Source: a virus | Length of the DNA: 64,000 bases | Reading direction: 5' to 3' (one strand) | Virus record (IMG/VR): IMGVR_UViG_3300045988_103180 | Shown: in pieces, positions 1-64,000 of the stretch | Layout of the letters: each line of letters opens with the position of its first letter | Position numbering within the stretch: the first letter of the stretch is position 1 | Program-made: the position numbers and the translations under genes | Notes under the pieces: generated by a model | What the model saw: only the letters and a program-made list of their open reading frames with translations | The model's database searches: none | What the model was told of the DNA's origin: nothing

Positions 1-1443
1 TTCTGCAATATCTAAAATATATTTTGGATTGACTCTATCATAATTCCAGACGTAATCAACAAGATATACAGGTTTAAAATTAACACCTTTATATTGCTCG
101 TTGGTCTTATCTAAGAACTCATAAAAATTCTCTAAAGGCAACGAGAGTCCAAATGCAGACCCGTGCCCAGCAGCATAATCAACAACACCAGTATCTTCAC
201 AAAGACTGCGCATATCTTCAATAGGACAGTAAGAATAATTACGAGCAGACCCTTTTAGATGCACCCCGTCTTCTTCTTCGACTTCCTGTAAGACTAATGT
301 AGGATGCTGGTATTTAGCTTGAATTTTATTTGCAATTAATCCCAAAATACCGGGTTTAGCATCATCTTTGCCGCATACGCAAGTAATGATAGCATTATTT
401 GTTAGTTTTTTGGTTTGAATCTGATATTCAAAGAACTCCATAGCTTCATCTTGTAGCTTGGTTTGCCTACGTTTCACTCGTTCAATAACAGTGATAGCTT
501 CTTGCCAAATAGGAACCTCTTTACCTTTTTCACCTCTCTTGGATGATGGAATCATAGTATCACACTTATAATCCAAGAGAGCGCTAAGAAGAAGACGTTT
601 CTCTACCATTTCACCAGTTCGACAACATGCATTAATATAAGGAACTACATAAAAGCTAGAGCTTAGATAATTAAGTCCATTCATCTTATTTAAAGAAAAC
701 TCTTGTTTATCTACAAATGCTTTAAAAAATTTGTTTTTAACGTTAGCGTAACCAATATTGACAAGCGCTCTCACTTCTTTTTCATGATAATCCATCATGT
801 CACCACATAAACCAAGAGCACACAAATCAACTAAGTCATTCGCATAATCGAAGTTACATATTTCATCCATCTGGCGACATAGCTGCCATGTAACGCCTGC
901 TCCGCAAAAGTTTTTATTAGGATAATCGTCTAATTGATTATTTACTACAATAGCATCCTTAGAATATTTTTCGCAATGGTGGTGGTCAGCGATTACAATG
1001 TCTACGCCATTATCATGCAAATATTTAAGTTGTTCATAATCATTGCTTGCCGCATCTGGGATAATAAGAAGATTGGTAGTCTCTATAATATTGTCTAAAT
1101 CAATGTCTGCAAGTCCGTGAGCTTTTCCTTCGTGGATTAAGATGGTAGGTTCCTTGCTACAAATACGGTGAATATAATTAGCTATAATGGCGCTCGAAGT
1201 CAATCCATCGCAATCACAGTCTTGTAAAATAGTAATCTTAGAGCTTGCCAACATACAATAATTAGCAATCATTACAGCTGCTTCTTTAATATTTTTTAGT
1301 AAATGAAAATCGTTTACATTATTCCAATAGGCATTAAGCCAATTACTTTGCTCTTCTACTGGAATATTTCTATTATATAAAATTTGTTGTTGAGGTGTCA
1401 AGCTATCTAATGTTGGCTTATATAATTTATAATCTATTTTCAT
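1..1443 (-). CDS. RecJ-like DHH/DHHA1 single-strand DNA exonuclease (C-terminus beyond window edge)
   Basis: Unterminated frame read by eye from ATG (rc of cat 1441-1443) to base 1, 481 sense codons. Motifs CDCDGLTSS, IIPDAASN, VIADHHH, AAGHGSAFG. Confidence 0.7.
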   Translation of the reverse strand, partial: MKIDYKLYKPTLDSLTPQQQILYNRNIPVEEQSNWLNAYWNNVNDFHLLKNIKEAAVMIANYCMLASSKITILQDCDCDGLTSSAIIANYIHRICSKEPTILIHEGKAHGLADIDLDNIIETTNLLIIPDAASNDYEQLKYLHDNGVDIVIADHHHCEKYSKDAIVVNNQLDDYPNKNFCGAGVTWQLCRQMDEICNFDYANDLVDLCALGLCGDMMDYHEKEVRALVNIGYANVKNKFFKAFVDKQEFSLNKMNGLNYLSSSFYVVPYINACCRTGEMVEKRLLLSALLDYKCDTMIPSSKRGEKGKEVPIWQEAITVIERVKRRQTKLQDEAMEFFEYQIQTKKLTNNAIITCVCGKDDAKPGILGLIANKIQAKYQHPTLVLQEVEEEDGVHLKGSARNYSYCPIEDMRSLCEDTGVVDYAAGHGSAFGLSLPLENFYEFLDKTNEQYKGVNFKPVYLVDYVWNYDRVNPKYILDIAE

Positions 1444-1657
1444 CAACTCCAAACTCTTTGCACATACATCCTGCTAATGTTTTAAAACCTGGGATATAAG
1501 GATAAATCCGTTTATCTTTAATAGCACATTCAGGAGGAACGGTGCTGGTCAATTTTAGCTCATGCGGCACATATGGATAAAAATAATATTTACAATATCG
1601 ACAGCGCTGATGTTTGCGGCGATAACTGAGAATCTTTAATTTATCATCTTCTGTCAT
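1427..1657 (-). CDS. hypothetical small Cys-rich protein
   Basis: 76-aa ORF tightly packed in a minus-strand operon. CRYCKY...CMCKEF cysteines. Confidence 0.4.
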   Translation of the reverse strand: MTEDDKLKILSYRRKHQRCRYCKYYFYPYVPHELKLTSTVPPECAIKDKRIYPYIPGFKTLAGCMCKEFGVDENRL

Positions 1658-1881
1658 ATTGTATCTTCCTCTTGGTTATTTTCGCTTTCTTCATACCATG
1701 ATTCTAAATCTCTTTTCTGCCTGTAATTATCAATCTTATCACGAATAATCTCAAAAGGATAAAATATAATATCTACCCATTTGTCTATGATAATATAAGC
1801 CATAATAATAGCAAGACACAAAAGAATCGGTGACAAAAGCACAAGTATCAAAACTATGATTTGTCCAATTGTAACACACAT
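1654..1881 (-). CDS. hypothetical small membrane protein
   Basis: 75-aa ORF with a hydrophobic N-terminal segment (IIVLILVLLSPILLCLAIIMAYIII). Overlaps neighbours by 4 and 1 nt. Confidence 0.4.
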   Translation of the reverse strand: MCVTIGQIIVLILVLLSPILLCLAIIMAYIIIDKWVDIIFYPFEIIRDKIDNYRQKRDLESWYEESENNQEEDTI

Positions 1882-2960
1882 TATAGCATAATCCTGTTCT
1901 TAAATAGATACATAAATACATCTTTTCCTTGGTCTAATGGACTTGCCTTATATCCTAAAATATTCTCTCTATCAAACACTACAGACATATTCATATACGG
2001 CTTATATTTATTACCAATCTTGGCAATCTTTTCTTCAACCTTTAAACTTTCATCTGAACCATATTCATCAAAATCATGGTCAAATGCGATAACAATTTCT
2101 TTACATCCTGCATCTTTAAGAAGTTTGAATTGATATTTAGACAAGGAACTGCCGCATGTTGCAACACAAATATTATTACCTGTACCATAATATGACATGT
2201 AGGCAAGAACCGACTTTTCTGATTCGGCTACAACCGCAGTTTGTATTTCTCTAATTCTTTCTTTAGCCCAATTAAGACCATACAAGTTAAAGCCAAGAGC
2301 ATGATTATAAAGTTCACCGTGGACTCGCCAAGGCTTATATTTTCCTTTTTTCTCTTGCTCTTGGATAATAGTTCTTTGTCGAATACCTACACATCTATCA
2401 TTCTGGTCAAAGTGCGGGATAAGGATATTGCCGCCAAGAGAGTCATAATGAATTTGCGCAAAGTCACACACCTCTTTTGAGATATTAGACCAAGAGGAAA
2501 TAATAGGTTGAGGATAATGCTGAATAATAGATATATCATATTCTGGTAACTCAATGGTATTATCATTTACAGTTACATCTTTTTGCTCTTTATATCTATT
2601 GAATATTTTCCAGTCTTCTTGACTATCTTTTAAATCAATATCATTATCTAAATCAATTTGAAGATTTAAGAAATTAACCACGAAATAGATTGCGGAATTA
2701 AGGTCTACATTTTTAACTTTCTCAACAAGTTCAAAAATATCAAATGCGCCGCACTCAGTATAGCAATTAAACATACTATTCTCAAAATAATAATATAACT
2801 TCTTTGAACCTTCACCGATGCCATTGTGACAGATTGTGCGGGAAATGATATAATCAGAATACATTTCTGGTTCTGCTCCAAAGTATTCTAGAATATCATA
2901 TACGTTTTCTGGTTCAATTGATTCCTTTACTTTTGCTTTATCGTATCCCAATTCCCGCAC
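1881..2960 (-). CDS. DnaG-like DNA primase (zinc finger + TOPRIM)
   Basis: CHC2-type finger CHNG..x..FNCYTEC. TOPRIM Glu (VVAESEKSV) and DxD (IAFDHDFDEYG). Adjacent to the helicase. Confidence 0.7.
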   Translation of the reverse strand: MRELGYDKAKVKESIEPENVYDILEYFGAEPEMYSDYIISRTICHNGIGEGSKKLYYYFENSMFNCYTECGAFDIFELVEKVKNVDLNSAIYFVVNFLNLQIDLDNDIDLKDSQEDWKIFNRYKEQKDVTVNDNTIELPEYDISIIQHYPQPIISSWSNISKEVCDFAQIHYDSLGGNILIPHFDQNDRCVGIRQRTIIQEQEKKGKYKPWRVHGELYNHALGFNLYGLNWAKERIREIQTAVVAESEKSVLAYMSYYGTGNNICVATCGSSLSKYQFKLLKDAGCKEIVIAFDHDFDEYGSDESLKVEEKIAKIGNKYKPYMNMSVVFDRENILGYKASPLDQGKDVFMYLFKNRIML

Positions 2961-2963
2961 CTC

Positions 2964-3392
2964 CTATTCTTTCTTCTTTTGGAAAATTTCATCTTTGTCT
3001 ATTGGTTTAAAAGAGAAATCAGTTACAAATAAAGTCTTATATCGACAAGTACCTTTATTTGCGCGCATCCAACAAATAACACGATTGAATTTTCCTCGTC
3101 GATTCTTATATACGCTTCTTTTTACATTTGGTGGACACATTCCGGGATGCTGTGCCAAAACGCCTTCAATATCTTGAATATCTTCATCTGTACAATCAAC
3201 CATGATTTCACCATAGTCGATTCGGTTTGCAATTGATTTTGCGCCAGCTAGCATGTTCTGGTCTAGGATTTTCTCTTGCTTGTAACTACCATTAATTTGA
3301 GTAGAGGATAGAAGAAAAACATTGTTATCGACAGCTATTTCTTTAAGTTTAGATGACATAAGAAATAGAATTTGGTCTTCGCGTACTTTCAT
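2964..3392 (-). CDS. DnaB-like replicative helicase, C-terminal segment (exon 2)
   Basis: REDQILFLMSSKLKEIAVDNNVFLLSSTQING matches DnaB motifs H3/H4 (SRxLKxLAKEL..v..lsQlnR). Lacks its own Walker motifs. Confidence 0.65.
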   Translation of the reverse strand: MKVREDQILFLMSSKLKEIAVDNNVFLLSSTQINGSYKQEKILDQNMLAGAKSIANRIDYGEIMVDCTDEDIQDIEGVLAQHPGMCPPNVKRSVYKNRRGKFNRVICWMRANKGTCRYKTLFVTDFSFKPIDKDEIFQKKKE

Positions 3393-4301
3393 CAGTTTTG
3401 TTATCCTATAGGCTTTTTATCCTATAGTTCTTATAGTTTCCTATAAGCTCGGCGTACATTTTCACCTACAGCTTTATCTGTTTAGGTGTTGGACACTCTT
3501 GGCAGGATTATATTTATTCACCTGCTACGCTCTACGGTATCAATCAACCTTTCGCAATTTGATTGATTACCTCGGTATCAACATATTATATTAACTTAGT
3601 CTTCACCGATTTTGCCCAATAATAATTCTAAATATTACTATTTAGAACGGCATCTTAGTAGCAATTTTAAATTTTCTATCTAAATATACATTTGCATTAT
3701 CATACATTTGATGGGATATTTCTTTTGCATATTTTCCTTGCCATTCAATAATTGACAAGCCATTATCTCTAACTCTGATTTTGTTTCGTTTCCATTTTGT
3801 TCGTTCAAGCATCATATCAATAAACTCATATGTGCCACAAAATGATAATCGAGGATAGTCAATAGTTCCCTTTGTTATTTTCCCAAGAGAACCATCACCG
3901 TCACAATATCCTCTTACAAAATGATATAAAAAAGCATCTGGAACTTGTATTTCTGTTGGGAAAACTAAGTCTTTTGATTTGCGAGGATGACATCCAAGAT
4001 TTAACAAATCATTAAACATTGGCTTACATCTAAATACAAGTTCACATCTACCAAACTTACCGTTTTGTCTAATTTTTACTTCATTATCCCATTCTAAAAA
4101 ATCTTTTAATTTTTCTAAATGATGCTTATCACTAGATTTTAGCATAACGCCAATCCTAGAGTCTTCACTCATACAACCATCAGCGTATAAAAATCCAAGC
4201 CAATAAGCAGATTCTTCTGAACTTATTTTTGAAAACTTATTAATATTTACATGATATTTTATCATTTTCTCTTCTTTCCGATAGAAAATGATAATTGCTA
4301 C
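3393..4301 (-). mobile_element. intervening sequence splitting the helicase gene, probable group I intron carrying a homing endonuclease ORF
   Basis: 909 nt between the helicase Walker-B segment and the H3/H4 segment. Contains a free-standing LAGLIDADG ORF with its own RBS plus about 250 nt of non-coding, stem-rich sequence (3393-3641). Confidence 0.5.
3642..4265 (-). CDS. LAGLIDADG homing endonuclease (double-motif)
   Basis: Two LAGLIDADG motifs: YWLGFLYADGCM and FVRGYCDGDGSL. Own RBS GGAAAGAAGAGAAA before the ATG. Confidence 0.85.
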   Translation of the reverse strand: MIKYHVNINKFSKISSEESAYWLGFLYADGCMSEDSRIGVMLKSSDKHHLEKLKDFLEWDNEVKIRQNGKFGRCELVFRCKPMFNDLLNLGCHPRKSKDLVFPTEIQVPDAFLYHFVRGYCDGDGSLGKITKGTIDYPRLSFCGTYEFIDMMLERTKWKRNKIRVRDNGLSIIEWQGKYAKEISHQMYDNANVYLDRKFKIATKMPF

Positions 4302-5444
4302 TTATAGTCTACCAGTTCCATGTGAAATTTCCTCAATCATCTTAATAGATGAAGTTAAATAGTCAAAGACAACACACTGAAAAGTTAGGTAATCTGTATT
4401 GCCTTGTTCATTTACTCGTGGATATTTATATTTACGTATATTGCGTTTGATACAATTCTCAACATCTTTCATGCCATAGTTAGGAAGATATTCCATACGA
4501 AGTGGTGCTTCTTCTAGAATCTGTACTGCTTTCTTTAATCTCTCTTCTTCGTCAAAAGTAAGTAAATCCATTTCAACAATATGGTCTTCTGGAATATTAC
4601 CGATAAAAGCTAATGCCATGGTTGTAAGCTCTTCAATGTCTAGTTCTACCGAAATATATAAAGTAGGTACTCGATTATATAAACGTTCCCATTTACCTTC
4701 ATCTGAATAATACTCAGAACATGAGAAAAAACAAGCATCAGCAACACCAGTGCGGCTTTTGCCTACACCTGTCGCTGCACTTCTTAAATAAAAGCGGCCA
4801 GGTCGTGCGCCCATAGCGATTGCATCTTCATACATATCATACATTGCCCAGCCACGAGCAGGATGCTGCGCTAATTCATCTACAATCTTTTGGACGTTAT
4901 CACCAATAGCAACAGAGTCGTTATCGTTATTGTCTACATATAAATCCCTGATAAAATAAAACTTACCCTCTACATCATCTGCTAATTGCTCTAATGTTGT
5001 ACCATCAAGATACTCGTCTTGTGCCTGCTTCTTTGCAGAATCTAAGATATTATCAGGGTCATAAATATCAGATACATCTACGCCAACATCATCATACGCG
5101 CGAAGTAGAGACATCTTTTTTAAACGATTATAATAATACTCGAAAGCATCTAGGTGAGCATTTGCATGAGTTTCAAACATCCACTCTCTACCTTTGTTAG
5201 CTTTATAGACTGCATATGCTTTCGGCTTGTCTTTAAGATAATTCTCAATTTCTCGTGCAAGATGGTCAGTTACACCCGCGTTATATAGACTATACAATGC
5301 ACCAAATACCACCTTGTGTAAGTCATTGCAAAAGTCGTGTTCTGAAAAGAAGTATTGTCCATCTGCCGCCAAGTATTCAGGTTTCCGCATACAACATCCA
5401 ATTACCTGCAATGCCGCAACAGAATCATAGTATTTACTAATCAA
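4302..5444 (-). CDS. DnaB-like replicative helicase, N-terminal segment (exon 1)
   Basis: DnaB N-domain-like start, Walker A SAATGVGKSR, Walker B VVFDYLT. The frame then stops 10-15 codons after Walker B. Confidence 0.7.
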   Translation of the reverse strand: MISKYYDSVAALQVIGCCMRKPEYLAADGQYFFSEHDFCNDLHKVVFGALYSLYNAGVTDHLAREIENYLKDKPKAYAVYKANKGREWMFETHANAHLDAFEYYYNRLKKMSLLRAYDDVGVDVSDIYDPDNILDSAKKQAQDEYLDGTTLEQLADDVEGKFYFIRDLYVDNNDNDSVAIGDNVQKIVDELAQHPARGWAMYDMYEDAIAMGARPGRFYLRSAATGVGKSRTGVADACFFSCSEYYSDEGKWERLYNRVPTLYISVELDIEELTTMALAFIGNIPEDHIVEMDLLTFDEEERLKKAVQILEEAPLRMEYLPNYGMKDVENCIKRNIRKYKYPRVNEQGNTDYLTFQCVVFDYLTSSIKMIEEISHGTGRL

Positions 5445-5456
5445 ATATCCTCCCTT

Positions 5457-5975
5457 CTATTCCAAATTAAAACGTGGCTTTTTCCTATAAATATTTACGT
5501 CTCTTGGCCGCACAAATACACGATGTTCATCTGTAATATCTGTATTCACTTGCCCTTCGCTCTGTACAGTTCTAATCTCTTCTAATCGTTTGAAATAATT
5601 TTCTGCTTCGACATAAATTGATTTGATAATCCATATGCCACCATTTGACCTACTCGGGTCATTACGCTTTATTTTATACCAATACTTTAAAGCCTTAGCC
5701 ATTTGCTCATATGTGATACCAGCTTTGATAAGTTGTCCCATATTCAAAGCTACTTTTTGATAATCTACATATGCACCGAGATATTTTCCAGCCATTTTCA
5801 TAACTGCTTCTCGTTGCTTTTTCAGCTTATCTTTATTTTTTTCTTTTTCCTCTTGGCTCTTGGCATAACATTCATCATGCCAATATCGGTTGCCAATCTT
5901 TTTCCAATCGAACTCACAATCACGGTCAATCATTTGGCCGCAATATGGACATTTAACAAGTCTTTGTTTTGCCAT
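5457..5975 (-). CDS. hypothetical zinc-ribbon protein (possible helicase partner)
   Basis: 172-aa ORF with CPYCGQ...HDEC. Lys-rich middle region. Sits immediately upstream of the helicase. Confidence 0.4.
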   Translation of the reverse strand: MAKQRLVKCPYCGQMIDRDCEFDWKKIGNRYWHDECYAKSQEEKEKNKDKLKKQREAVMKMAGKYLGAYVDYQKVALNMGQLIKAGITYEQMAKALKYWYKIKRNDPSRSNGGIWIIKSIYVEAENYFKRLEEIRTVQSEGQVNTDITDEHRVFVRPRDVNIYRKKPRFNLE

Positions 5976-5999
5976 ATTTTCTCCTAACTTTATAATATA

Positions 6000-6028
6000 A
6001 TTATAACATATTCAGGAGATTTTGTCAA
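6000..6028 (-). promoter_or_regulatory. sigma70-type promoter
   Basis: On the minus strand: TTGACA-17-TATAAT. Confidence 0.5.
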
Positions 6029-6029
6029 T

Positions 6030-6060
6030 AAAAAAGACCGCCCAATTATGGACGGTCTTT
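6030..6060 (-). terminator. rho-independent terminator
   Basis: rc AAGACCGTCC-ataatt-GGGCGGTCTT followed by TTTTT. Confidence 0.6.
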
Positions 6061-6064
6061 AGAA

Positions 6065-7081
6065 TTAAGCTACATCAATTCCATTAGACAGTAAGTCTTT
6101 GAGGTCATCAAGGATAAGTGAAAGCTGTTCAGCTTGCTTAGCAGTACAGTCATTGACCTTCTTGCCGACACCGAGATACTTATCTGTAATTTCGATAATT
6201 TTAGGCGCCCAAGACTTTTTGAATTCATCCTTAGAAACACTATGCTGAATCTTGACGGTTAATTCTTTGAATTCATTCTTCATAGCTTCAAAGTCAGGAC
6301 CATCATTAATATCATATGCAGTAGTACGTGCATCGGTGACAAACTTGCCAGCATCTTCCTCTGCTTGCTTGTCGATTGCATCACCAATAGCCTTGACAAG
6401 ATTGTCATATGTGAAGTCAATGGAGTCAGGCGTATATTTAAATCGAGAACCAGCTACGAATCGAGGGGTTCCGCGCATATACAGGACAGTATGAGTGCGG
6501 CCATCTTCCTCTTCTACTGGATGGGCGTAACCGATAACGTCACTCATTCGGTCAACGATTAGACGTGGACGATTGCCAAGAGTAGGAACAATCTGGTTAT
6601 ATTCACTACCATTTTCATCAGTAAAAGTCTTGTCTTGACTATGTGAAATCATTACTAGACCATAGCCCATCTGAGGAATGGAACGAAGACATTCATCGAA
6701 CTCTTTACTAGTTTTAGACCACCCCTGACCATAAGGTAGCTCATTTACAGCCGAGACTCCAGCCTGATTGCAGACGTACTTTTCACAAAGGTCATAAGCA
6801 ATGTCAGCAGTATCAATAATAATATTGCTGTATAGCTCATGAGCTTTCGGGTCTTTTAGCTGCTTTAGAACCTGTTTAAATTCAGACCATTTGTTAATAG
6901 GTTGCGGTTTTACGCCGCCAATTGCTAGATAGCCAACCTCAAAACCCAATAGTAAGGCTTTTGGAAATTTGGCTGCTGTTGATGTTTTTCCAGTCTTAGG
7001 CTCACCGTAAAACATGATTGTATAGCCCTCTAGCGAACGACTAACTTTGTGAGGTTCAATATTAAAAATATCAATTGACAT
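6065..7081 (-). CDS. Sak4-like / AAA_24-type recombination ATPase
   Basis: Walker A YGEPKTGKTS near the N-terminus. IIDTADI Walker B-like. Architecture typical of phage RecA-like annealing ATPases. Confidence 0.6.
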   Translation of the reverse strand: MSIDIFNIEPHKVSRSLEGYTIMFYGEPKTGKTSTAAKFPKALLLGFEVGYLAIGGVKPQPINKWSEFKQVLKQLKDPKAHELYSNIIIDTADIAYDLCEKYVCNQAGVSAVNELPYGQGWSKTSKEFDECLRSIPQMGYGLVMISHSQDKTFTDENGSEYNQIVPTLGNRPRLIVDRMSDVIGYAHPVEEEDGRTHTVLYMRGTPRFVAGSRFKYTPDSIDFTYDNLVKAIGDAIDKQAEEDAGKFVTDARTTAYDINDGPDFEAMKNEFKELTVKIQHSVSKDEFKKSWAPKIIEITDKYLGVGKKVNDCTAKQAEQLSLILDDLKDLLSNGIDVA

Positions 7082-7473
7082 ATATTGCTTTCTCTTTTCT
7101 CTCTTGGTTTAATCTTTTGCTATCTACTATTAAATACGATTTAGATAAATAACATTGTATCGGTGGCAAGTGCTATGTCCCCAATTGCTTAGCCACTCAG
7201 TTGCGTCCTCGCTGCTAAACTTCGTTTGGATGCTAGAAAATGCTGCTTTCACGCCCTGCCCAAGAGTCATTGTGTCACACCCTTCGTTGTCTACGACAAC
7301 AACGCGGTCTTCCTAACCCTTTGGGCATGTGTACCAGCGATCCTGCTCAACTACTCAGAAACGTGGGTCCGCTTGACAAAAACGTCTCTTGCGTATTCAA
7401 CTTGTCTTGAAGCTCCTTTAGGAATTTGACTCCATCCGCTGTTAGCATTTGCTCACCGCCTTCGCTCCACAGC

Positions 7474-7743
7474 TCATTCGCTTACGACCTCGTAGACGTT
7501 GCAGTTGGTAAAGTCGATGCGGTACGTCTTGCCTTCATCGCGGCACAGCTTGCAATCCTTGTACCCTTTCGTCCACCATGCAGCGTTGTCGCAACCCTTC
7601 CATCTGAGCAGGAGCCATACAAGTCTGCCGTTATCGTCCGTAACAGGATTGCCATTATTGTCAAGTACGATGTCTCTATACTTCCAGAACAAGTCGTTGT
7701 TGTGCTTGTAGTGTCTGGCCTTTCCGATGTATTTCTCGGTCAT
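7474..7743 (-). CDS. hypothetical protein in a G+C-rich island
   Basis: 89-aa frame from the ATG with RBS GGTGAAGGG. The GTG at 7815 in the ORF track is less likely. No motif recognised. Confidence 0.35.
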   Translation of the reverse strand: MTEKYIGKARHYKHNNDLFWKYRDIVLDNNGNPVTDDNGRLVWLLLRWKGCDNAAWWTKGYKDCKLCRDEGKTYRIDFTNCNVYEVVSE

Positions 7744-7859
7744 CCCTTCACCGGCTTTACGCAACTTATTCGCTATCTTGCGGCGCACTCCGAGCACTTG
7801 GCAGCAAGACCGCACATGACGTAAAATTAAATTCCATTTTAAATCCTTTTCTATCTTAT

Positions 7860-7885
7860 AGGGGATAGAACTTAATCTATCCCCT
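7860..7885. terminator. bidirectional hairpin terminator
   Basis: AGGGGATAGA-acttaa-TCTATCCCCT, with a T-rich run on the plus side. Confidence 0.45.
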
Positions 7886-7910
7886 ATTTATTTAATTGTC
7901 TGCTACTTGA

Positions 7911-8867
7911 CTAGAAAGGCCATGCCTCATCATCATCATCATCTTCATTTTCATCTACTGGAGCTTCAACCTTTGCGACTACCTTTGCTGCTGCAAAGTT
8001 CTGACCACCGTTACGATTAGCCTGATACTCGTCATGATTACGCTTGACCTCTGCCATACGCTCTTCACGCTCGTTTAACTTCTGCTTGAATTCCTTTTTG
8101 GTGATGGTAGATTCATCATCCCACTCATAAGGTTCGACCGCAGCCCAAGTAACATCCCAAGAACGAACATGACGAACGACCTTATGAACTACTGGGTCAC
8201 CAAATGCAGATTCTTCAGTCTTCTCAGTCGTGATGGCCTGAGACACGATAGAACCCTTGATATGAGTTAGGAGAGGATTCTTATTAGAAATATCTTGGTC
8301 GATAAAATAATCCATACCACCCTTAGAACGGACATTAACATCAACGGGAAGAATGCCACCACGATAATCAAAGACGTAGCCACGAAGATTTACAAAATCA
8401 TCACCATCTTCGACCTCACGCTCAGCCGCATTTGCAATAAGCATATCGACATCGAATGTCGCAGGATTCTCAGAAATCTCGTTGGTCATAACGTGCATAA
8501 ACTGGCCCTCGACACGCTTAGGAGAAACAACTTCACCATCACGAGATACAAAATCATTTGTGCCGACAGAACCATCAATACGAACCTTGAGAGCAGAAGT
8601 ACCTACAACTTCAAACGTATCTGAACCCTCATGGTCAATTAGGGCAGTTAGAATCTCCCATGCGGGATTAGGCTTGCCACTCTTAAAAGTCTCAGTAACG
8701 TAACGGAAAAATACAGGGACAACGTTAAGACCCTTATCATCAGTGGCTACATTTACTGTGCCGTTAATAAAAGGAGTGTTTGTCTTTTTAGAGACACGCT
8801 GGGCAAGGCGGTCAGTTGAAAATACATATCCCTCAATATGGCATGAATTATTTGTCTTTGAAAACAT
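7911..8867 (-). CDS. single-stranded DNA-binding protein (phage type)
   Basis: Acidic C-terminal tail ...NEDDDDDEAWPF resembles the SSB tip DDDIPF. Sits in a replication/recombination context. Confidence 0.6.
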   Translation of the reverse strand: MFSKTNNSCHIEGYVFSTDRLAQRVSKKTNTPFINGTVNVATDDKGLNVVPVFFRYVTETFKSGKPNPAWEILTALIDHEGSDTFEVVGTSALKVRIDGSVGTNDFVSRDGEVVSPKRVEGQFMHVMTNEISENPATFDVDMLIANAAEREVEDGDDFVNLRGYVFDYRGGILPVDVNVRSKGGMDYFIDQDISNKNPLLTHIKGSIVSQAITTEKTEESAFGDPVVHKVVRHVRSWDVTWAAVEPYEWDDESTITKKEFKQKLNEREERMAEVKRNHDEYQANRNGGQNFAAAKVVAKVEAPVDENEDDDDDEAWPF

Positions 8868-8907
8868 TCAATTTCCTTTCTAATTTTTCTTTCAATATAT
8901 ATCACAT

Positions 8908-8936
8908 ATTATAGCACGTTTTTAAATTTTAGTCAA
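8908..8936 (-). promoter_or_regulatory. sigma70-type promoter
   Basis: Minus strand TTGACT-17-TATAAT. Confidence 0.5.
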
Positions 8937-9609
8937 TAACTTTTTTAGGGTATTTCCCGCATGATTTATGCTCTAAACAATAACCGGCTTTGTCGCATTT
9001 ACACTTAAAGAATAAATCACAGATAGTTTTCCATTCATCAGAATATTCAGATAGCGCTTCAATAATGTCTTTCATTAGCTGTCTAAACTCCCAATAGGCA
9101 CGAGTACATAGACGCTGTTCAGCCATTGTCATAAGTGTGCGGCTATTGAAACGACAACTAACAGTCGTTGTCATTCCAAGAGGGAGAACCATATTTGCAT
9201 CTTCCTGCGGAATTCCACATTCCTTTTGCATATAAGTAGTAGCTTCGGCAATAGCTTTCATACAAGAATTGTACATTTGCTTAGCATCTTCATTTGCTGC
9301 AATCTTAGGAGGAACTACATAATCAAAATCTTGATATTTGATATAACGCGTACTTGCCTGTAGACGTGTAGGCGCTCCACCATTATGAGTATAAAATTCT
9401 CGAATTACCTTTGCTGAATACCCTTCTAGAACAAACCATACTTCTCCAAATTCAAGCGTGCGGAAATGCCCATCTTTGATACAAGAAAGACCACGTTTAT
9501 AATTCTTTTCTACGTTACTGGTATCTGTGCCATAACAAGGGCCAGCCATTTCTCCAATTAACGTAATAGGATTTTTAATAGTATTACTGTTAATCGTTAC
9601 TTTTCCCAT
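8929..9609 (-). CDS. thyX: flavin-dependent thymidylate synthase ThyX
   Basis: DGHFRTLEFGEV (GHxSxxEH-like), a THN..STRY variant of the RHRxxSxxxxSxRY motif, and RLCTRAYWEFRQL (AQWEIR-like). Confidence 0.75.
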   Translation of the reverse strand: MGKVTINSNTIKNPITLIGEMAGPCYGTDTSNVEKNYKRGLSCIKDGHFRTLEFGEVWFVLEGYSAKVIREFYTHNGGAPTRLQASTRYIKYQDFDYVVPPKIAANEDAKQMYNSCMKAIAEATTYMQKECGIPQEDANMVLPLGMTTTVSCRFNSRTLMTMAEQRLCTRAYWEFRQLMKDIIEALSEYSDEWKTICDLFFKCKCDKAGYCLEHKSCGKYPKKVID

Positions 9610-10474
9610 TTACACCATCCTGTGAATTGAAACCATAGTTAACTGCATTATATACATCAATATAATATTTTTCTTTTTCATTTAATTCTTCTTGCGGGCA
9701 AAGCTCAACGACTTCAAATGTAAATTGGTCTAAGCCATCTTTAAGCATTGCTGCATACATCTTGTTATCTTTAGGTGTCTTTATGCCACATCCGCAACGA
9801 CAGTGCTGTGTAAAACGATTTGCAATATCTACAGACTGACCTATATAGCATTTTGTATCATTTATGTCTGTAATCTTATAAATACCGCAAGTTTTTTCAG
9901 TACCAACAATATTAACGAATAAAGCCTTTGCTTTCTTCTGGAAATACGTTGACCAAATTAGCTTTGAAAGAATCTCTGGGTTAGAAAGGCGGTTCTTAAA
10001 CGAATTTAAAATATCAATATCTGCTTTATCACTATCTTCGATAATGATACGATAATCATCTTTAGAATCTTGAACCGCCTGTTCACGTTGAAACGCTTCA
10101 ATTGTCGCAGCCTTTTGTCGCTTTAGTTTATCAAGCGAGTTTTGAAGAATTTGAATTTGCTCGACATATTCAGCTTTATCTTCATCGACTTGAGCCTGAA
10201 AATCACGAAGATTATTCATGATATTCTCTTTTTCAATTTTCTTGAAATCTTCAAAGCTCTGCTTCTGCTGTTCCACATTCTCTTGGAGAGATTTTAAATG
10301 TGCCTTTTCATTTTGAATTTGATATTCAATATGCTCTCGCGCAATAAGAACTTCTTTGTTGTTCTCTTTGACTATATCACATGTTTCTTTTCTGCCAGCT
10401 ATAACGCCTACGCTATAGCCGCATACGACAAATGTAATAGCGCAGACAACAGCTATAATAAATTCGAGAGCCAT
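9590..10474 (-). CDS. T5orf172/GIY-YIG-like nuclease domain protein with N-terminal TM helix and coiled coil
   Basis: C-terminal CGIYKITD...CYIGQSVDIANRFTQH...NEKEKYYI. N-terminal hydrophobic helix followed by a long Glu/Lys/Gln coiled coil. Confidence 0.6.
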   Translation of the reverse strand: MALEFIIAVVCAITFVVCGYSVGVIAGRKETCDIVKENNKEVLIAREHIEYQIQNEKAHLKSLQENVEQQKQSFEDFKKIEKENIMNNLRDFQAQVDEDKAEYVEQIQILQNSLDKLKRQKAATIEAFQREQAVQDSKDDYRIIIEDSDKADIDILNSFKNRLSNPEILSKLIWSTYFQKKAKALFVNIVGTEKTCGIYKITDINDTKCYIGQSVDIANRFTQHCRCGCGIKTPKDNKMYAAMLKDGLDQFTFEVVELCPQEELNEKEKYYIDVYNAVNYGFNSQDGVNGKSND

Positions 10475-10475
10475 A

Positions 10476-10748
10476 TTACTTAGTATATGTTACAGTGATT
10501 TCAGGGTCAACGTTAATACCCTCATTGGTAAGACGAATAAAGTTAGTACCACCATCAGGCTGTAGTTCACGAACTGCATATCCCTTGCGGACAAGTGAAG
10601 AAGTAATAATGCAATTAGTAGTCTTATCGGTTAGATGAACAGCTTTTGCAATATCCTTAAAAGTTTCATCTTTGCCATGATTCTCCTGTAGGTGCTTTAG
10701 AACCTTTTTAGCATTGTCTGAAAATACTGGCTTGGTGATAGTAATCAT
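10476..10748 (-). CDS. hypothetical small winged-helix-like protein
   Basis: 90-aa ORF. FKDIAKAVHLTDKTTNCIITSSLVRKGY resembles a MarR-like recognition helix. Confidence 0.35.
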   Translation of the reverse strand: MITITKPVFSDNAKKVLKHLQENHGKDETFKDIAKAVHLTDKTTNCIITSSLVRKGYAVRELQPDGGTNFIRLTNEGINVDPEITVTYTK

Positions 10749-10785
10749 ATAACTCCTTTACTTTTTTCATTTTTATTTCATATAC

Positions 10786-10814
10786 ATGATAACATAAAAT
10801 ATTCTAGAAGTCAA
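10786..10814 (-). promoter_or_regulatory. sigma70-type promoter
   Basis: Minus strand TTGACT-17-TATCAT. Confidence 0.45.
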
Positions 10815-10817
10815 GCC

Positions 10818-11852
10818 TTAATTAAAAATTTCTTCTAGCTTACAGTCCTGTGTTGGTTTATCTGGACGAAGCCTAGATAGATAAGGATGTCGAAAAGTTT
10901 TATTCTCCTTGTCAAGACTCATGCAGTTTACCTCTACGACCATTCCAATATATTTATCAGGATTGGCTGCGAGGTCAGCTTTGAGATTATCTGTAAGACC
11001 AGAAGACACACGCCCAACAGACACAAGGTTTCCCGCATTATCATATGCGCCAAGACGTAAAGCACCAACCCAACCATAATATGCGGCTTTTGTAATTAGA
11101 TTACCTTCTTTATCTTTATATCCCCAAGTCTCAGATTCTTTACCAGTATAAAGATATTCTGGTGGCAGAACTTCTGTAATCACAAAATCAATATCATTCT
11201 GTGCTTGTTTAATTTTGAACATGACTTTTGGCTGTCGCTTGCCTGGCGCGTATAGACCATTCTCTACGCGAAACACCATACCTTCTTCGCCTGCGGCAAG
11301 TTTATCAGTTGTAACTCTATCTAAGTCTAGATAAGCGTTATCATAGCATCGTGCTACTTCAAGTTCTGGAATTAAAGGAGTAGCAATATCAATATGTCCA
11401 CAAAGATTACTATAACGATAATCATATGTCATATTATTCATAACATAATCTTCGCCGCTATATGCAAGAATATCGTGCATATAGAAATGAATCTTACCGT
11501 ACTCGCCTTTCTGACGTTCAATGGCTTTTTCTGGTAAAGCACCTAAAACCGATGTTACATTCTTAGATGTACCATTAGGATAATAAACCTCACCGATGAT
11601 GCACGTACCATTAGGAAGTTCATTTATAGCCCAATCTTTAATATGCGGCACTTTATCAATATTATCGCTATAATAGCCAGTCTTTTTAGATACTGTGCGA
11701 CTATAAAGATGAACCTCATTCTCGTCTTTAACTAGTTGTGACCAATATCCATCTTTCTTAATAGTACCTATGATTGGTATATTTTTAAGCATATTTTCGT
11801 AATTTTTGGGAGCTTTGCCAACCAGCATTGGCGAATAAATATTTAGAGACAT
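10818..11852 (-). CDS. ATP-dependent DNA ligase
   Basis: Motif I TIKKDGYW, motif IV EGMVFR, motif V VMFKIK. Start moved to the ATG at 11852 behind RBS TGGAGGAA. Confidence 0.75.
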   Translation of the reverse strand: MSLNIYSPMLVGKAPKNYENMLKNIPIIGTIKKDGYWSQLVKDENEVHLYSRTVSKKTGYYSDNIDKVPHIKDWAINELPNGTCIIGEVYYPNGTSKNVTSVLGALPEKAIERQKGEYGKIHFYMHDILAYSGEDYVMNNMTYDYRYSNLCGHIDIATPLIPELEVARCYDNAYLDLDRVTTDKLAAGEEGMVFRVENGLYAPGKRQPKVMFKIKQAQNDIDFVITEVLPPEYLYTGKESETWGYKDKEGNLITKAAYYGWVGALRLGAYDNAGNLVSVGRVSSGLTDNLKADLAANPDKYIGMVVEVNCMSLDKENKTFRHPYLSRLRPDKPTQDCKLEEIFN

Positions 11853-11880
11853 ATTCCTCCAATAGAAAAGAAAGGACAGA

Positions 11881-13974
11881 CTAAAGAATAACTCCCCGTC
11901 CACCCTTGTTTGCAATTTTACCTGTAAAGTTCTGCGGTTCAGTAATTGTCATAGATACAATTTTATCATCATCATCTAACTTAATGCCGCACATTCCGCC
12001 AGAGCGAATACTGCTTGCCCGCACACTATCAGCCATGAAACTAATTTGTCTCTTGATTGATGTTAATGTTACAACACACCCATTTGTCTCTTGGATACTG
12101 ACAATTTTGCTGTCGGTCTTAAATGCCACAGAACCTTTAACATTACGGGTGCCACCGGCAAATTGTTTACCTTCACACTTCTTAACCTTACCGTCTTCCG
12201 TAACAAATAACATGTAAGGCTTATCTACGAATACATCGTTGTGAATAGTGATAATCTTTTCATCATTATCAAGATTGATAATTGCACCGATAGCTGTACC
12301 CTTATCTTTTGAGCCACATTCTTTAATATCTGAAAGAGCAATCCTAAAGAATCGTCCTTTATTCGAGAATAAAGCCACTTTTCTATCCTCAGACACGGTG
12401 AATGCAAGGTTACCATCACTCTTGTACTTAGAAGGTGAGACTTTTTGTAGATAACCAAGAGGATTAAAAGCAATAATAAAATTTCTATTCTCTTTTGGTG
12501 TGGAAGACTTTGTCTTTTTCGTCTTTGTGATTTCCTTTTGAACTACCTTAGTGCGGCGTTCGTCTCCAAACTTTTCGGACACTTCATTAAAACGCTTAAT
12601 CATTTCTTGCTTTAGAAGTTTATTTGAATTTAAAATAGAACCAATTCGCTCAATTTCAGATTCAAGATTTTCTTTATCTTTAATTAGCTTATTTACTTCT
12701 AGTTTTGCAAGACGAACAAGTTTAATTTCTAGAATTGCCTTAGCTTGGTCTTCATCAATATCTAAGAAAGATTGTAGTTTTTCATTAGCTTCTTTAGTTG
12801 AAGAAGAACTCTTAATCGTTTCAACTGTTTCATCAATCTTATTAATTGCCGCAATAATACCATTTGTAATTTTTAATTTATAATTAAGAACATCAAGCTG
12901 ATGTTTGTACATATTAATATATATTTGCTTCTCATGTTTCAAGTGTGCAGTTAATGCTTCTTGCCAACCAAAGACTTTAGGATAGCGACCGTTCTCAAGC
13001 ATGGTCATGTTGATACCATAAGTTTTTTGTAGAGAAGTATTATCAAACAGATAAGTTGCTACTTCTTTTGGATTAGCAGACCTAGAAAGATAAATCTTAA
13101 TACAGACGTTTTCACCTGTAAGGTCATTTAGATTAACGATGCCAGGATTAGTTTCTTCATCATTCGTAATCTTTTCAATTTCATTACAAATAGTATTAGT
13201 ATAAACGCTATAAGGAAGTTCACGAACGATAATGCAATTATCTTTCTTGTCGTATTCTAGCTTTGCACGAATAATGCAACCTTTACCTTTACCAGTTTTA
13301 AGGCTTTCGCGCACTTCGTCTTTATTAAGAATTGTGCCACCAGTAGCAAAATCAGGATAACATAAAATATCATCAAATGTTGCATCTTTATGCTCTAACA
13401 TATACATCATTGCTGCATTTACTTCTTTGAGATTGAACTGTGGAACAGAGCTTGCAAGACCAGATGCAATTCCGCTTGTGCCGTTGACGATATTATAAAA
13501 TCCAAGAGAGGAAAGAATTCTAGGATACTTTTCAGTATCGTCATAGTTATCTACCCATTCATCTACAGTATATTTATCTGTTTCTTTGAGAAGATAATCA
13601 GATAGCTGAGAAAGACGTGATGCTGTATATCGTGGTGCGGCCCAGTTCCCTGTCTCTGTTAAAGTTCCGTACGAACCTTCCACTTCTACTAGTGGATACC
13701 TCATGGAAAAAGGCTGTCCACTACGCATTACAATACCTTCGCAAGACGCGTCGCCGTGAATGTAAAGTCTCATACAACTTCCTATCGCTTTAAGCGTCTT
13801 TTTAAATGGCTTATCATGAGTGAATTTGTCTGTGAACATACAGTACAGAACTTGTCTAGTAGATGGTTTTACGCAGTCTCGGACATCTACTAACGCACGT
13901 GACTGAATAACTGCTCCTGCATACTGTCCAAAACTGTTATCAATAACATCGTCTAAACTTACTTCAAAATCCAA
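11881..13974 (-). CDS. type II DNA topoisomerase, subunit A (GyrA/ParC-like)
   Basis: SRALVDVRDCVKPSTRQVLY (RALPDVRDGLKPVHRR-like). Active-site region AAPRYTASRLS. Confidence 0.8.
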   Translation of the reverse strand: MDFEVSLDDVIDNSFGQYAGAVIQSRALVDVRDCVKPSTRQVLYCMFTDKFTHDKPFKKTLKAIGSCMRLYIHGDASCEGIVMRSGQPFSMRYPLVEVEGSYGTLTETGNWAAPRYTASRLSQLSDYLLKETDKYTVDEWVDNYDDTEKYPRILSSLGFYNIVNGTSGIASGLASSVPQFNLKEVNAAMMYMLEHKDATFDDILCYPDFATGGTILNKDEVRESLKTGKGKGCIIRAKLEYDKKDNCIIVRELPYSVYTNTICNEIEKITNDEETNPGIVNLNDLTGENVCIKIYLSRSANPKEVATYLFDNTSLQKTYGINMTMLENGRYPKVFGWQEALTAHLKHEKQIYINMYKHQLDVLNYKLKITNGIIAAINKIDETVETIKSSSSTKEANEKLQSFLDIDEDQAKAILEIKLVRLAKLEVNKLIKDKENLESEIERIGSILNSNKLLKQEMIKRFNEVSEKFGDERRTKVVQKEITKTKKTKSSTPKENRNFIIAFNPLGYLQKVSPSKYKSDGNLAFTVSEDRKVALFSNKGRFFRIALSDIKECGSKDKGTAIGAIINLDNDEKIITIHNDVFVDKPYMLFVTEDGKVKKCEGKQFAGGTRNVKGSVAFKTDSKIVSIQETNGCVVTLTSIKRQISFMADSVRASSIRSGGMCGIKLDDDDKIVSMTITEPQNFTGKIANKGGRGVIL

Positions 13975-15825
13975 TTACTCTTTCACCTCACTAAAGTCAA
14001 TATTGTTGAAAATAAAATTTTTGCGACCGTCTGCATTTGAACCCATAAGAGTTATAAGTTTATTCTTTGTTTTGTCTGTTGGAATAAGAACATCCATATG
14101 CTGATTCTCGCCAAACATAGAATTACGTGCTTGACTTGCAGATAGTGAACCGAGTCCCTTACAACGTTGTACCTCTACTCCTGCTGGAAGGTTTGGCCTA
14201 GCTGCGTCCATTTCTTGGTCTGTAAAGTAATATTGTTCCTTATCTTTACCTTTGACAATATAGAGAGGTGAGCGTAACCAACATAGTCTATTCTCTTGAA
14301 TAAACTTAGGACAGAAGTGTTCTAAAGCTGATGCAATAAGCAATCCGATGTGGTAACCGTCACTATCGGAGTCAACGCATATACCAATCCTGCCGTATCT
14401 TAAATTTGTCTCTTCGTAATCTTCATATGGTTTAATACCAAGTGCCTTAAAAAGTAATTGAATCTCTTCGTTCTTTAACAGTCTATCGTCTTTATTTGCA
14501 AGTGCGTTGATTAGCTTGCCGCGCAGCATTAAAATTCCATATTTGTCAATTTCACGTGCAACACACATCGAAGCTCCAGCTGACAGTCCTTCCACTACGA
14601 GAAGGGTAGAATCTTGGCCAAGGAATTCAGCGTCTTTGAGCTTGTCTGGATTAAGAATCTTAACCTTATTACCACGCTTTTTATTATTCTTAACTGCCGC
14701 ACGCGCACGCTTAGCTGCTTCTGCGGCTTTTCGCGCAAGGATAGCCTTTTCCAGAATAGCCTTTGCATCTTCTGGGTTGCTATCTAGCCATACTTCTAGC
14801 TGCTGTCCAAGAGCAGTGGTAAAAGAAGTATCCATATCAATAATATCATCTTTTACCTGCGCATTATATTTAACACCTTTGCTATTGATATTACATACTA
14901 ATACAATACCTTCTTGGATTGCGGCACCATCCAGATTTTTATCTTTTGCGGTTAAAAGATTATTTTCTTTCGCCCAGTTATTAAATACACGAGTGAGAGT
15001 TGATTTAATTCCTGTAATATGCGGTCCAGATGATGTAATACCATAGTTAACGTATGGAATAATCTTTGCTTGACTGCCAGATGTAAAAGTCATAGCTAGA
15101 TTGATTTTATCAGTATTCATAACAAAATGATTACCAACAATTTCAATATCTTTACCACGTTTTTCATCTAACATATCTTCAATGCTATTATGACTAATCT
15201 TTTCGCCATTTAAAAATACCGTTAGAGTTGGACAAATACAAGTAATATCATTGAAAAACTTTTTGAAAAATAAAACTGATGTTTTACCTGTGCCAAAAAA
15301 TTGTTCGTCCGGAAGATAAGTAACAGTCGTACCAGTATGAGCGGTTTGTTTTGCGTCTCCACTTTGATGACTATAAAGTACACCATCTGAAAAGCTATTA
15401 CATTCCCACCTACCTTCACGAACTGTTTCTGCCATTACATTTTTAGATAGATATGTAACTAATTTTGTACCAATTCCGTTAAGGCCAAGACTTGAACCTT
15501 CATATACTCCATCATCTGTATATTTACCAGATGTATTCATAGTATCGAACGCAGCTTGAAAAACAGTTTTACCATCGTCTCGCATTTCATCTACAAGAAA
15601 TCCTTGAGCAAAATCTTCAATACGGCATAAACCGCTTTTGTCAATTGATACATCAATAGTATCACCATGACCAATGTTATGTTCGTCAAGAGCATTGCTA
15701 AACAATTCCATCATAAGTTGATTTGGCGTTGAAGTATCGCCACAATACATAGACGGGCGCTTTCTTACATGCTCTCTTGGTGTTAACGATTGAATAGATT
15801 CTTTAGTATAATCATTCTTAGCCAT
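13975..15825 (-). CDS. type II DNA topoisomerase, subunit B (GyrB/ParE-like)
   Basis: RKRPSMYCGDT, GLNGIGTKL, TOPRIM LVVEGLSAGAS, DSDSDGYHIG. Start at the ATG at 15825 behind AGGAG. Confidence 0.8.
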   Translation of the reverse strand: MAKNDYTKESIQSLTPREHVRKRPSMYCGDTSTPNQLMMELFSNALDEHNIGHGDTIDVSIDKSGLCRIEDFAQGFLVDEMRDDGKTVFQAAFDTMNTSGKYTDDGVYEGSSLGLNGIGTKLVTYLSKNVMAETVREGRWECNSFSDGVLYSHQSGDAKQTAHTGTTVTYLPDEQFFGTGKTSVLFFKKFFNDITCICPTLTVFLNGEKISHNSIEDMLDEKRGKDIEIVGNHFVMNTDKINLAMTFTSGSQAKIIPYVNYGITSSGPHITGIKSTLTRVFNNWAKENNLLTAKDKNLDGAAIQEGIVLVCNINSKGVKYNAQVKDDIIDMDTSFTTALGQQLEVWLDSNPEDAKAILEKAILARKAAEAAKRARAAVKNNKKRGNKVKILNPDKLKDAEFLGQDSTLLVVEGLSAGASMCVAREIDKYGILMLRGKLINALANKDDRLLKNEEIQLLFKALGIKPYEDYEETNLRYGRIGICVDSDSDGYHIGLLIASALEHFCPKFIQENRLCWLRSPLYIVKGKDKEQYYFTDQEMDAARPNLPAGVEVQRCKGLGSLSASQARNSMFGENQHMDVLIPTDKTKNKLITLMGSNADGRKNFIFNNIDFSEVKE

Positions 15826-15917
15826 GAATCTCCTTTCTTTTATAGATATTATATCATTTTCATTTTCAATTGTCAACAAAAAATGGATGCCGATTATAGC
15901 AATCGACATCCATGCAA

Positions 15918-16328
15918 TTACCTTCGCTTATTTTCTACATCTTTTAGGAACTGTCTGCGACTATCTACTTCATCCTTGCAGAATTCCTTGAAATTATTTT
16001 TCAAATTCCTATATTCCTTACGAGACGTGTACCAATCATGCTTTGCCCAACGACAAGCATCCTTAAAATATTTCGCATCCTCAAGCATATATGCGTAAGA
16101 CATAATACCATAATAACGCTCACGCATAGCTTCAGCACGCTTTTTCATAATTTTTACACGACACTTATACTCGGCAATACGCCAACCGCTCCAACGGTTT
16201 GCCACATCAACATCTTCGTCATGCGGCTTAGCATATCCAGTAAACGTACCCCACTTTGAAGATAGTGTTACCGATGCCAGTTTAGTGTTTTCATCCCAAG
16301 AACAATCAATTACTCGACGATGTGCCAT
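15918..16328 (-). CDS. hypothetical protein
   Basis: 136-aa ORF in operon packing. No motif recognised. Confidence 0.4.
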   Translation of the reverse strand: MAHRRVIDCSWDENTKLASVTLSSKWGTFTGYAKPHDEDVDVANRWSGWRIAEYKCRVKIMKKRAEAMRERYYGIMSYAYMLEDAKYFKDACRWAKHDWYTSRKEYRNLKNNFKEFCKDEVDSRRQFLKDVENKRR

Positions 16329-16338
16329 TTCTTTCTCC

Positions 16339-17190
16339 TTATAATTTATTATAGACTGTTGACATATAATAGTTCATGATAGCGAATTGAGTCGATTCAA
16401 GTGCATCCGCCGCATCTTTAGACGGCTCGGGAATAAATTTAGAATTATTCTCAATAAGCTCGTCCATTTTCATTACATACTTTTCTGCTTTTAACTTTGC
16501 ATCTTCTGGTGTAAAGACAGTACGGTAACGTTTAATATCCATCATTTCATCGCGATACATACTTTCTTTACCAAAAGAGTCATATTTATCAACCCATATA
16601 GCCCGAGAAAATGGTGCACCATCAATGAGATAACGTTTAACAAATAGATACAGTCGCATGATATGCTGCAATTCCTTCGCTACATATCCGTACTTCTCAA
16701 TCAGCTCATGATTGGCAGGAGAATCATGACAAATCTTCTTTGCCTTTTCCATTGCCATTCCAAGAGAAGAAAAGATTAGCTTCTGCGGATTAAGATTAGC
16801 AATATCATCACAATGTTTACGGAGATATTCCCAATAAATATTATATTGAGGATTCACAACATAATATTCAGTACAAAGAATCTCCAAGAAATTAATGTTA
16901 GCTTTATGGAGAATCTTAAAATAATCTCGAAAATCTTTTACAGTACAATGCTCGTCATTGTCCATAATCTCGACTTTATTAAGATGCTTCTTATCCAAGA
17001 ACAAATCATATGCTGTTGGGATCATAAGCAACTTGGTATCAACATCAGATTCTTCGTCCCATAGATTATAATTCATAGAACCATTGGCTGCGCATACAAG
17101 ATATGGATACTGCCAATACTTACCTGTGGCAATAATAGCGCTAAGATGCTCTTCAACCCTATTCTGAATCTTATTTACATTTTCTGCCAT
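16339..17190 (-). CDS. RlaP-like (RNA-repair-associated pol-beta fold) nucleotidyltransferase
   Basis: N-terminal NGSMNYNLWDEESDVDTKLL fits the GS-x9-12-SDxD nucleotidyltransferase signature. Directly downstream of the Ro60-like gene. Confidence 0.5.
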   Translation of the reverse strand: MAENVNKIQNRVEEHLSAIIATGKYWQYPYLVCAANGSMNYNLWDEESDVDTKLLMIPTAYDLFLDKKHLNKVEIMDNDEHCTVKDFRDYFKILHKANINFLEILCTEYYVVNPQYNIYWEYLRKHCDDIANLNPQKLIFSSLGMAMEKAKKICHDSPANHELIEKYGYVAKELQHIMRLYLFVKRYLIDGAPFSRAIWVDKYDSFGKESMYRDEMMDIKRYRTVFTPEDAKLKAEKYVMKMDELIENNSKFIPEPSKDAADALESTQFAIMNYYMSTVYNKL

Positions 17191-17215
17191 TTCTATTTCC
17201 TTTCTCTATATATGT

Positions 17216-17244
17216 ATTATAACAGATTTATTTATCATTGTCAA
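17216..17244 (-). promoter_or_regulatory. sigma70-type promoter
   Basis: Minus strand TTGACA-17-TATAAT. Confidence 0.5.
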
Positions 17245-17246
17245 TA

Positions 17247-17276
17247 CAAAAAAGGCACCCATGAGGGTGCCTTTAC
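17247..17276 (-). terminator. rho-independent terminator
   Basis: rc AAAGGCACCC-tcat-GGGTGCCTTT followed by TTTG. Confidence 0.65.
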
Positions 17277-17290
17277 CAAAAGAAAGAAAA

Positions 17291-18751
17291 TTAGAAGAGG
17301 TAGTTCTCGCTATCGTTGGCGTAGAAATGGTAGTTATCATTGATGTAGTCGTACAGCTTGCCGCCATTCTCTACGTATTTAAGCATCTTGAAGACGTTAT
17401 CGTTCAGAGCTGTCATGAGGTGGACGTCAGGATTGCCTGGATTAGCAATTTGGTCAGCATAGTTACCTAGGTCGAAACTATAAAGAATTGTGCGGCCATG
17501 TGTGGCACAATAATTATTATAGTTGCACATATCGTAAGTACTATCTCCCCAATAATGATACTGTCTTGCCATCACCTGCATATCAGAAACAACGAAGATG
17601 CGGTCGTACTTCTTATCACTGATAATACCGAAAGCAGGAGCAATGTCAGTTCCATAACCGCAATTATCGTTCTCACACATTTCACGAATGACTTGGAATG
17701 GGCCGCAAGCCTTCTTGAAAGTTGCAGACTTAGCACGATTGCCGAACTTTACAAAATCGCAATTACCATTAATGTAAAGAGCCGCAGCATAGCAAGCGCC
17801 AACTTCCTTGATAGTAAGATTGGACTTGTTACCGTAGCGGTCTTCCATCGAACCGGAAACATCAAGCATGATAACGGAATTACCTTCTAGCTTGGGCATA
17901 TTGCCGCAAGCAATACGGAAAGCAGTATCAAGTGCAGTGATAACTGCAAAGTTCTGAACATTTAGATTACGATAAGCAGTATAAATCTGATAAGGAAATA
18001 CAAGAGACTTCTTGATAGAAACCTCGTTAATAAGCTGGTCTACAAGATTACGCTTAATCCATTCGTCGTCAACGTCCTCTGCGAGAATGTTATTGAGATT
18101 ACGGATAAGAGCGAGATAACCGAGACGATTACCCTCAACCATATTCTTCCAACTGTTCTTGCCAGTGGAGATATTGACTTCCCAAGTATCAGCAGCTTCT
18201 AGCTTACCATTCATGTAACCATCAACAATGCCACTCTTGGGATGAATGATATTGATAAGGTCATACATGTTATAGCGCTTACCCTTCATCTGATACTTCA
18301 TAAGATTGTACTCAGAAAGACCAGACATATAATCTGCAAAACCACGAATCATAGCATGAGAACGCTTGCCACCAAGCATGTCAACAGCTGCGAAAATCTC
18401 AGACATATCATCAGGACGATGACAGAAAGCCTTATAGAAATCGCGCTTGCGCTCAAAGCTCTGACCATTCAGCATAGCCGCAACAAGCTGCGAAACACTA
18501 CGCATACCAAGTTGGTTTCGTGCAAACATGGCACACTTACCAGCGAACTCAGCGCCATACTTATCAATTACAAGATTCGTAAGTTCGATGAAACGAGTCT
18601 GCTGCGTGTCAGCATTCTCATAGAAACCATCGTCCATCTTGCTAGAGAACAAGAAATTCATCCAATCCTCAAGTACATCCTTCTTGTAATTCTCGCCGCC
18701 CTCGTATGACATAGAACGTTCGGTCTTAACCTTTTCATTAAACTTAGACAT
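17291..18751 (-). CDS. rsr: Ro60/Rsr ortholog (TROVE domain + vWA/MIDAS)
   Basis: YEGGENY..LEDWMNFLF..GFYE, LMKYQMKGKRYNMYDLINIIHPK, MIDAS IMLDVSGSM, GYGTDIAP, IFVVSDMQ. These line up with my recollection of Deinococcus Rsr. Confidence 0.75.
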   Translation of the reverse strand: MSKFNEKVKTERSMSYEGGENYKKDVLEDWMNFLFSSKMDDGFYENADTQQTRFIELTNLVIDKYGAEFAGKCAMFARNQLGMRSVSQLVAAMLNGQSFERKRDFYKAFCHRPDDMSEIFAAVDMLGGKRSHAMIRGFADYMSGLSEYNLMKYQMKGKRYNMYDLINIIHPKSGIVDGYMNGKLEAADTWEVNISTGKNSWKNMVEGNRLGYLALIRNLNNILAEDVDDEWIKRNLVDQLINEVSIKKSLVFPYQIYTAYRNLNVQNFAVITALDTAFRIACGNMPKLEGNSVIMLDVSGSMEDRYGNKSNLTIKEVGACYAAALYINGNCDFVKFGNRAKSATFKKACGPFQVIREMCENDNCGYGTDIAPAFGIISDKKYDRIFVVSDMQVMARQYHYWGDSTYDMCNYNNYCATHGRTILYSFDLGNYADQIANPGNPDVHLMTALNDNVFKMLKYVENGGKLYDYINDNYHFYANDSENYLF

Positions 18752-18788
18752 ATCTTATCACTTTCTCTTGGAAGGAAAACTTTCTTAT

Positions 18789-18818
18789 ATTATAACATCT
18801 GTTTATATAGCTTGTCAA
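18789..18818 (-). promoter_or_regulatory. sigma70-type promoter
   Basis: Minus strand TTGACA-18-TATAAT, then a CCAAGAGA leader. Confidence 0.5.
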
Positions 18819-18826
18819 GTAAAATT

Positions 18827-19615
18827 TTAGAAAACATCTAGGTCATGGAAACCTGAATAGTCAATGATTTTCAAATTGCCAAGAGCATCATAACCATAGT
18901 TGCCAGTATGCAAGTCTGAAATCTTTTCTTTATAAAGAAAATCAATAAAACGTTGAGTTGCCCTGCGACCATACGTTTCAATGAAAACGCCACACTCTGT
19001 AGTATAAAATTCACTATAGCTATCTTTGTGCTCTTTGCGACTTTTGTCAATCATTGCCTTTGCAATTTTATCCGTCTTGCGGCAATTGCTCTTTTTACGA
19101 TTGTATGTTTTCCCAGCGCAAGAAGAAACATACACCGGAACGCCGCATATAAAACCTAAAAAAGCAGTCTTAGTAAACATCTGATTAACATTATACTTGC
19201 GGGCAATACGATAAATATATTCTTCAACCGCACAATAGTCATTTGCATCTACTGGATATGCACCATCATTATTTGCATTTTTATAAAGGACTACATCATC
19301 AAAGCAGAAATACATAGGCACACGCTCTTGCTCAGCACAGTCTTTAAAATATTGATTATCTTCATCCTCAATATGAAAAAATCCAATATAAGGAATCTTA
19401 AACACATAGTTAGCAAACTCTTTAAAATGAAATACAGATTTGGAACAACCACAATTAACCCAATCAGCACCAATAGTATTGCCAATTTGCTTAATAAAAT
19501 TATAAAAAGTATCTTCAACGGCATCTTCAAAATATACCTGAGACAATTTTAAAAATTCAGGATTACAATTACGAAATCTATTATCAAGAAAATTAAGCAT
19601 CTCTGATTTATTCAT
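18827..19615 (-). CDS. hypothetical protein
   Basis: 262-aa ORF. No motif recognised. Confidence 0.45.
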   Translation of the reverse strand: MNKSEMLNFLDNRFRNCNPEFLKLSQVYFEDAVEDTFYNFIKQIGNTIGADWVNCGCSKSVFHFKEFANYVFKIPYIGFFHIEDEDNQYFKDCAEQERVPMYFCFDDVVLYKNANNDGAYPVDANDYCAVEEYIYRIARKYNVNQMFTKTAFLGFICGVPVYVSSCAGKTYNRKKSNCRKTDKIAKAMIDKSRKEHKDSYSEFYTTECGVFIETYGRRATQRFIDFLYKEKISDLHTGNYGYDALGNLKIIDYSGFHDLDVF

Positions 19616-19642
19616 ATAGTTTCCTTTCTTCGTTCCACTATA

Positions 19643-19975
19643 TTATATCATTTCAGAGTTGCATTTGTCAATTATTTTCTTTTTAGTGCCGATGGCTTTA
19701 CCTTTTTCATCTAAAACCGTGCCGATAGGACATCTTTTATAAACATATTTTAAAAATTCGTCTACCCTTTCAGTCTCATTTTTGTACATACCAAGAGAAA
19801 GAAAGGGTAGAATCTCATTATTTATATGTTCATATTCAGCATACGTGTCATCGTCTAATTTTCTAGTGCATCCTTGCCTAGATTCTTCTGGAACATATTC
19901 ACCTATGCGGCACAAGAGACATGAGTCATTGTCGCACTCATGACAATGCAAGCTAATGATAGTGTAATCATCCAT
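19643..19975 (-). CDS. hypothetical Cys-rich protein
   Basis: 110-aa ORF with CHECDNDSCLLC. Confidence 0.4.
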   Translation of the reverse strand: MDDYTIISLHCHECDNDSCLLCRIGEYVPEESRQGCTRKLDDDTYAEYEHINNEILPFLSLGMYKNETERVDEFLKYVYKRCPIGTVLDEKGKAIGTKKKIIDKCNSEMI

Positions 19976-20210
19976 TTGCCTGCCAATCTTTTATAAATCT
20001 AGCTGGATTGTAGGGAATCCATGCTTGATACTCTGGTGGCAAAACTACTCTTACTTCTGCTGGCTTTGTGACTATAGGAACACCGTTTACATATATCATA
20101 TTTGAATCAGATTCAATATGAATATCATACTGCTGTCCATGTTTCAATTCAACATCCATTGGCGGCACAAGATTTTTATATACCCAGTCTTCGCCAATAT
20201 ATGTATACAT
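19968..20210 (-). CDS. hypothetical protein
   Basis: 80-aa ORF overlapping its neighbours (operon packing). Confidence 0.4.
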   Translation of the reverse strand: MYTYIGEDWVYKNLVPPMDVELKHGQQYDIHIESDSNMIYVNGVPIVTKPAEVRVVLPPEYQAWIPYNPARFIKDWQANG

Positions 20211-20428
20211 TAGCGAGCCTTGCGAATTTCAAAGATAGGGTCAAAATAGGTCTTGCCAGCTTTGACTTTCTCAAGGAATGCTTCTGCATCCTTTTTCTCT
20301 ACAAACATCATTGCTTTACTTGAATCGGTTGTACGCATACCTTTTGCTGTAAGCATACGGAATTGCTTATCAATATAAGGTTCCTTGGTGCGCTTTCCAT
20401 AAATCATCCACATATTTAATACTCCCAT
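20210..20428 (-). CDS. hypothetical protein
   Basis: 72-aa ORF, start overlaps the upstream stop. Confidence 0.4.
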   Translation of the reverse strand: MGVLNMWMIYGKRTKEPYIDKQFRMLTAKGMRTTDSSKAMMFVEKKDAEAFLEKVKAGKTYFDPIFEIRKAR

Positions 20429-20628
20429 TCTTCTATGATATGCTTTAAACGAATTTCCTTAGTAAAATTGTTAATTGCTTCTATCTCTTGGTCTTGATAA
20501 CAATCATATACTTGGTCAACATTTCCAAGCCATACAAAATGCGTATATCCTCCATGATTTACTAAACCGAACAAATCAAAAGTTTTATACTCAGGTCGGC
20601 CTTGAATAATTGCGTCTTCAAGTGTCAT
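20416..20628 (-). CDS. hypothetical protein
   Basis: 70-aa ORF behind RBS AAGGAG. Confidence 0.4.
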   Translation of the reverse strand: MTLEDAIIQGRPEYKTFDLFGLVNHGGYTHFVWLGNVDQVYDCYQDQEIEAINNFTKEIRLKHIIEEWEY

Positions 20629-20664
20629 TAAATCTCCTTAAAGAATATTTTTTCTTTTGGCATA

Positions 20665-20693
20665 ATTATAACACATAAAAAGTGAGCCGTCAA
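20665..20693 (-). promoter_or_regulatory. sigma70-type promoter overlapping a terminator hairpin
   Basis: Minus strand TTGACG-17-TATAAT. Confidence 0.5.
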
Positions 20694-20714
20694 GAAAAAT
20701 TTGACAGCCCACTT
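20675..20714 (-). terminator. rho-independent terminator
   Basis: rc AGTGGGCTGTCAA-attttc-TTGACGGCTCACT followed by TTTT. Confidence 0.5.
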
Positions 20715-20724
20715 AAAATTTTAT

Positions 20725-21657
20725 TTAGTTGTTAAGAATGTACTCGCGCACTCGTGCCTGAGCAAGACCCTTGATTGCGGCCAACTTTACAGAAGCAGCC
20801 TTCTTCTTCTTGAAGAAGTCCCAGAAGTTCTCTTCAATAAGCTCGTCAAGAACTTTGTTGATAGCCATGCCAAAGAACTTACCATTCTTACAATCAATCA
20901 TATCCATATCGAGAGCGATAAGGACCTTGTTGATTTCCTTCTCGACAAAAGCATCAGTGCAATACTTCTCTACGAACTCCTTCTCCAAGGAATCAGTTCC
21001 AGTATAGGCAGTCTTCTTCTTAGTCTTGTCATTATGCCACTCATCACGTACAATCTTTGCAATTTGGATATTGCCCCACGGGTCGCGCACACAAGGATAA
21101 GCCTTGATTACGATGCCCTCACCGATAGTCCCCTTTGGAAGATTGTAAATACATTCGTCAACATGCTTATTCACATCATCCCAAGTCATGTTGCTGATGC
21201 GGCAAATGACAGGAACGCAACGATGATAGAACTTGCTGACTACTGGATACCATACATCATAATCAATATACTCACTATCATCAGTATTGAGAATATCAAA
21301 GATGAAGAATCCGCCCTCAAGATAAGTTTTGATAGTACCAGTGAACTTGCGGCCATCAACTCCGCCAAGCCACTCACCATAAATGATATAATTAGGATGG
21401 TCAAGCAACCAATTCTTTAGTGCATTAACCTCAGTATCGTCAGTGTTGGTGATATAATCAGCGAAACCAGCGTTATCCTTCTCGATAGAAATCTCACGAG
21501 TGCGGCTACCGCAAGTAATATTTCCATTATCGTTTACCCAGACAGAACTATTCGTACCATCCAGCTTCGGCTGCAAAATTGTGTCACGACCGATAAAGTT
21601 CTGAACTTCTGCACGAGTCGAGCGCTCAAGATGCACATACTTATTGAAATGAGACAT
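20725..21657 (-). CDS. Rnl2-like RNA ligase (nucleotidyltransferase superfamily)
   Basis: Motif I QPKLDGTN, motif III IIYGEW, motif IV GEGIVIK, motif V IAKIVRDEW. Confidence 0.6.
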   Translation of the reverse strand: MSHFNKYVHLERSTRAEVQNFIGRDTILQPKLDGTNSSVWVNDNGNITCGSRTREISIEKDNAGFADYITNTDDTEVNALKNWLLDHPNYIIYGEWLGGVDGRKFTGTIKTYLEGGFFIFDILNTDDSEYIDYDVWYPVVSKFYHRCVPVICRISNMTWDDVNKHVDECIYNLPKGTIGEGIVIKAYPCVRDPWGNIQIAKIVRDEWHNDKTKKKTAYTGTDSLEKEFVEKYCTDAFVEKEINKVLIALDMDMIDCKNGKFFGMAINKVLDELIEENFWDFFKKKKAASVKLAAIKGLAQARVREYILNN

Positions 21658-21689
21658 TATAAAATCCTTTCTCTTGTTTTCGTAATTAC

Positions 21690-21718
21690 ATTATACACAA
21701 ATTTTTGACCGCACGCAA
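21690..21718 (-). promoter_or_regulatory. sigma70-type promoter
   Basis: Minus strand TTGCGT-17-TATAAT. Confidence 0.5.
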
Positions 21719-22050
21719 GAACTTTTTTCTTCTCTTTTTCTTATTTCTTTTTACTACTTTACTACGTAAAGTAGTTTATTTTTCTTTATTCTTTTATTAT
21801 CTTCTTTTAATAGAAATTACTGTGCGTAGCACAGGAATTTCTTTATAATAAAATCTTTTATATAATACAATTATATAATATCTCTTTCTTATATATATAA
21901 AAATCAATATACATATATAAACTATTTTATATAAACTAATATAATTTATTTTATATATATTTAAGGGGTAAACCCCTTAACAACCCAGTTAAAAAGTATA
22001 ATGATTTTCAAATCTTTTGTCAAGAAAAAAATTTTAACTAAAATTCTTTT

Positions 22051-22080
22051 TAAAAAAGTATTGACAGGCACTATTGCTAT
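22051..22080 (+). promoter_or_regulatory. sigma70-type promoter
   Basis: TTGACA-18-TATAAT. Confidence 0.55.
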
Positions 22081-22120
22081 GATTTATAATATAGCCAACG
22101 CATAAAAGAAAGGATATTAC

Positions 22121-22501
22121 ATGGAACCAATTACAGCAGAAAAAGCACGTGACATGCGTTATGTCGCATTAAAGAAGAAAAAAGAAGAGCGATTAAAGAA
22201 AGTCCAAGAGTACGATTACTTCCATATCGTAATGGAAGATATTGAGAAAGCTGCCAATGACGGCAAGAACAGCTTAGACTTTTATCCGCATATATCAGAC
22301 TTCTACGATGAAATCATTCAAAGCGGTAGCATTGTACCAGCCGCGGACAAAGATTTTTCCCACCACGAGAAGGAAGTTTTTAAAGCTCTTGAAGAATCTC
22401 TTGGCTATGACGTAACACGCAATGAATACTATCAAGTAACTTATTTTCGTGGCGTTGACCGCATTGATATTACGATTAGTAAGTATACTATCTATTGGTA
22501 G
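22121..22501 (+). CDS. hypothetical protein
   Basis: 126-aa ORF behind RBS AGAAAGGA. Confidence 0.45.
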   Translation: MEPITAEKARDMRYVALKKKKEERLKKVQEYDYFHIVMEDIEKAANDGKNSLDFYPHISDFYDEIIQSGSIVPAADKDFSHHEKEVFKALEESLGYDVTRNEYYQVTYFRGVDRIDITISKYTIYW

Positions 22502-22507
22502 GTAAAA

Positions 22508-23020
22508 ATGAAACATACGCTAATTCTAATGTGTGGCGTAACGCAGAGTGGCAAATCTGTATTTGCAAAGGCAATTCAAGATTCACATGAAGACTGTATG
22601 ACAATCAAGAGAGATAATTGCCGCATGTATAATTCAGAAGATGCAAACACAGTTGACAAACGTTTCTATAATGCAGTAAATATTGCCTTAAAATCACATC
22701 GTTACGTTGTGGCGAATGACCGCAATATCAATCGCGTTGAGCGCGATAAATTTTTCAACAATGTAAATTATAATGGTTGCGAGGTTGTTTGTGTTTGGGT
22801 TGAGACTCCACAAAATGTAGCAGTTGCGCGCAATAAGAATCGTGATAAATATCATCGTTTAAGTGAAAAGGAAATTGCAGAAATGTATAGATGCAAAGTT
22901 TCGCCACAAGAAAATGAGTCGTTTGACAAGATTGTATTTATTTCAGAGCAGCAAAACTACGCTATCGGCACAAATAATATGCAAATTTTGCCAATCATTG
23001 ACCAACTAAAGGCAATCTAG
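22508..23020 (+). CDS. P-loop polynucleotide-kinase-like (AAA_33-type) kinase
   Basis: Walker A MCGVTQSGKS, RDNCR, and WVETPQNVAVARNKNR resembling the T4 Pnk kinase domain. Confidence 0.55.
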   Translation: MKHTLILMCGVTQSGKSVFAKAIQDSHEDCMTIKRDNCRMYNSEDANTVDKRFYNAVNIALKSHRYVVANDRNINRVERDKFFNNVNYNGCEVVCVWVETPQNVAVARNKNRDKYHRLSEKEIAEMYRCKVSPQENESFDKIVFISEQQNYAIGTNNMQILPIIDQLKAI

Positions 23021-23063
23021 TCTTACAATTGAATATTGAAGTCAACTATGATGAAAGGTTATA

Positions 23064-23996
23064 ATGTTGAAAATTCTTATTTCTATTATCAGTGTACTTA
23101 TTGCAATTTCAGGAATCGCCGCATGTCTGTCTTTTTTCCATGAAGATGAACACAAAGAGCGTGTCCAGCTAGGACGACGAGCAGTAGTTATCGTGCTTGG
23201 TCTAATTGCAACTGGCATTTGCTGTGTCTACTCACAAGACGTAGGTGAAGTAGTCGTTCTTCGTTCTCTTGGCGGCAATCTAGCCGGGTCTACTACAGAT
23301 GCAGGCTTTCACTTTACCGCACCTTGGAATGATGTAATTACGTTTGATACGCGCAATAACCTAATCAACTTTTACGGTAAAGACACAGAATACTCCTATG
23401 ATGGTGGCTCTGCTGAAGGTCCTTGCGTAACCGTAAATGATAAGTCAGGTTCTTCTGCTAATGTTGATATTCAGATTAACTACAGTCTTGACCCGAAGAC
23501 AGCTGAGTATCTTTACACTGAATACGGAACCCAAGAGAACTTCACCAAGAATTATGCAGCTAATGACCTACGTTCTGTTGCACGTGAAGTTTCAGGTCAA
23601 TTTGATACTATTACAATGCTGACTGACCGCGCTCAGTACACCAAGGCCGTCCAAAAAGCTCTTGAAAAGAAGTGGTCTAAGATTGGTCTTACTGTTGAGC
23701 AGGTAAGTGTTCAGGATATTTCTTATGCTAAGTCTATTACCAATGCTTATGCTGATTCTCAGGCAGCAGAAGTAGAGAAGGCTAAGGCTCAGAACCAGCA
23801 GGAAACTGCAAAGATTAAGGGTGAGACTAAGGTTATTGAAGCTACTAAAGAAGCAGAGGCAAACCGTGTACTCAACGAATCTCTAACTGACAATGTTCTA
23901 ACACAAGAGTACATTGATGCTCTAAAGGAAATGTCAAAGAATGGTAATACTGTAGTTGTGCCGCAAGGGTCAACACCAGTAGTCAATACAAAATAA
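23064..23996 (+). CDS. SPFH/band-7 (prohibitin/HflC-like) membrane protein
   Basis: N-terminal TM helices, GEVVVLRSLGG...GFHFTAPW, and a C-terminal Ala/Glu/Lys coiled coil. Confidence 0.65.
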   Translation: MLKILISIISVLIAISGIAACLSFFHEDEHKERVQLGRRAVVIVLGLIATGICCVYSQDVGEVVVLRSLGGNLAGSTTDAGFHFTAPWNDVITFDTRNNLINFYGKDTEYSYDGGSAEGPCVTVNDKSGSSANVDIQINYSLDPKTAEYLYTEYGTQENFTKNYAANDLRSVAREVSGQFDTITMLTDRAQYTKAVQKALEKKWSKIGLTVEQVSVQDISYAKSITNAYADSQAAEVEKAKAQNQQETAKIKGETKVIEATKEAEANRVLNESLTDNVLTQEYIDALKEMSKNGNTVVVPQGSTPVVNTK

Positions 23997-24004
23997 TATA
24001 AATT

Positions 24005-24040
24005 AGTCCCAAAGTTTCTATTGACTTTGGGACTTTTTTG
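24005..24040 (+). terminator. rho-independent terminator
   Basis: AGTCCCAAAGT-loop-ACTTTGGGACT followed by TTTTTTG. The loop contains the next -35 box. Confidence 0.6.
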
Positions 24041-24049
24041 TTATATAAT
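24021..24049 (+). promoter_or_regulatory. sigma70-type promoter
   Basis: TTGACT-17-TATAAT. Confidence 0.55.
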
Positions 24050-24082
24050 AGACTTAAATAAAATCCAAGGGAAGGAAGAGTA

Positions 24083-24271
24083 ATGGGGATTGATGCTATT
24101 ACAATTATTTGCATCACTGTTCTTGTGATTGCGGCAATTGCTGGGAAATGTTATATGGAGCATATAGCTCTAGAAACTAGAAAAATTTGCCCCAAAGCAA
24201 GTCTGCGGCAGAAAAACATTGACAACATGCCATACGTATCCAATGATATTTGGAAGGTCAAGATTAAGTAA
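24083..24271 (+). CDS. hypothetical small membrane protein
   Basis: 62-aa ORF, hydrophobic N-terminus, leader CCAAGGGAAGGAAGAG. Confidence 0.4.
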   Translation: MGIDAITIICITVLVIAAIAGKCYMEHIALETRKICPKASLRQKNIDNMPYVSNDIWKVKIK

Positions 24272-24344
24272 TGATTTGTTTTGCTATTGGTTTCTTTTTC
24301 GGCTACACTGTAGCATGTCTTATGTTTAATTCTAGGGAGTAGCA

Positions 24345-24467
24345 ATGGCAGATTGTTTGTTTGTACTATACGTACTTTTTATATGCGGCTATTCATATGT
24401 TGCACTTGCCGCACGTTTTGAAAAGTTTCGTTTTGAAATCTATAAGGCATTTCTTGAAATGTTTTAA
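24345..24467 (+). CDS. hypothetical 40-aa membrane peptide
   Basis: Below the ORF-track cutoff. RBS GGGAG 7 nt upstream. Hydrophobic core LFVLYVLFICGYSYVALA. Confidence 0.3.
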   Translation: MADCLFVLYVLFICGYSYVALAARFEKFRFEIYKAFLEMF

Positions 24468-24496
24468 TTGACCTTTGGCTTTATATATAATATAAT
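24468..24496 (+). promoter_or_regulatory. sigma70-type promoter
   Basis: TTGACC-17-TATAAT. Confidence 0.5.
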
Positions 24497-24613
24497 ACAA
24501 GTATAAAGTCAAGAGACTCCTTGGCAGAAAAGTTATGCAGCGCCCTGCAAAGGCGTTTAAACTGGAGCATTACCAGCAGGAGTCTCTTGATTTTATATTT
24601 GAAAGGAACAATT

Positions 24614-24802
24614 ATGCGTGATGTAAATAGAATCTATGATATTCTTGTGAAGTTTCAAGACCTATGGGAACAGTATCCTGACCAGCGTTTTGGGCAGATT
24701 ATCTCTAATTATCTTGTAAATGATAAGGAAGATATTTTCTATATTGAAGATGATGAACTGTCCAAGCGCCTTACTGACCAGCTTTCAATGATTGAGTGGT
24801 AA
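24614..24802 (+). CDS. hypothetical protein
   Basis: Start moved to the ATG at 24614 behind GAAAGGAA. The upstream part of the track ORF lies in a leader hairpin. Confidence 0.45.
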   Translation: MRDVNRIYDILVKFQDLWEQYPDQRFGQIISNYLVNDKEDIFYIEDDELSKRLTDQLSMIEW

Positions 24803-25032
24803 CTATGAATGTTTATTGTCTATTGGCTGCAATGAAAGATGATTTAAAGGAAAATGCGTATGTAGAGTTTGCTATGTATGATATGCCTAATATGCGCACA
24901 GAATCAGTCCCGCTAAATGAATGGTTAATTGACCCAGAAGACGAAATCTTAAAGGCCAACGTTATCGAGTTTGATATTGAGACTGACAAAAACTATGGCT
25001 ATTTAATGTTCACTATCTTTATCGCTATGTAA
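24796..25032 (+). CDS. hypothetical protein
   Basis: 78-aa ORF (alternative start 24805). Confidence 0.4.
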   Translation: MVTMNVYCLLAAMKDDLKENAYVEFAMYDMPNMRTESVPLNEWLIDPEDEILKANVIEFDIETDKNYGYLMFTIFIAM

Positions 25033-25040
25033 AGGATATT

Positions 25041-25613
25041 ATGATTACTCAGTATGGTTGCAGCACAGAGTTTTGTGAGACAGCAAGGCGCAATGTGATT
25101 GACGCATATAAAAAGTGGACCGATGAAGAGATTAAAGCTGACCTGCAAAAGAATAGGCTCCCGATGGTTTCTATCTTTATGAATGTAGGATATAATATCA
25201 ATATTGCCAGCGGCATCCGCGCACATAATGCGTTTCTTGGAAAAGAAATCTATATCATTGGCCGTAAGAAATGGGACAGGCGTGGCTCAATTAGCACTCA
25301 TAGATATGAAACTGTATATCATGCTGATAATTTTGATGAAGTTTTAGAAATTCTTCACCCTCTTGGATATACTATCTTTGCTGTGGATAATATTCCAGAG
25401 TATAATCCGCATAATATTTATGATGCCGACATTCCCATGAAGTCTGCGTTTGTATATGGCAATGAGTGTGACGGTTTGCCAAAAGAAATCATTGACAAAT
25501 GCGATGAAATGATTTATATTCGTCAATATGGTTCTTGCCGTTCATTGAATGTTGCGCAAAGCGCAGCCTGTTGCATGATGGAATATTCTCGACGTTATAG
25601 GATGAAAGGTTAA
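25041..25613 (+). CDS. SpoU/TrmH-family RNA 2'-O-ribose methyltransferase
   Basis: SPOUT C-terminal knot motifs: FVYGNECDGLPKEI, IYIRQYGSCRSLNVAQSAA. Confidence 0.7.
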   Translation: MITQYGCSTEFCETARRNVIDAYKKWTDEEIKADLQKNRLPMVSIFMNVGYNINIASGIRAHNAFLGKEIYIIGRKKWDRRGSISTHRYETVYHADNFDEVLEILHPLGYTIFAVDNIPEYNPHNIYDADIPMKSAFVYGNECDGLPKEIIDKCDEMIYIRQYGSCRSLNVAQSAACCMMEYSRRYRMKG

Positions 25614-25614
25614 T

Positions 25615-26244
25615 ATGCGTTATTGCAAAATTCAAGCTATTGTAAATGATATTCCATATACTCTATATGGACAATTTGATAATCTTATTTCATATGATGA
25701 AATTGAATATTATATCTCCGAAGCAATTGACTTTAACATCGAAGATGAGGAAGAAGAACTTGACTTTGAAGTTATATTGATGGACGATTTTGGTGCAGAG
25801 TTTAAGTGCGAGGACATGTCTTTGAACGACTGGCTTTCAAATGTTATCTGTGATTACAAGCATGTGCGGCCTATCCTTCAAGTCTATGTTTTAGGAAACC
25901 TCATGGATAACATGGTTTCTATATATCGTTCATATGAGGAAGATATTAGTAAAACTCCACAGTATCTATATCTAAGTGGTGAAGTCAGCAAAGATGAAGG
26001 TCGTAAGTATTCTGCCGCATGTGTCGTAGCTCCAGATAAGCAGCGCGTTGAGGTAATCGAAGAAGGCTGGAAAGACCTTCTCGGTCGTATCAAGCGTGAC
26101 GACAATATGGGTGGAGTATATATCAAGACAGGTATCTTCACTGTATTCGATGTACCGCAAGAAGACTATGAACGATATAAGAAGAATACAGAATTAGTAT
26201 TAGATTCAAGGTGGGATTCTATTGAACAACAGTATCCAAGTTAA
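25615..26244 (+). CDS. hypothetical protein
   Basis: 209-aa acidic ORF. No motif recognised. Confidence 0.45.
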   Translation: MRYCKIQAIVNDIPYTLYGQFDNLISYDEIEYYISEAIDFNIEDEEEELDFEVILMDDFGAEFKCEDMSLNDWLSNVICDYKHVRPILQVYVLGNLMDNMVSIYRSYEEDISKTPQYLYLSGEVSKDEGRKYSAACVVAPDKQRVEVIEEGWKDLLGRIKRDDNMGGVYIKTGIFTVFDVPQEDYERYKKNTELVLDSRWDSIEQQYPS

Positions 26245-27187
26245 CGTGTCTATTCCTCGTGGTATTGATGCCGTCAATGTGCTAGGCCCATCAGATAGGT
26301 ATGTAAGGGCCGTAAAAGAACAAATTGATGATACACTGCGTGTTAATCTTGGACGCTCTAATGAAGAAAATACTATTGTAATTTTCGGCAAGGAGAAGTC
26401 TGTATATCAAGCTCAAGAGGTATTTGAAAAGCTGATTGAAATTAAAGACGAAATCAGTACAGATGAAGTGCAGCTTCTTGCCAAGCAAAGTGTAGATGGT
26501 GGTATTTTTGATAACTCTGGTTCTTCTACTACTGTTCTTAAATATGGTAAAAAGGAAATCAAAGTACGAACAGAAGGTCAGCTTGAATATCTGAATAGTA
26601 TGCGGTGCAATGCTATTACTATTTGTATTGCACCTCCTGGTGCTTCAAAAACCTATACGGCTGTATGCTATGCACTGTCTCAGCTTATCAATAAGAATGT
26701 AGATACAATCGTTATTTCTCGCCCAATGGTTTCAGCGAAAGGCGAAGCAGATTTAGGTGCTCTGCCCGGCACTGCCGATGAAAAGTTTTCACTATATGCA
26801 CTTCCTATGATGGATGTATTTGAACGAGTTCTCGGACGTGAGAAACTTGATTCATATATTGAAAAAGGTAAAATCAAAATGCTGCCGCTAGGGTATATGC
26901 GCGGATGTTCTCTATATAAAACTTTCCTTCTCGTGGATGAAGCAGAGAACATGAATACGATTCTAGGAAAACTCGCAGTCACACGTTTAGGAGAAGATTC
27001 TAAGATTGTTCTATGCGGCGATTTGGTTCAGCAAGATTCCAAAGGCGAAAGCGGTCTTGAATATCTTGCCAATAGTCTAAAAGATGTATCTGGTATTGGC
27101 GTAGTACGTATGACAGAAGCAGATGTTGTAAGGCACGCTCTTATCACTAAAATGTTAAATGCTTTTGCCGCATACGATGAAAAATAA
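26222..27187 (+). CDS. phoH: PhoH-like ATPase
   Basis: Walker A APPGASKTYTAV, Walker B LLVDEAENM, CGDLVQQD. Confidence 0.8.
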   Translation: MNNSIQVNVSIPRGIDAVNVLGPSDRYVRAVKEQIDDTLRVNLGRSNEENTIVIFGKEKSVYQAQEVFEKLIEIKDEISTDEVQLLAKQSVDGGIFDNSGSSTTVLKYGKKEIKVRTEGQLEYLNSMRCNAITICIAPPGASKTYTAVCYALSQLINKNVDTIVISRPMVSAKGEADLGALPGTADEKFSLYALPMMDVFERVLGREKLDSYIEKGKIKMLPLGYMRGCSLYKTFLLVDEAENMNTILGKLAVTRLGEDSKIVLCGDLVQQDSKGESGLEYLANSLKDVSGIGVVRMTEADVVRHALITKMLNAFAAYDEK

Positions 27188-27190
27188 TTA

Positions 27191-27219
27191 TTGACTTTTG
27201 AATTATTTTATTCTATAAT
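27191..27219 (+). promoter_or_regulatory. sigma70-type promoter
   Basis: TTGACT-17-TATAAT. Confidence 0.55.
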
Positions 27220-27248
27220 ATATTTAGTTTAAGAAAGGATGCGGTCAT

Positions 27249-27461
27249 ATGAATTGGAACGATTTATCACCAGAAGCAAAAATCTATATTGAGTTAAGCC
27301 CTGTAGAGTTTGCAAAAACTTCTATGGCCGCTTCTATCTCTCTATTGGAGAATGCCAATAGCACTAAAGAGTATGAGCGTATTATCTCGAATTGTGTAAA
27401 CTTGCTTACACTATGCGGCAAATCAATTGGTTATCATCCTAATTTTACTTTGGTGAAATAA
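27249..27461 (+). CDS. hypothetical protein
   Basis: 70-aa ORF behind AAGAAAGGA. Confidence 0.4.
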   Translation: MNWNDLSPEAKIYIELSPVEFAKTSMAASISLLENANSTKEYERIISNCVNLLTLCGKSIGYHPNFTLVK

Positions 27462-27526
27462 AGTTCTTGACGCTGGATACATCTTATGATATTATATATA
27501 ATATAAGATGTGAAAGGATTTAATAA

Positions 27527-27970
27527 ATGGCTGAGTTTAGTAAGCATGATATGAAGATGTTTGATTTGGCGCGAAAGGCGGCACTGGAATCTACATATGA
27601 ACCTTTCAAACTCGGCACTGTTATGTCTTATAAAGGCAAAGTTCTTGCTACTGGTCACAACAGCCGCAAGACCAATCCTTTGCAAAAGAAGTATAATCGC
27701 AAATATCGTACGTTTAGAGAGAATGGTCAACCTATTCATGATTATCTTCATGCAGAGATTGATTGTCTTTTGAATATTCCAAAGTGCATTGATGTCAACC
27801 TTGACTATTCAAAGGTGAAGGTATATACTTATCGTATCTGCAATGGAAAGCGATTTAATTTCGGTTTAGCACGAAGTTGTCCTGCGTGCTTGCACGCTTT
27901 GCGTGATAAGGGTATCCAGCATTTTTATTATACTGGTGACGATTCTTTTATTTATGAAAAAGTATATTAG
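27527..27970 (+). CDS. dCMP/cytidine deaminase-family zinc enzyme
   Basis: HAEIDCLL and SCPACLHAL (HAE...PCxxC). Confidence 0.75.
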   Translation: MAEFSKHDMKMFDLARKAALESTYEPFKLGTVMSYKGKVLATGHNSRKTNPLQKKYNRKYRTFRENGQPIHDYLHAEIDCLLNIPKCIDVNLDYSKVKVYTYRICNGKRFNFGLARSCPACLHALRDKGIQHFYYTGDDSFIYEKVY

Positions 27971-27978
27971 GTGATAAC

Positions 27979-28059
27979 ATGTTGATTGTAATTATAGGAA
28001 TTGTTTCTATTTTTCTTTTTTCTGTATATGCATATTACTATGGAAAGCGATTTAAGTAA
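27979..28059 (+). CDS. hypothetical 26-aa membrane peptide
   Basis: MLIVIIGIVSIFLFSVYAYYYGKRFK. Its stop overlaps the next ATG (TAATG). Confidence 0.3.
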   Translation: MLIVIIGIVSIFLFSVYAYYYGKRFK

Positions 28060-28349
28060 TGAATTGTATTATTATTCCTGACAAGGAAATGAATTCATAC
28101 ATTACAAAGCTCAATCCGAATTTTGTATTTGTATGGTGTGAACAGTATGCTACCCTTATAGATTTCGTTAATGGTAAGCGCGTTCCTGTTCGTGATACAT
28201 ATGATGCAATTGTTCCGCATTTTATTCTTGCATATGGCGATGACGAAGCTAAGAAGACTGTTGGCGATGCTGTACTACACAACATTTTAGCAGAAGTGAC
28301 GCAGATTTATCACGATACTAGCCGCAAGGTCTATATCATCACTTATTAG
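28059..28349 (+). CDS. hypothetical protein
   Basis: 96-aa ORF. Confidence 0.45.
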   Translation: MNCIIIPDKEMNSYITKLNPNFVFVWCEQYATLIDFVNGKRVPVRDTYDAIVPHFILAYGDDEAKKTVGDAVLHNILAEVTQIYHDTSRKVYIITY

Positions 28350-28374
28350 ACAAGTTCTAGACAATCTGTTTGAC

Positions 28375-28451
28375 GGGCTATTAGCTCAAATGGATAGAGC
28401 AAAAGACTTCTAATCTTTAGGTTACAGATTCGAGTTCTGTATAGCCCACCA
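28375..28451 (+). tRNA. tRNA-Arg(TCT), CCA encoded
   Basis: Hand-folded cloverleaf: acceptor GGGCTAT/ATAGCCC, anticodon loop CTTCTAA, T-loop TTCGAGT. Confidence 0.85.
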
Positions 28452-28503
28452 GACAGATTGTCAGACTTATATTAGACAGCATTTTTCTTTGAAAGGATTT
28501 ATT

Positions 28504-28677
28504 GTGAAAATTCGTGACTGGGACGAACTTGAGTATAGCAATGATGATACTTTTGAAAAGTTTTCCCACAAAGCAAAGCTAATTCGTCAGCGCAAAGACG
28601 ATACTTATAAGGCAAAACGTAAGGAAAAGTTAGAGCGCATGGAGTTTGAAGAAAATGCTACTAAGGGAGAGGACTAG
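28504..28677 (+). CDS. hypothetical Lys/Glu-rich protein
   Basis: GTG start behind GAAAGGA. 57 aa. Confidence 0.35.
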   Translation: MKIRDWDELEYSNDDTFEKFSHKAKLIRQRKDDTYKAKRKEKLERMEFEENATKGED

Positions 28678-28695
28678 TTCCTCTCCCTTTTTTTG
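28665..28695 (+). terminator. rho-independent terminator
   Basis: GGGAGAGGA-ctagt-TCCTCTCCC followed by TTTTTTT. Confidence 0.6.
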
Positions 28696-28707
28696 TAGAA
28701 AAAAATA

Positions 28708-28737
28708 TTTGCCGCACACATTTATATATGGTATAAT
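28708..28737 (+). promoter_or_regulatory. sigma70-type promoter (extended -10)
   Basis: TTTGCC-18-TGgTATAAT. Confidence 0.45.
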
Positions 28738-28765
28738 ATTATTAAATCAAGAGAGAGGAAGATAA

Positions 28766-29713
28766 ATGAACGAAGTCGATATACTGCGTAATAGCTCGCT
28801 TGTGCGCGAGAAGCATCTTGCCAATGGAATCTCTTCTTTTAATTTCTCAAACAAGTGCTTTTTCAACCAAGCATGGGATGATATTAATGTTAAAGCACGC
28901 GGACTTTTTGTAAAAGATGATAATAAGGTTGTTGCACGTTCGTACAACAAGTTCTTCAATATTGGAGAGCGTCCTGAGACTGAAATGGCTAGCCTGCGCG
29001 AGAATCTTGTGTTCCCTGTGTGCGCATATGTCAAGTCTAACGGATTCCTTGCTATGATTTCTGCCGACCCGACCGAGGATGGTAAACTGTTCATCGCATC
29101 CAAGAGCACGAATGAGGGAGATTTCGCAGGATATATCCGTGACGTTCTTGACAAGACGTTGACCACTGCACAGCAGGAGGAATTCGCAGAATATCTGCAC
29201 AAGAATGACTGCACTGCTGTCTTCGAGTGCATTGACCCTATCCATGACCCGCATATCGTTGAGTATTCGCATCCTCACCTCGTGCTTTTGGACTTGGTGT
29301 ACAATGATTTTAACTATAGCCATGCGGGGTACTATACACTTATTGACGTAGCGGGACATTTCGGATTCTATTGCAAGGTTCTTAGCAAAGTCATTGCTAA
29401 CTGGCAGGAGTTTGAAGCCTTTATTGACAAGTGGGCCGCGTGTGCATACATCGAGGGCTTTGTCTTCGAGGATTCGAACGGTTTCATGGTGAAATATAAG
29501 ACTCCTTGGTACAAGAACTGGAAGCAGGTTCGTGGAGTTTTACAGCAGGTTTGGACTGGACGCGATATTGATACTATCAAGAACATCAAGACCAAGCTGG
29601 CATTTGAACCTCGTCTCATGGCCGCAATTCCTGAGTTCGTGGAAGAGTGCCGCGAGCAAGGTCGTGGAGCTTGCCCCTCGGTAATCGAATTGCGTAACTG
29701 GTTTGAAAATTAA
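28766..29713 (+). CDS. T4 Rnl1-like (RnlA/Trl1-type) tRNA-repair RNA ligase
   Basis: Colinear with T4 Rnl1 as I recall it: KARGLFV, YNKFFNIGERPE (MEKFFNLNENP), motif I YVKSNGFL, VFECIDP, IEGFVFEDSNGFMVKYKTPWY ([21 protein letters not shown]). Confidence 0.7.
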   Translation: MNEVDILRNSSLVREKHLANGISSFNFSNKCFFNQAWDDINVKARGLFVKDDNKVVARSYNKFFNIGERPETEMASLRENLVFPVCAYVKSNGFLAMISADPTEDGKLFIASKSTNEGDFAGYIRDVLDKTLTTAQQEEFAEYLHKNDCTAVFECIDPIHDPHIVEYSHPHLVLLDLVYNDFNYSHAGYYTLIDVAGHFGFYCKVLSKVIANWQEFEAFIDKWAACAYIEGFVFEDSNGFMVKYKTPWYKNWKQVRGVLQQVWTGRDIDTIKNIKTKLAFEPRLMAAIPEFVEECREQGRGACPSVIELRNWFEN

Positions 29714-29715
29714 TC

Positions 29716-29745
29716 TTGACGATTGGTTATATTATATGCTATAAT
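29716..29745 (+). promoter_or_regulatory. sigma70-type promoter
   Basis: TTGACG-18-TATAAT. Confidence 0.55.
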
Positions 29746-29774
29746 TATGGTATAGCCAAGAGAGAGGAAAAGAT

Positions 29775-29957
29775 ATGATGGCTTCTTATAACACTGCTAT
29801 TCTGCACCTTGCAAATTATTATCTTGAGCATCATGACGAGATTTCTGGGTATTATCTTGATGGTGCAATTGATATGATTCATAATATCTATGGCGTGCGC
29901 GTAGAGCGAGTTTCCGCAGATATGTATAAGATTGCCGACATTTTGATGGAGGACTAA
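29775..29957 (+). CDS. hypothetical protein
   Basis: 60-aa ORF behind the leader CCAAGAGAGAGGAAAAG. Confidence 0.4.
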   Translation: MMASYNTAILHLANYYLEHHDEISGYYLDGAIDMIHNIYGVRVERVSADMYKIADILMED

Positions 29958-29959
29958 CA

Positions 29960-30175
29960 ATGCTGCACATGGACAATTCTGTGGGCAATCCCATGATGCT
30001 TCTTGCTTCTGAGGAAGAAATGGAGCAGAAGGTTGATGATGTAATCCAGACAATTGAAACTGAATATAATGGGCGGGCTTCTGCCGATATTGTCTATGAC
30101 CTCTTGGATTCTTATGAGGTTGAGACTTCTGATTTGCCGCAATGGTTGTGGAATCGCTTGGCCGCATATCTTTAA
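29960..30175 (+). CDS. hypothetical acidic protein
   Basis: 71-aa ORF. Confidence 0.4.
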   Translation: MLHMDNSVGNPMMLLASEEEMEQKVDDVIQTIETEYNGRASADIVYDLLDSYEVETSDLPQWLWNRLAAYL

Positions 30176-30197
30176 TGATTTTTAGGGTGATTGTCTC

Positions 30198-30226
30198 TTG
30201 ACAATTGCCCTTTTTTGTTATATAAT
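30198..30226 (+). promoter_or_regulatory. sigma70-type promoter inside a terminator hairpin
   Basis: TTGACA-17-TATAAT. The flanking stem GGGTGATTGT/ACAATTGCCC is followed by a T-run. Confidence 0.55.
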
Positions 30227-30256
30227 ATAAAATAGGTTATTATGAAAGGATGATAT

Positions 30257-31069
30257 ATGATTAAATTGGCAATTCCATTTCAATTGAATGGCGAATTGAA
30301 CGATAAAGCTAAAGAGTTTAATATTCTCTTTTACAAATCTCGCAATTCGATTGAAGACCTTATTGATTTTGTGCAGGAATATGATGATACCCGTATCAAT
30401 CTTGAATTCCCAGAAGGTATCCATATGCCTACCGTCAAGTCAATTAACAAAGTATCAGACAAGATTTATATCCGCGTAGCACCAACAGACATTACAAAGG
30501 CCGCAGAGCTTAAAGAAAATTCATATAAGTTTTTCTTTAATCAAGATATGAAGGTTCCAACCTATTCCTGTCTTGAGTCTTTTATCAATCTAGGTGTATC
30601 TGATGTATACATTGCCGATGATTTATGTTATAATATAAAGAATGTTCATGATATTTGTCAAGAGAACAATGTTCAAATGCGGCTAATTTTGAATCAGGTT
30701 CCGTCAATGACACTTGACCGTGGTATCAATCCAAAGGCTCCAATCTTTATGCCAAAAGATATGGATACTATCAATCCGTATTTTGATGTCTTTGAATTTG
30801 AATGCGGTTTGCCATATGATTGGGCAAAGTTTGATGTCTTATATCGTGCATGGTTCATTAATAAATATTGGCATGGTCAAATGAGTGAAATCAATGAAGA
30901 TGTAGATATGGATTTTCATTGTGACGCAATCCACCCAAGTTTCACTGCAAGCAAAATTAACTGCGAGCGTCGTTGTTGCAAGCGTCTATCAAACCATTGT
31001 AATAAATGTGAAGATTTTCTGTCTCTTGGCGAGGTTTTAAAGAAGAAGCAAATCCGTTTTACAAATTAA
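30257..31069 (+). CDS. hypothetical protein with C-terminal Cys cluster
   Basis: 270-aa ORF with CERRCCKRLSNHCNKCEDF. No family recognised. Confidence 0.45.
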   Translation: MIKLAIPFQLNGELNDKAKEFNILFYKSRNSIEDLIDFVQEYDDTRINLEFPEGIHMPTVKSINKVSDKIYIRVAPTDITKAAELKENSYKFFFNQDMKVPTYSCLESFINLGVSDVYIADDLCYNIKNVHDICQENNVQMRLILNQVPSMTLDRGINPKAPIFMPKDMDTINPYFDVFEFECGLPYDWAKFDVLYRAWFINKYWHGQMSEINEDVDMDFHCDAIHPSFTASKINCERRCCKRLSNHCNKCEDFLSLGEVLKKKQIRFTN

Positions 31070-31165
31070 CTAATTGGGCAAATGATTATAATCTTTTGCC
31101 CACATTTTTTATATATTTTTAAGCAATCGTCTTGTCGTATAGGAATAGAAAGAGGAATTATCCGA

Positions 31166-31939
31166 ATGAAATTCATTAAAAACAAAACGAAAGCATTGGC
31201 TATGTGCCTATCCGTAGTGGCACTCGCTGGCGTGACAAATGCTTTTTGTGTAAACGAAGCAAATGCAATTATCGTTAATGATGAAATTACAAATGCGGCA
31301 GTCCGCACAACTACACTTGATGCTATGATTCCATATAAGGAAGATGGGTACGATAACGCTCAGACATGGCTAGTGGATAAATGTAACATGAAAGACTCAC
31401 AGTTTGATGATGTTATATATATTATTCAGAATTACGGAGATTATCTTGAACAGAATGATATTTTAGAGATTCAAGATATTATGGAGAAGCAATCTGTTTG
31501 CGACACTATTACAGAACTAAAGCAATATAAGGCTCGACTTGATAGCTGGAAACAGTATGGTGCAGATAAGAAACAGAAAGCTCTCCAAGAGAAGAAAGAA
31601 GCAGAAGAACGTGCGGCTCAAGAAGCTGCTGCTCAAAAAGCTGCGGCGCAGGTAAGTTATCAGAATCAACAGTCTAACTCATATAGTACATCAAGCTATT
31701 CATATTCTGGCTACTCTTGGAATGGCTCTGCACGTGATTTCATTGTTTCTAAGGAAAGTGGTGGTAGTTATAGTGCCACCAATGGACGCTACTATGGCGC
31801 ATACCAGCTTGATATTTCCTATTTGAATGGAGACTTGTCGCAGGAAAATCAAGACAGGGTTGCTGAGCAATATGTGTCAAATAGATATGGTAGCTGGGAA
31901 AATGCTGCCGCGCACTGGCAGTCTCATGGTTGGTACTAA
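31166..31939 (+). CDS. secreted protein with C-terminal APF/transglycosylase-like domain
   Basis: Signal peptide MKFIKNKTKALAMCLSVVALAGVTNA. C-terminus KESGGSYSATNGRYYGAYQLDISYL...RYGSWENAAAHWQSHGWY resembles Lactobacillales aggregation-promoting-factor tails. Confidence 0.6.
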   Translation: MKFIKNKTKALAMCLSVVALAGVTNAFCVNEANAIIVNDEITNAAVRTTTLDAMIPYKEDGYDNAQTWLVDKCNMKDSQFDDVIYIIQNYGDYLEQNDILEIQDIMEKQSVCDTITELKQYKARLDSWKQYGADKKQKALQEKKEAEERAAQEAAAQKAAAQVSYQNQQSNSYSTSSYSYSGYSWNGSARDFIVSKESGGSYSATNGRYYGAYQLDISYLNGDLSQENQDRVAEQYVSNRYGSWENAAAHWQSHGWY

Positions 31940-31958
31940 AATATTTTCAATAAAATAG

Positions 31959-31987
31959 TTGACTTCTAGAAAAATATTTGTTATAAT
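31959..31987 (+). promoter_or_regulatory. sigma70-type promoter
   Basis: TTGACT-17-TATAAT. Confidence 0.55.
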
Positions 31988-32032
31988 ATTAACGAAATTA
32001 AAGGAACAAAAGAATTAAAAGGAGAATGGTAA

Positions 32033-32452
32033 ATGGCAGAATCTTATGGTTTAAACTTTAATTTAGCTATGACTACAAATGAGGATGGTGTTGTAGACCT
32101 AGGTGTACATGTAACCGATTCTGACGGTCTTGACCTAGACCATAAAGCTAGTGGCAAAGATGCTATGAAGGTTATTGATGAGCTAACTAGTACTCTTACG
32201 CGCGAGCTTATGATTGTATCTGATGACCGCAAGCAGAAGAAGGATAAGGAACAGGCTAAAAAGATTAAGAAGGAGCGCGAAGAGCGTGCGGCTAAGCTAG
32301 CTGATCTCAAGTCTCAGGCTGAGAAAATCAAGAAGCAGATTGAGGAAATCGAAAAGGACACTAAGGATGCAAAGACTGTCCGCACAAGCCGTCCTTCCTA
32401 TGAGTCTCTTCTTGACCAGGATTTTGCTCGTCTACTAAAGCTATTTAGTTAA
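32033..32452 (+). CDS. hypothetical Lys/Glu-rich coiled-coil protein
   Basis: 139-aa ORF behind AAAGGAG. Confidence 0.45.
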   Translation: MAESYGLNFNLAMTTNEDGVVDLGVHVTDSDGLDLDHKASGKDAMKVIDELTSTLTRELMIVSDDRKQKKDKEQAKKIKKEREERAAKLADLKSQAEKIKKQIEEIEKDTKDAKTVRTSRPSYESLLDQDFARLLKLFS

Positions 32453-32461
32453 AAAAAGTTC

Positions 32462-32490
32462 TTGCCAAGAGCTTTAAGAAGTTATATAAT
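32462..32490 (+). promoter_or_regulatory. sigma70-type promoter
   Basis: TTGCCA-17-TATAAT. Confidence 0.5.
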
Positions 32491-32517
32491 ATAGTTAAAG
32501 AAAGAGAGGAAGGTATC

Positions 32518-32868
32518 ATGGATTTGTTTGTCAAAGATAAATATTACAATATTGACTCGAAGCGCGACTTGGACGTTTGCTTGAAAGAGAACGGCTTCAA
32601 TTATGATGAACTTGAGAATGTGATACTTTCCTATCATGCGGCAGATTATGCGCATGGCGTTGAAGGTCTAATTGGCGATGATTTATACGAGACACAGCAC
32701 GCTATCAACTCTGAGTTGAGTGACTTGGAAAACGAGATTAAGAATCTTAATGGTCGTTCGTGCAAGAATAACACTCGTGCGGATATTGCGAATCGACTTA
32801 GTGATATTTACGCCAATCTTATGGACTTAAACCTTTCCTGCCAAGTATATGACAGGGATACGCTGTAA
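32518..32868 (+). CDS. hypothetical protein
   Basis: 116-aa ORF behind GAGAGGAAGG. Confidence 0.45.
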   Translation: MDLFVKDKYYNIDSKRDLDVCLKENGFNYDELENVILSYHAADYAHGVEGLIGDDLYETQHAINSELSDLENEIKNLNGRSCKNNTRADIANRLSDIYANLMDLNLSCQVYDRDTL

Positions 32869-32878
32869 GGAGCTTTTT

Positions 32879-33412
32879 ATGGGACAAGACATTCATGTTT
32901 ATCTTGCTCGCAAGACTAGCGAGTATGCACAGAAGAATGGATGCGAAGAGTATTATCCGGTAGAGTTATTTTCTAAGTATTATAACAATGATGATGATAG
33001 TGTCGTGTATGAATATGCCCAGCCATACAATGGTCGCAATTATGAGCTGTTTTCTTGGCTCATGGATGGCAATGGTCGTGTATATGTAGATGAATCTGCT
33101 TGCCCCGTTGGTCTGTATTTTGACTATGATGGTCTTGTGCCGCAAAAGATTCTTAAAGAATGGGAAGACTGGGAAGAGGGCGGCGCATATGGATATAATG
33201 CTGTTATGCTCTCTGATATTATCAATCATTATAATGCAATTAGTTCTACTAAGTATGCGGTCGATGATATGCTTGGAAGTCATTCCTCTAACAATGAGCT
33301 TAAAGATAGTATCGGTGATTTCATCGAAGACATCAAGCGTTATTGTAGCATTGAAGGAGCATATTATCTAACTCCGCAGGATATTCTTGTTGTCTATTGG
33401 TTTGATAATTAA
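32879..33412 (+). CDS. hypothetical protein
   Basis: Start at the ATG at 32879 behind AAGGAG. 177 aa. Confidence 0.45.
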   Translation: MGQDIHVYLARKTSEYAQKNGCEEYYPVELFSKYYNNDDDSVVYEYAQPYNGRNYELFSWLMDGNGRVYVDESACPVGLYFDYDGLVPQKILKEWEDWEEGGAYGYNAVMLSDIINHYNAISSTKYAVDDMLGSHSSNNELKDSIGDFIEDIKRYCSIEGAYYLTPQDILVVYWFDN

Positions 33413-33421
33413 AAAAAGTTC

Positions 33422-33451
33422 TTGACAGACTTTATATCAATATGATATAAT
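33422..33451 (+). promoter_or_regulatory. sigma70-type promoter of the first tRNA transcription unit
   Basis: TTGACA-18-TATAAT. Confidence 0.55.
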
Positions 33452-33585
33452 ATTTTTAGTTACAAAATAAAAGTTCTGGACAAAAAGTTATAATTTTTGT
33501 TGCGCAACTTTTATATTGTAATAGTGGTGTTAGAGCCTGCAAGATTTCTAGAGTATTGCAGGCTCATTTTCTTTTAACATTCTGA

Positions 33586-33658
33586 GCTGCCGTAGCTCAA
33601 CTGGCAGAGCAGCTGATTTGTAATCAGCAGGTTGTAGATTCGATTTCTATCGGCAGCT
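33586..33658 (+). tRNA. tRNA-Thr(TGT)
   Basis: Acceptor GCTGCCG/CGGCAGC, D-arm GCTC..GAGC, anticodon loop TTTGTAA, T-loop TTCGATT. Confidence 0.85.
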
Positions 33659-33775
33659 CAGAGTGCTAATCTTAGACACTCTCCAAGTGGTAGTAGACCG
33701 AGCTTTGAACTCGCCTGTACTACCCCAAGTCAATTTTAGCGGTTTGGACAGTCGCTATATAAATTTGTCCATTTT

Positions 33776-33848
33776 TGGCTCTTCTTCTAACGGAATAGGA
33801 AAGTGCGCTCTGACCGCATTAATGAAAGTTCGAGTCTTTCAGAGCCAG
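33776..33848 (+). tRNA. tRNA-Gln(CTG)
   Basis: U1-A72 acceptor TGGCTCT/AGAGCCA (Gln-like), anticodon loop CTCTGAC, T-loop TTCGAGT. Confidence 0.6.
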
Positions 33849-33866
33849 CCTAGTTAAAAAAATTAC

Positions 33867-33895
33867 TTGACAAATACCAAGTAATTTTATATAAT
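33867..33895 (+). promoter_or_regulatory. sigma70-type promoter driving the permuted tRNA-like RNA 1
   Basis: TTGACA-17-TATAAT. The -35 lies in the palindrome AATTACTTG..CAAGTAATT. Confidence 0.55.
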
Positions 33896-33901
33896 ATAGT
33901 T

Positions 33902-34000
33902 AACAAATCGTGATGGTGAAGGTTCAGGTTCGACTCCTGCCGCTGTCCGACAAGGACGGCGTAGTTTCAATTGGTGAGAATAGCACCTAGCGATTGTGTT
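33902..34000 (+). ncRNA. circularly permuted tRNA-like RNA 1 (YrlA-class Y-RNA candidate)
   Basis: Terminal stem AACAAATCG/CGATTGTGTT with one bulge, then UGAU. T-arm CAGG-TTCGACT-CCTG. 8-bp acceptor-like stem CGCTGTCC/GGACGGCG closed by GACAA. D-arm GTTT-CAATTGGTGA-GAAT. Confidence 0.55.
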
Positions 34001-34370
34001 ATATCCAATGCTTGGGGAGAGGTTATCGCTGCAAGGTAAATGTCTCCCGACTTCTATAATCTTTTGCAGGGATTATAGATTAAAGGGTTGGCGGTTTTCC
34101 CAGTTTGAAACCGTCCACGTGATTATATTATCTTGCTTGCAAGATTTTATATATGCCGGCTCTGTAGCCGTAGACAATGCGGGCCAGCGCATACTTGAAA
34201 AGAAGCGCCTAGGGGAAGAGGAATCTGGTATATTTTGGTAGTTTTCAAACCTCTGCAGATGTGAAAACTACTACTTTAATTGCGGGTGGGAGGTCAGTAT
34301 CTCACGGAGTCTCATAAGCTCTGTTAAGTTTCGGCAGCAGAAACACCTCGCGACCAATTTTTGTTATAAA
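34001..34370 (+). ncRNA. ORF-free, hairpin-dense RNA segment of unknown class
   Basis: G+C-richer than its surroundings. Hairpins GGGGAGA..TCTCCC, TCTATAATC..GATTATAGA, ATCTTGC..GCAAGAT, GTAGTTTTCA..TGAAAACTAC. No RBS-preceded ORF. Confidence 0.35.
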
Positions 34371-34377
34371 AAATTAT

Positions 34378-34407
34378 TTGACAAATAGTTGAATAATTTG
34401 ATATAAT
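34378..34407 (+). promoter_or_regulatory. sigma70-type promoter
   Basis: TTGACA-18-TATAAT, within the palindrome AAATTATT..AATAATTT. Confidence 0.55.
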
Positions 34408-34569
34408 ATATCTAGAAGGAAAGGGAAAAAGGATAGTCAACAGTACCGTCAACAAACCAGTGACCCTGCGGCTTATTGCCAACACCCAGAAGTGTAATGC
34501 TTAGTACGCTGTTAGGTTTGACCATTTGTTTTCTTCTAGTGTAGTAAACCAAGAGAAAGGTAAGAAAGT

Positions 34570-34710
34570 ATGGCACAGTCAATCGAGACGATGGAACAGC
34601 GTTATCAGATGCTACTTAACCGCAAAGGTAAGAACTCAGAAAATGTAGGCATCATGCGCAAGCTACGCCGCAAGATTAACAAGGCAAAGCAGGGTGTCAT
34701 TCTTTCCTAA
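34570..34710 (+). CDS. hypothetical 46-aa basic protein
   Basis: Below the ORF-track cutoff. Leader CCAAGAGAAAGGTAAGAAAG before the ATG. MAQSIETMEQRYQMLLNRKGK... Confidence 0.4.
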   Translation: MAQSIETMEQRYQMLLNRKGKNSENVGIMRKLRRKINKAKQGVILS

Positions 34711-34724
34711 TTAAGTTTATTTAT

Positions 34725-34822
34725 TATGCGTGATGAGGGTTCAGTTACTTCGTGAAGATTTTATGGGATATTTTAAATGCGGTACGCTGCATTTGTTAGT
34801 CTGACCCCAATTTTTCCGCATA
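34725..34822 (+). ncRNA. repeat-family structured RNA, copy R0
   Basis: P1 TATGCG/CGCATA, UGAU, P2 GGGTTCAG/CTGACCCC, TTACTTCG, AATTTTTC. Confidence 0.55.
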
Positions 34823-34893
34823 TTTTTTCTTGACTTCTGGTCTATGTATATTATGATATAATATACATAGACCAAGAGAGAAAGAGGTTTGTT

Positions 34894-35049
34894 ATGAAGC
34901 AGTTCGTCATTTGTCGTGAAAAGACCTGCGGTATCTATTCAATTCGTGTCAACACTGATTGTTCTACTGTTCGTTTTGAGATAATCAAAGATTTCGACAC
35001 GTTTGAAGATGCAGACAACTACCTTCATAATATTCTTCTATATAAGTAA
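34894..35049 (+). CDS. hypothetical 51-aa protein
   Basis: Below the ORF-track cutoff. Leader CCAAGAGAGAAAGAGG. MKQFVICREKTCGIYSIRV... Confidence 0.4.
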   Translation: MKQFVICREKTCGIYSIRVNTDCSTVRFEIIKDFDTFEDADNYLHNILLYK

Positions 35050-35059
35050 TTCATTCTAT

Positions 35060-35128
35060 TGGAGTGTAATTCAGTTGGTAGAATGTTGTTAACTCAACGT
35101 GTCGCAGGTTCGAGTCCTGTCACTTCAA
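35060..35128 (+). tRNA. tRNA-like gene, Asn-paralog with truncated anticodon arm (pseudo-tRNA or mimic)
   Basis: Same acceptor 5' strand (TGGAGTG) as tRNA-Asn, with good D and T arms. Only 19 nt separate the D and T arms (4-bp stem GTTG/CAAC, 6-nt loop). Confidence 0.4.
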
Positions 35129-35157
35129 TAGAACAAAACGTGGCTTATCTACCCTGC

Positions 35158-35229
35158 TGGAGTGTAGCTCAATGGTAGAGCCTGCGGCTGTTAACCGCAT
35201 TGTTGTAGGTTCGAGTCCTACCATTCCAG
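35158..35229 (+). tRNA. tRNA-Asn(GTT)
   Basis: U1-A72 acceptor TGGAGTG/CATTCCA, anticodon loop CTGTTAA, T-loop TTCGAGT. Confidence 0.85.
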
Positions 35230-35280
35230 CAGAGTAGATAGCTACTCAATTTATCCAAAAGTAGAAAAGGAGCTTTGTAA

Positions 35281-35727
35281 ATGTCGTATCCTTATAAGGA
35301 TGAAGTATTGGCAACTAAATATGCTTATATTCCCGATGATGCGGCCAATGCTCCCGCTCGCAAAAAGAAAAAGACAGTGAAGAAAGCCAATCATAAGCAC
35401 GCTTACGATAAGAGTATTGTTATCAATTACTTTGATAAGTACGCTGGCACATGGACTTATGCCTATAGGAATGTTTGTACTATTTGCGGTCGTATCGGTG
35501 ATTTTGTTGATAATGAGGGAATTATCAAAAAGACTTTCCCGCATGTCAAGCCTAGCTGGTTTGGTTTTGCTGTTTCTTTTGGATATAACGATGAATTTGC
35601 TGAATTTACCGAGTGGTCAAAGACTTGGTATCCTCTGATTATTTGGAAAGACTATCAGCCTTTGGATGACAAGTTTATTCCAGACGAGTTTTTTGATATG
35701 CTTGGGATTCAGAAACAAACCAATTAA
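35281..35727 (+). CDS. hypothetical protein embedded in the tRNA island
   Basis: 148-aa ORF behind AAAGGAG. CTICGR. No family recognised. Confidence 0.45.
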   Translation: MSYPYKDEVLATKYAYIPDDAANAPARKKKKTVKKANHKHAYDKSIVINYFDKYAGTWTYAYRNVCTICGRIGDFVDNEGIIKKTFPHVKPSWFGFAVSFGYNDEFAEFTEWSKTWYPLIIWKDYQPLDDKFIPDEFFDMLGIQKQTN

Positions 35728-35731
35728 AGAT

Positions 35732-35825
35732 GCGCCGGCACTCCGATTGGCCTTGAGAGCGGGGACTCAAAATCCTTTGGCGGTAACCATTCCGCATGTC
35801 GGTCCGAATCCGACCCGGCGTACCA
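35732..35825 (+). tRNA. tRNA-Leu(CAA), type II, CCA encoded
   Basis: Acceptor GCGCCGG/CCGGCGT, anticodon loop CTCAAAA, long variable arm GCGG..CCGC, T-arm GTCGG-TCCGAAT-CCGAC. Confidence 0.6.
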
Positions 35826-35827
35826 TT

Positions 35828-35912
35828 GCCGCAGTATTCCTTTAAAGACGAGGGGAAGACTGTAAATCTTCTGTCTATGACTGGCTAGGAGCGTTACCTA
35901 GATGCGGCACCA
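35828..35912 (+). tRNA. tRNA-Tyr(GTA)-like gene with non-canonical T-loop and D-arm, CCA encoded
   Basis: Anticodon arm GAAGA-CTGTAAA-TCTTC is canonical. The T-arm CTAGG-AGCGTTA-CCTAG lacks TTC, and the 7th acceptor pair is mismatched. Confidence 0.35.
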
Positions 35913-35920
35913 ATGTTTAT

Positions 35921-35996
35921 TAAATGCGTGATTAAGATTCAGTTACTTCGTATGGGCTTATGTATTGTAACACTGAATCTAACTTTTCCGCATTTA
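35921..35996 (+). ncRNA. repeat-family structured RNA, copy R1
   Basis: P1 AAATGCG/CGCATTT, UGAU, P2 AGATTCAG/CTGAATCT, TTACTTCG, AACTTTTC. Confidence 0.55.
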
Positions 35997-36008
35997 TTTG
36001 TTTACCAT

Positions 36009-36114
36009 AATGCGTGATAATAAATCAGTTACTTCATTCTGGAAAAATGCGCTTGCAGGTTCGACTCCTGCTCTGTATCGGTATACATTTTACTGATTTA
36101 GCCTTTTCCGCATT
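36009..36114 (+). ncRNA. repeat-family structured RNA, copy R2 (carries a T-arm-like insert)
   Basis: P1 AATGCG/CGCATT, UGAU, P2 TAAATCAG/CTGATTTA, TTACTTCA. Insert GCAGG-TTCGACT-CCTGC plus hairpin TGTAT-cggt-ATACA. Confidence 0.55.
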
Positions 36115-36130
36115 TACTTTATTAAAGTAG

Positions 36131-36212
36131 GCGATACGTGATAACGTTTCAGATACTTCAAATCTCCATTCTGAGCTGATTACTCAAACTGAAACACCTA
36201 TTTCCGTATCGC
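36131..36212 (+). ncRNA. repeat-family structured RNA, copy R3
   Basis: P1 GCGATACG/CGTATCGC, UGAU, P2 GTTTCAG/CTGAAAC, ATACTTCA. The insert shares CATTCTGAGCTG with the tRNA-Thr 5' end. Confidence 0.55.
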
Positions 36213-36222
36213 TTTCTCTTGT

Positions 36223-36334
36223 GCGGCAAGTGATTAGTAAAGAGTTACTTCGTTATATGATATGTTTAAATAAGAGCAACTTTCACTAGAAAGAGGCAAC
36301 CCCACCTATACTCTTTACACTTTTTCCTTACCGT
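36223..36334 (+). ncRNA. repeat-family structured RNA, copy R4
   Basis: P1 GCGGCAAG/CTTACCGT (one mismatch), UGAU, P2 GTAAAGAG/CTCTTTAC, TTACTTCG, ACTTTTTC. Confidence 0.5.
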
Positions 36335-36386
36335 TATTTGTAAACCCCTTTCTCGCCTATATAGTGTGCGAGCTATATAGACACAA

Positions 36387-36467
36387 ATGTGCGTGATTAT
36401 TATTCAGTTACTTCATATAGCAATTTTTATGACCATCCAACACTGAATAAACTTTTTCCGCACACAT
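36387..36467 (+). ncRNA. repeat-family structured RNA, copy R5
   Basis: P1 ATGTGCG/CGCACA(ca)T, UGAU, P2 TTATTCAG/CTGAATAA, TTACTTCA, ACTTTTTC. Confidence 0.55.
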
Positions 36468-36478
36468 TGATATTTTAT

Positions 36479-36506
36479 AGGGACTCTTTTGAGTCCCTAT
36501 TTTTTG
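36479..36506 (+). terminator. rho-independent terminator
   Basis: AGGGACTC-tttt-GAGTCCCT followed by ATTTTTTG. Confidence 0.6.
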
Positions 36507-36536
36507 TTGACTATTGGCTATATATTATGCTATAAT
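36507..36536 (+). promoter_or_regulatory. sigma70-type promoter
   Basis: TTGACT-18-TATAAT. Confidence 0.55.
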
Positions 36537-36563
36537 ATATTTAAGAAATCGAAAGGAGATTCA

Positions 36564-37100
36564 ATGAGCATCTTTGTAGTCAGTGACACTCATTTTTCGC
36601 ATCAGAATATTATCAATTATTGTGAGAAGTCGCGTGCTTTTAATACGGTTGATGACATGAACGAAGACATCATCGAAAGGTGGAATTCCGTTGTATCTCC
36701 TGATGATACTATCTATCATCTTGGTGATTGCTTCATGGGACCGCTTGAGACTGTAGCTAAATATGGTTCTCATCTCAATGGAAAGGTTCATGTGATTCCC
36801 GGCAATCATGATACCAAGAAACGCATTGCTGAAATGGAAAAGCTCGGCTGGATTATTGAAAACAAGGTATCTTGTCTTGATTACAATGATGTCAGTTTCA
36901 TTATGATTCACGAGCGCCCCGAGGAAATGCGTGGAGACAGCGCCAATGTCATTCTATACGGTCATGTTCATGATGCGGCTCCCAAGGGCCTTGTTGATTG
37001 GACATATCATGTAGGTGTTGACACTAATAATCTTACTCCTGTTAATATTCATGACATTTGGCTCGATGTCCAGCAGAAGAAGATTGAGCTTGGAGAGTAA
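36564..37100 (+). CDS. calcineurin-like metallophosphoesterase
   Basis: MSIFVVSDTHFSH, YHLGDCF, IPGNHD, GHVH. Start at 36564 behind GAAAGGAG. Confidence 0.75.
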   Translation: MSIFVVSDTHFSHQNIINYCEKSRAFNTVDDMNEDIIERWNSVVSPDDTIYHLGDCFMGPLETVAKYGSHLNGKVHVIPGNHDTKKRIAEMEKLGWIIENKVSCLDYNDVSFIMIHERPEEMRGDSANVILYGHVHDAAPKGLVDWTYHVGVDTNNLTPVNIHDIWLDVQQKKIELGE

Positions 37101-37101
37101 A

Positions 37102-37296
37102 ATGGAAGTCAAGCATAAGGTCCAGCGTATCTGCGGCAATTGCAGATTTTACAAAAATTGCAGTTGCTATCGCTTTCCTCCAAATGTAATTATTGACCCA
37201 ACAGATTATAATATCTATACAGTACATCCTTCACCGCAAAGTGGAGATAGGTGCGGTGAATGGGCAATTCATCCTAAATTGGAGAAATATGAGTGA
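37102..37296 (+). CDS. hypothetical zinc-ribbon-like protein
   Basis: 64 aa behind GGAGAG. CGNCRFYKNCSC...GDRCGEW. Confidence 0.4.
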   Translation: MEVKHKVQRICGNCRFYKNCSCYRFPPNVIIDPTDYNIYTVHPSPQSGDRCGEWAIHPKLEKYE

Positions 37297-37561
37297 AATG
37301 TGTAGTATGCACCTTAATAAAATGACTGCTATGATTCTTGATTTCATTGTGTACCTTAGTCAGCAGAAAGATATTGAGAAGATTGTAGATAAACTTAAAA
37401 AGGTTGACCGTGCTGTTTTCCATGACCTTGTTGTAAATGCTATGGAAAAGAATCCTTCTCATACTAGCACTTATTGTGCTGAGCAGTTATGGAACATGGC
37501 TCCACTTACATCTTTAGCTCTCTTGGATTGGCTTAATAATTTCAACGAATTTTATGCCTAA
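37289..37561 (+). CDS. hypothetical protein
   Basis: 90-aa frame from the ATG at 37289 behind GGAGAAA. Confidence 0.4.
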   Translation: MSEMCSMHLNKMTAMILDFIVYLSQQKDIEKIVDKLKKVDRAVFHDLVVNAMEKNPSHTSTYCAEQLWNMAPLTSLALLDWLNNFNEFYA

Positions 37562-37568
37562 TTTTTTC

Positions 37569-37598
37569 TTGACTTTTGGTTAAAAGATATGCTATAAT
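37569..37598 (+). promoter_or_regulatory. sigma70-type promoter
   Basis: TTGACT-18-TATAAT. Confidence 0.55.
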
Positions 37599-37630
37599 AT
37601 AGTTAAAGAAACCAAGAGAAAGAAGAAATA

Positions 37631-37804
37631 ATGGTTGAAGCGACTAATATATGCGGTAATTGCAAATATTATGAGTCTACAGACCTTTGGTATCTAGGCA
37701 TTTGCCGCAAGCATTTAATTGATGACGAACCTGACAAGGTATGCGTTAATGATTGGATGTGCAATGATGGAGAGTATGACGAAGAGGAATACAATGGAGA
37801 TTAG
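37631..37804 (+). CDS. hypothetical 57-aa Cys-rich protein
   Basis: Below the ORF-track cutoff. Leader AACCAAGAGAAAGAAG. CGNCKYYES...GICRKH...CVNDWMC resembles ORF 37102. Confidence 0.4.
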   Translation: MVEATNICGNCKYYESTDLWYLGICRKHLIDDEPDKVCVNDWMCNDGEYDEEEYNGD

Positions 37805-37955
37805 TAAATCTGACCGTGACACATACTTTGACCTGCTTTATGATATGTACGATGCCGACTTGGTTGATGTTGCTTTAGAGACTCTTGGCGAGAATGAGCT
37901 GCTTGATGGCATTCCTGCTATGCTTAAAGACTATTATTTTGACGAAGATTGCTAA
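37794..37955 (+). CDS. hypothetical acidic protein
   Basis: The ATG at 37794 overlaps the upstream stop. 53 aa. Confidence 0.35.
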   Translation: MEISKSDRDTYFDLLYDMYDADLVDVALETLGENELLDGIPAMLKDYYFDEDC

Positions 37956-38855
37956 ATGAAAGTAGCGGTTATGAATTTTAAGACTTTTGAAGGAAATTCT
38001 GGCGATATATGGAAGTATGTCTTTACGAAAGAAGATATGGTCGCCGAAGCGGTTCTATATAAATATAATAGTTACTACGATAGAACTGTAATTTGTTGCA
38101 GCGTTATGAGTGGTTGTCCTGTTGGATGTCTCTTTTGCGGCACTGGTTCTAAATTTGTTAGGAATCTTACTGCTGATGAAATTGTAGATCAGATTGTAAC
38201 CGTCTTAACTAATAAAGGTTTAATTAATGACATTAATGAAAAGTGTAAAAAATTACAGTTTATGTTTATGAGCATGGGTGAGCCTATGTTAAATTGGGTA
38301 GAAGTTGAAAAAGCAATTGTCAATCTTCATAAAAAGTTTAGTAATGCTCAGTTACTACTTTCGACTATTGGCTGTGATAATGATGAAACTTTTGCAAAGA
38401 TGATTGCTCTATCTAAGAAGATAGATAAAATTGGTTTGCAATTTTCTATTCATAAGTCCAATGACGCAGAGCGGAATGTGTTAATTCCATTCAAGAAGAA
38501 AATGAATCTTCAAAAGATTAGGGATGTTGGAACTGTTTGGTGGAAAGAAACCGGTAGGCATCCATTCTTAAACTACTGCATTGATGGAACGAATAATGAA
38601 GATAAGAACTTTAAAGAACTTACAGACCTGTTTTCTCCTGTAATCTTTAATTTTACTTTTAGTGTAGTTTGCGCATCTGATGAAACTATGAAAGATGCTG
38701 CGTTTAGAAACTTAGATGTTATTAAGAAGTTTCAGGATAAGTTCTTAGAAAAGGGTTATAATGTAAGGACATTTGACCCAGCTGGTCAAGATGATATTGG
38801 TGGTGGGTGCGGCCAGCTTTGGTATGTTCAGAAGTGGCTAAAGTCTCACCAATAG
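37956..38855 (+). CDS. RlmN/Cfr-family radical-SAM RNA (adenine C2/C8) methyltransferase, N-terminally short
   Basis: SGCPVGCLFCGTGSKFVRNLTADEIVDQIV (RlmN GCALECKFCSTAQ..RNL..EI..Q), FMSMGEPMLN, and the C-terminal catalytic Cys region GQDDIGGGCGQLW. Confidence 0.7.
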   Translation: MKVAVMNFKTFEGNSGDIWKYVFTKEDMVAEAVLYKYNSYYDRTVICCSVMSGCPVGCLFCGTGSKFVRNLTADEIVDQIVTVLTNKGLINDINEKCKKLQFMFMSMGEPMLNWVEVEKAIVNLHKKFSNAQLLLSTIGCDNDETFAKMIALSKKIDKIGLQFSIHKSNDAERNVLIPFKKKMNLQKIRDVGTVWWKETGRHPFLNYCIDGTNNEDKNFKELTDLFSPVIFNFTFSVVCASDETMKDAAFRNLDVIKKFQDKFLEKGYNVRTFDPAGQDDIGGGCGQLWYVQKWLKSHQ

Positions 38856-38876
38856 TTTAAAAGCAGTTACAGTAAT

Positions 38877-38948
38877 GCGAAATTCGTACAACGGTTAGGA
38901 CATCCTGCTTATAACGGGAAGACGAAAGTTCAACTCTTTCATTTCGTA
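38877..38948 (+). tRNA. tRNA-Ile(TAT)
   Basis: Acceptor GCGAAAT/ATTTCGT, anticodon arm TCCTG-CTTATAA-CGGGA, T-arm GAAAG-TTCAACT-CTTTC. Confidence 0.7.
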
Positions 38949-38963
38949 CCTCTAACTTTTTTC

Positions 38964-38993
38964 TTGACAATTGCATATTGAATATGATATAAT
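38964..38993 (+). promoter_or_regulatory. sigma70-type promoter driving permuted tRNA-like RNA 2 and the tRNA cluster
   Basis: TTGACA-18-TATAAT. Confidence 0.55.
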
Positions 38994-39003
38994 ATAGTTA
39001 TCA

Positions 39004-39097
39004 AGTCGAGCATAGAGCAGATGTGGGTTCGACTCCCATCCTTGCCCGACAAGGGCGAGGTAGTTTAATTGGTTAAATACGGTTCTTACGTTCGACT
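39004..39097 (+). ncRNA. circularly permuted tRNA-like RNA 2 (YrlA-class Y-RNA candidate)
   Basis: Terminal stem AGTCGAG/TTCGACT. T-arm GTGGG-TTCGACT-CCCAT. 8-bp acceptor-like stem CCTTGCCC/GGGCGAGG closed by GACAA. D-arm GTTT-AATTGGTT-AAAT. Confidence 0.55.
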
Positions 39098-39214
39098 AGA
39101 TATATAGAAAATATAGGAAATAGCTTAACCCTATATTTTCAACTTCTAAAGCCTAGCTAGCTTTAGATTAAAAGGTTCGCAACTATCCTTAAAATGGTTG
39201 CCACTAGTGACGGT

Positions 39215-39286
39215 GTGTTAGTAGTTTAACTGGCAGAATTGCAAGGTGACGTTCTTGAGATTGGAGTTCGAATCTCCACTAGCGCA
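39215..39286 (+). tRNA. tRNA-like gene with 8-nt anticodon loop (Val-GAC-like)
   Basis: Acceptor GTGTTAG/CTAGCGC (two G-U pairs), D-arm GTTT..GAAT, T-arm TGGAG-TTCGAAT-CTCCA. The anticodon stem CAAG/CTTG encloses GTGACGTT. Confidence 0.4.
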
Positions 39287-39294
39287 CGAAAATT

Positions 39295-39369
39295 TCTCTA
39301 TGGTGTAATTGGCAGCACAACGGATTTTGGTTCCGTTAGTTTATGTTCGAGTCATAATAGAGAAGCCAA
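39295..39369 (+). tRNA. tRNA-Gln(TTG), CCA encoded
   Basis: U1-A72 acceptor TTCTCTA/TAGAGAA, anticodon arm ACGGA-TTTTGGT-TCCGT, T-loop TTCGAGT. Confidence 0.8.
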
Positions 39370-39373
39370 CATG

Positions 39374-39446
39374 TCCATGTAGCTCAGTAGGTAGAGCAGC
39401 AGACTGAAAATCTGCGTGTCGGTAGTTCAATTCTACCCGTGGACAC
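39374..39446 (+). tRNA. tRNA-Phe(GAA)
   Basis: Acceptor GTCCATG/CGTGGAC, anticodon arm GCAGA-CTGAAAA-TCTGC, T-loop TTCAATT. Confidence 0.85.
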
Positions 39447-39454
39447 CTTATATG

Positions 39455-39526
<72 letters not shown>

Positions 39527-39541
39527 CCTTTAGTTTTCTTT

Positions 39542-39615
39542 GGCAGTGTAGCTTAGATGGTTAGAGCGCACGGCTCATACCCGTGAGGTCATTAGTTCAA
39601 ATCTAATCACTGTCA
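39542..39615 (+). tRNA. tRNA-Met/Ile2(CAT)
   Basis: Acceptor GGCAGTG/CACTGTC, anticodon arm CACGG-CTCATAC-CCGTG, T-loop TTCAAAT. Confidence 0.85.
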
Positions 39616-39623
39616 CCTTATAT

Positions 39624-39708
39624 GCGGCTATGGCGGAAGTGGCAGACGCGCTAGCTTTAGGTACTAGTGGGGAAACCCATGCAGGTTCGATTCCTGCTAG
39701 CCGCACCA
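39624..39708 (+). tRNA. tRNA-Leu(TAG), type II, CCA encoded
   Basis: Acceptor GCGGCTA/TAGCCGC, anticodon loop TTTAGGT, variable arm GGGG-aaa-CCC, T-arm GCAGG-TTCGATT-CCTGC. Confidence 0.75.
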
Positions 39709-39723
39709 AGTATTTTGTTTTGA

Positions 39724-40500
39724 ATGGATGTAATTATGTGTAATTATATTGACCACATTGATGCTGTTATTACTCATTATTGTAATTTTAACTGTCCTTT
39801 TTGTATTGATAAATTTAAAACAAATATTAAGAATCCTCAGAATGAATTTAATAAAGAATATTTTAATGATTTTTTAAATTCTTTAAATAAAAAAGAAAGT
39901 TCTGGCGATATTAAGATTAATTCTAATCGTGAGGTTCTATTTTTGGGTGGTGAACCAACAACTGTTGGTTTTAATTTACTGAAGGATTATGCTAATATTG
40001 TTAGTCGTAATGGTTTTCATCCAATTATATCAACTAATGGTGTTGATAAAAACACAATTAAAAAGATTCTTCCATATTTCGATTGGGTACAGGTAACGGC
40101 TCATAGCAAGAAAGAGATTGATGAATGGCGTACGTATAATACGTATGGGAATATCAATCTTAAAATTGCTGGAGATAGTCATTTTACGTATGATAAGTTA
40201 AATTATTTAATTGATAATTGTAAAGATTTTACTCGTCGTAGCGTATCCATGTATTTTACAAAAGATTTTGTTGAATTATGTAAAGATAAAGAAATTTGGA
40301 ATCTTTTAGATTCTTTAAATAATTGGAAAACCAATGGAAGTTACGAGTATGCTTTTTATAAAGATGTTCGTATTAAGAAATGTATACATGGATTAACAAA
40401 TATTATTGATGAACCCACTGTCCCAAAGATTTATGATAAGAAATATAATAAAACATGGGATAATGAAGAATTAGATGATTATTTAAATCTATTTATATAG
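39724..40500 (+). CDS. radical-SAM enzyme of unknown specificity
   Basis: CNFNCPFC (CxxxCxxC) near the N-terminus. VLFLGGEPT SAM-binding motif. Very AT-rich codons. Confidence 0.65.
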   Translation: MDVIMCNYIDHIDAVITHYCNFNCPFCIDKFKTNIKNPQNEFNKEYFNDFLNSLNKKESSGDIKINSNREVLFLGGEPTTVGFNLLKDYANIVSRNGFHPIISTNGVDKNTIKKILPYFDWVQVTAHSKKEIDEWRTYNTYGNINLKIAGDSHFTYDKLNYLIDNCKDFTRRSVSMYFTKDFVELCKDKEIWNLLDSLNNWKTNGSYEYAFYKDVRIKKCIHGLTNIIDEPTVPKIYDKKYNKTWDNEELDDYLNLFI

Positions 40501-41251
40501 TTTAAGACAGTATTAAATACAGAATAATGATAACTCGCAGCGCTTCTTTATAGCGAAACTTGACAGAGAGAGGTTTAATACTGTTTATAATGGGGGCATG
40601 GATATAGTCATGATGTAGCTAGATTCTCATGGATGATGACAGCTTAACCAATTCTGGTTCGAGTCCAGGCGTGTCTTAGCTTAGACGGAAAATAAGCAGC
40701 CATGTGTTTATGATTATGTTATTTTGCAAAAGACATGTAGTGTAATTGGCAACACGCCCTACTTTCGGAGTAGATAACCAGCGGGGAGCTGGGTTTGCCT
40801 GCTAAGCAAAACGTGCTTATTATAAGCATTCGGGTCGGAACCGAATTACTCCGCCATATAATACCTGCCCCTATTGGCAGTGGTTTTTAAGATTTTCCCG
40901 AAAAAAATCTTTTGCGGTAGAATAGGCAACGCCGCACAGCTATTCGAGAGGATAGCGAGCCTTCTCGCTAGGAGATAAGCGAGTGCTTTCACGGAGTAAT
41001 TGGTGAGCTGAAACACCGTAAAAACAGACCCTCTGGATGCGCCGTGAATACGCATCCTGCTTTGGCTAATCAACTGGTCCAGCGACTAGGCCCGCCTAGA
41101 AAGCGGTGCGTTCCCAAGAGGGAATGGAGGGCAGCACTTCGGTTAGCCGCCATAAGGAAGCAGAACCGGACCAGTGTTCGGACTCGCCTCGAAAGCGATG
41201 TGTCCCGCGAGGGATGGGTAGCGTCAACTCCTGCTTCTGCCATATATTACG
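40501..41251 (+). ncRNA. large ornate structured RNA (GOLLD/ROOL-class candidate) with an embedded permuted tRNA-like module
   Basis: About 750 nt, G+C-richer, no RBS-preceded ORF. Many short hairpins, several tetraloop-capped (TCCC-gcga-GGGA, TTCCC-aaga-GGGAA, GGATGCG..CGCATCC, AGCGAG..CTCGCT). Long-range pair ACAGTATTAAA (40507) / TTTAATACTGT (40575). Confidence 0.5.
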
Positions 41252-41289
41252 TAGGGTAACTTCTTTTATAGAAGTTACCCTATTTTTTT
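41252..41289 (+). terminator. rho-independent terminator
   Basis: TAGGGTAACTTC-ttttata-GAAGTTACCCTA followed by TTTTTTT. Confidence 0.7.
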
Positions 41290-41290
41290 A

Positions 41291-41320
41291 TTGACATACA
41301 GCAATTCAAAATGATATAAT
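41291..41320 (+). promoter_or_regulatory. sigma70-type promoter
   Basis: TTGACA-18-TATAAT. Confidence 0.55.
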
Positions 41321-41354
41321 ATATTTAAAGAAAAGCCAAGAGAAAGGTTATCTC

Positions 41355-41708
41355 ATGAGCAACACCGATGATATGCTTTATGAACAGTGTAAGTGTATTT
41401 CAGAAGAACTTGATGAACTTGTAGACAAATATAATAATTCTGATGACTGCGATGAATTCATAGAATATTTTGACGATAACTATGGAATTGACTATATATG
41501 GCGTATGGGTGTAGGCCTTATCGGTGTGCGCGTTCTTGTTGCTTTTGGTGGCCCCAATATCTATATTGATACTTTTGATGGCGTTGTCCGTGGCTACTGG
41601 GGCAGCACGCAGTCCTATCCTTTGCATTATAATGTAGTTGATACTCTCAATGACTATTTTGAGGATTGCGCGGCAGAAAATATTTATTTTGATAGTCATC
41701 GTAATTAA
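41355..41708 (+). CDS. hypothetical acidic protein
   Basis: 117-aa ORF behind the leader GCCAAGAGAAAGG. Confidence 0.45.
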   Translation: MSNTDDMLYEQCKCISEELDELVDKYNNSDDCDEFIEYFDDNYGIDYIWRMGVGLIGVRVLVAFGGPNIYIDTFDGVVRGYWGSTQSYPLHYNVVDTLNDYFEDCAAENIYFDSHRN

Positions 41709-41712
41709 TATC

Positions 41713-41741
41713 TTGATTATTGGCTTTATATCTAGTATAAT
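41713..41741 (+). promoter_or_regulatory. sigma70-type promoter
   Basis: TTGATT-17-TATAAT. Confidence 0.5.
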
Positions 41742-41775
41742 ATATTTAAAGAAAGCTAAGAGAAAGAAATATAAG

Positions 41776-42150
41776 ATGCCTACTTTCATTTGTACTGTGT
41801 GTCAAAATAGAATTAAAGAACATGGCAGCAATGTCGATTGTGGATATTATAACGATACTCGTCAGATGATTGAAGACACGACAAAGTTATATGATAAAAG
41901 TTTTCTTTGTCCGCATTTTTGTCACGTTAGGTATCACAATATAGGTGTATGTAAATCAAAGAAAAAATACGCTAACAGATATGATGCGTTATGTGCGGCT
42001 AAGATGATATTCGTCAATAGCTCAAAAACCTTGCGTCCATATAAGTGCAAGATGTGCAAGTTTTGGCATTTAACGCATCAGTATAATAGCAATTATAATC
42101 CAGAAAAAGAGTACGATAAAGCTAGAAAAGCAAACCGCTTGTATGATTAG
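41776..42150 (+). CDS. hypothetical multi-zinc-finger protein
   Basis: The ATG at 41776 follows the leader GCTAAGAGAAAGAAA. CTVCQN..., CPHFCH, CKMCKFWH. Confidence 0.45.
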   Translation: MPTFICTVCQNRIKEHGSNVDCGYYNDTRQMIEDTTKLYDKSFLCPHFCHVRYHNIGVCKSKKKYANRYDALCAAKMIFVNSSKTLRPYKCKMCKFWHLTHQYNSNYNPEKEYDKARKANRLYD

Positions 42151-42159
42151 GAGATAAAT

Positions 42160-42639
42160 ATGGCTAATCTTTATATTCTTGCAGGTATCCCAGGCTGCGG
42201 CAAGTCGTTTTGGGCGCATGAGCATAGCGCTGAACTTGATGCCAAGATTGTTTCGCGTGATTATATCCGCTTTGAGTATATGGCAAATGACCCTGATTTT
42301 CTTCCTTCTATGGATTACTTTAAGTATGAGAGTGACGTTATTAAGGATTTCTATAGTCAGATTAACGACAATCTTTGCAATGATATTAATGTTATTGCAG
42401 ATGCTACTCATATCTCTTGGAAGTCGCTTCGCAAGACCGTTGAGAATTGCGGCAAGAACGCCGATAAGATTATTCTTGTATACTTCAATCGTGGCCTTGA
42501 CATTGCTTTACCGCAGAATGCTAAGCGCGGAGATGTTGAACATGTACCCGAGGATGTTATCAAGCGCATGTGGGCTGGTCGTTATATGCCTGCTCGCGCT
42601 AAAGCCAAGGGTCTTGTAGGCGAGTATATGATTGTATAG
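42160..42639 (+). CDS. T4 Pnk-like polynucleotide 5'-kinase domain protein (no phosphatase domain)
   Basis: MANLYILAGIPGCGKSFWAHE...VSRDYIR (T4 Pnk IILTIGCPGSGKSTWA..NRDDYR). QNAKRGDVEHVPEDVIKRMW (RNSKRG..VP.DVL). Confidence 0.65.
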   Translation: MANLYILAGIPGCGKSFWAHEHSAELDAKIVSRDYIRFEYMANDPDFLPSMDYFKYESDVIKDFYSQINDNLCNDINVIADATHISWKSLRKTVENCGKNADKIILVYFNRGLDIALPQNAKRGDVEHVPEDVIKRMWAGRYMPARAKAKGLVGEYMIV

Positions 42640-42645
42640 GTGAAT

Positions 42646-42861
42646 ATGAAAAAAGATACCGTATATGTTTTTAAGCAGATTTTAGATGCTATCCAAGAGC
42701 AAGAAATATCTAGTTCATCTATTGGTTTTGAATATTGCGTATATGAAATGCCGCAAAAAGAATGCGAAGATATATGTATAATCTTGCAGAAACTTGGGTA
42801 TAATGCAATTATAGGACATAGACTCGGAAGTGAGTCTACAATTACAGTGATGAAAGAGTAG
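42646..42861 (+). CDS. hypothetical protein
   Basis: 71-aa frame from the ATG at 42646. Confidence 0.4.
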   Translation: MKKDTVYVFKQILDAIQEQEISSSSIGFEYCVYEMPQKECEDICIILQKLGYNAIIGHRLGSESTITVMKE

Positions 42862-42863
42862 AT

Positions 42864-43175
42864 ATGTGTACATTTGATTATCCAGAACATTATAATTATC
42901 TTACAAAAGACCAGCAGGAGAGCGTTCTAAGCTGGTTCAATACCACGAAAGACATTGAGCGCAGTATTATCAGCACTTCTGTAAAGAGCAAGTCTGAACG
43001 TGAGCTAAAGGCTTTCTCTGAGAACCGTGAACGTTATGAGACGCAGCTTCGCGGAGCACAGTCAATTTTGCGTTCAATGGGCGTCTTTGTTGAATACAAT
43101 TGGCCGGGCCATGAGCATGAGTATTTTCTAGCTACTGCGGCAGATGCCGAGCGTTATCGCAAGGAGCATGAATAA
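42864..43175 (+). CDS. hypothetical protein
   Basis: 103-aa ORF. Confidence 0.4.
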   Translation: MCTFDYPEHYNYLTKDQQESVLSWFNTTKDIERSIISTSVKSKSERELKAFSENRERYETQLRGAQSILRSMGVFVEYNWPGHEHEYFLATAADAERYRKEHE

Positions 43176-43369
43176 TGGCCGCATGTATTCATGGAGACGT
43201 ATGCCGTGCATGGATGCGACAGACAGGCAGTATTGCACCATTGCGTGCATCTTGTCCTAATTGTCCTTGGTTTGAGCCTAAGTATCGCCCTTGTGATACT
43301 TGGTTTAATAGAGATTGTATGCGCGATTGGCAAGGTCGCCCAGTCGTAACTTGTCGCGCGATGATTTAG
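43175..43369 (+). CDS. hypothetical Cys-rich protein
   Basis: 64-aa ORF with CIHGDVC...CPNCPW...C. Its start overlaps the upstream stop. Confidence 0.4.
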   Translation: MAACIHGDVCRAWMRQTGSIAPLRASCPNCPWFEPKYRPCDTWFNRDCMRDWQGRPVVTCRAMI

Positions 43370-43380
43370 AAAGGTATTTT

Positions 43381-43656
43381 ATGATTGCTAATGATGCCCG
43401 CACAATGGTATATGATACTCTTTATAAGTATGATTATGACATTCCCCAAGAGTTAGAAGATAAAATCAATGAAGAGATTATTGCTGCGGCAGAGCGTATG
43501 AAGTTTCGTTGTAAGGTCGAGCTTTTCCCCTGTGATGATGAACGAGCGCAGGATGTAGAATTTCGCCGCAGTATTGTTGTGTATTATCATAGTTTAGGTT
43601 ATAATTGTTACGTGACACCTTGTAACGGTCATTTTGTTTTAGTAGTGGAGTGGTAA
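43381..43656 (+). CDS. hypothetical protein
   Basis: The ATG at 43381 sits behind GAAAGG. 91 aa. Confidence 0.4.
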   Translation: MIANDARTMVYDTLYKYDYDIPQELEDKINEEIIAAAERMKFRCKVELFPCDDERAQDVEFRRSIVVYYHSLGYNCYVTPCNGHFVLVVEW

Positions 43657-43658
43657 AT

Positions 43659-43949
43659 ATGTTTTTTGTTATGATGGACTGGTTTGAAGATGGTGTTGAT
43701 TCCTATCGTGGAATGAAGGTAATTCCTATTCTAGATAGTGATGCAGATATTGCACTTTTCCTCGCACATGATATTGCCTACAATATGGACGCTTGGGAAG
43801 AGTATGAGAAGCCGCACGATGTATATGTATTCCATAGTGATAACGGTATCTTCGATGAAGAAGATAACTTTGTATGTTCTTACTTAGATTGCGATAAATT
43901 CACCAAATGCGGCGAACGCAAGTTTAATGGACGAATTCCTAAGTACTAA
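43659..43949 (+). CDS. hypothetical protein
   Basis: 96-aa frame from the ATG at 43659. Confidence 0.4.
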   Translation: MFFVMMDWFEDGVDSYRGMKVIPILDSDADIALFLAHDIAYNMDAWEEYEKPHDVYVFHSDNGIFDEEDNFVCSYLDCDKFTKCGERKFNGRIPKY

Positions 43950-43952
43950 TGG

Positions 43953-43979
43953 TAGGGCTAGAAATAGCCCTATTTTTTT
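43953..43979 (+). terminator. rho-independent terminator
   Basis: TAGGGCTA-gaaa-TAGCCCTA followed by TTTTTTT. Confidence 0.65.
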
Positions 43980-43980
43980 C

Positions 43981-44009
43981 TTGTAGTAAGCCATATAAAA
44001 TGATATAAT
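43981..44009 (+). promoter_or_regulatory. sigma70-type promoter
   Basis: TTGTAG-17-TATAAT. Confidence 0.5.
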
Positions 44010-44041
44010 ATATTTAAGAAATGAAGCAGAAAGGATTTTAT

Positions 44042-44974
44042 ATGGCTTCTGAGTTTGGTTTTCGCCCATGCAAGATTGAAGATTTGAAAGGACAACCAAA
44101 AGTCCAAAAGATGCTGCAAATCTATATTAAGGCGGCACAGATTAAGAAGGAATCTTTCCCGCATACGATTATCACAGGCCAGTCTGGTTGCGGCAAGACC
44201 GCTACGGCTAATGTAATCGCACACGAGCTTGGATATGGGTTTAAGGCTTTCTCTGGCCCTGCGATTAATGATAAGAAGGTAATTGACGAGATTCTTCTTA
44301 ATCTTAAAGAGAATGACGTGCTCTTTATCGACGAAATTCATAGAATTAGCCAAAGATTGCAAGAGTCTCTATATTTTGCAATGGAGCAGTTCCAAGCAGA
44401 TGTTGTAGTGGACGGAGTGGCGACAAGGGTGAGCTTGCCGCATTTTACTCTTATTGCCGCAACTAATCTTTATGGTGGTCTTAACGATGCGCTTTTGAAC
44501 CGTTTCCCTATTCAAATTAAATTAGCCGCATATTCTAAAGCTGATATGGCATCTATCGTAGAGAAGATTTGTCAAGAGAAGAAAATTAAGATTGATGAAG
44601 AGAGTGTCTATAAGATTGCGGCAACTACTCGCGGTATTCCACGCAATGCCAACTCTTATGTAGCCCGTGTATATGATTTTGCATTGGTGATGAATGATGG
44701 TGTAATCAATCCTGAAATTGTTGATGAAGCCCTATATGTGATGGGAATTAATAAGTTTGGTCTTAATCAAGATGATATGGATTATATGAATTTCCTTAAC
44801 AGTAATACTCGTGCTGTAGGTGTGGATACAATTTGTCTTACTCTTGGCATGGATAAAGATACTGTGCAAACAAAGATTGAGCCTTATCTGCTATCCAAGT
44901 GTTATATTCAAAAGCAGCCGCGTGGTCGTGTCATCACCGATTTAGGTCGTGCAATGATGGAAGAGTGTGAATAA
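44042..44974 (+). CDS. RuvB-like AAA+ ATPase
   Basis: FRPCKIEDLKGQPKV, Walker A TGQSGCGKTATA, Walker B/sensor LFIDEIHRIS, TRGIPRNAN. Confidence 0.7.
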   Translation: MASEFGFRPCKIEDLKGQPKVQKMLQIYIKAAQIKKESFPHTIITGQSGCGKTATANVIAHELGYGFKAFSGPAINDKKVIDEILLNLKENDVLFIDEIHRISQRLQESLYFAMEQFQADVVVDGVATRVSLPHFTLIAATNLYGGLNDALLNRFPIQIKLAAYSKADMASIVEKICQEKKIKIDEESVYKIAATTRGIPRNANSYVARVYDFALVMNDGVINPEIVDEALYVMGINKFGLNQDDMDYMNFLNSNTRAVGVDTICLTLGMDKDTVQTKIEPYLLSKCYIQKQPRGRVITDLGRAMMEECE

Positions 44975-45339
44975 TGGACGCAGAAACTATTCAAGAGATT
45001 GCGAATCAACTTGGCATTACAGTTGATGAAGTTACCAAAGAAGCGATTCCCGCTTTTGCTCAATTTGAAATAGGACATAATATTTTCGGAGTTATTATGT
45101 TTGGATGTTTATTTGCGGTAACTTTAGCTTTAACTGTATTTTTTATGAAAAAGGGCATAATTGAAAAAAGAAATGGCGATTTAAATCCAAACTACGATTC
45201 AAGTCTTTATTTTATAATTGGTACTCTCGCTGCACTTTGTGCAACAGTATTTTTTGTTCTTTCGGTTAATGCAATTTCGTCCGTTACTCTTTGGATATAT
45301 TCTCCTTATGGCTCTTTTATTAATTATATCCTTAATTAG
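44974..45339 (+). CDS. hypothetical membrane protein (paralog pair member 1)
   Basis: MDAETIQEIANQLGITVDEVTKEAIPAF followed by 3 hydrophobic segments. Paralogous to ORF 45358. Confidence 0.45.
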   Translation: MDAETIQEIANQLGITVDEVTKEAIPAFAQFEIGHNIFGVIMFGCLFAVTLALTVFFMKKGIIEKRNGDLNPNYDSSLYFIIGTLAALCATVFFVLSVNAISSVTLWIYSPYGSFINYILN

Positions 45340-45357
45340 TTAGAAAGAATGTGAACA

Positions 45358-45750
45358 ATGAATACAGAAGTTATTAAAGAAATTGCAAATCAGCTTGGAA
45401 TCGCTGCAAGCGCTGTTACAAAAGACGTAATTCCAGCATATGCTTCATATGTGATTGCGGTATACGCTAGTAGGGTTATCATCCTTGCTATTCTTGCTAT
45501 TGCTCTTTTGGTTGTAGCTCGATTTTGTATGGCTAAAAGTAAGGAATATTCTGACTGGGAGAAATTACCGTTAACAGAGTATCAAAAAAGCTGTGTAAGG
45601 GATAAATATGAAGCTCTCGAAGTTACAAGTTACGTCTGCTATGGCCTAAGTGCAGTTTTCGTTGGTATTGCGGTTATAGCATTTGCCACCGTTATCCCTT
45701 GGATTTTCTCGCCTTATGGTGCCTTTATAAATCTCCTAATGCCGCATTAA
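45358..45750 (+). CDS. hypothetical membrane protein (paralog pair member 2)
   Basis: MNTEVIKEIANQLGIAASAVTKDVIPAY. Ends ..SPYGAFINLLM, compare ..SPYGSFINYIL in the paralog. Confidence 0.45.
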   Translation: MNTEVIKEIANQLGIAASAVTKDVIPAYASYVIAVYASRVIILAILAIALLVVARFCMAKSKEYSDWEKLPLTEYQKSCVRDKYEALEVTSYVCYGLSAVFVGIAVIAFATVIPWIFSPYGAFINLLMPH

Positions 45751-45757
45751 AAAGTTC

Positions 45758-45786
45758 TTGCGTTTCGTTATATATTATTATATAAT
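45758..45786 (+). promoter_or_regulatory. sigma70-type promoter
   Basis: TTGCGT-17-TATAAT. Confidence 0.5.
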
Positions 45787-45816
45787 ATATATAGACCAAG
45801 AGGGAAAGGAAATTAT

Positions 45817-45966
45817 ATGATTGGCTCTATGGTTCTTTATAAGGCTCTATACGGCGATGTATATGGCGTAGTTGTAGATATTCTTTTCTTCTGCGATAGT
45901 CTTGTTATTGTTGACGAAGATGGCGTATTTCATACTGCCAAGCGTGAAGATGTTTACTATCTCTAA
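45817..45966 (+). CDS. hypothetical 49-aa protein
   Basis: Below the ORF-track cutoff. Leader ACCAAGAGGGAAAGGAAA. Resembles small ORFs 46865 and 49390. Confidence 0.35.
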   Translation: MIGSMVLYKALYGDVYGVVVDILFFCDSLVIVDEDGVFHTAKREDVYYL

Positions 45967-45975
45967 GGAGATTAT

Positions 45976-46194
45976 ATGTGCAAGTATTGTAATTTCAAAA
46001 TGAACACCCGCTGGGGCGAGAGCGTTGACTGTACTGATTATGATAATGCCGATTCTGATGTTGGTATGTATATTCATTATTCGGATACAGATAAAGCCTA
46101 CTATCTCATGGGTGAGTATTACGATAAAGGCATTGATAAGCTCGGTTGGTCGCATGAGATTCAGTATTGTCCTTTCTGTGGTCGCAAGCTCTAA
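45976..46194 (+). CDS. hypothetical zinc-ribbon protein (paralog of 50807)
   Basis: MCKYC...CPFCGRKL. Same termini as ORF 50807. Confidence 0.5.
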   Translation: MCKYCNFKMNTRWGESVDCTDYDNADSDVGMYIHYSDTDKAYYLMGEYYDKGIDKLGWSHEIQYCPFCGRKL

Positions 46195-46203
46195 GGAGAT
46201 TTA

Positions 46204-46530
46204 ATGAATTGCAACCTTATATCTAACATTTTGTCGGCTTTGGATACCATCGCATATAATGAGGGTTGGCTGATTGGTGAGTATAACGGCGAAACGCGCA
46301 GCACTTTTTACTATCGTGGTATCAAGTTCACAGTGGTAGGTCGTAAACAAGTACCTGTCTATTTCGATATTTATTGTGAATATCAAAATGGAAAGGATGT
46401 GACCTATAGCAAGATTGGCCGCACATATCTAGGTGAGAAGGGCGTGATGGGAGAAAGTCCAGTGCAGAACTTCGCAGTTATGCTCTTCTGTGATATGGTA
46501 AAGGAATCAAAAATCCTTACTATTTTCTAG
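46204..46530 (+). CDS. hypothetical protein
   Basis: 108-aa ORF behind AAGGAG. Confidence 0.45.
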   Translation: MNCNLISNILSALDTIAYNEGWLIGEYNGETRSTFYYRGIKFTVVGRKQVPVYFDIYCEYQNGKDVTYSKIGRTYLGEKGVMGESPVQNFAVMLFCDMVKESKILTIF

Positions 46531-46559
46531 TTGACCTACGTTCTTTGATATTATATAAT
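46531..46559 (+). promoter_or_regulatory. sigma70-type promoter
   Basis: TTGACC-17-TATAAT. Confidence 0.55.
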
Positions 46560-46593
46560 ATTATTAAAGAAAGCCAAGAGAAAGAAGAAAGAT

Positions 46594-46872
46594 ATGCGTT
46601 ACATTGTCGAATGTGAACTTAATCGTTTTCAAGCATGGTCTGGCGGCAAGACTTGGTTGGAAGAGTTGATTAACCATCCAAAGGCTTACGATTATATCGT
46701 TGACCTGATTGAACTCAAAGATTTGTGTTATGACGGCGAGCTTAGTACTGAGACTGAAATTAACGATTACCTTTGGTTCTATATGCAGCAAGATTTGCGG
46801 GAAGCAGGCTTTCTGAATGAGAACGATGAATGGATTGAGAACACGGACGAGGAAGAGGACAAAGATGCTTAA
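46594..46872 (+). CDS. hypothetical acidic protein
   Basis: 92-aa ORF behind the leader GCCAAGAGAAAGAAG. Confidence 0.45.
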   Translation: MRYIVECELNRFQAWSGGKTWLEELINHPKAYDYIVDLIELKDLCYDGELSTETEINDYLWFYMQQDLREAGFLNENDEWIENTDEEEDKDA

Positions 46873-47026
46873 GCTGTCTGTTGGAGATTATGTCACCTAT
46901 ACTGCTCCCGCTGGTATTGTAAGTGTCGTTAAGATTCTGCACTTCAATAGTAACGGAACAGTCCTTGTCAAGTATCTAAATGGCTCTACCGTTTACGTAC
47001 CAGAGAACAAGTTGTCTCTATATTAA
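46865..47026 (+). CDS. hypothetical small protein
   Basis: The ATG at 46865 overlaps the upstream stop. 53 aa. Confidence 0.35.
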   Translation: MLKLSVGDYVTYTAPAGIVSVVKILHFNSNGTVLVKYLNGSTVYVPENKLSLY

Positions 47027-47030
47027 TTGT

Positions 47031-47060
47031 AAACAGGGGCGCAAGCCCCTGTTTTTGTTT
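47031..47060 (+). terminator. rho-independent terminator
   Basis: AAACAGGGGC-gcaa-GCCCCTGTTT followed by TTGTTTT. Confidence 0.65.
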
Positions 47061-47078
47061 TCCAAGAGAGGAAAGAAA

Positions 47079-47414
47079 ATGAAGAGCGCCAAGGTTTTGT
47101 TTGATACCATTTATGGCAAATGTAGCAATGGCGATATGTATAGTTGGAAAGCATGTAAGCCCAAAGAGCATGATAATGTGGTATCATTTGATGTACGGCA
47201 AAAGGTAGACAATCAGCTTCTTTGCTCTTGCGCCATAAGTTGTTTTGAAGAGTATACATATTATAGTCATGATTATCCTATTGGTCGTGTACACTTCTTG
47301 TTTTATGATGGCTGTGATGCATTAGAGCTAAATGTGTCAGATTATAAATGTGAAGTGGGCAGTATCTATATGAATGATATTATCGACATGGCAATTAAGA
47401 TGCTTTACCGATAA
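47079..47414 (+). CDS. hypothetical protein
   Basis: The ATG at 47079 follows CCAAGAGAGGAAAGAAA. 111 aa. Confidence 0.45.
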   Translation: MKSAKVLFDTIYGKCSNGDMYSWKACKPKEHDNVVSFDVRQKVDNQLLCSCAISCFEEYTYYSHDYPIGRVHFLFYDGCDALELNVSDYKCEVGSIYMNDIIDMAIKMLYR

Positions 47415-47422
47415 TTTTATAC

Positions 47423-47451
47423 TTGCGGCCAGTCTTATATTATTATATAAT
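47423..47451 (+). promoter_or_regulatory. sigma70-type promoter
   Basis: TTGCGG-17-TATAAT. Confidence 0.5.
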
Positions 47452-47483
47452 ATATATAAAGAAAGACAATGAAGGGATAAAAC

Positions 47484-47792
47484 ATGACCCAGAGCAGCAA
47501 GAAGTTTAAGCAGATTATCAACCGGGCTTTCGCTAACGTCAACCATGTAATGCAGATGTGCCACAAAGATGTGGCAATCGCAAGCATGGACGAGCAGACT
47601 TATACTTATTCTTTTGGCGATAAGCATGTGACCGTCACAGCTTGTGTTGCCTGCGATGATTTTGAGTATGTACCGCGATTTACTGTTGCAAAACTCGGCA
47701 GTGATTATGTTAAGGATATAAACGTATATAGTGCGAATTATATGGAAGGTGCGTGTATTTACGCCACTATTTGTGATATGTTTGGAGTGTAA
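47484..47792 (+). CDS. hypothetical protein
   Basis: 102-aa ORF. Confidence 0.45.
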   Translation: MTQSSKKFKQIINRAFANVNHVMQMCHKDVAIASMDEQTYTYSFGDKHVTVTACVACDDFEYVPRFTVAKLGSDYVKDINVYSANYMEGACIYATICDMFGV

Positions 47793-47793
47793 G

Positions 47794-48132
47794 ATGAACA
47801 AGTTTATGAATCAGCTTATCCACGATTTTATGTATAAGAATGTTGCCAAGTATTCTTGGCATATCCTTAATATCGTCAAGAAGCAAGAAGATAATCTATA
47901 TGTCCGTGTAGCTTCTGGCCTTTCATATAAGACTGCTGGTTGTAACATTCATATCTATCCTAATGGTGGTAGCTTGGACGATAGCGATTCTGCTGCTTAT
48001 AATTTTGTACTATGTTTTCAAGACGGTGAAGGAGATAGTGCAGGAACTTGTGTAGGAGTTCTAGAAAAAGTAGCGGATGCCGCGCATGTTCTTGACTGTC
48101 TATTGGCCGCGAACGATTTTGATAAGGATTAG
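47794..48132 (+). CDS. hypothetical protein
   Basis: The ATG at 47794 sits behind GGAGTG. 112 aa. Confidence 0.45.
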   Translation: MNKFMNQLIHDFMYKNVAKYSWHILNIVKKQEDNLYVRVASGLSYKTAGCNIHIYPNGGSLDDSDSAAYNFVLCFQDGEGDSAGTCVGVLEKVADAAHVLDCLLAANDFDKD

Positions 48133-48134
48133 CA

Positions 48135-48542
48135 ATGAGTTATTATCTGACCGATGAAATTGTCAAGAGTTTGACTGAATATGCTGCTAAGATTGAACAG
48201 GCATATCACGAACGTCCTCTTTGTCATTTTGATTGGAAGCCCGCACGTATTTCTGTAGACAAAGTTAATCCAAGCAAGGTACTTTTCGATATGGTCTGGC
48301 TTGATGATGAATCGCTTAAAGGATGTGTATCTGTTGATGACTTGGTGCTTTGTACTGGTTCTAATTTAGATATGCAACATAAGTTAGTTTTTTCTATTTG
48401 GGAGCATGATAACCATCGTATTAACGGTGATTCAACGGCTAAATTTGTTATTCCGTATCATGGCGGCAATGACTGGGACTCTATTGGTCAATATGTCTAT
48501 GGTTTTGTAGATGAAGTTGATACTTTAATGTGTTGTTATTAG
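48135..48542 (+). CDS. hypothetical protein
   Basis: 135-aa ORF. Confidence 0.45.
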   Translation: MSYYLTDEIVKSLTEYAAKIEQAYHERPLCHFDWKPARISVDKVNPSKVLFDMVWLDDESLKGCVSVDDLVLCTGSNLDMQHKLVFSIWEHDNHRINGDSTAKFVIPYHGGNDWDSIGQYVYGFVDEVDTLMCCY

Positions 48543-48549
48543 GAGAGCT

Positions 48550-48933
48550 ATGAATGATTCAAATGCTTTAAATATTCTAGAGAAAATCTACAATGCTATT
48601 AAAAAACATAGTCTTGATAGGACTCAATGTTGGACGGTTGGTCATGTAAAGTTTTACAAAAATCGTCTTATTTCGTATTGTACTTTTGATATTCTTGCCA
48701 GCTATAACCAAGAATCTTTTGGTCAGTGTAGCATCACTCTAGTCAATACAGAAACTTCTTTTGATTGTTTGACTGTTTCATTTAAGGCATATAAGGAAAG
48801 TGTCTATGGAGCTGGCAACGTGTATCCTAAAGTTACTTTGCCACTAAGTCGATATGAAGTCACTGACGATGTTTTGGGACGTTATTTTTATCGTTTGATA
48901 CATAATTTATATGCTTTGGCTGTTTTTTATTAG
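48550..48933 (+). CDS. hypothetical protein (tandem paralog 1 of 2)
   Basis: IYNAIKKHSLDRTQCWTVGHVKFYKN...VTLPLSRYEVTDDVLGRYFY. Paralogous to the next ORF. Confidence 0.45.
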   Translation: MNDSNALNILEKIYNAIKKHSLDRTQCWTVGHVKFYKNRLISYCTFDILASYNQESFGQCSITLVNTETSFDCLTVSFKAYKESVYGAGNVYPKVTLPLSRYEVTDDVLGRYFYRLIHNLYALAVFY

Positions 48934-48943
48934 GAGAAAAAGC

Positions 48944-49309
48944 GTGAATATTTTTAAAGAAATCTACAATGCCTTAAAAGTCTATTGTTTTAATACAAAC
49001 AGCGCGTGTTGGGAAGTTGGCGTTATTAAGTTTTATAAAGATGAAGCTGATAATTTTGATACGTCCTGCTCTTTTGAAATTATGTCTAAATATGACAAAG
49101 AACCATTGGGATATTGTAGTATTTTTTTGACTACAAAACCAATGGAAGGCAGCCTTGTTGTTGTATTTAATACTTATAAAGTAAACACGAATGATGTTGT
49201 ATATCCAAGTATTACTTTGCCGCCAAGTCGTTGTGAGTATGATAATGATATACTTGGACATTATTTTTATCTTTTAGTTGACCAGCTATATCATATGACT
49301 GTTTTTTAA
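48944..49309 (+). CDS. hypothetical protein (tandem paralog 2 of 2)
   Basis: GTG start behind AGGAG. IYNALKVYCFNTNSACWEVGVIKFYKD...ITLPPSRCEYDNDILGHYFY. Confidence 0.45.
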   Translation: MNIFKEIYNALKVYCFNTNSACWEVGVIKFYKDEADNFDTSCSFEIMSKYDKEPLGYCSIFLTTKPMEGSLVVVFNTYKVNTNDVVYPSITLPPSRCEYDNDILGHYFYLLVDQLYHMTVF

Positions 49310-49330
49310 ACCGCACGCTTAAAATTTTTC

Positions 49331-49359
49331 TTGCAGATGGTGAAATAATAGTATATAAT
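49331..49359 (+). promoter_or_regulatory. sigma70-type promoter
   Basis: TTGCAG-17-TATAAT. Confidence 0.5.
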
Positions 49360-49389
49360 ATAAGTATACCAAGAGGGAAAGGAAAGTAT

Positions 49390-49548
49390 ATGAAGCGCAA
49401 TGATTACGTACAATATCTTAACCCCTATACTCGCAAGTTCATTATCTGCCAGATTGAAGAGATTTATGGCGATGGTCATGTTCTTCTATATGCGGTTGAT
49501 ACGAACGAAGCGTTTCTGGTCAACACTTGGGAACTTTTGTCTTATTAA
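49390..49548 (+). CDS. hypothetical 52-aa protein
   Basis: Below the ORF-track cutoff. Leader ACCAAGAGGGAAAGGAAAG. Confidence 0.35.
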   Translation: MKRNDYVQYLNPYTRKFIICQIEEIYGDGHVLLYAVDTNEAFLVNTWELLSY

Positions 49549-49558
49549 GGAATATTTT

Positions 49559-49816
49559 ATGATTTCACCCTATGAAGTTAAAGATAGACAGCATAATCAA
49601 AGTTATAATGACCCCTTTGAGCTTAAAATTGATAAAGGACTAACATATAGCTCTGGGACCGATTCTTGTAGTGTAAGTTTTGTCTTTTCAGAAGTTTCTG
49701 CTGACAAGATGAAAACTTTAACAAAATATATAGACAATGGTTATAAAGTTACTATGAAGCCGCGTTTTTATAATGGCGAAACAAAAATCTATATTACTAT
49801 TGTTTATAAGTTTTAA
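49559..49816 (+). CDS. hypothetical protein (tandem triplet member 1)
   Basis: MISPYEVKDRQHNQSY... Shares its N-terminus and YxDxGY core with the next two ORFs. Confidence 0.45.
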   Translation: MISPYEVKDRQHNQSYNDPFELKIDKGLTYSSGTDSCSVSFVFSEVSADKMKTLTKYIDNGYKVTMKPRFYNGETKIYITIVYKF

Positions 49817-49845
49817 CAAATAATTTTTCTATTAAGGAGTCAACA

Positions 49846-50127
49846 ATGATTACACCAAACGAAGTAAAAAGAAAGTCTATTCAAAACTCCGACCCTGAGA
49901 ATTATTCTCATACTCTTGAAGTGAGGATTGATGACGCTCTTAGGTATGACCCATGCAAGAATCGTGTGCATTGTGACCTTGCTCTTAGTTGTCTTACCAC
50001 TTACAGCATTAATACTCTTTTTAAATATATTGACGCTGGATATGATGTTATGATTAGCAATGAATCTAATGAGAATAATGATATAACATTGACTATTTAT
50101 CACTATTTCAATAATAGGGATAATTAA
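49846..50127 (+). CDS. hypothetical protein (tandem triplet member 2)
   Basis: MITPNEVKRKSIQNSDP...RIDDALRYDP...KYIDAGYDV. Confidence 0.45.
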   Translation: MITPNEVKRKSIQNSDPENYSHTLEVRIDDALRYDPCKNRVHCDLALSCLTTYSINTLFKYIDAGYDVMISNESNENNDITLTIYHYFNNRDN

Positions 50128-50399
50128 TGATTCAGCCTTTGGAGTTTAAACGCGAGTATCTTCATAATAATCCGCACTCAGAGATAGATGTTGGTCTTGA
50201 AACCATGATTGATGCGGCTCTCAAATATGACCCTTTCAGCAATGTCACTTATTGTACTTTATTTCGTCCTGCCTTGAATGGTTGTGATATGAAAGTCCTT
50301 GCCAAGTATGCTGAAGCTGGATATAGCATTGCAATTCAAACTGCGCATCATTGTGATGATACCGATGATGTAGAAGTGACCGTTTGTTATTATTACTAG
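50127..50399 (+). CDS. hypothetical protein (tandem triplet member 3)
   Basis: MIQPLEFKREYLHNNP...MIDAALKYDP...KYAEAGYSI. Confidence 0.45.
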   Translation: MIQPLEFKREYLHNNPHSEIDVGLETMIDAALKYDPFSNVTYCTLFRPALNGCDMKVLAKYAEAGYSIAIQTAHHCDDTDDVEVTVCYYY

Positions 50400-50406
50400 A
50401 GGCAAT

Positions 50407-50730
50407 ATGAATATTTTGACCAATTGTGAAACCAATGTCTTTTTTAAATTTTTCCTTAAAAAGACAATTTTTATGCCGTCGACTCAGTTTCAGTGGTGTT
50501 CAGTCTACGAAGGTTGCGACAAACGCACTGTCAAAGACATTAATAAAGCGATTGATTTATTAAATAAATATCATTTTTTCGCATATTGTCGCATTAGGCC
50601 CACAAGACCCTTTTGGGAACGTTGTAGTGTTATGGTCGTTGTGTGCGTTCCAGCAGACCGTGCAAAGTGGTGGCAAGATTGCGGTCAAGTACTTTATCAA
50701 CGGTTATTCTATCCTATTATTCGTCATTAG
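50407..50730 (+). CDS. hypothetical protein
   Basis: 107-aa ORF, start uncertain. Confidence 0.35.
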   Translation: MNILTNCETNVFFKFFLKKTIFMPSTQFQWCSVYEGCDKRTVKDINKAIDLLNKYHFFAYCRIRPTRPFWERCSVMVVVCVPADRAKWWQDCGQVLYQRLFYPIIRH

Positions 50731-50743
50731 TCTAAAAAAGTTC

Positions 50744-50772
50744 TTGCATCTTGCCTGAAATTGTTATATAAT
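50744..50772 (+). promoter_or_regulatory. sigma70-type promoter
   Basis: TTGCAT-17-TATAAT. Confidence 0.5.
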
Positions 50773-50806
50773 ATAATTAAAGAAACCAAGAGAAAGAAGT
50801 TCTTCT

Positions 50807-51019
50807 ATGTGCAAGTATTGTGAGTACCCTGCCGGTGTTCGATTTGGCGCAAACATGCTTGATGATGAATATTCTGAGGGCGAGGGCTATTCTATCACCA
50901 TTTGCGATGTTTACAAAAATCCGCAACGCAAATTCATTTGCATTGAGGACGAAGATGGCGAATCGGCTGCTAGCTCGATTGATATTAACTTTTGCCCCAT
51001 CTGCGGTAGAAAACTGTAA
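50807..51019 (+). CDS. hypothetical zinc-ribbon protein (paralog of 45976)
   Basis: MCKYC...CPICGRKL. Confidence 0.5.
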   Translation: MCKYCEYPAGVRFGANMLDDEYSEGEGYSITICDVYKNPQRKFICIEDEDGESAASSIDINFCPICGRKL

Positions 51020-51045
51020 CAGACCAATAGAGTAGAAAAAAATAC

Positions 51046-51074
51046 TTGCAGTTCATCTTTCATTATTATATAAT
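51046..51074 (+). promoter_or_regulatory. sigma70-type promoter
   Basis: TTGCAG-17-TATAAT. Confidence 0.5.
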
Positions 51075-51115
51075 ATAATTAAAGAAAAGCAAGAGGAAAA
51101 GAAAGGTTTTCCAAT

Positions 51116-51316
51116 ATGGCTAAGTACATGAAGGCTAACATCATCTTCAACAAGTTCTACGAGGGCGATGGTCGTTTCTGCGGCATCGAGTATACTGAGT
51201 GCATGTTCAAGAGTCTTGAGCAGCTTAACCGTATCATGGCCGAGGTTGCCGCTAAGAACCTTCGTGAGCACCATCTTGTCTATGAGGGCTATGTCGGCAG
51301 CATTGAAAACCTTTAA
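51116..51316 (+). CDS. hypothetical protein with G+C-rich codon choice
   Basis: 66-aa ORF. Its codon usage is unlike its neighbours (many NNC/NNG codons). Confidence 0.45.
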   Translation: MAKYMKANIIFNKFYEGDGRFCGIEYTECMFKSLEQLNRIMAEVAAKNLREHHLVYEGYVGSIENL

Positions 51317-51350
51317 TCTGATATATTAGTTATCCAAGAGAGGAATTAGA

Positions 51351-51773
51351 ATGGGCTTGATTTATCTTTCTTTCAAGAATATGGTCGAGGATGATGCAAA
51401 AAACTTTATTGTTGCCAACTTCGAAGACGGCACTTATGATGGTGATACGGACTGGAGCGAAGTCTTTGATGATATGTATGATTCTGATGATGTAACCGGC
51501 AATGCTTCGCTTGCTGGGCATCCTGATTGTTTCCTCGTGTCGTATGCGCCCGACTATGAGAAGATTGCGTTTATGTTCGCCGATGAAGATATTCGTGAGA
51601 CACTTGAGGATACGTATGGTGACGAGGTGCCTTGGTATGAGTTCGTTGGGCATGGTCAGGATGGTATCACTAAGTTTGATACATGGATTCGTATCGCAAT
51701 GCTGTGTGAGCTGAACGATGACCTTTATAAGTATTTTGAGCAGGTCCAGAAGAACTTTGGCAAGGAGAACTAG
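51351..51773 (+). CDS. hypothetical acidic protein
   Basis: 140-aa ORF behind CCAAGAGAGGAA. Confidence 0.45.
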   Translation: MGLIYLSFKNMVEDDAKNFIVANFEDGTYDGDTDWSEVFDDMYDSDDVTGNASLAGHPDCFLVSYAPDYEKIAFMFADEDIRETLEDTYGDEVPWYEFVGHGQDGITKFDTWIRIAMLCELNDDLYKYFEQVQKNFGKEN

Positions 51774-51774
51774 T

Positions 51775-52440
51775 ATGCTTGGTATTGATAAAACTACGGT
51801 ATCTGATAGTGTGATGTACAAGGATGCTAGTATCCAACATCAAGTGTATAATGCAAATGAGATTGCACGTGCCGCACACTCACTTGCGGTTACGAATGCT
51901 AAGTTTCTGAGTAAATTTAACTATGGTACCGATGGTAATGACCGCATTGTTGATATGGAACTGTCTGACGATTTGCTTGAGAGCCTTTATGATGCGCTTG
52001 TGGATGGACATGAGAAACTAGTCCAAGAAAAGAAAAAGCGTGATGAAAAGGTTCGCCGCAAATTCAATGAGTCTCAGGTTAATCAGATTAAGCGCGTCAA
52101 ATACGATAATCCTTGGACTATCGTGTGGTGGCGTGACGGTCAGGTTACTCGCTCTAAGTGTGCGGAAAATGATGTGTGGAGCGAGTCCGTAGGCTTTAAT
52201 ACGTGTGTTTCCAAACATTATTTTCAGACTGCTGGCGCATATAACAAAGTTTTGAAAACATATTGTACCGATGTACACAACGATAAAGTCACCAGTTGGC
52301 AAGATGGTTACGATACTGGCTATGAAGATGGTCGTGAAGATGGCTACTATGAAGGTCATGAAGATGGTTACGATGAAGGTTTCGAGGACGGCCAAAACTA
52401 TGAGCGCCAAGAGCGAAAAGAAATGAATTTTGAAGACTAG
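51775..52440 (+). CDS. hypothetical protein with C-terminal (E/D)DG(Y/R) repeats
   Basis: The ATG at 51775 sits behind AAGGAG. The tail reads QDGYDTGYEDGREDGYYEGHEDGYDEGFEDG. Confidence 0.45.
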   Translation: MLGIDKTTVSDSVMYKDASIQHQVYNANEIARAAHSLAVTNAKFLSKFNYGTDGNDRIVDMELSDDLLESLYDALVDGHEKLVQEKKKRDEKVRRKFNESQVNQIKRVKYDNPWTIVWWRDGQVTRSKCAENDVWSESVGFNTCVSKHYFQTAGAYNKVLKTYCTDVHNDKVTSWQDGYDTGYEDGREDGYYEGHEDGYDEGFEDGQNYERQERKEMNFED

Positions 52441-52453
52441 ATTGGCCGCGCAA

Positions 52454-52483
52454 GGAGAGTAGAGAAATCTATTCTCCTTTTTC
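52454..52483 (+). terminator. rho-independent terminator
   Basis: GGAGAGTAGA-gaaa-TCTATTCTCC followed by TTTTTC. Confidence 0.6.
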
Positions 52484-52496
52484 TATTGGAGGTTAT

Positions 52497-52658
52497 ATGG
52501 ATTATATCTATAAAGACATTTTAGATGCCCTTAATACCACTGATGATACAGATAGTATTGCTGATTACGTCAATAAAATTGAAAGCGGCAGTGGCGAAAC
52601 TTTCTATGATTGGCTCGACAATGTGATTGATGTATTGGACGATGAAGATTATGATTAA
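52497..52658 (+). CDS. hypothetical 53-aa acidic protein
   Basis: Below the ORF-track cutoff. RBS TGGAGG 6 nt upstream. Confidence 0.4.
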   Translation: MDYIYKDILDALNTTDDTDSIADYVNKIESGSGETFYDWLDNVIDVLDDEDYD

Positions 52659-52672
52659 TGAAGTGTTAGGAG

Positions 52673-52906
52673 TTGTCTGTCTTGTTTGTGCAATCGTTGG
52701 AGTATGCGCTGTCCTGTCTTTTATATTCTCCTGCTGGGGACATGATAATGACATTGGCGACATTGATTGGTAGTTCTCCTATGAGCCTGTTTATTTTCAC
52801 TGTCCTATGTGTTATTGGCTTTATCGTTGGTATCTGTATGATTCTGTATGCGGCAAGGGAGACTGCGTTTCTTGTGCGTGAGGTAATCCAAGAGAAGAAA
52901 GAATAA
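52673..52906 (+). CDS. hypothetical small membrane protein (start uncertain)
   Basis: TTG-start track ORF. An internal ATG at 52744 would give a 2-TM 54-aa protein. A 40-aa TM ORF (52651-52773) in another frame is also possible. Confidence 0.3.
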   Translation: MSVLFVQSLEYALSCLLYSPAGDMIMTLATLIGSSPMSLFIFTVLCVIGFIVGICMILYAARETAFLVREVIQEKKE

Positions 52907-52930
52907 GTCATTAGCCGCATAAGTTTTTTC

Positions 52931-52959
52931 TTGTAGTCTGTCTAATAATGTTATATAAT
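52931..52959 (+). promoter_or_regulatory. sigma70-type promoter
   Basis: TTGTAG-17-TATAAT. Confidence 0.5.
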
Positions 52960-52991
52960 ATTATTAAAGAAAGGCAAGGAAAGGATTTCAA

Positions 52992-53282
52992 ATGACCAAT
53001 AAGTATGATAACTTTCGTCTTAATGTTATTCTTGACCGTATTAAGGATAAGAATATTCTTACAAAGACTGCTGATGTTATTTGTCGTATGCGTGAAAATG
53101 TAGATTGCCCTAATTTTTTCTACATTCCTGCTGACTGTGTGAGCGATATGGATTATGTGATTGCGGCCATCAATTATATTATCACATCTTTTGGCTATAA
53201 GGCACATTGGGATTGTCTTAGTTATGCCAAGGTTGGCGGCAAGTATTGTATTCATCTGTTTCTTGAGGAAATTGACCTATAA
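52992..53282 (+). CDS. hypothetical protein
   Basis: 96-aa ORF behind GGCAAGGAAAGGA. Confidence 0.45.
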   Translation: MTNKYDNFRLNVILDRIKDKNILTKTADVICRMRENVDCPNFFYIPADCVSDMDYVIAAINYIITSFGYKAHWDCLSYAKVGGKYCIHLFLEEIDL

Positions 53283-53289
53283 AAAGTTC

Positions 53290-53318
53290 TTGCTGGCTGC
53301 TCTATAATATTATATAAT
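53290..53318 (+). promoter_or_regulatory. sigma70-type promoter
   Basis: TTGCTG-17-TATAAT. Confidence 0.5.
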
Positions 53319-53374
53319 ATATATAGAGAAAGGGAGAGGACAAGATAAAGTTTTCTAAGAGAAGGAGAAAGTAT

Positions 53375-53701
53375 ATGACTAAGGTTGAGACGATTCTTGC
53401 ACAGGTTGACGGTCTTCTGGATGCGGCATATGAGGTTGTCAATGGCCGCAAGCTCTGGAAGGAAGTTACTCCTTTGGTGAATATTGCTGCCGAGATGCTT
53501 CTTGAAGAGCGCAAGGACTATTATGCTGGTTGCGCCTATTGGGTTTCCTGCTATGGTACTGAAAAGGAAATGCTCGATGCTAAGAATACCCTTGAGGACC
53601 TTGGCCTGTGCGTCTGTGATTACTACTGGGATGATGCTGACGAGTATGATGCTGCTGGTGGTCATTTGAGCGTCTATTGGACTGTCAACGACTGGGACTA
53701 G
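53375..53701 (+). CDS. hypothetical protein
   Basis: 108-aa ORF behind GAAGGAGAAAG. Confidence 0.45.
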   Translation: MTKVETILAQVDGLLDAAYEVVNGRKLWKEVTPLVNIAAEMLLEERKDYYAGCAYWVSCYGTEKEMLDAKNTLEDLGLCVCDYYWDDADEYDAAGGHLSVYWTVNDWD

Positions 53702-53709
53702 GAGCGCAT

Positions 53710-54048
53710 ATGTTATTGAGCAATGAGAAGTATGCAAAGGAAAATGTTTATTGGACTTTGGACTTCGTGCTATCTGCGAATTATTATATTTATCAGTGTG
53801 CCGCAAAGCAAGTTGAAATTCTTGCGGCTAATAAGGATACATGCAATGATACTGAGTTGCCTACTATGTATGACCTGATTGATGATGCTTTGGCTACTGG
53901 TGCAGACGAAGAGGGCGAGTGTTATAATTGTTGGGGTGTGACTGACAACTATAATACTGATTTTGCTTTTGGTTGTATAATAGTTGAAGAAGATGGCAAG
54001 ACTATCCTTAATGGTATTGATTGGATTGATGGAATATCTGGTAGGTGA
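53710..54048 (+). CDS. hypothetical protein
   Basis: The ATG at 53710 sits behind AGGAG. 112 aa. Confidence 0.45.
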   Translation: MLLSNEKYAKENVYWTLDFVLSANYYIYQCAAKQVEILAANKDTCNDTELPTMYDLIDDALATGADEEGECYNCWGVTDNYNTDFAFGCIIVEEDGKTILNGIDWIDGISGR

Positions 54049-54052
54049 TAAT

Positions 54053-54364
54053 GTGTATCCGATATGGATAGATAGTAGAAGCAAAGACGATGGGCCAATG
54101 ATTGATTGGCAGTTTAAAATTATGGATTATGTGTATGACATGCTTGAAGGCCTGCCATATGGGACTGCTGCTATTATCAGCAAAGAAGAGCTTCACAAGC
54201 ATGTATGCCCTGAACGTGAAATCTGGTGTCCTTTTGGCAGTAGGCGCTTTTGGCCTATACCTGAGATGTTAGAGTTATGCGGCATAAAGGTCAATAGTAA
54301 TTGGAAGTCCACAATGGACACTTGGGGATATTTTGTAGCTATGAAAGGGCGTAGTGATGAATAA
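54053..54364 (+). CDS. hypothetical protein
   Basis: GTG at 54053 behind AGGTGA. 103 aa. Confidence 0.35.
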   Translation: MYPIWIDSRSKDDGPMIDWQFKIMDYVYDMLEGLPYGTAAIISKEELHKHVCPEREIWCPFGSRRFWPIPEMLELCGIKVNSNWKSTMDTWGYFVAMKGRSDE

Positions 54365-54887
54365 TATACATAGTTTTGTTGATGATATGGCACAAGAGAT
54401 ATATAAAAATTTGGATAGGCCGCATAATCAGAATTGTGTCATAAGGGTTGCAAATGAGGATATGACTCTTCAAGAATGTCGTGCAGTTGTTTTACATTTT
54501 CAGAAAAAGGGTTTTGAAGCTACTTGGTATCAAAAAGATGATAAAAAGCCTATCATTGTAGTATCTTGGGGCTTGCCATTTGATATTGATGAAATTGATA
54601 CTATGTATAAAACTGGAATTCAATTGGTCAATGAGCCTTATAAAGTTGTACATCTGCTAGCAGAGTATATTCATTATGTTTATCTTTGTTCTTATAAGGA
54701 TATTTGCGTTATTCCTCTTGAGCGTTTAGATTATATTGCCGGTGATTATTTGACTTATAAAACATTTATAGACGCTCTTCAAGAAGCGGAAGAGAGTTAT
54801 TCATTAAAGATTTATACGGGTACTCTTGATGATGAAGATTGGGAATCTGAGTATATTTGTATCCAAAAGAAGGAACGAAATGGATAA
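54354..54887 (+). CDS. hypothetical protein
   Basis: 177-aa ORF. Confidence 0.45.
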   Translation: MMNNIHSFVDDMAQEIYKNLDRPHNQNCVIRVANEDMTLQECRAVVLHFQKKGFEATWYQKDDKKPIIVVSWGLPFDIDEIDTMYKTGIQLVNEPYKVVHLLAEYIHYVYLCSYKDICVIPLERLDYIAGDYLTYKTFIDALQEAEESYSLKIYTGTLDDEDWESEYICIQKKERNG

Positions 54888-55131
54888 AATAGAAGAGTAT
54901 CGGTATAAACTCTTTGATTACATATATGAAGAGTTTGAAGGTGCGCCGCGAGGATTTTGTTGTATGTTTTCTGTTGAAGAGATTTATGAAGATATTGGTA
55001 TTTCTTGGCCTTATATCCGTTCAGCGCTTTCTTGCGCAATAAAAAATCTGGAGCAATGCGGCATACATATTTATGATAATTATTGTGATACAATTACTAG
55101 GGGCTATTTTCTAGCCAAGAAAATTAAATAG
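54880..55131 (+). CDS. hypothetical protein
   Basis: The ATG at 54880 sits behind AAGGAA. 83 aa. Confidence 0.4.
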   Translation: MDKIEEYRYKLFDYIYEEFEGAPRGFCCMFSVEEIYEDIGISWPYIRSALSCAIKNLEQCGIHIYDNYCDTITRGYFLAKKIK

Positions 55132-55137
55132 TGTGGT

Positions 55138-55176
55138 AAAAGACCTGCGGCCTATGGCCGTGGGTCTTTTCTTTTA
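55138..55176 (+). terminator. rho-independent terminator
   Basis: AAAGACCTGCGGCC-tat-GGCCGTGGGTCTTT followed by TCTTTT. Confidence 0.7.
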
Positions 55177-55177
55177 C

Positions 55178-55206
55178 TTGACAAAATAGACGAAGTATGT
55201 TATACT
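55178..55206 (+). promoter_or_regulatory. sigma70-type promoter
   Basis: TTGACA-17-TATACT. Confidence 0.5.
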
Positions 55207-55335
55207 GTAGATGTGGTACAGTATCTTGGTGTCCGTGTGAAGTGTGCTTACGCGTTTTTGCGTATTAACTGACTAATGGCGCAAGTGCGCGGTAAATTAT
55301 CTTTAACGGACGAGACGGATTGGCAAATGACAAAA

Positions 55336-55582
55336 CCGCAGGTATTTTGGTGGGTATTTTTTTACTTTCGGAGTGATTAAAAAATGCACACCAGTATCAA
55401 AATGATTAAAAAATACACACCAGTCATTATTTCCGCAGGTACTTTGGTGGGTATTTTTTAATTTTAAATTTTTAGCGAAGTGAAAGGAGCGATTGGAAAG
55501 TTAAAAAATGCACACCAGTTAAGATAAAAAAGTGAAAAAATGCACACCAGTCCCTTCAAAATTGTTAAAAAATGCACACCCC
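55336..55582 (+). repeat. iteron array (putative replication origin)
   Basis: Five direct copies of TTAAAAAATGCACACCAGT (55377, 55406, 55501, 55533, 55565; minor variants). Two copies of CCGCAGGTAYTTTGGTGGGTATTTTTT (55336, 55433). Confidence 0.7.
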
Positions 55583-55651
55583 TAATAAATTATATAATAA
55601 ATTATTTTAATAAATAATATGTCGTATACGTGTGTGCAAGGAAGGAGAAAT

Positions 55652-56503
55652 ATGACAGATAAAGAAGAAAGCCACAAAGCGCCCAAGCTGAGTTTTAGCG
55701 TAGACCCTGAGAAGTTAGAGAACAAAAATTGTGACTACAATGCGATGGGCAGTCTTATGTTGGATACTAAGTTGGAAAAAGACAATACTAGGATTCTATC
55801 TATGAAGGACAGTCGAGCGAGATTGAAAAGTGTAGGATTGACGAACTATCAGATTAGAAATGTCATGAGTTGTTTTGAATCATTGGATGTTATCAAGATA
55901 AATGGTATGAACGTTATCGTGCAGCCAGTGGAAGGACAGTATGTTACCATCCCCGTGGATACTGTTAGATTTTGTCTCAGTGCGTTAAGTGCGGATTGTT
56001 TCAAGACGTATTGCTATCTTAAAAGGTGGTATCAACTTCACGAAGCATTCTTTAAGGGCGGCGAGAACTATTTCTTTTCCCGCACTGAGATTTTGAAAGC
56101 TCTTGGATATTACAAGGATGCGAGAAATATTCGCAGAGTAGACGAATTCCTTATCGTACTTAGGGATGTCGGCCTTATCGAGTATGCGGAGAAGGCTGTA
56201 TACCGTAAGGGAAAGAAAGGTCTTTATACTGAATTGTATAAGGTAAATGACTATGCACGTGCGCAAAAGGAATCTATCGAGAATACGCTGAGAGAAATGA
56301 AAGTCTATACTGATTTAGGGTATATGAATTTGCAAGAGATTAGAGAGCATTATTTGTCGATGGATGAAGAGAGGGGAGATACTTGGCTAAAATTTGTCGC
56401 AAGGTTTGCAGACCGTGCTAAAGATAAAGATAAGGTGAATGCTATACTTGCTCTTTCCAATAAGAAGTTAGAGCTTGGTAATTTCTGTGATGATATAAAA
56501 TAA
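55652..56503 (+). CDS. putative replication initiator (Rep-like, winged-helix)
   Basis: 283-aa ORF behind GGAAGGAG, immediately downstream of the iterons. Function is inferred from context only. Confidence 0.45.
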   Translation: MTDKEESHKAPKLSFSVDPEKLENKNCDYNAMGSLMLDTKLEKDNTRILSMKDSRARLKSVGLTNYQIRNVMSCFESLDVIKINGMNVIVQPVEGQYVTIPVDTVRFCLSALSADCFKTYCYLKRWYQLHEAFFKGGENYFFSRTEILKALGYYKDARNIRRVDEFLIVLRDVGLIEYAEKAVYRKGKKGLYTELYKVNDYARAQKESIENTLREMKVYTDLGYMNLQEIREHYLSMDEERGDTWLKFVARFADRAKDKDKVNAILALSNKKLELGNFCDDIK

Positions 56504-56781
56504 CTCGTGTTTTGCACTCGTTTAGAAATGACGTATGTTTGATTATGAATAGTGTCTGAAAGCTGGAGAGAAAGCCCATATAGGGTTAAAAATGATTACA
56601 CTGCCTAATTCATTGAAGTGCGCATTTTACCAGTTCAGCAAACCAATGTCAAGAAAAAAATTTTTTAGCACAACCTTTTTAATTTTCGATTCCAATTACA
56701 AAAACGAATTTCATTTCCAAATGAAAACGATTTCCATTTCGCTTTTCATTTTCAAAACCAAAATTCATCTTGAAAAAGTTC

Positions 56782-56810
56782 TTGCGGTCAGTGAAAACTT
56801 ATAGTATAAT
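56782..56810 (+). promoter_or_regulatory. sigma70-type promoter
   Basis: TTGCGG-17-TATAAT. Confidence 0.5.
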
Positions 56811-56872
56811 ATAATTAAAGAAAGGGAGGGGATAAGAAACCTCCCGTGGGTTCCAAGAGAAAGAAGATTAAC

Positions 56873-57208
56873 ATGACCCAGTTCGAGATTTACAACACTA
56901 TCAAGTCTGCCATGTCTGACAACGCCGAGGTGGTTGAGTTCTGCGATAAGCAGCTTGCGGCTATCGAGCGCAAGCGCGCCAAGGATGCTGAGAAGTCCGC
57001 AGAGAAGCAGGCTTTCCTTGACGAGATTTACGCAGCTCTCAAGTCTTTTGACGAGCAGGCGGGAGCCACCTCTAAGGCCGTAGCCATGCACATGGGCGAG
57101 GATGTCAGCTCCCGCAAGGTCGCAGCCAACATGCGTTTCCTCGTTGAGGATGGTCGTGCCGAGAAGGTGGCGGTGAACAGCAAGACCTTCACGTACAAGG
57201 CTCTGTAG
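56873..57208 (+). CDS. hypothetical protein (G+C-rich codons)
   Basis: The ATG at 56873 follows CCAAGAGAAAGAAG. 111 aa. Confidence 0.45.
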   Translation: MTQFEIYNTIKSAMSDNAEVVEFCDKQLAAIERKRAKDAEKSAEKQAFLDEIYAALKSFDEQAGATSKAVAMHMGEDVSSRKVAANMRFLVEDGRAEKVAVNSKTFTYKAL

Positions 57209-57319
57209 CGAAATATTTAATAGGTAGGGTCTACTTATTAGAGTTTTTAATTAGAAGGGCCGTGGAGTCCATTTGATGAGACTCCCGGCCTATTCCAAGA
57301 GATAGAAGGAAGTAAGCCT

Positions 57320-57691
57320 ATGCGGCACACCTACTATGATATGAAAGGTAACGAGCATACCATAGAGATTCCTAACGAGTATATCGAGTCCAAGAGACAG
57401 CAGGCAATACTCAAGGCAAGCGCGGCCAACCTCTATCTGCTAGAGCATGGCATCGAGTATGACGCAGCATACAGGCCTGATACAGACAAGAAGGAGAAGA
57501 AAGTGTCTGAAAAGCAATTGATTATGAATTCCATTGCGGACGCACTGGGAGAGCTTACCATGACCACCAGTGACTGGGAGGATTCCCCACACGGTATCGA
57601 GGTCGGCGATGATGGTAAAATCCGATTCATTCTCAATTCCAAGACGTATGAGATGTCTATGGTATGCAAGCGTAAGCCCAAGGCAAAATAA
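57320..57691 (+). CDS. hypothetical protein
   Basis: 123-aa ORF behind CCAAGAGATAGAAGGAAG. Confidence 0.45.
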   Translation: MRHTYYDMKGNEHTIEIPNEYIESKRQQAILKASAANLYLLEHGIEYDAAYRPDTDKKEKKVSEKQLIMNSIADALGELTMTTSDWEDSPHGIEVGDDGKIRFILNSKTYEMSMVCKRKPKAK

Positions 57692-57826
57692 GATTGATTT
57701 TCAAATGCGGCCAAAATTTTTGGGCAGGAAAGTGTAATTTACACTTTAATAAAAACATATATTAAAAAAACACTTTTTAAATGTAACTAATTTAGTCACA
57801 TTTCCGCATTGATTTTCACTTACAAA

Positions 57827-57852
57827 AAGCGTGTGCCGCACGCTTCTTTTTC
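57827..57852 (+). terminator. rho-independent terminator
   Basis: AAGCGTG-tgcc-gCACGCTT followed by CTTTTTC. Confidence 0.5.
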
Positions 57853-58007
57853 TTCTGTCTCTTGGTTTATGTGAACCTATTTTATGACGCGCAAGCGCGC
57901 CTTTGGCGATTGATTCTCACTTTCTATTGGCTCTAGAAGTCACACAGGGGTACGCAAAAATGATTAAAATTCATTTTAGAACGCTCTCTTGGTAGGTGCC
58001 AGTTCTG

Positions 58008-58045
58008 TCCCTTCTCGCCATATAGGCGGGGAGGGATTTTTTTTA
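58008..58045 (+). terminator. rho-independent terminator
   Basis: 12-bp stem TCCCTTCTCGCC/GGCGGGGAGGGA followed by TTTTTTTT. Confidence 0.6.
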
Positions 58046-58477
58046 TTTAATTTTATGATTGACTTTCGTTTTAGGATTTTGAGAGCGCTATGGCGCAGGC
58101 CCCCAAAATCTACATAAATTCGCCATATACGCGAACGGCGGCGGCAGGTCCAAATATGGTATTATTGTATAGTGTTCCTTTATTATATTATACCATACAA
58201 TTCCCTATTTGTCAAGACTCTTCACAGAACCAACACGGAATCTCCACAAATAATAGTTAGGTACCTCACAATGATTCGGAGTTAACCTAGGGTAACACTT
58301 GCTCGGGTCGCTCTGTACCTAACTTAATTTTTTTCACGTGTGCGGCCCTGTAATAGCCCTAGAACGGGCGATAGCCAAAAGTGCCTAGGAACGCAAGGGC
58401 ATAGGCCGCAAGGCCGTTAAAACGCGTTTCAGGCGCTCAGTTTTTTGTATAAAAGTTGTGTTTTTGCTTGAAAAATC

Positions 58478-58507
58478 TTGACAATAAGGTACCTAATCGT
58501 GTAAAAT
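58478..58507 (+). promoter_or_regulatory. sigma70-type promoter with a GGTACC palindrome in the spacer
   Basis: TTGACA-18-TAAAAT. TAAGGTACCTAA sits between -35 and -10. Confidence 0.45.
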
Positions 58508-58666
58508 CGACCCAACTATGGAATTTCTGTGAATTTTTTTTAAAATATCTTGATTTTTCCGCTCATTTGTGCTAGGCAAGGAGATCTTTTTCCTACCTTT
58601 TCAGTAGGAATTAAACGCAAAATAAAGCGCCCTACTTTTAAAGTAGAGCGCTTTTATTTAATTGTG

Positions 58667-58930
58667 TTATTTTATTGTAAATTGCGTTATGAGCGCTTGC
58701 GCGCATTGCGTGAGCGTTTCGGCGTTTTCCGTTTCGCCACTTGCGTAGGCGTTGCCCGCCAAATGCGTGAGGTCGTGTACTATCTTATGAATCTCGGTAG
58801 GTAGCAAAACTACCTTGCCGCTTTTCATCGCGTTTAGGTGGTGGGCTTGCAAGTCGTGCCCTAGCTTGCGGAGTTCCGTATCGGGCAAGTTTCCGAATAC
58901 CTCAATTAATGCCGCGCGTCTGTAATCCAT
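58667..58930 (-). CDS. hypothetical protein
   Basis: 87-aa ORF followed by a bidirectional hairpin at 58624-58654. Confidence 0.4.
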   Translation of the reverse strand: MDYRRAALIEVFGNLPDTELRKLGHDLQAHHLNAMKSGKVVLLPTEIHKIVHDLTHLAGNAYASGETENAETLTQCAQALITQFTIK

Positions 58931-59005
58931 CGGCTAGCCGTCCTTATGCTGTGCTATAGGTGCAAGGGTAAGGTGGGCGGGGTTTGCTCCGCCCACCCTA
59001 GGCGA

Positions 59006-59437
59006 CTACGCTACGATGGCATAGGCCATCTTGTTTCCGATGGGTGCAACCTTGGTAGCGCGCTTATCGAGCATGAGCAACCCGACAATTTTTGCGGCCT
59101 TGGGCGCAGACGTTACCACGCTCGGGAACTCTGCCATAACCTCGGCGAGCGTGAATGGCTCGCCGTTCGCGTGAGCTGCCGCGAGCTTTTCGGCTGTTGC
59201 ACGGTTTTCAAGCGCCGTCTTGCTCGGCGCTTTGGGCTTGGCTGCGTTCTCCTTGAGCACATGGTACTTATGCGAAACCTTGCGGTCAAAGTTCTCGACA
59301 GTATGAACGTCTGCCTTATAGGTATCGCCAAGAACCTCACGAATGAGGTCATCGGTCACGCCCTTGGTGCCGCCTTTGGCAAGGACCGCGAACATCTGGT
59401 AGTCGGTGAACTGAAACTTGGTGCGAGTGGTAGCCAT
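59006..59437 (-). CDS. hypothetical Ala/Lys-rich protein
   Basis: 143-aa ORF with balanced composition. The antisense 165-aa plus ORF looks spurious. Confidence 0.5.
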   Translation of the reverse strand: MATTRTKFQFTDYQMFAVLAKGGTKGVTDDLIREVLGDTYKADVHTVENFDRKVSHKYHVLKENAAKPKAPSKTALENRATAEKLAAAHANGEPFTLAEVMAEFPSVVTSAPKAAKIVGLLMLDKRATKVAPIGNKMAYAIVA

Positions 59438-59797
59438 AGCTAACCCCTATCCGTCCCCGAGACGCGAGCGAGCCGCCGTTCGGCTCTTTTTTCTCTGTCC
59501 CCTTTGGACAACTATTACTTTACTATTGCATAGACTTTTTGGCAAGAACTATTTTAAAAAATATGGAGGAATCATGGAAACCCCAGGTAGATGGCCTAGT
59601 TTTTTCAGATTCTCAAAATATTTTGGCCCCAACCTCGGGGCTACGGTTGTTTAAACAAGTGCATTTGAAATATTTCAAAACTTAAAACGCTTCAATCGGC
59701 GTTACCCTAGGCTAACTTTAAAGCGTTTTAATTATTGAAGCGTTTCAATCGGGATTTGTGAAGGAAATATGTTTTCAAAAAAATCTGAAAATAATGC

Positions 59798-59826
59798 TTG
59801 ACAAAACCATTCTGGCGTGATAAAAT
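59798..59826 (+). promoter_or_regulatory. sigma70-type promoter (extended -10)
   Basis: TTGACA-17-TGaTAAAAT. Confidence 0.45.
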
Positions 59827-59852
59827 TTTTTGCGCCATAAATGGCGTCTTGG

Positions 59853-59874
59853 ATAGTTTACCTAGGTAAACTAT
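59853..59874. repeat. perfect 22-bp palindrome (operator-like)
   Basis: ATAGTTTACCTAGGTAAACTAT. Confidence 0.6.
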
Positions 59875-59883
59875 TTTAATTAG

Positions 59884-59895
59884 TTAGGTACCTAA
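59884..59895. repeat. perfect 12-bp palindrome TTAGGTACCTAA (operator-like), one of about 6 related sites
   Basis: Related sites at 58257, 58315, 58485, 59941 and 61469. Confidence 0.6.
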
Positions 59896-60071
59896 CAATG
59901 ATTCACGGTTTACCATAGCTAACTTCTTGCCGGATAATGCGGTACCTAAATAAAAAAATATCGCCATAGCGGCCATGAGACGCGTTTTAAGGTGCCATTA
60001 GGCCAAAGTCCTTATTTTAATAAAGGGGTTTGCCGCACGCCCTAGAGCGCTAGAATCGCTTTTGCTCATAG

Positions 60072-60100
60072 TAAAAGAAAAGGGAGCCGTTAGGCTCCCC
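60072..60100 (-). terminator. rho-independent terminator
   Basis: rc GGGAGCC-taac-GGCTCCC followed by TTTTCTTTTAC. Confidence 0.6.
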
Positions 60101-60106
60101 ATTCGT

Positions 60107-60820
60107 CTAAAGGTCAAGTGTTTTAAATGCCGCGCTTGCGTCTCGCCAACCTTGACCACGCGAACCGTGGCGCGTCTTTTTGTGCTTTGCCTTTGCCGCA
60201 AGCAAAATAGCTGCCTCAATACGTGCGTCTGAAAGCGCGGTGTGGTCCTCGGTAAAGTCGTGTTCACTGTTGATAAAGCGGTACACGCTTTCCGCACTAG
60301 TTGACGGGTTTCCGCTAGGCGTGAACGCTCCCGTTGCTACGCAATACTTTAGATAGCGCTTAGAGCTGGTAATGTTGCTTGCGTAGTCCCAAACGTCTTT
60401 AAGTCGTAGTTTAAAGGGCATGAACCACGTAGCGAAACCGTTTGAATACGTGCGCAACGTGTTGTTTAGCGCTATCTCGTCAAATCGACAATTGTACGCC
60501 CACGCGCTTTTAACGTTGCACTCTTTACAATCAGCTTTGAACGTGCGCCAAACCTCATTAAAAGACGATTCGACCCACTCACCCGTTTTAATTCCCTCAA
60601 GATAGGTAGGGATTTTATCGGCGTAGTAGGCGCTTTTCATGAGGTCAATTTGATAAAACGTATCAGTGACCACAAACGAACGCTCACGAATAGCGTTATT
60701 GTCGTTGTCGCGGATAGTATAGCCAAAGTCGTAAACCAAAGACGTCTCGGGGTGCGCCTTGTTATCCTTGTGGTTGACGGTTGGAGCGGTTTCACAATCC
60801 AAAACACAGAAGTTAGCCAT
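60107..60820 (-). CDS. DEDD (DnaQ-like) 3'-5' exonuclease
   Basis: Exo I FCVLDCETAP, Exo II-like WAYNCRFDEIAL, Exo III HTALSDARIEA. Start at the ATG at 60820 behind GAAAGG. Confidence 0.65.
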   Translation of the reverse strand: MANFCVLDCETAPTVNHKDNKAHPETSLVYDFGYTIRDNDNNAIRERSFVVTDTFYQIDLMKSAYYADKIPTYLEGIKTGEWVESSFNEVWRTFKADCKECNVKSAWAYNCRFDEIALNNTLRTYSNGFATWFMPFKLRLKDVWDYASNITSSKRYLKYCVATGAFTPSGNPSTSAESVYRFINSEHDFTEDHTALSDARIEAAILLAAKAKHKKTRHGSRGQGWRDASAAFKTLDL

Positions 60821-60895
60821 TTCAATACCTTTCAACTAGGCTTAACTTATTACACTAACTAGTATAGCGTTTTTTGTTGTTGCGTCAACCGTTTA

Positions 60896-61393
60896 TTATT
60901 CTACATATTTCCAACAAAAACCGTAGGCGTTATCTCTTCTGCCTTTGCAAGCGGCTGTAATGTTACAATGCCCGTCACGTTTGCCCAACCATCTTTCAGC
61001 GTCCGCAACACCACCAAAACGTTTAAGCGGTTGTTTTGTTTCTTTATCTAACATTAAAACAGGAACCGCTAACGTAATACCAATTCGTTTGTTTCTAGTA
61101 CCATAATTTGAATTTAAATAAGGCGTTGACCATTCAAGATTAGAAACGTCATTATTTTTTGGGTTTTCGTCTAAATGGTTGATTTGTTCCCAATGGTTTG
61201 GATTAGGTATAAACATTGTGGCTACTAATTTGTGCAATCGCCAATAATGCTTTTCACCATGCACACTTAGGACAATAGAGTAATATCCCTTTTTGTCTAA
61301 TTTTGGTTTCATAAAATCATTTATATTTTTGGAATAAACTCTACCATCTGAATAAATAATATAATTGTGGTTATCAGGGTATTCTTTTGTCAT
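60896..61393 (-). CDS. HNH homing endonuclease (NUMOD4/HNH_3-like)
   Basis: HKLVATMFIPNPNHWEQINHLDENPKNNDVSNLEWSTPYLN. AT-rich patch within the G+C-richer arm. Confidence 0.75.
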   Translation of the reverse strand: MTKEYPDNHNYIIYSDGRVYSKNINDFMKPKLDKKGYYSIVLSVHGEKHYWRLHKLVATMFIPNPNHWEQINHLDENPKNNDVSNLEWSTPYLNSNYGTRNKRIGITLAVPVLMLDKETKQPLKRFGGVADAERWLGKRDGHCNITAACKGRRDNAYGFCWKYVE

Positions 61394-61659
61394 TACTATA
61401 ATATCCTCCTTTCGTTAAGTATAGTATAGCATAAAAATATAAAATTGTCAAGTTTACCTTAGCTAACTCAAGGTACCTAACTGTAGAGAACGTGTCGCCG
61501 TTTGCGTAGCAAACGCCGGGGTCGGCGCATTCTGCGCCAACACCGAAGTCATAATGAGTAGGCTATGTTCGGTGCCATTGTCCTCCCGACCAAGGTTAGT
61601 ATAGCACTTTCAGGACGTGCAGCACGCGAAAAAAAGAAAAAGTTTTTTTAATTTTTCTC

Positions 61660-61688
61660 TTGCTTTTGGTTGTGTATTGTGGTAAAAT
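61660..61688 (+). promoter_or_regulatory. sigma70-type promoter
   Basis: TTGCTT-17-TAAAAT, followed by the same CGNCNCCAACTATGG start region as 58478. Confidence 0.4.
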
Positions 61689-61734
61689 CGCCGCCAACTA
61701 TGGCGTAATGGAAAAGGCACCTTAGTAGGTGCCT

Positions 61735-61881
61735 TTACATTAAAGCGTAGTTAAAGTACATAAAGAAGAGAAGAATAACGCCCCAATCAGTAATACCTAG
61801 AAATAATAAAACCAAACCAACGCAACCAATCGCAACAAGCGCCCACTTGATAGCGTTGTACGTCTTTACTGTTACTTTCAT
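61735..61881 (-). CDS. hypothetical 48-aa membrane protein
   Basis: Below the ORF-track cutoff. RBS AGGTGA. MKVTVKTYNAIKWALVAIGCVGLVLLFLGITDWGVILLFF... Followed by hairpin AAAGGCACC/GGTGCCTTT. Confidence 0.4.
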   Translation of the reverse strand: MKVTVKTYNAIKWALVAIGCVGLVLLFLGITDWGVILLFFMYFNYALM

Positions 61882-61938
61882 TTGTCACCTACCAATGTTT
61901 CACGTGAAACATTAGGGGAGCGTTGCCGCTCCCCAGCT

Positions 61939-62421
61939 CTATTCTAGCTCTTGGATAATAAGAGATTCTAGCGCGTCTAGCAAAGTAGTTTCGTCTTTAA
62001 TACGTACCGCCTTACCGCTTGACGTATCACGTTGCCATGCGTGGACGTTACCACTTTCATCGTCAAATAAAATGCCGCCCTTGTAGTTTGATACGCGCCA
62101 CTTGTTAGTGCCATGTTTGACCACGTGGACGTTATTCAAGTCGATAGCAGGGTAGTATTTGCGCAACCATGCGCGTTTATTCTTGCGTACCGCGCTATCA
62201 AATTGCTTAGTAGTCTTGCCTTTTGCCAACCAACTAACGACCTCGACCGCATAGCCGTAGCCCTGTAAAGCGGCAAGCAAACCGTTTAGCTTCTTGTAGT
62301 CTCCTAAAGGCTTAGCGATTAGGTAAGGCGCGGCGTTTTCTGCTTGCAACATAGGCAACCACCCGTTGACGTTGTAAAAATCACAAAGAGTGCCGTCCAA
62401 ATCTAAAACAATTGCTTTCAT
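61939..62421 (-). CDS. HAD-superfamily phosphatase
   Basis: N-terminal MKAIVLDLDGTLCDF (DxDGT nucleophile motif). 160 aa. Confidence 0.65.
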   Translation of the reverse strand: MKAIVLDLDGTLCDFYNVNGWLPMLQAENAAPYLIAKPLGDYKKLNGLLAALQGYGYAVEVVSWLAKGKTTKQFDSAVRKNKRAWLRKYYPAIDLNNVHVVKHGTNKWRVSNYKGGILFDDESGNVHAWQRDTSSGKAVRIKDETTLLDALESLIIQELE

Positions 62422-62546
62422 TATTCCACTTTCAAAGAGTGGGTAGGGCTTGCGCCCTACCCTTTGACTAACTAAAGACGCTTACCCTTACAAACGTACT
62501 CAAGATTAACGTTGTAGTCGAACTCTTCGCCCAACTCACGCACACG

Positions 62547-62711
62547 CTAAACGGAACTGTCAAGCTCTTTAGAATCTTCGCCACAATCCATGCGGGCAGC
62601 AACGATAGCAGCGGCGAGATTTTGCTCGCTATCAGCTTCAACGATAAAGTTATCGTAATCGTCAAGCGGATAGTCCGCGTCAATACCGTTAACAGAAACG
62701 AAATACAACAT
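62547..62711 (-). CDS. hypothetical 54-aa acidic protein
   Basis: My own reading. RBS TTGGAG 8 nt before the ATG at 62711. MLYFVSVNGIDADYPLDDYDNFIVEADSEQ... The overlapping 82-aa track ORF in another frame looks like low-complexity junk. Confidence 0.4.
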   Translation of the reverse strand: MLYFVSVNGIDADYPLDDYDNFIVEADSEQNLAAAIVAARMDCGEDSKELDSSV

Positions 62712-62766
62712 AACAAACTCCAATTCTAAAGGCGGGCGGGGAATACCCCGCCCTAGCTATCAGAAA

Positions 62767-63240
62767 CTAACGCGCCTTGTAAACATAAAGAACGTTAGTA
62801 CCGTTCGACTTGAACACCATCGTATCCACCTCAAAGACCTTAGCCTTAATCAGACGGTCGAAGAACTCTTTGAGAGTGTTGCGCGTATCTTTATTATCAA
62901 GCGTAACATAGGTGTTACCGCTATACCAATCACGAACCTTGTTAGTTTTGATAGCTCCAGAACGACCGCACAAATCGGAGAACGTGAACCATTCATCACG
63001 GTTTGCATTGAGAAACGCAACAAGCAGGTCAAGAGCATCCGCATGAGCATCGCTAATTTCGGTAGGCGCGGTACCAACCAAACCAGAAGTACCAACCGCC
63101 GCACGGTAAAGTGCATCGAAAGCCTCGTCTGAAAGCTCAACGCCCGTGGCAAGTACGCGCGTCTTGGTGGTGTTGTACTTGTCGGTGTGAGCCTGAGCCG
63201 CGAGACCGAGAGCCTTGTTGTAATTCTGAGCGTTAGACAT
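62767..63240 (-). CDS. hypothetical protein
   Basis: The ATG at 63240 sits behind TGGAG. 157 aa, balanced composition. Confidence 0.5.
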   Translation of the reverse strand: MSNAQNYNKALGLAAQAHTDKYNTTKTRVLATGVELSDEAFDALYRAAVGTSGLVGTAPTEISDAHADALDLLVAFLNANRDEWFTFSDLCGRSGAIKTNKVRDWYSGNTYVTLDNKDTRNTLKEFFDRLIKAKVFEVDTMVFKSNGTNVLYVYKAR

Positions 63241-63577
63241 TGCTAACTCCATTCTATCCCCGTTCGGGCGTGTAACTACCTGTTACTCTTACGCCCTCGC
63301 CTTTGGACAACTATTATTATGCGGTAAGTTGCCTAGTTTGGCAAGTATCAATTTGCCGCACACAATTCCTCCATAAGTCTCCTGGTCTAACCCTTTAGTG
63401 TAACATAAGTCAAGTGAAAAGTCAAACCGTGAGAGCGTGAATGCGCGAATACACAGAAAAAACAACTCTATCAAGTTGTGACCACTAATTCATAATTTTT
63501 TGCCCTTGCAAGCCCACAGAATCGCCTACAAGGTGCCATTTGGTAAAATGCCTACGCGCATAGGTACGACCAAAAGA

Positions 63578-63608
63578 GCCAAAATAAAAGGCTCCCACGG
63601 GAGCCTTT
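63578..63608 (-). terminator. rho-independent terminator
   Basis: rc AAAGGCTCCC-gtg-GGAGCCTTT followed by TATTTTGG. Confidence 0.6.
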
Positions 63609-63610
63609 AG

Positions 63611-63793
63611 TTAATGCGCCAAAGCGACAAATACCACGTTGCCGCCCTCGTCTACGACCGCGCACGTTGTACGTTCGCATTCAGCTATCGCTCGCGCCCT
63701 TGCCTTATGCGCCGCAAGTGAAGCGCTCGAATCGTAGCCCGTACATTTGTCAATGCTAAAATCTTTGGCATTGTCACGCTTGAGGTAGTACAT
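63611..63793 (-). CDS. hypothetical protein
   Basis: 60-aa ORF. Confidence 0.4.
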   Translation of the reverse strand: MYYLKRDNAKDFSIDKCTGYDSSASLAAHKARARAIAECERTTCAVVDEGGNVVFVALAH

Positions 63794-64000
63794 TATTCTA
63801 TCCCTTCTCTTGATTTACGACCTAAGTATAACACCTTTGCACGCGATAGCGCCCGACAATCTTAAAAAGTTTTTTCATGTTTTTTCAGATTGACGCTTGA
63901 CAGAAAAATCGCCCTATCCTATTATTATTATTAAGCTAGAGGACTGTGCATTTTTTGAGTTAGTTGGTCAAAGAAAAACCCACCCTTGCGGGTGGGCTTC

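Follow-up and report, generated by a model that had tools for sequence, protein, structure and literature searches.

YrlA RNAs and their phage relatives

Y RNAs of the YrlA class (Rfam RF02553; Salmonella structure PDB 6CU1; Chen et al. 2014, Wang et al. 2018) partner the protein Ro60 and are the reference for the RNA analyzed here. In these molecules a V region, a T-arm, a closed acceptor stem-loop, and a D-arm follow one another, with tRNA-invariant nucleotides, and the anticodon-like stem is continued by a stem made of the RNA's own ends, which is the Ro60-binding module. The V region starts with a YUAY motif and a GNCGAAN0-1G motif lies near the 5' end. RNAs of the class are also bound and stabilized by Ro60/Rsr and contain pseudouridine 55 and dihydrouridine. 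YrlA genes are expected within 4 kb of the Ro60 gene and on the same strand (PMC4201824), and the same study warns that tandem tRNAs are false positives for the class.

Phages also have such systems. Y RNA-like RNAs adjoin the Ro60 genes of mycobacteriophages, of the Caulobacter phage CcrColossus, and of Bacillus phage G (Chen 2014, PMC4201824), and CcrColossus is named among the YrlA-carrying phages in a paper on Thermus phage phiLo (PMC12135203). The latter encodes Yrl1 and Yrl2 with phiRo60; these are stem-bulge-stem RNAs with a CGAA motif, for which no tRNA mimicry is described (PMC12135203).

We analyzed a stretch of 64,000 nucleotides of viral DNA (IMG/VR record IMGVR_UViG_3300045988_103180, hereafter the window). 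Metagenomes are the sole source of this phage. A search among GenBank phages revealed no close relatives of the window, the matches being limited to 50-nt stretches of tRNAs, and GyrA provided no useful indication of the host. At 38997-39107, the window encodes a small structured RNA whose fold is that of an inside-out tRNA. We regard it as probably a YrlA-type Y RNA-like molecule, i.e., a circularly permuted tRNA mimic, and it has one paralog in the phage. It fits as a divergent addition to the described class, not as a new kind of RNA, and by analogy with the known systems we infer that it would bind Ro60.

Fold, conservation, and promoter of the RNA

The MFE fold of the RNA is exactly the cloverleaf (-40.3 kcal/mol, z = -4.87), and none of 200 shuffled sequences was as stable. 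The 8-bp acceptor hairpin is closed and the 5' and 3' ends open at the anticodon side, in agreement with the circularly permuted tRNA-like RNA that the original prediction had announced at 38964-39097. Every motif it listed was found where it had been placed, while the 5-bp anticodon-like stem (AGAGC/GTTCT) was missing from its list. Beyond a 2x3 internal loop, this stem continues as a helix of 12 bp that ends at the RNA termini. The helix consists of an 8-bp core (AGTCGAGC, 39004-39011, with GTTCGACT, 39090-39097) and a 4-bp outward extension (TATC, 38999-39002, with GATA, 39099-39102). An ORF scan of the region found no plausible frame covering the RNA. The pattern GTTCGANTCC-N10-CGACAAG-N7-TAG has two matches in the window, for 0.00 expected. 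The features are collected in Table 1.

Table 1. Window coordinates of the RNA, its parts, and the associated elements.
Feature	Position	Strand	Evidence or content
tRNA-mimic RNA (T-arm, closed acceptor stem, D-arm)	38997-39107	+	Rfam YrlA, covariance model R1, MFE fold
Terminal stem, 5' strand (TATC-A-AGTCGAGC)	38999-39011	+	pairs with 39090-39102
Anticodon-like stem, 5' strand (AGAGC)	39014-39018	+	pairs with GTTCT, 39082-39086
T-arm (GTGGG-TTCGACT-CCCAT)	39023-39039	+	T-loop invariant; stem covaries
Closed 8-bp acceptor hairpin (CCTTGCCC-GACAA-GGGCGAGG)	39040-39060	+	pairing kept in orthologs
D-arm (GTTT-AATTGGTT-AAAT), directly after T8 A9	39063-39078	+	AATTGGT invariant
3' strands of anticodon-like and terminal stems (GTTCT-TAC-GTTCGACT-A-GATA)	39082-39102	+	MFE fold, ortholog pairing
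Conserved three-hairpin 3' extension, with linkers ACTTCTA (39142-39148) and TAGATTAAAAGGTT	39108-39202	+	common to sister 34015-34117
Promoter (TTGACA, 18-nt spacer, TGnTATAAT)	38964-38993	+	12/12 consensus with TG, promoter scan
tRNA cluster	39215-39708	+	ARAGORN and Rfam
Paralogous unit	33867-34117	+	promoter 33867-33895, tRNA-mimic RNA 33899-34006, three-hairpin extension 34015-34117
Six stem-bulge-stem units	34722-34826, 35920-35997, 36006-36118, 36128-36216, 36218-36338, 36384-36468	+	motif matches
TROVE/Ro60-family protein, 486 aa, presumed partner	17291-18751	-	Pfam TROVE 56.5 bits vs cutoff 23

This architecture is not new, since a cloverleaf with a closed acceptor is the very definition of YrlA (T-arm, closed acceptor stem-loop, D-arm, terminal stem). 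The RNA matches the order and spacing of the class (PMC4201824; 10.1101/312249), down to the anticodon-like stem continued by the paired ends, and shares with it the conserved T-loop, the GG of the D-loop, U8, and the A15:U48 pair. The elements of the tRNA L-shape in the RNA are G18, G19, the T-loop UUCGA, U8, A14, and A15:U48, the last being a possible Levitt pair read directly from the sequence. GTCGAG at 39005-39010, towards the end of the terminal stem's 5' strand and thus at the position expected for the motif, is a partial match (five of six positions) to the YrlA motif GNCGAA and also resembles the metazoan GGUCCGA; the orthologs read ATCGAG at this site (four of six) and the sister locus ATCGTG.

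There are also differences from the class. The V region lacks the YUAY motif with which it starts in YrlA, AGAT alone separating the inner stem from the T-stem. The acceptor stem has 8 bp (7 plus the -1:73 pair), whereas it has 6 bp in Salmonella YrlA and 7 bp in that of Mycobacterium smegmatis. The RNA is extended at its 3' end by three additional hairpins, lies behind a sigma-70 promoter of its own, and is the first element of a tRNA operon. Contrary to the 4-kb, same-strand rule, and unlike the known phage Y RNAs, which are directly upstream of the Ro60 gene, it lies 20 kb from the TROVE gene on the opposite strand, within an island of tRNA and RNA-repair genes. The module of CcrColossus is similar in that it has an 8-bp closed acceptor hairpin (with a GCAA loop) and stands beside a tRNA gene.

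The Rfam YrlA model matched over its full length at 38998-39106, aligned end to end, with 32.4 bits, which is below the gathering threshold of 69. Two adjacent ordinary tRNAs of the window (35083-35211) obtained 36.2 bits with the same model, more than the RNA, and thus the Rfam match proves nothing by itself. The TROVE-adjacent phage modules used as positive controls scored much as the RNA did and were below the threshold too (CcrColossus 42.3 bits, L059 42.2, and L030 32.0). At gathering cut-offs, the Rfam scan of the window reported tRNAs alone. The covariance model built in the present analysis (R1) gave 134 bits at 38997-39107.

Two-piece (permuted) tmRNA, which occurs in alpha-proteobacteria and cyanobacteria, has the T-arm and the 3' acceptor strand encoded upstream of the 5' acceptor strand, as is the case here, but it has a D-loop without a D-stem, whereas the RNA has a full D-arm. 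It also has a tag reading frame and pseudoknots 3' of the 5' acceptor strand, none of which we noticed here. We rejected tmRNA and permuted tmRNA as identities: ARAGORN was negative, and the Rfam tmRNA model matched only the 15 nt of a T-loop (7.8 bits).

The original prediction had argued from compensatory changes between the two loci that the structure is under selection, and had suggested a covariation analysis including metagenomic homologs. We ran this analysis and found the pairing kept through many double changes. Among the two window loci and four orthologs, 95.1% of the cells were paired, vs. 42-48% when partners were slid, and 20 pairs were altered on both sides, vs. 2-5. MAFFT joint alignments of both paralog groups misplace the 3' strand of the terminal stem. 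Hence, we analyzed the orthologs of the 38997-39107 locus alone (A5) and also used a model-guided alignment (A6). In the seven orthologs, the acceptor hairpin was 100% paired, with both-sided changes in four of its eight pairs, and the anticodon-like stem was likewise 100% paired and shows in L004 a double change from G-C to A-U. The terminal helix was 92.9% paired, and position 39005, which is in a G:C pair in the window, shows A.C in five of the seven. An alignment of 22 sequences (the two window copies and 20 variants from related phages) was 92.1% paired with double changes at 18 pairs, values to be read knowing that this alignment was fitted to the model whose pairing it measures.

The conservation expected for the T-loop and the D-loop was found. 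The T-loop (TTCGACT) is invariant in all 21 aligned variants, in a stem that covaries, and so is the D-loop AATTGGT among the aligned variants. The GACAA cap, put forward as a further conserved feature, did not hold: the loop varies freely and the 8-bp stem alone is kept. The cap reads GGCAA, GATAG, GATAA, or TTATC in orthologs of the locus and CAATGA, AGTTAA, or GCAA in those of the sister. We thus rejected GACAA as a functional cap. Matches to a strict GACAA pattern were confined to this phage clade. A loose pattern gave 111 loci, most of them ordinary tandem tRNAs without a closed acceptor hairpin, as judged by a test that measured pairing directly around GACAA only; a scan with a structural descriptor showed that L030, L042, L059, L079, and L090 of these 111 have closed acceptor hairpins of 7-8 bp, with part of GACAA included in the stem. 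A tRNA-His-like G-1:C73 identity was also rejected, as the closing -1:73 pair of the acceptor stem is G:C in the window and L157 and A:U in four other orthologs.

The locus is present in 7 of the 13 related phages examined. Around more divergent versions of the flanking radical-SAM gene (L150, L151, L153, and L154; 49-66% identity), the RNA was not found within 7 kb. L143 has a chimera between the RNA and a tRNA.

The RNA is preceded by the consensus promoter that had been predicted at 38964-38993, and its score is perfect for sigma-70. The -35 box occupies 38964-38969, the extended -10 box ends at 38993, and transcription is predicted to start around 38997-39000. The TATAATATAGTTA leader also precedes protein genes in related phages and is thus part of the promoter, not of the RNA. 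As anticipated, the locus stands at the head of the tRNA cluster, whose genes start at 39215. A terminator scan of 39097-39215 flagged no separate terminator, the acceptor hairpin (39040-39060) being the only match inside the unit. Since there is no terminator between the promoter and the cluster, the RNA and the tRNAs are likely co-transcribed.

The sister locus, phage Ro60, and a survey of TROVE loci

The original prediction had likened the locus to another at 33902-34000. The two are indeed paralogous, as shown by their alignment and by the R1 score of the sister RNA (57 bits, E = 2.5e-12), which has no match to the Rfam YrlA model. The sister copy is a stand-alone unit, unattached to tRNAs, and its promoter also scores 12/12. 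A weak terminator-like hairpin can be seen by eye after it (34130-34150). While the elements described for 38964-39097 stood, its extent did not: the conserved unit is longer and includes, in both paralogs, the three-hairpin 3' extension, in which helices 6-8 have both-sided changes in six pairs. The prediction had also considered that pairing might not be conserved, or that the region might be a degraded tRNA remnant. At 38997-39107 the pairing is kept; at the sister locus, many relatives have a decayed cloverleaf interior, acceptor hairpin included.

As in YrlA systems, the genome has a Ro60 ortholog together with a second related RNA. Like the phages with Y RNA-like RNAs named above, the phage encodes Ro60 and two or more putative partner RNAs. 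The best PDB match of the TROVE protein is the Ro60 of Thermus phage phiLo (9KOP/9L5Y, E = 1.8e-22); phmmer aligned the two over residues 13-392, including the DVSGSM MIDAS motif, in agreement with the HEAT-repeat ring and the MIDAS-bearing vWA domain that characterize Ro60/Rsr. It scored 16.8 bits with the NCBIfam Rsr equivalog (cutoff 900), and is thus a distant homolog. Its gene forms a tight promoter-ORF-terminator unit, the perfect promoter being at 18818-18789 and the terminator at 17274-17251, and a model search with filters off revealed no Y RNA beside it. Co-regulation of the Ro60 gene with both RNAs is plausible given that their perfect promoters are of identical type. Among the 15 IMG/VR contigs of the clade with the RNA, 12 also encode TROVE and the remaining three are shorter, partial contigs (93-100 kb). 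Besides at least 13 tRNAs, the region holds genes for a T4 Rnl1-like ligase, a PNK-like kinase, a SpoU methylase, and PhoH, and for an Rnl2-like ligase 2 kb from the Ro60 gene. This repair-gene context echoes the bacterial rsr-yrlBA-rtcBA operon. A structured stretch at 40.5-41.35 kb had no match in Rfam.

We tested the association of closed-acceptor modules with TROVE on 65 diverse phage TROVE loci, comparing the 1 kb upstream of TROVE on the same strand with the remaining 1.5 Mb. We found 26 closed-acceptor modules in the former and 4 in the latter, an enrichment of about 150-fold; one or more modules occur at 23 of the 65 loci. The acceptor stems of the 26 modules have 7 bp (11 modules), 8 bp (8), 6 bp (4), 9 bp (2), or 10 bp (1). 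The 8-bp stem of the RNA is typical among these TROVE-adjacent modules. In none of the 15 TROVE loci of its own clade is the RNA upstream of TROVE.

Canonical phage modules lie within the frame stem1-UGAU-stem2-RGWUACUUCR...UUUUCC-stem1', with UUAC present inside RGWUACUUCR, a motif that recurs beside phage Ro60 genes in the survey. UGAU, RGWUACUUCR, and UUUUCC are all absent from the 38997-39107 locus, and the sister locus retains only CG followed by UGAT. The six stem-bulge-stem units between 34722 and 36468 bear GTGAT, RGWTACTTCR, and TTTTCC, the motifs that flank Ro60 genes in other phages. These units are probably part of one RNA repertoire with the tRNA-mimic RNAs and may be the real Ro60 binders.

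Possible roles and alternative readings

From the sigma-70 promoter, transcription most likely continues into the tRNA genes, in which case tRNA-processing nucleases would have to release the RNA. By analogy with Salmonella, Mycobacterium, Deinococcus, and phiLo, it may work with the Ro60 ring protein of the phage. The stem end would then dock on Ro60, or gate it, and the tRNA-like elbow might recruit an effector, such as a 3'-5' exoribonuclease (host PNPase) or tRNA-handling or repair enzymes. The outcome could be an RNA quality-control or repair particle of the phage, active during infection beside its tRNAs, RNA ligases, PNK-like kinase, and SpoU methylase. The acceptor hairpin might also be opened by RNase P and then receive CCA, as in the YrlA of M. 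smegmatis.

Another possibility, which we find doubtful but tenable, is that the RNA descends from a YrlA and now acts alone, as a tRNA mimic independent of Ro60. It might serve as a decoy or sponge of a factor recognizing the tRNA elbow or the acceptor-T minihelix. Such a factor could be RNase P, the CCA-adding enzyme, one of the modification enzymes, or a host defence nuclease that targets tRNAs; anticodon nucleases do not qualify, since the RNA has no anticodon loop. A role as an element for processing or stability of the tRNA operon that it heads is another option. Its position as the 5'-most element of this operon, within the tRNA island, points in this direction, as does the lack of UGAU, UACUUC, and UUUUCC, kept by the six other units. 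The T-loop and the D-loop are its most conserved parts, and the 2018 structure paper proposed for YrlA a factor that binds the D and T stems (10.1101/312249). These points have to be set against the strong enrichment of such modules beside TROVE genes, the retention of a Ro60 gene in the genome under the same type of promoter, and the sister copy, which stands apart from tRNAs.

It is very improbable that the RNA is a non-functional remnant of tandem tRNA copies, joining the 3' half of one copy across a spacer of 5 nt to the 5' half of the next. If both copies came from the same tRNA gene, this would explain the complementary acceptor strands, and the tRNA genes of the window have the appropriate spacing (4-6 nt) and do not encode CCA. 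Tandem tRNAs mimic the YrlA model, and the chimera in L143 links the RNA to a tRNA. Yet a remnant would hardly account for a perfect promoter, for terminal and anticodon-like stems that are closed and covarying, for an acceptor hairpin fully paired through four double changes, or for a 3' extension conserved in both paralogs. Unlike in tandem tRNAs, the 8-bp acceptor hairpin is perfect, and neither ARAGORN nor Rfam called a tRNA on either side of the closed-acceptor module. This reading is already disfavored by the covariation. Tandem tRNA copies may well be the origin of the YrlA class itself.

The acceptor hairpin followed by TAGTTTAATT might instead be an intrinsic terminator or attenuator controlling read-through into the tRNA cluster, which we consider very unlikely. 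A simple scan does flag 39040-39060, where six of the eight pairs are G-C and five of the next eight bases are T. However, the U-tract is poor, its tail being the conserved U8-A9 plus the D-stem, and what lies 3' of the hairpin (the D-arm and both closing stems' 3' strands) is conserved and covaries with what lies 5', which places the hairpin inside the functional RNA. Many phages have the same hairpin shortly before the TROVE coding region, and it does not end the unit there.

It is scarcely credible that the locus is a true circularly permuted tRNA gene, whose transcript would be closed into a circle across the terminal stem and opened again within the acceptor loop to yield a functional tRNA. 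Such genes were reportedly found by Soma et al. in 2007 in the red alga Cyanidioschyzon merolae. The order (3' half, linker, 5' half), the acceptor stem of 7+1 bp, and the canonical T and D arms would suit them. The algal genes have a bulge-helix-bulge and regain a 7-nt anticodon loop when the ends are joined, whereas inspection of the fold showed neither, the helix being continuous with its 2x3 internal loop. No splicing endonuclease was found among the window ORFs scanned, and none is known in bacteria or phages. ARAGORN calls nothing at 38997-39107. The resemblance to permuted tRNA genes has been noted for YrlA in general (10.1101/312249).

One joint reading goes further than the YrlA assignment and we hold it to be rather improbable: the Y RNA would have been dismantled and rewired in this phage lineage. 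The Ro60-docking frame (UGAU, UACUUC, and UUUUCC) would survive as the six separate units, and the tRNA-mimic module would have become two independent RNAs, each with a new extension and one of them the first 'gene' of a tRNA operon. RNase P would open the 8-bp acceptor hairpin and CCA would be added, giving a split tRNA mimic. This mimic, Ro60, the PNK-like kinase, and the ligases of Rnl1 and Rnl2 type would together make up a tRNA surveillance and repair machine against host tRNA-cleaving defences.

The tRNA-mimic Y RNAs of phages escape standard annotation, all the phage examples scored here being below the Rfam threshold, and it is easy to take them for a new sort of 'permuted tRNA' or to dismiss them as noise from tandem tRNAs. 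The survey provides a diagnostic for them, namely a closed acceptor hairpin of 6-10 bp between the T-arm and the D-arm. The module need not adjoin a Ro60 gene, as a tRNA operon is also a possible home, and this widens the set of places in which to look for such RNAs. A phage that has, besides tRNAs of its own, Ro60, two tRNA-mimic RNAs, RNA ligases, and a kinase offers a compact setting for the question of what the YrlA elbow binds.

Fold and conservation of the tRNA-mimic RNA

The RNA is genuine and had been accurately observed. All the motifs listed in the original prediction for 38964-39097 are present when the sequence is read directly, and the consensus promoter assigned to it (TTGACA/TGnTATAAT) scored 12/12 in a promoter scan. 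We found an additional 5-bp stem, AGAGC/GTTCT, absent from that first list, which occupies the anticodon-stem position of a tRNA and links the cloverleaf with the terminal stem. The minimum free energy fold of 38998-39106 is exactly the four-way junction (-40.3 kcal/mol, z = -4.87), and none of 200 shuffles was as stable. The pattern common to this RNA and its paralog at the sister locus (33867-34117, + strand) has two matches in the window vs 0.00 expected, and an ORF check found no reading frame accounting for the 38964-39107 region.

No close isolate phage was found in GenBank. Relatives were gathered by pattern scans and by searches around the flanking radical-SAM gene, and form a population of phage contigs of ~140 kb, most of which come from a single metagenome. 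From the two loci together, nhmmer and a covariance model, R1, recovered 22 distinct variants. Across both window loci and four orthologs, 95.1% of the cells in eight helices are paired, vs 42-48% with partners slid, and 20 pairs are double-changed, vs 2-5 when slid; the compensatory change claimed between the two loci was thus borne out by aligning them with homologs. Seven orthologs of this locus gave 95.4% (29-48% slid) with 7 double-changed pairs, and 22 model-aligned sequences, in an alignment that had been fitted to the model itself, gave 92.1% (34-45% slid) with 18. In the seven orthologs the acceptor hairpin is 100% paired, with four of its eight pairs double-changed. Since pairing is kept through two-sided changes among orthologs, this is a real structure on which selection acts, and these alignments demonstrate both the fold and its conservation. 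The GACAA cap, also said to be conserved, did not hold up: the acceptor loops differ among orthologs both here (GGCAA, GATAG, GATAA, TTATC) and at the sister locus (CAATGA, AGTTAA, GCAA), and the cap has no special weight. At the sister locus, many relatives have lost the cloverleaf fold of the interior but retain the terminal stem, T-loop and D-loop.

These data bear on what else the locus might be. The acceptor hairpin was flagged as terminator-like by a scan, but a role as terminator or attenuator is very unlikely, as conserved, covarying sequence goes on 3' of it. Tandem tRNAs are plausible as the evolutionary origin of the RNA, yet its covariation and dedicated promoter make a mere decayed remnant of them highly improbable. 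Least credible is a true permuted tRNA gene, given that the anticodon loop is absent.

The conserved unit exceeds its first description: three more covarying hairpins follow on the 3' side in both paralogs, connected by the conserved linkers ACTTCTA and TAGATTAAArGGTT. A weak terminator-like hairpin, seen by eye, closes the sister unit. At this locus the scan flagged no separate terminator ahead of the tRNA genes at 39215-39708, so transcription probably continues into them. The Ro60 gene and both RNAs have the same perfect promoter type, whose TATAATATAGTTA leader also heads protein genes and is therefore part of the promoter, not of the RNA. Two scanned stretches (16000-22500 and 33400-41500) contain nine or more sigma-70 consensus promoters with a perfect 12/12 score, most with an extended -10 TG, and a downstream ATATAGTTA is also common to those that were read. 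They are a strong phage promoter class serving the Ro60 gene, Y-like RNAs and protein genes.

Table. Features of the window and of related phage contigs
Feature	Position	Strand	Remarks
Promoter of the RNA	38964-38993	+
tRNA-mimic RNA	~38997-39107	+
Terminal stem	this locus	+	AGTCGAGC/GTTCGACT, lengthened outward by TATC/GATA
T-arm	this locus	+	GTGGG-TTCGACT-CCCAT
Acceptor hairpin, 8 bp	this locus	+	CCTTGCCC-GACAA-GGGCGAGG
TA, then D-arm	this locus, 3' of acceptor hairpin	+	GTTT-AATTGGTT-AAAT
Three-hairpin 3' extension	39108-39202 (this locus); 34015-34117 (sister locus)
TROVE-domain ORF	17291-18751	-	Pfam TROVE 56.5 bits, cutoff 23
Rnl2-like ligase	20725-21657	-	2 kb from Ro60 gene
PNK-like AAA_33 kinase	22508-23020
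SpoU methylase	25041-25613
PhoH	26222-27187
Deaminase	27527-27970
T4 Rnl1-like ligase	28766-29713
Metallophosphoesterase	36489-37100
Two radical-SAM proteins	37956-38855, 39724-40500
Six stem-bulge-stem units	34722-34826, 35920-35997, 36006-36118, 36128-36216, 36218-36338, 36384-36468	+
Perfect promoters	17244-17216, 18818-18789, 19671-19642	-
Perfect promoters	22061, 33422, 33867, 34378, 38964, 41291	+
Modules in tRNA clusters of other phages	L041 12290-12356; L042 6199-6264, 7311-7376; L079 3832-3898, ~4051; L090 ~10097

Relation to YrlA and to phage Ro60 loci

Among the bacterial Y RNAs that bind the Ro60 ortholog Rsr, YrlA is the subclass that mimics tRNA, and its published definition combines four elements: T-arm, closed acceptor stem-loop, D-arm, and an anticodon-like stem that the two ends of the RNA close (PMC4201824). 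All four elements are present here. Over its full length the Rfam YrlA model aligns to 38998-39106, at 32.4 bits (gathering score 69), but this score alone is no evidence because two ordinary neighbouring tRNAs (35083-35211) reach 36.2 bits; Chen et al. caution against this tandem-tRNA artefact in YrlA matching (PMC4201824). The case was therefore built on other tests. The terminal stem has CG|AGCAT, the sister locus retaining CG|TGAT, and its GTCGAG matches the bacterial GNCGAA motif at 5/6 positions and is also similar to metazoan GGUCCGA.

The window encodes a protein with a TROVE (Ro60-family) domain, whose best solved-structure match, Ro60 from Thermus phage phiLo (9KOP/9L5Y), spans residues 13-392 at E 1.8e-22 and aligns at the MIDAS DVSGSM motif. 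That protein binds two phage-encoded Y RNA-like RNAs, assembling with host PNPase (PMC12135203). Ro-like proteins of Caulobacter, Streptomyces, Brevundimonas, Xanthomonas and other phages are distant relatives of the window's protein, with identity below 30%. The window's gene is a self-contained unit between its perfect promoter (18818-18789) and a terminator (17274-17251), and a model search found no RNA candidate next to it.

We then searched phage TROVE loci with a structural descriptor: a T-arm, directly a perfect hairpin, 2 nt, and a D-arm containing GG. Applied first to all loci collected, it recovered the module of CcrColossus, which has an 8-bp stem and a GCAA loop and adjoins TROVE gp139; modules within tRNA clusters of unrelated phages; and two modules, in contigs L059 and L030, each sharing the strand of a TROVE gene and lying directly upstream of it. 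We took 80 TROVE loci from IMG/VR with a four-protein alignment, out of at least 536 matching stretches; counts refer to the 65 outside the window's clade. The first kilobase upstream of TROVE, read on the same strand and adding up to 63 kb, holds 26 closed-acceptor modules (T-arm, closed acceptor stem-loop, D-arm; T-AS-D), vs only 4 elsewhere in 1.5 Mb, both strands counted, a ~150-fold enrichment. Under a strict rule (perfect stem of at least 6 bp), 23/65 loci have at least one. Stems are of 7 bp (n=11), 8 bp (n=8), 6 bp (n=4), 9 bp (n=2) or 10 bp (n=1), with mostly tetraloops; hence, the 8-bp, 5-nt hairpin of our RNA is ordinary among phage Ro60-associated RNAs. On Rfam YrlA, these modules adjacent to TROVE reach 32-42 bits, a range into which this RNA also falls.

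The canonical phage frame runs stem1, UGAU, stem2, RGWUACUUCR, ~15 nt, T-AS-D, stem2', N-CUUUUCC, stem1', and contig L179 exemplifies a tRNA-like module inside it. RGWUACUUCR occurs 108 times within 1 kb upstream of TROVE, at 51/65 loci, vs 21 times elsewhere. In the window's clade nothing was found upstream of TROVE (0/15 loci), and frame and tRNA-like module are separated into different RNAs. Six stem-bulge-stem units, in tandem or close together, have the full frame with invariant GTGAT, RGWTACTTCR and TTTTCC; they lack the tRNA-like module, with a lone T-arm in one. RNAalifold gave 17 pairs, 10 of them double-changed, and no Rfam family matched. Judging from these motifs, the units appear to be the phage version of the Y RNA frame that docks Ro60, arrayed in tandem at a long distance from the Ro60 gene. 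Both tRNA-mimic RNAs have simplified terminal stems. Because frame motifs and tRNA mimic are split here, direct Ro60 binding by the RNA is likely but not secure; a tRNA mimic acting independently of Ro60 is conceivable, though we consider it unlikely.

Neighbouring RNAs and the RNA-metabolism island

The ORF-free, GC-rich stretch 40766-41290 (+) is a large structured phage RNA adjoining the tRNA cluster, 85-89% conserved in relatives (including L139 9070-9610); RNAalifold gave 165 pairs, 25 double-changed. Its first ~95 nt form a class-II tRNA-like cloverleaf with a long variable arm, an odd D-arm, an invariant loop CTGCTAA with anticodon GCU (Ser) and an encoded GCCA end, missed by ARAGORN and Rfam. 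Next comes a closed multi-helix RNA of ~370 nt whose loops include GAAA, GAGA and UUCG; Rfam gave no match to it at E<=10, and a strong terminator (41251-41290) ends it. At the 5' edge, in the window's genome only, a ~175-nt insertion (40597-40771, +) contains a third permuted tRNA-like piece (R1 19.5 bits, E 0.015): T-arm TCTGG-TTCGAGT-CCAGG with the 3' acceptor strand, then 52 nt of loop and the complementary 5' strand of 8 nt, AAGACATG, followed by TA and the D-arm GTGT-AATTGGCA-ACAC. This piece shows no evident closing stem and may be a module that has decayed or was newly acquired.

The tRNA at 39215-39287 (+) is an ARAGORN 'tRNA-???' with a four-base anticodon (gacg) and just 35.1 bits on Rfam tRNA. 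Its anticodon loop fits either an 8-nt or a 6-nt drawing. Relatives conserve it at the head of the tRNAs that follow the Y-like RNA (L139 8493-8565), and a frameshift-type or non-decoding tRNA is conceivable. In contig L143 (8297-8480), the promoter, 5' stem strand, T-arm and 3' acceptor-like strand (…GGTTCGACCCCCTGACGGCCCACC) of an RNA of the sister-locus type are joined straight to a tRNA gene, without D-arm and closing strands, a chimera that indicates recombination between tRNA-mimic RNAs and tRNAs. Rfam calls a tRNA at 35060-35128 that ARAGORN missed, and ARAGORN's tRNA-Cys (24515-24586) and tRNA-Leu-CAA (35732-35825) are both under the Rfam tRNA threshold, the latter weakly matching the tRNA-Sec model (27.5 bits). 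T-AS-D modules with closed acceptors of 7-9 bp also occur in tRNA clusters of unrelated IMG/VR phages, placed similarly to the window's arrangement, with no TROVE gene within the few kb fetched; the L079 cluster also has an above-threshold Rfam 'cow-rumen-4' RNA (2152-2219, 67.7 bits vs 48.5).

The stretch at 20-40 kb forms an island of RNA metabolism, with at least 13 tRNAs scattered through its repair and modification genes (20725-40500). It parallels the bacterial rsr-yrlB-yrlA-rtcB-rtcA operon. As a Ro60-associated Y RNA, we infer by analogy, the RNA would take a tRNA-shaped L fold, its stem end docking with the Ro60 ring and its elbow recruiting an exoribonuclease or tRNA-handling enzymes; RNase P might cut the RNA and CCA might be added, as in M. 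smegmatis. The RNA is a divergent new member of an already known class, with an unusual organisation: it is uncoupled from the Ro60 gene, lies inside a tRNA operon and is split from the Ro60-locus motifs.
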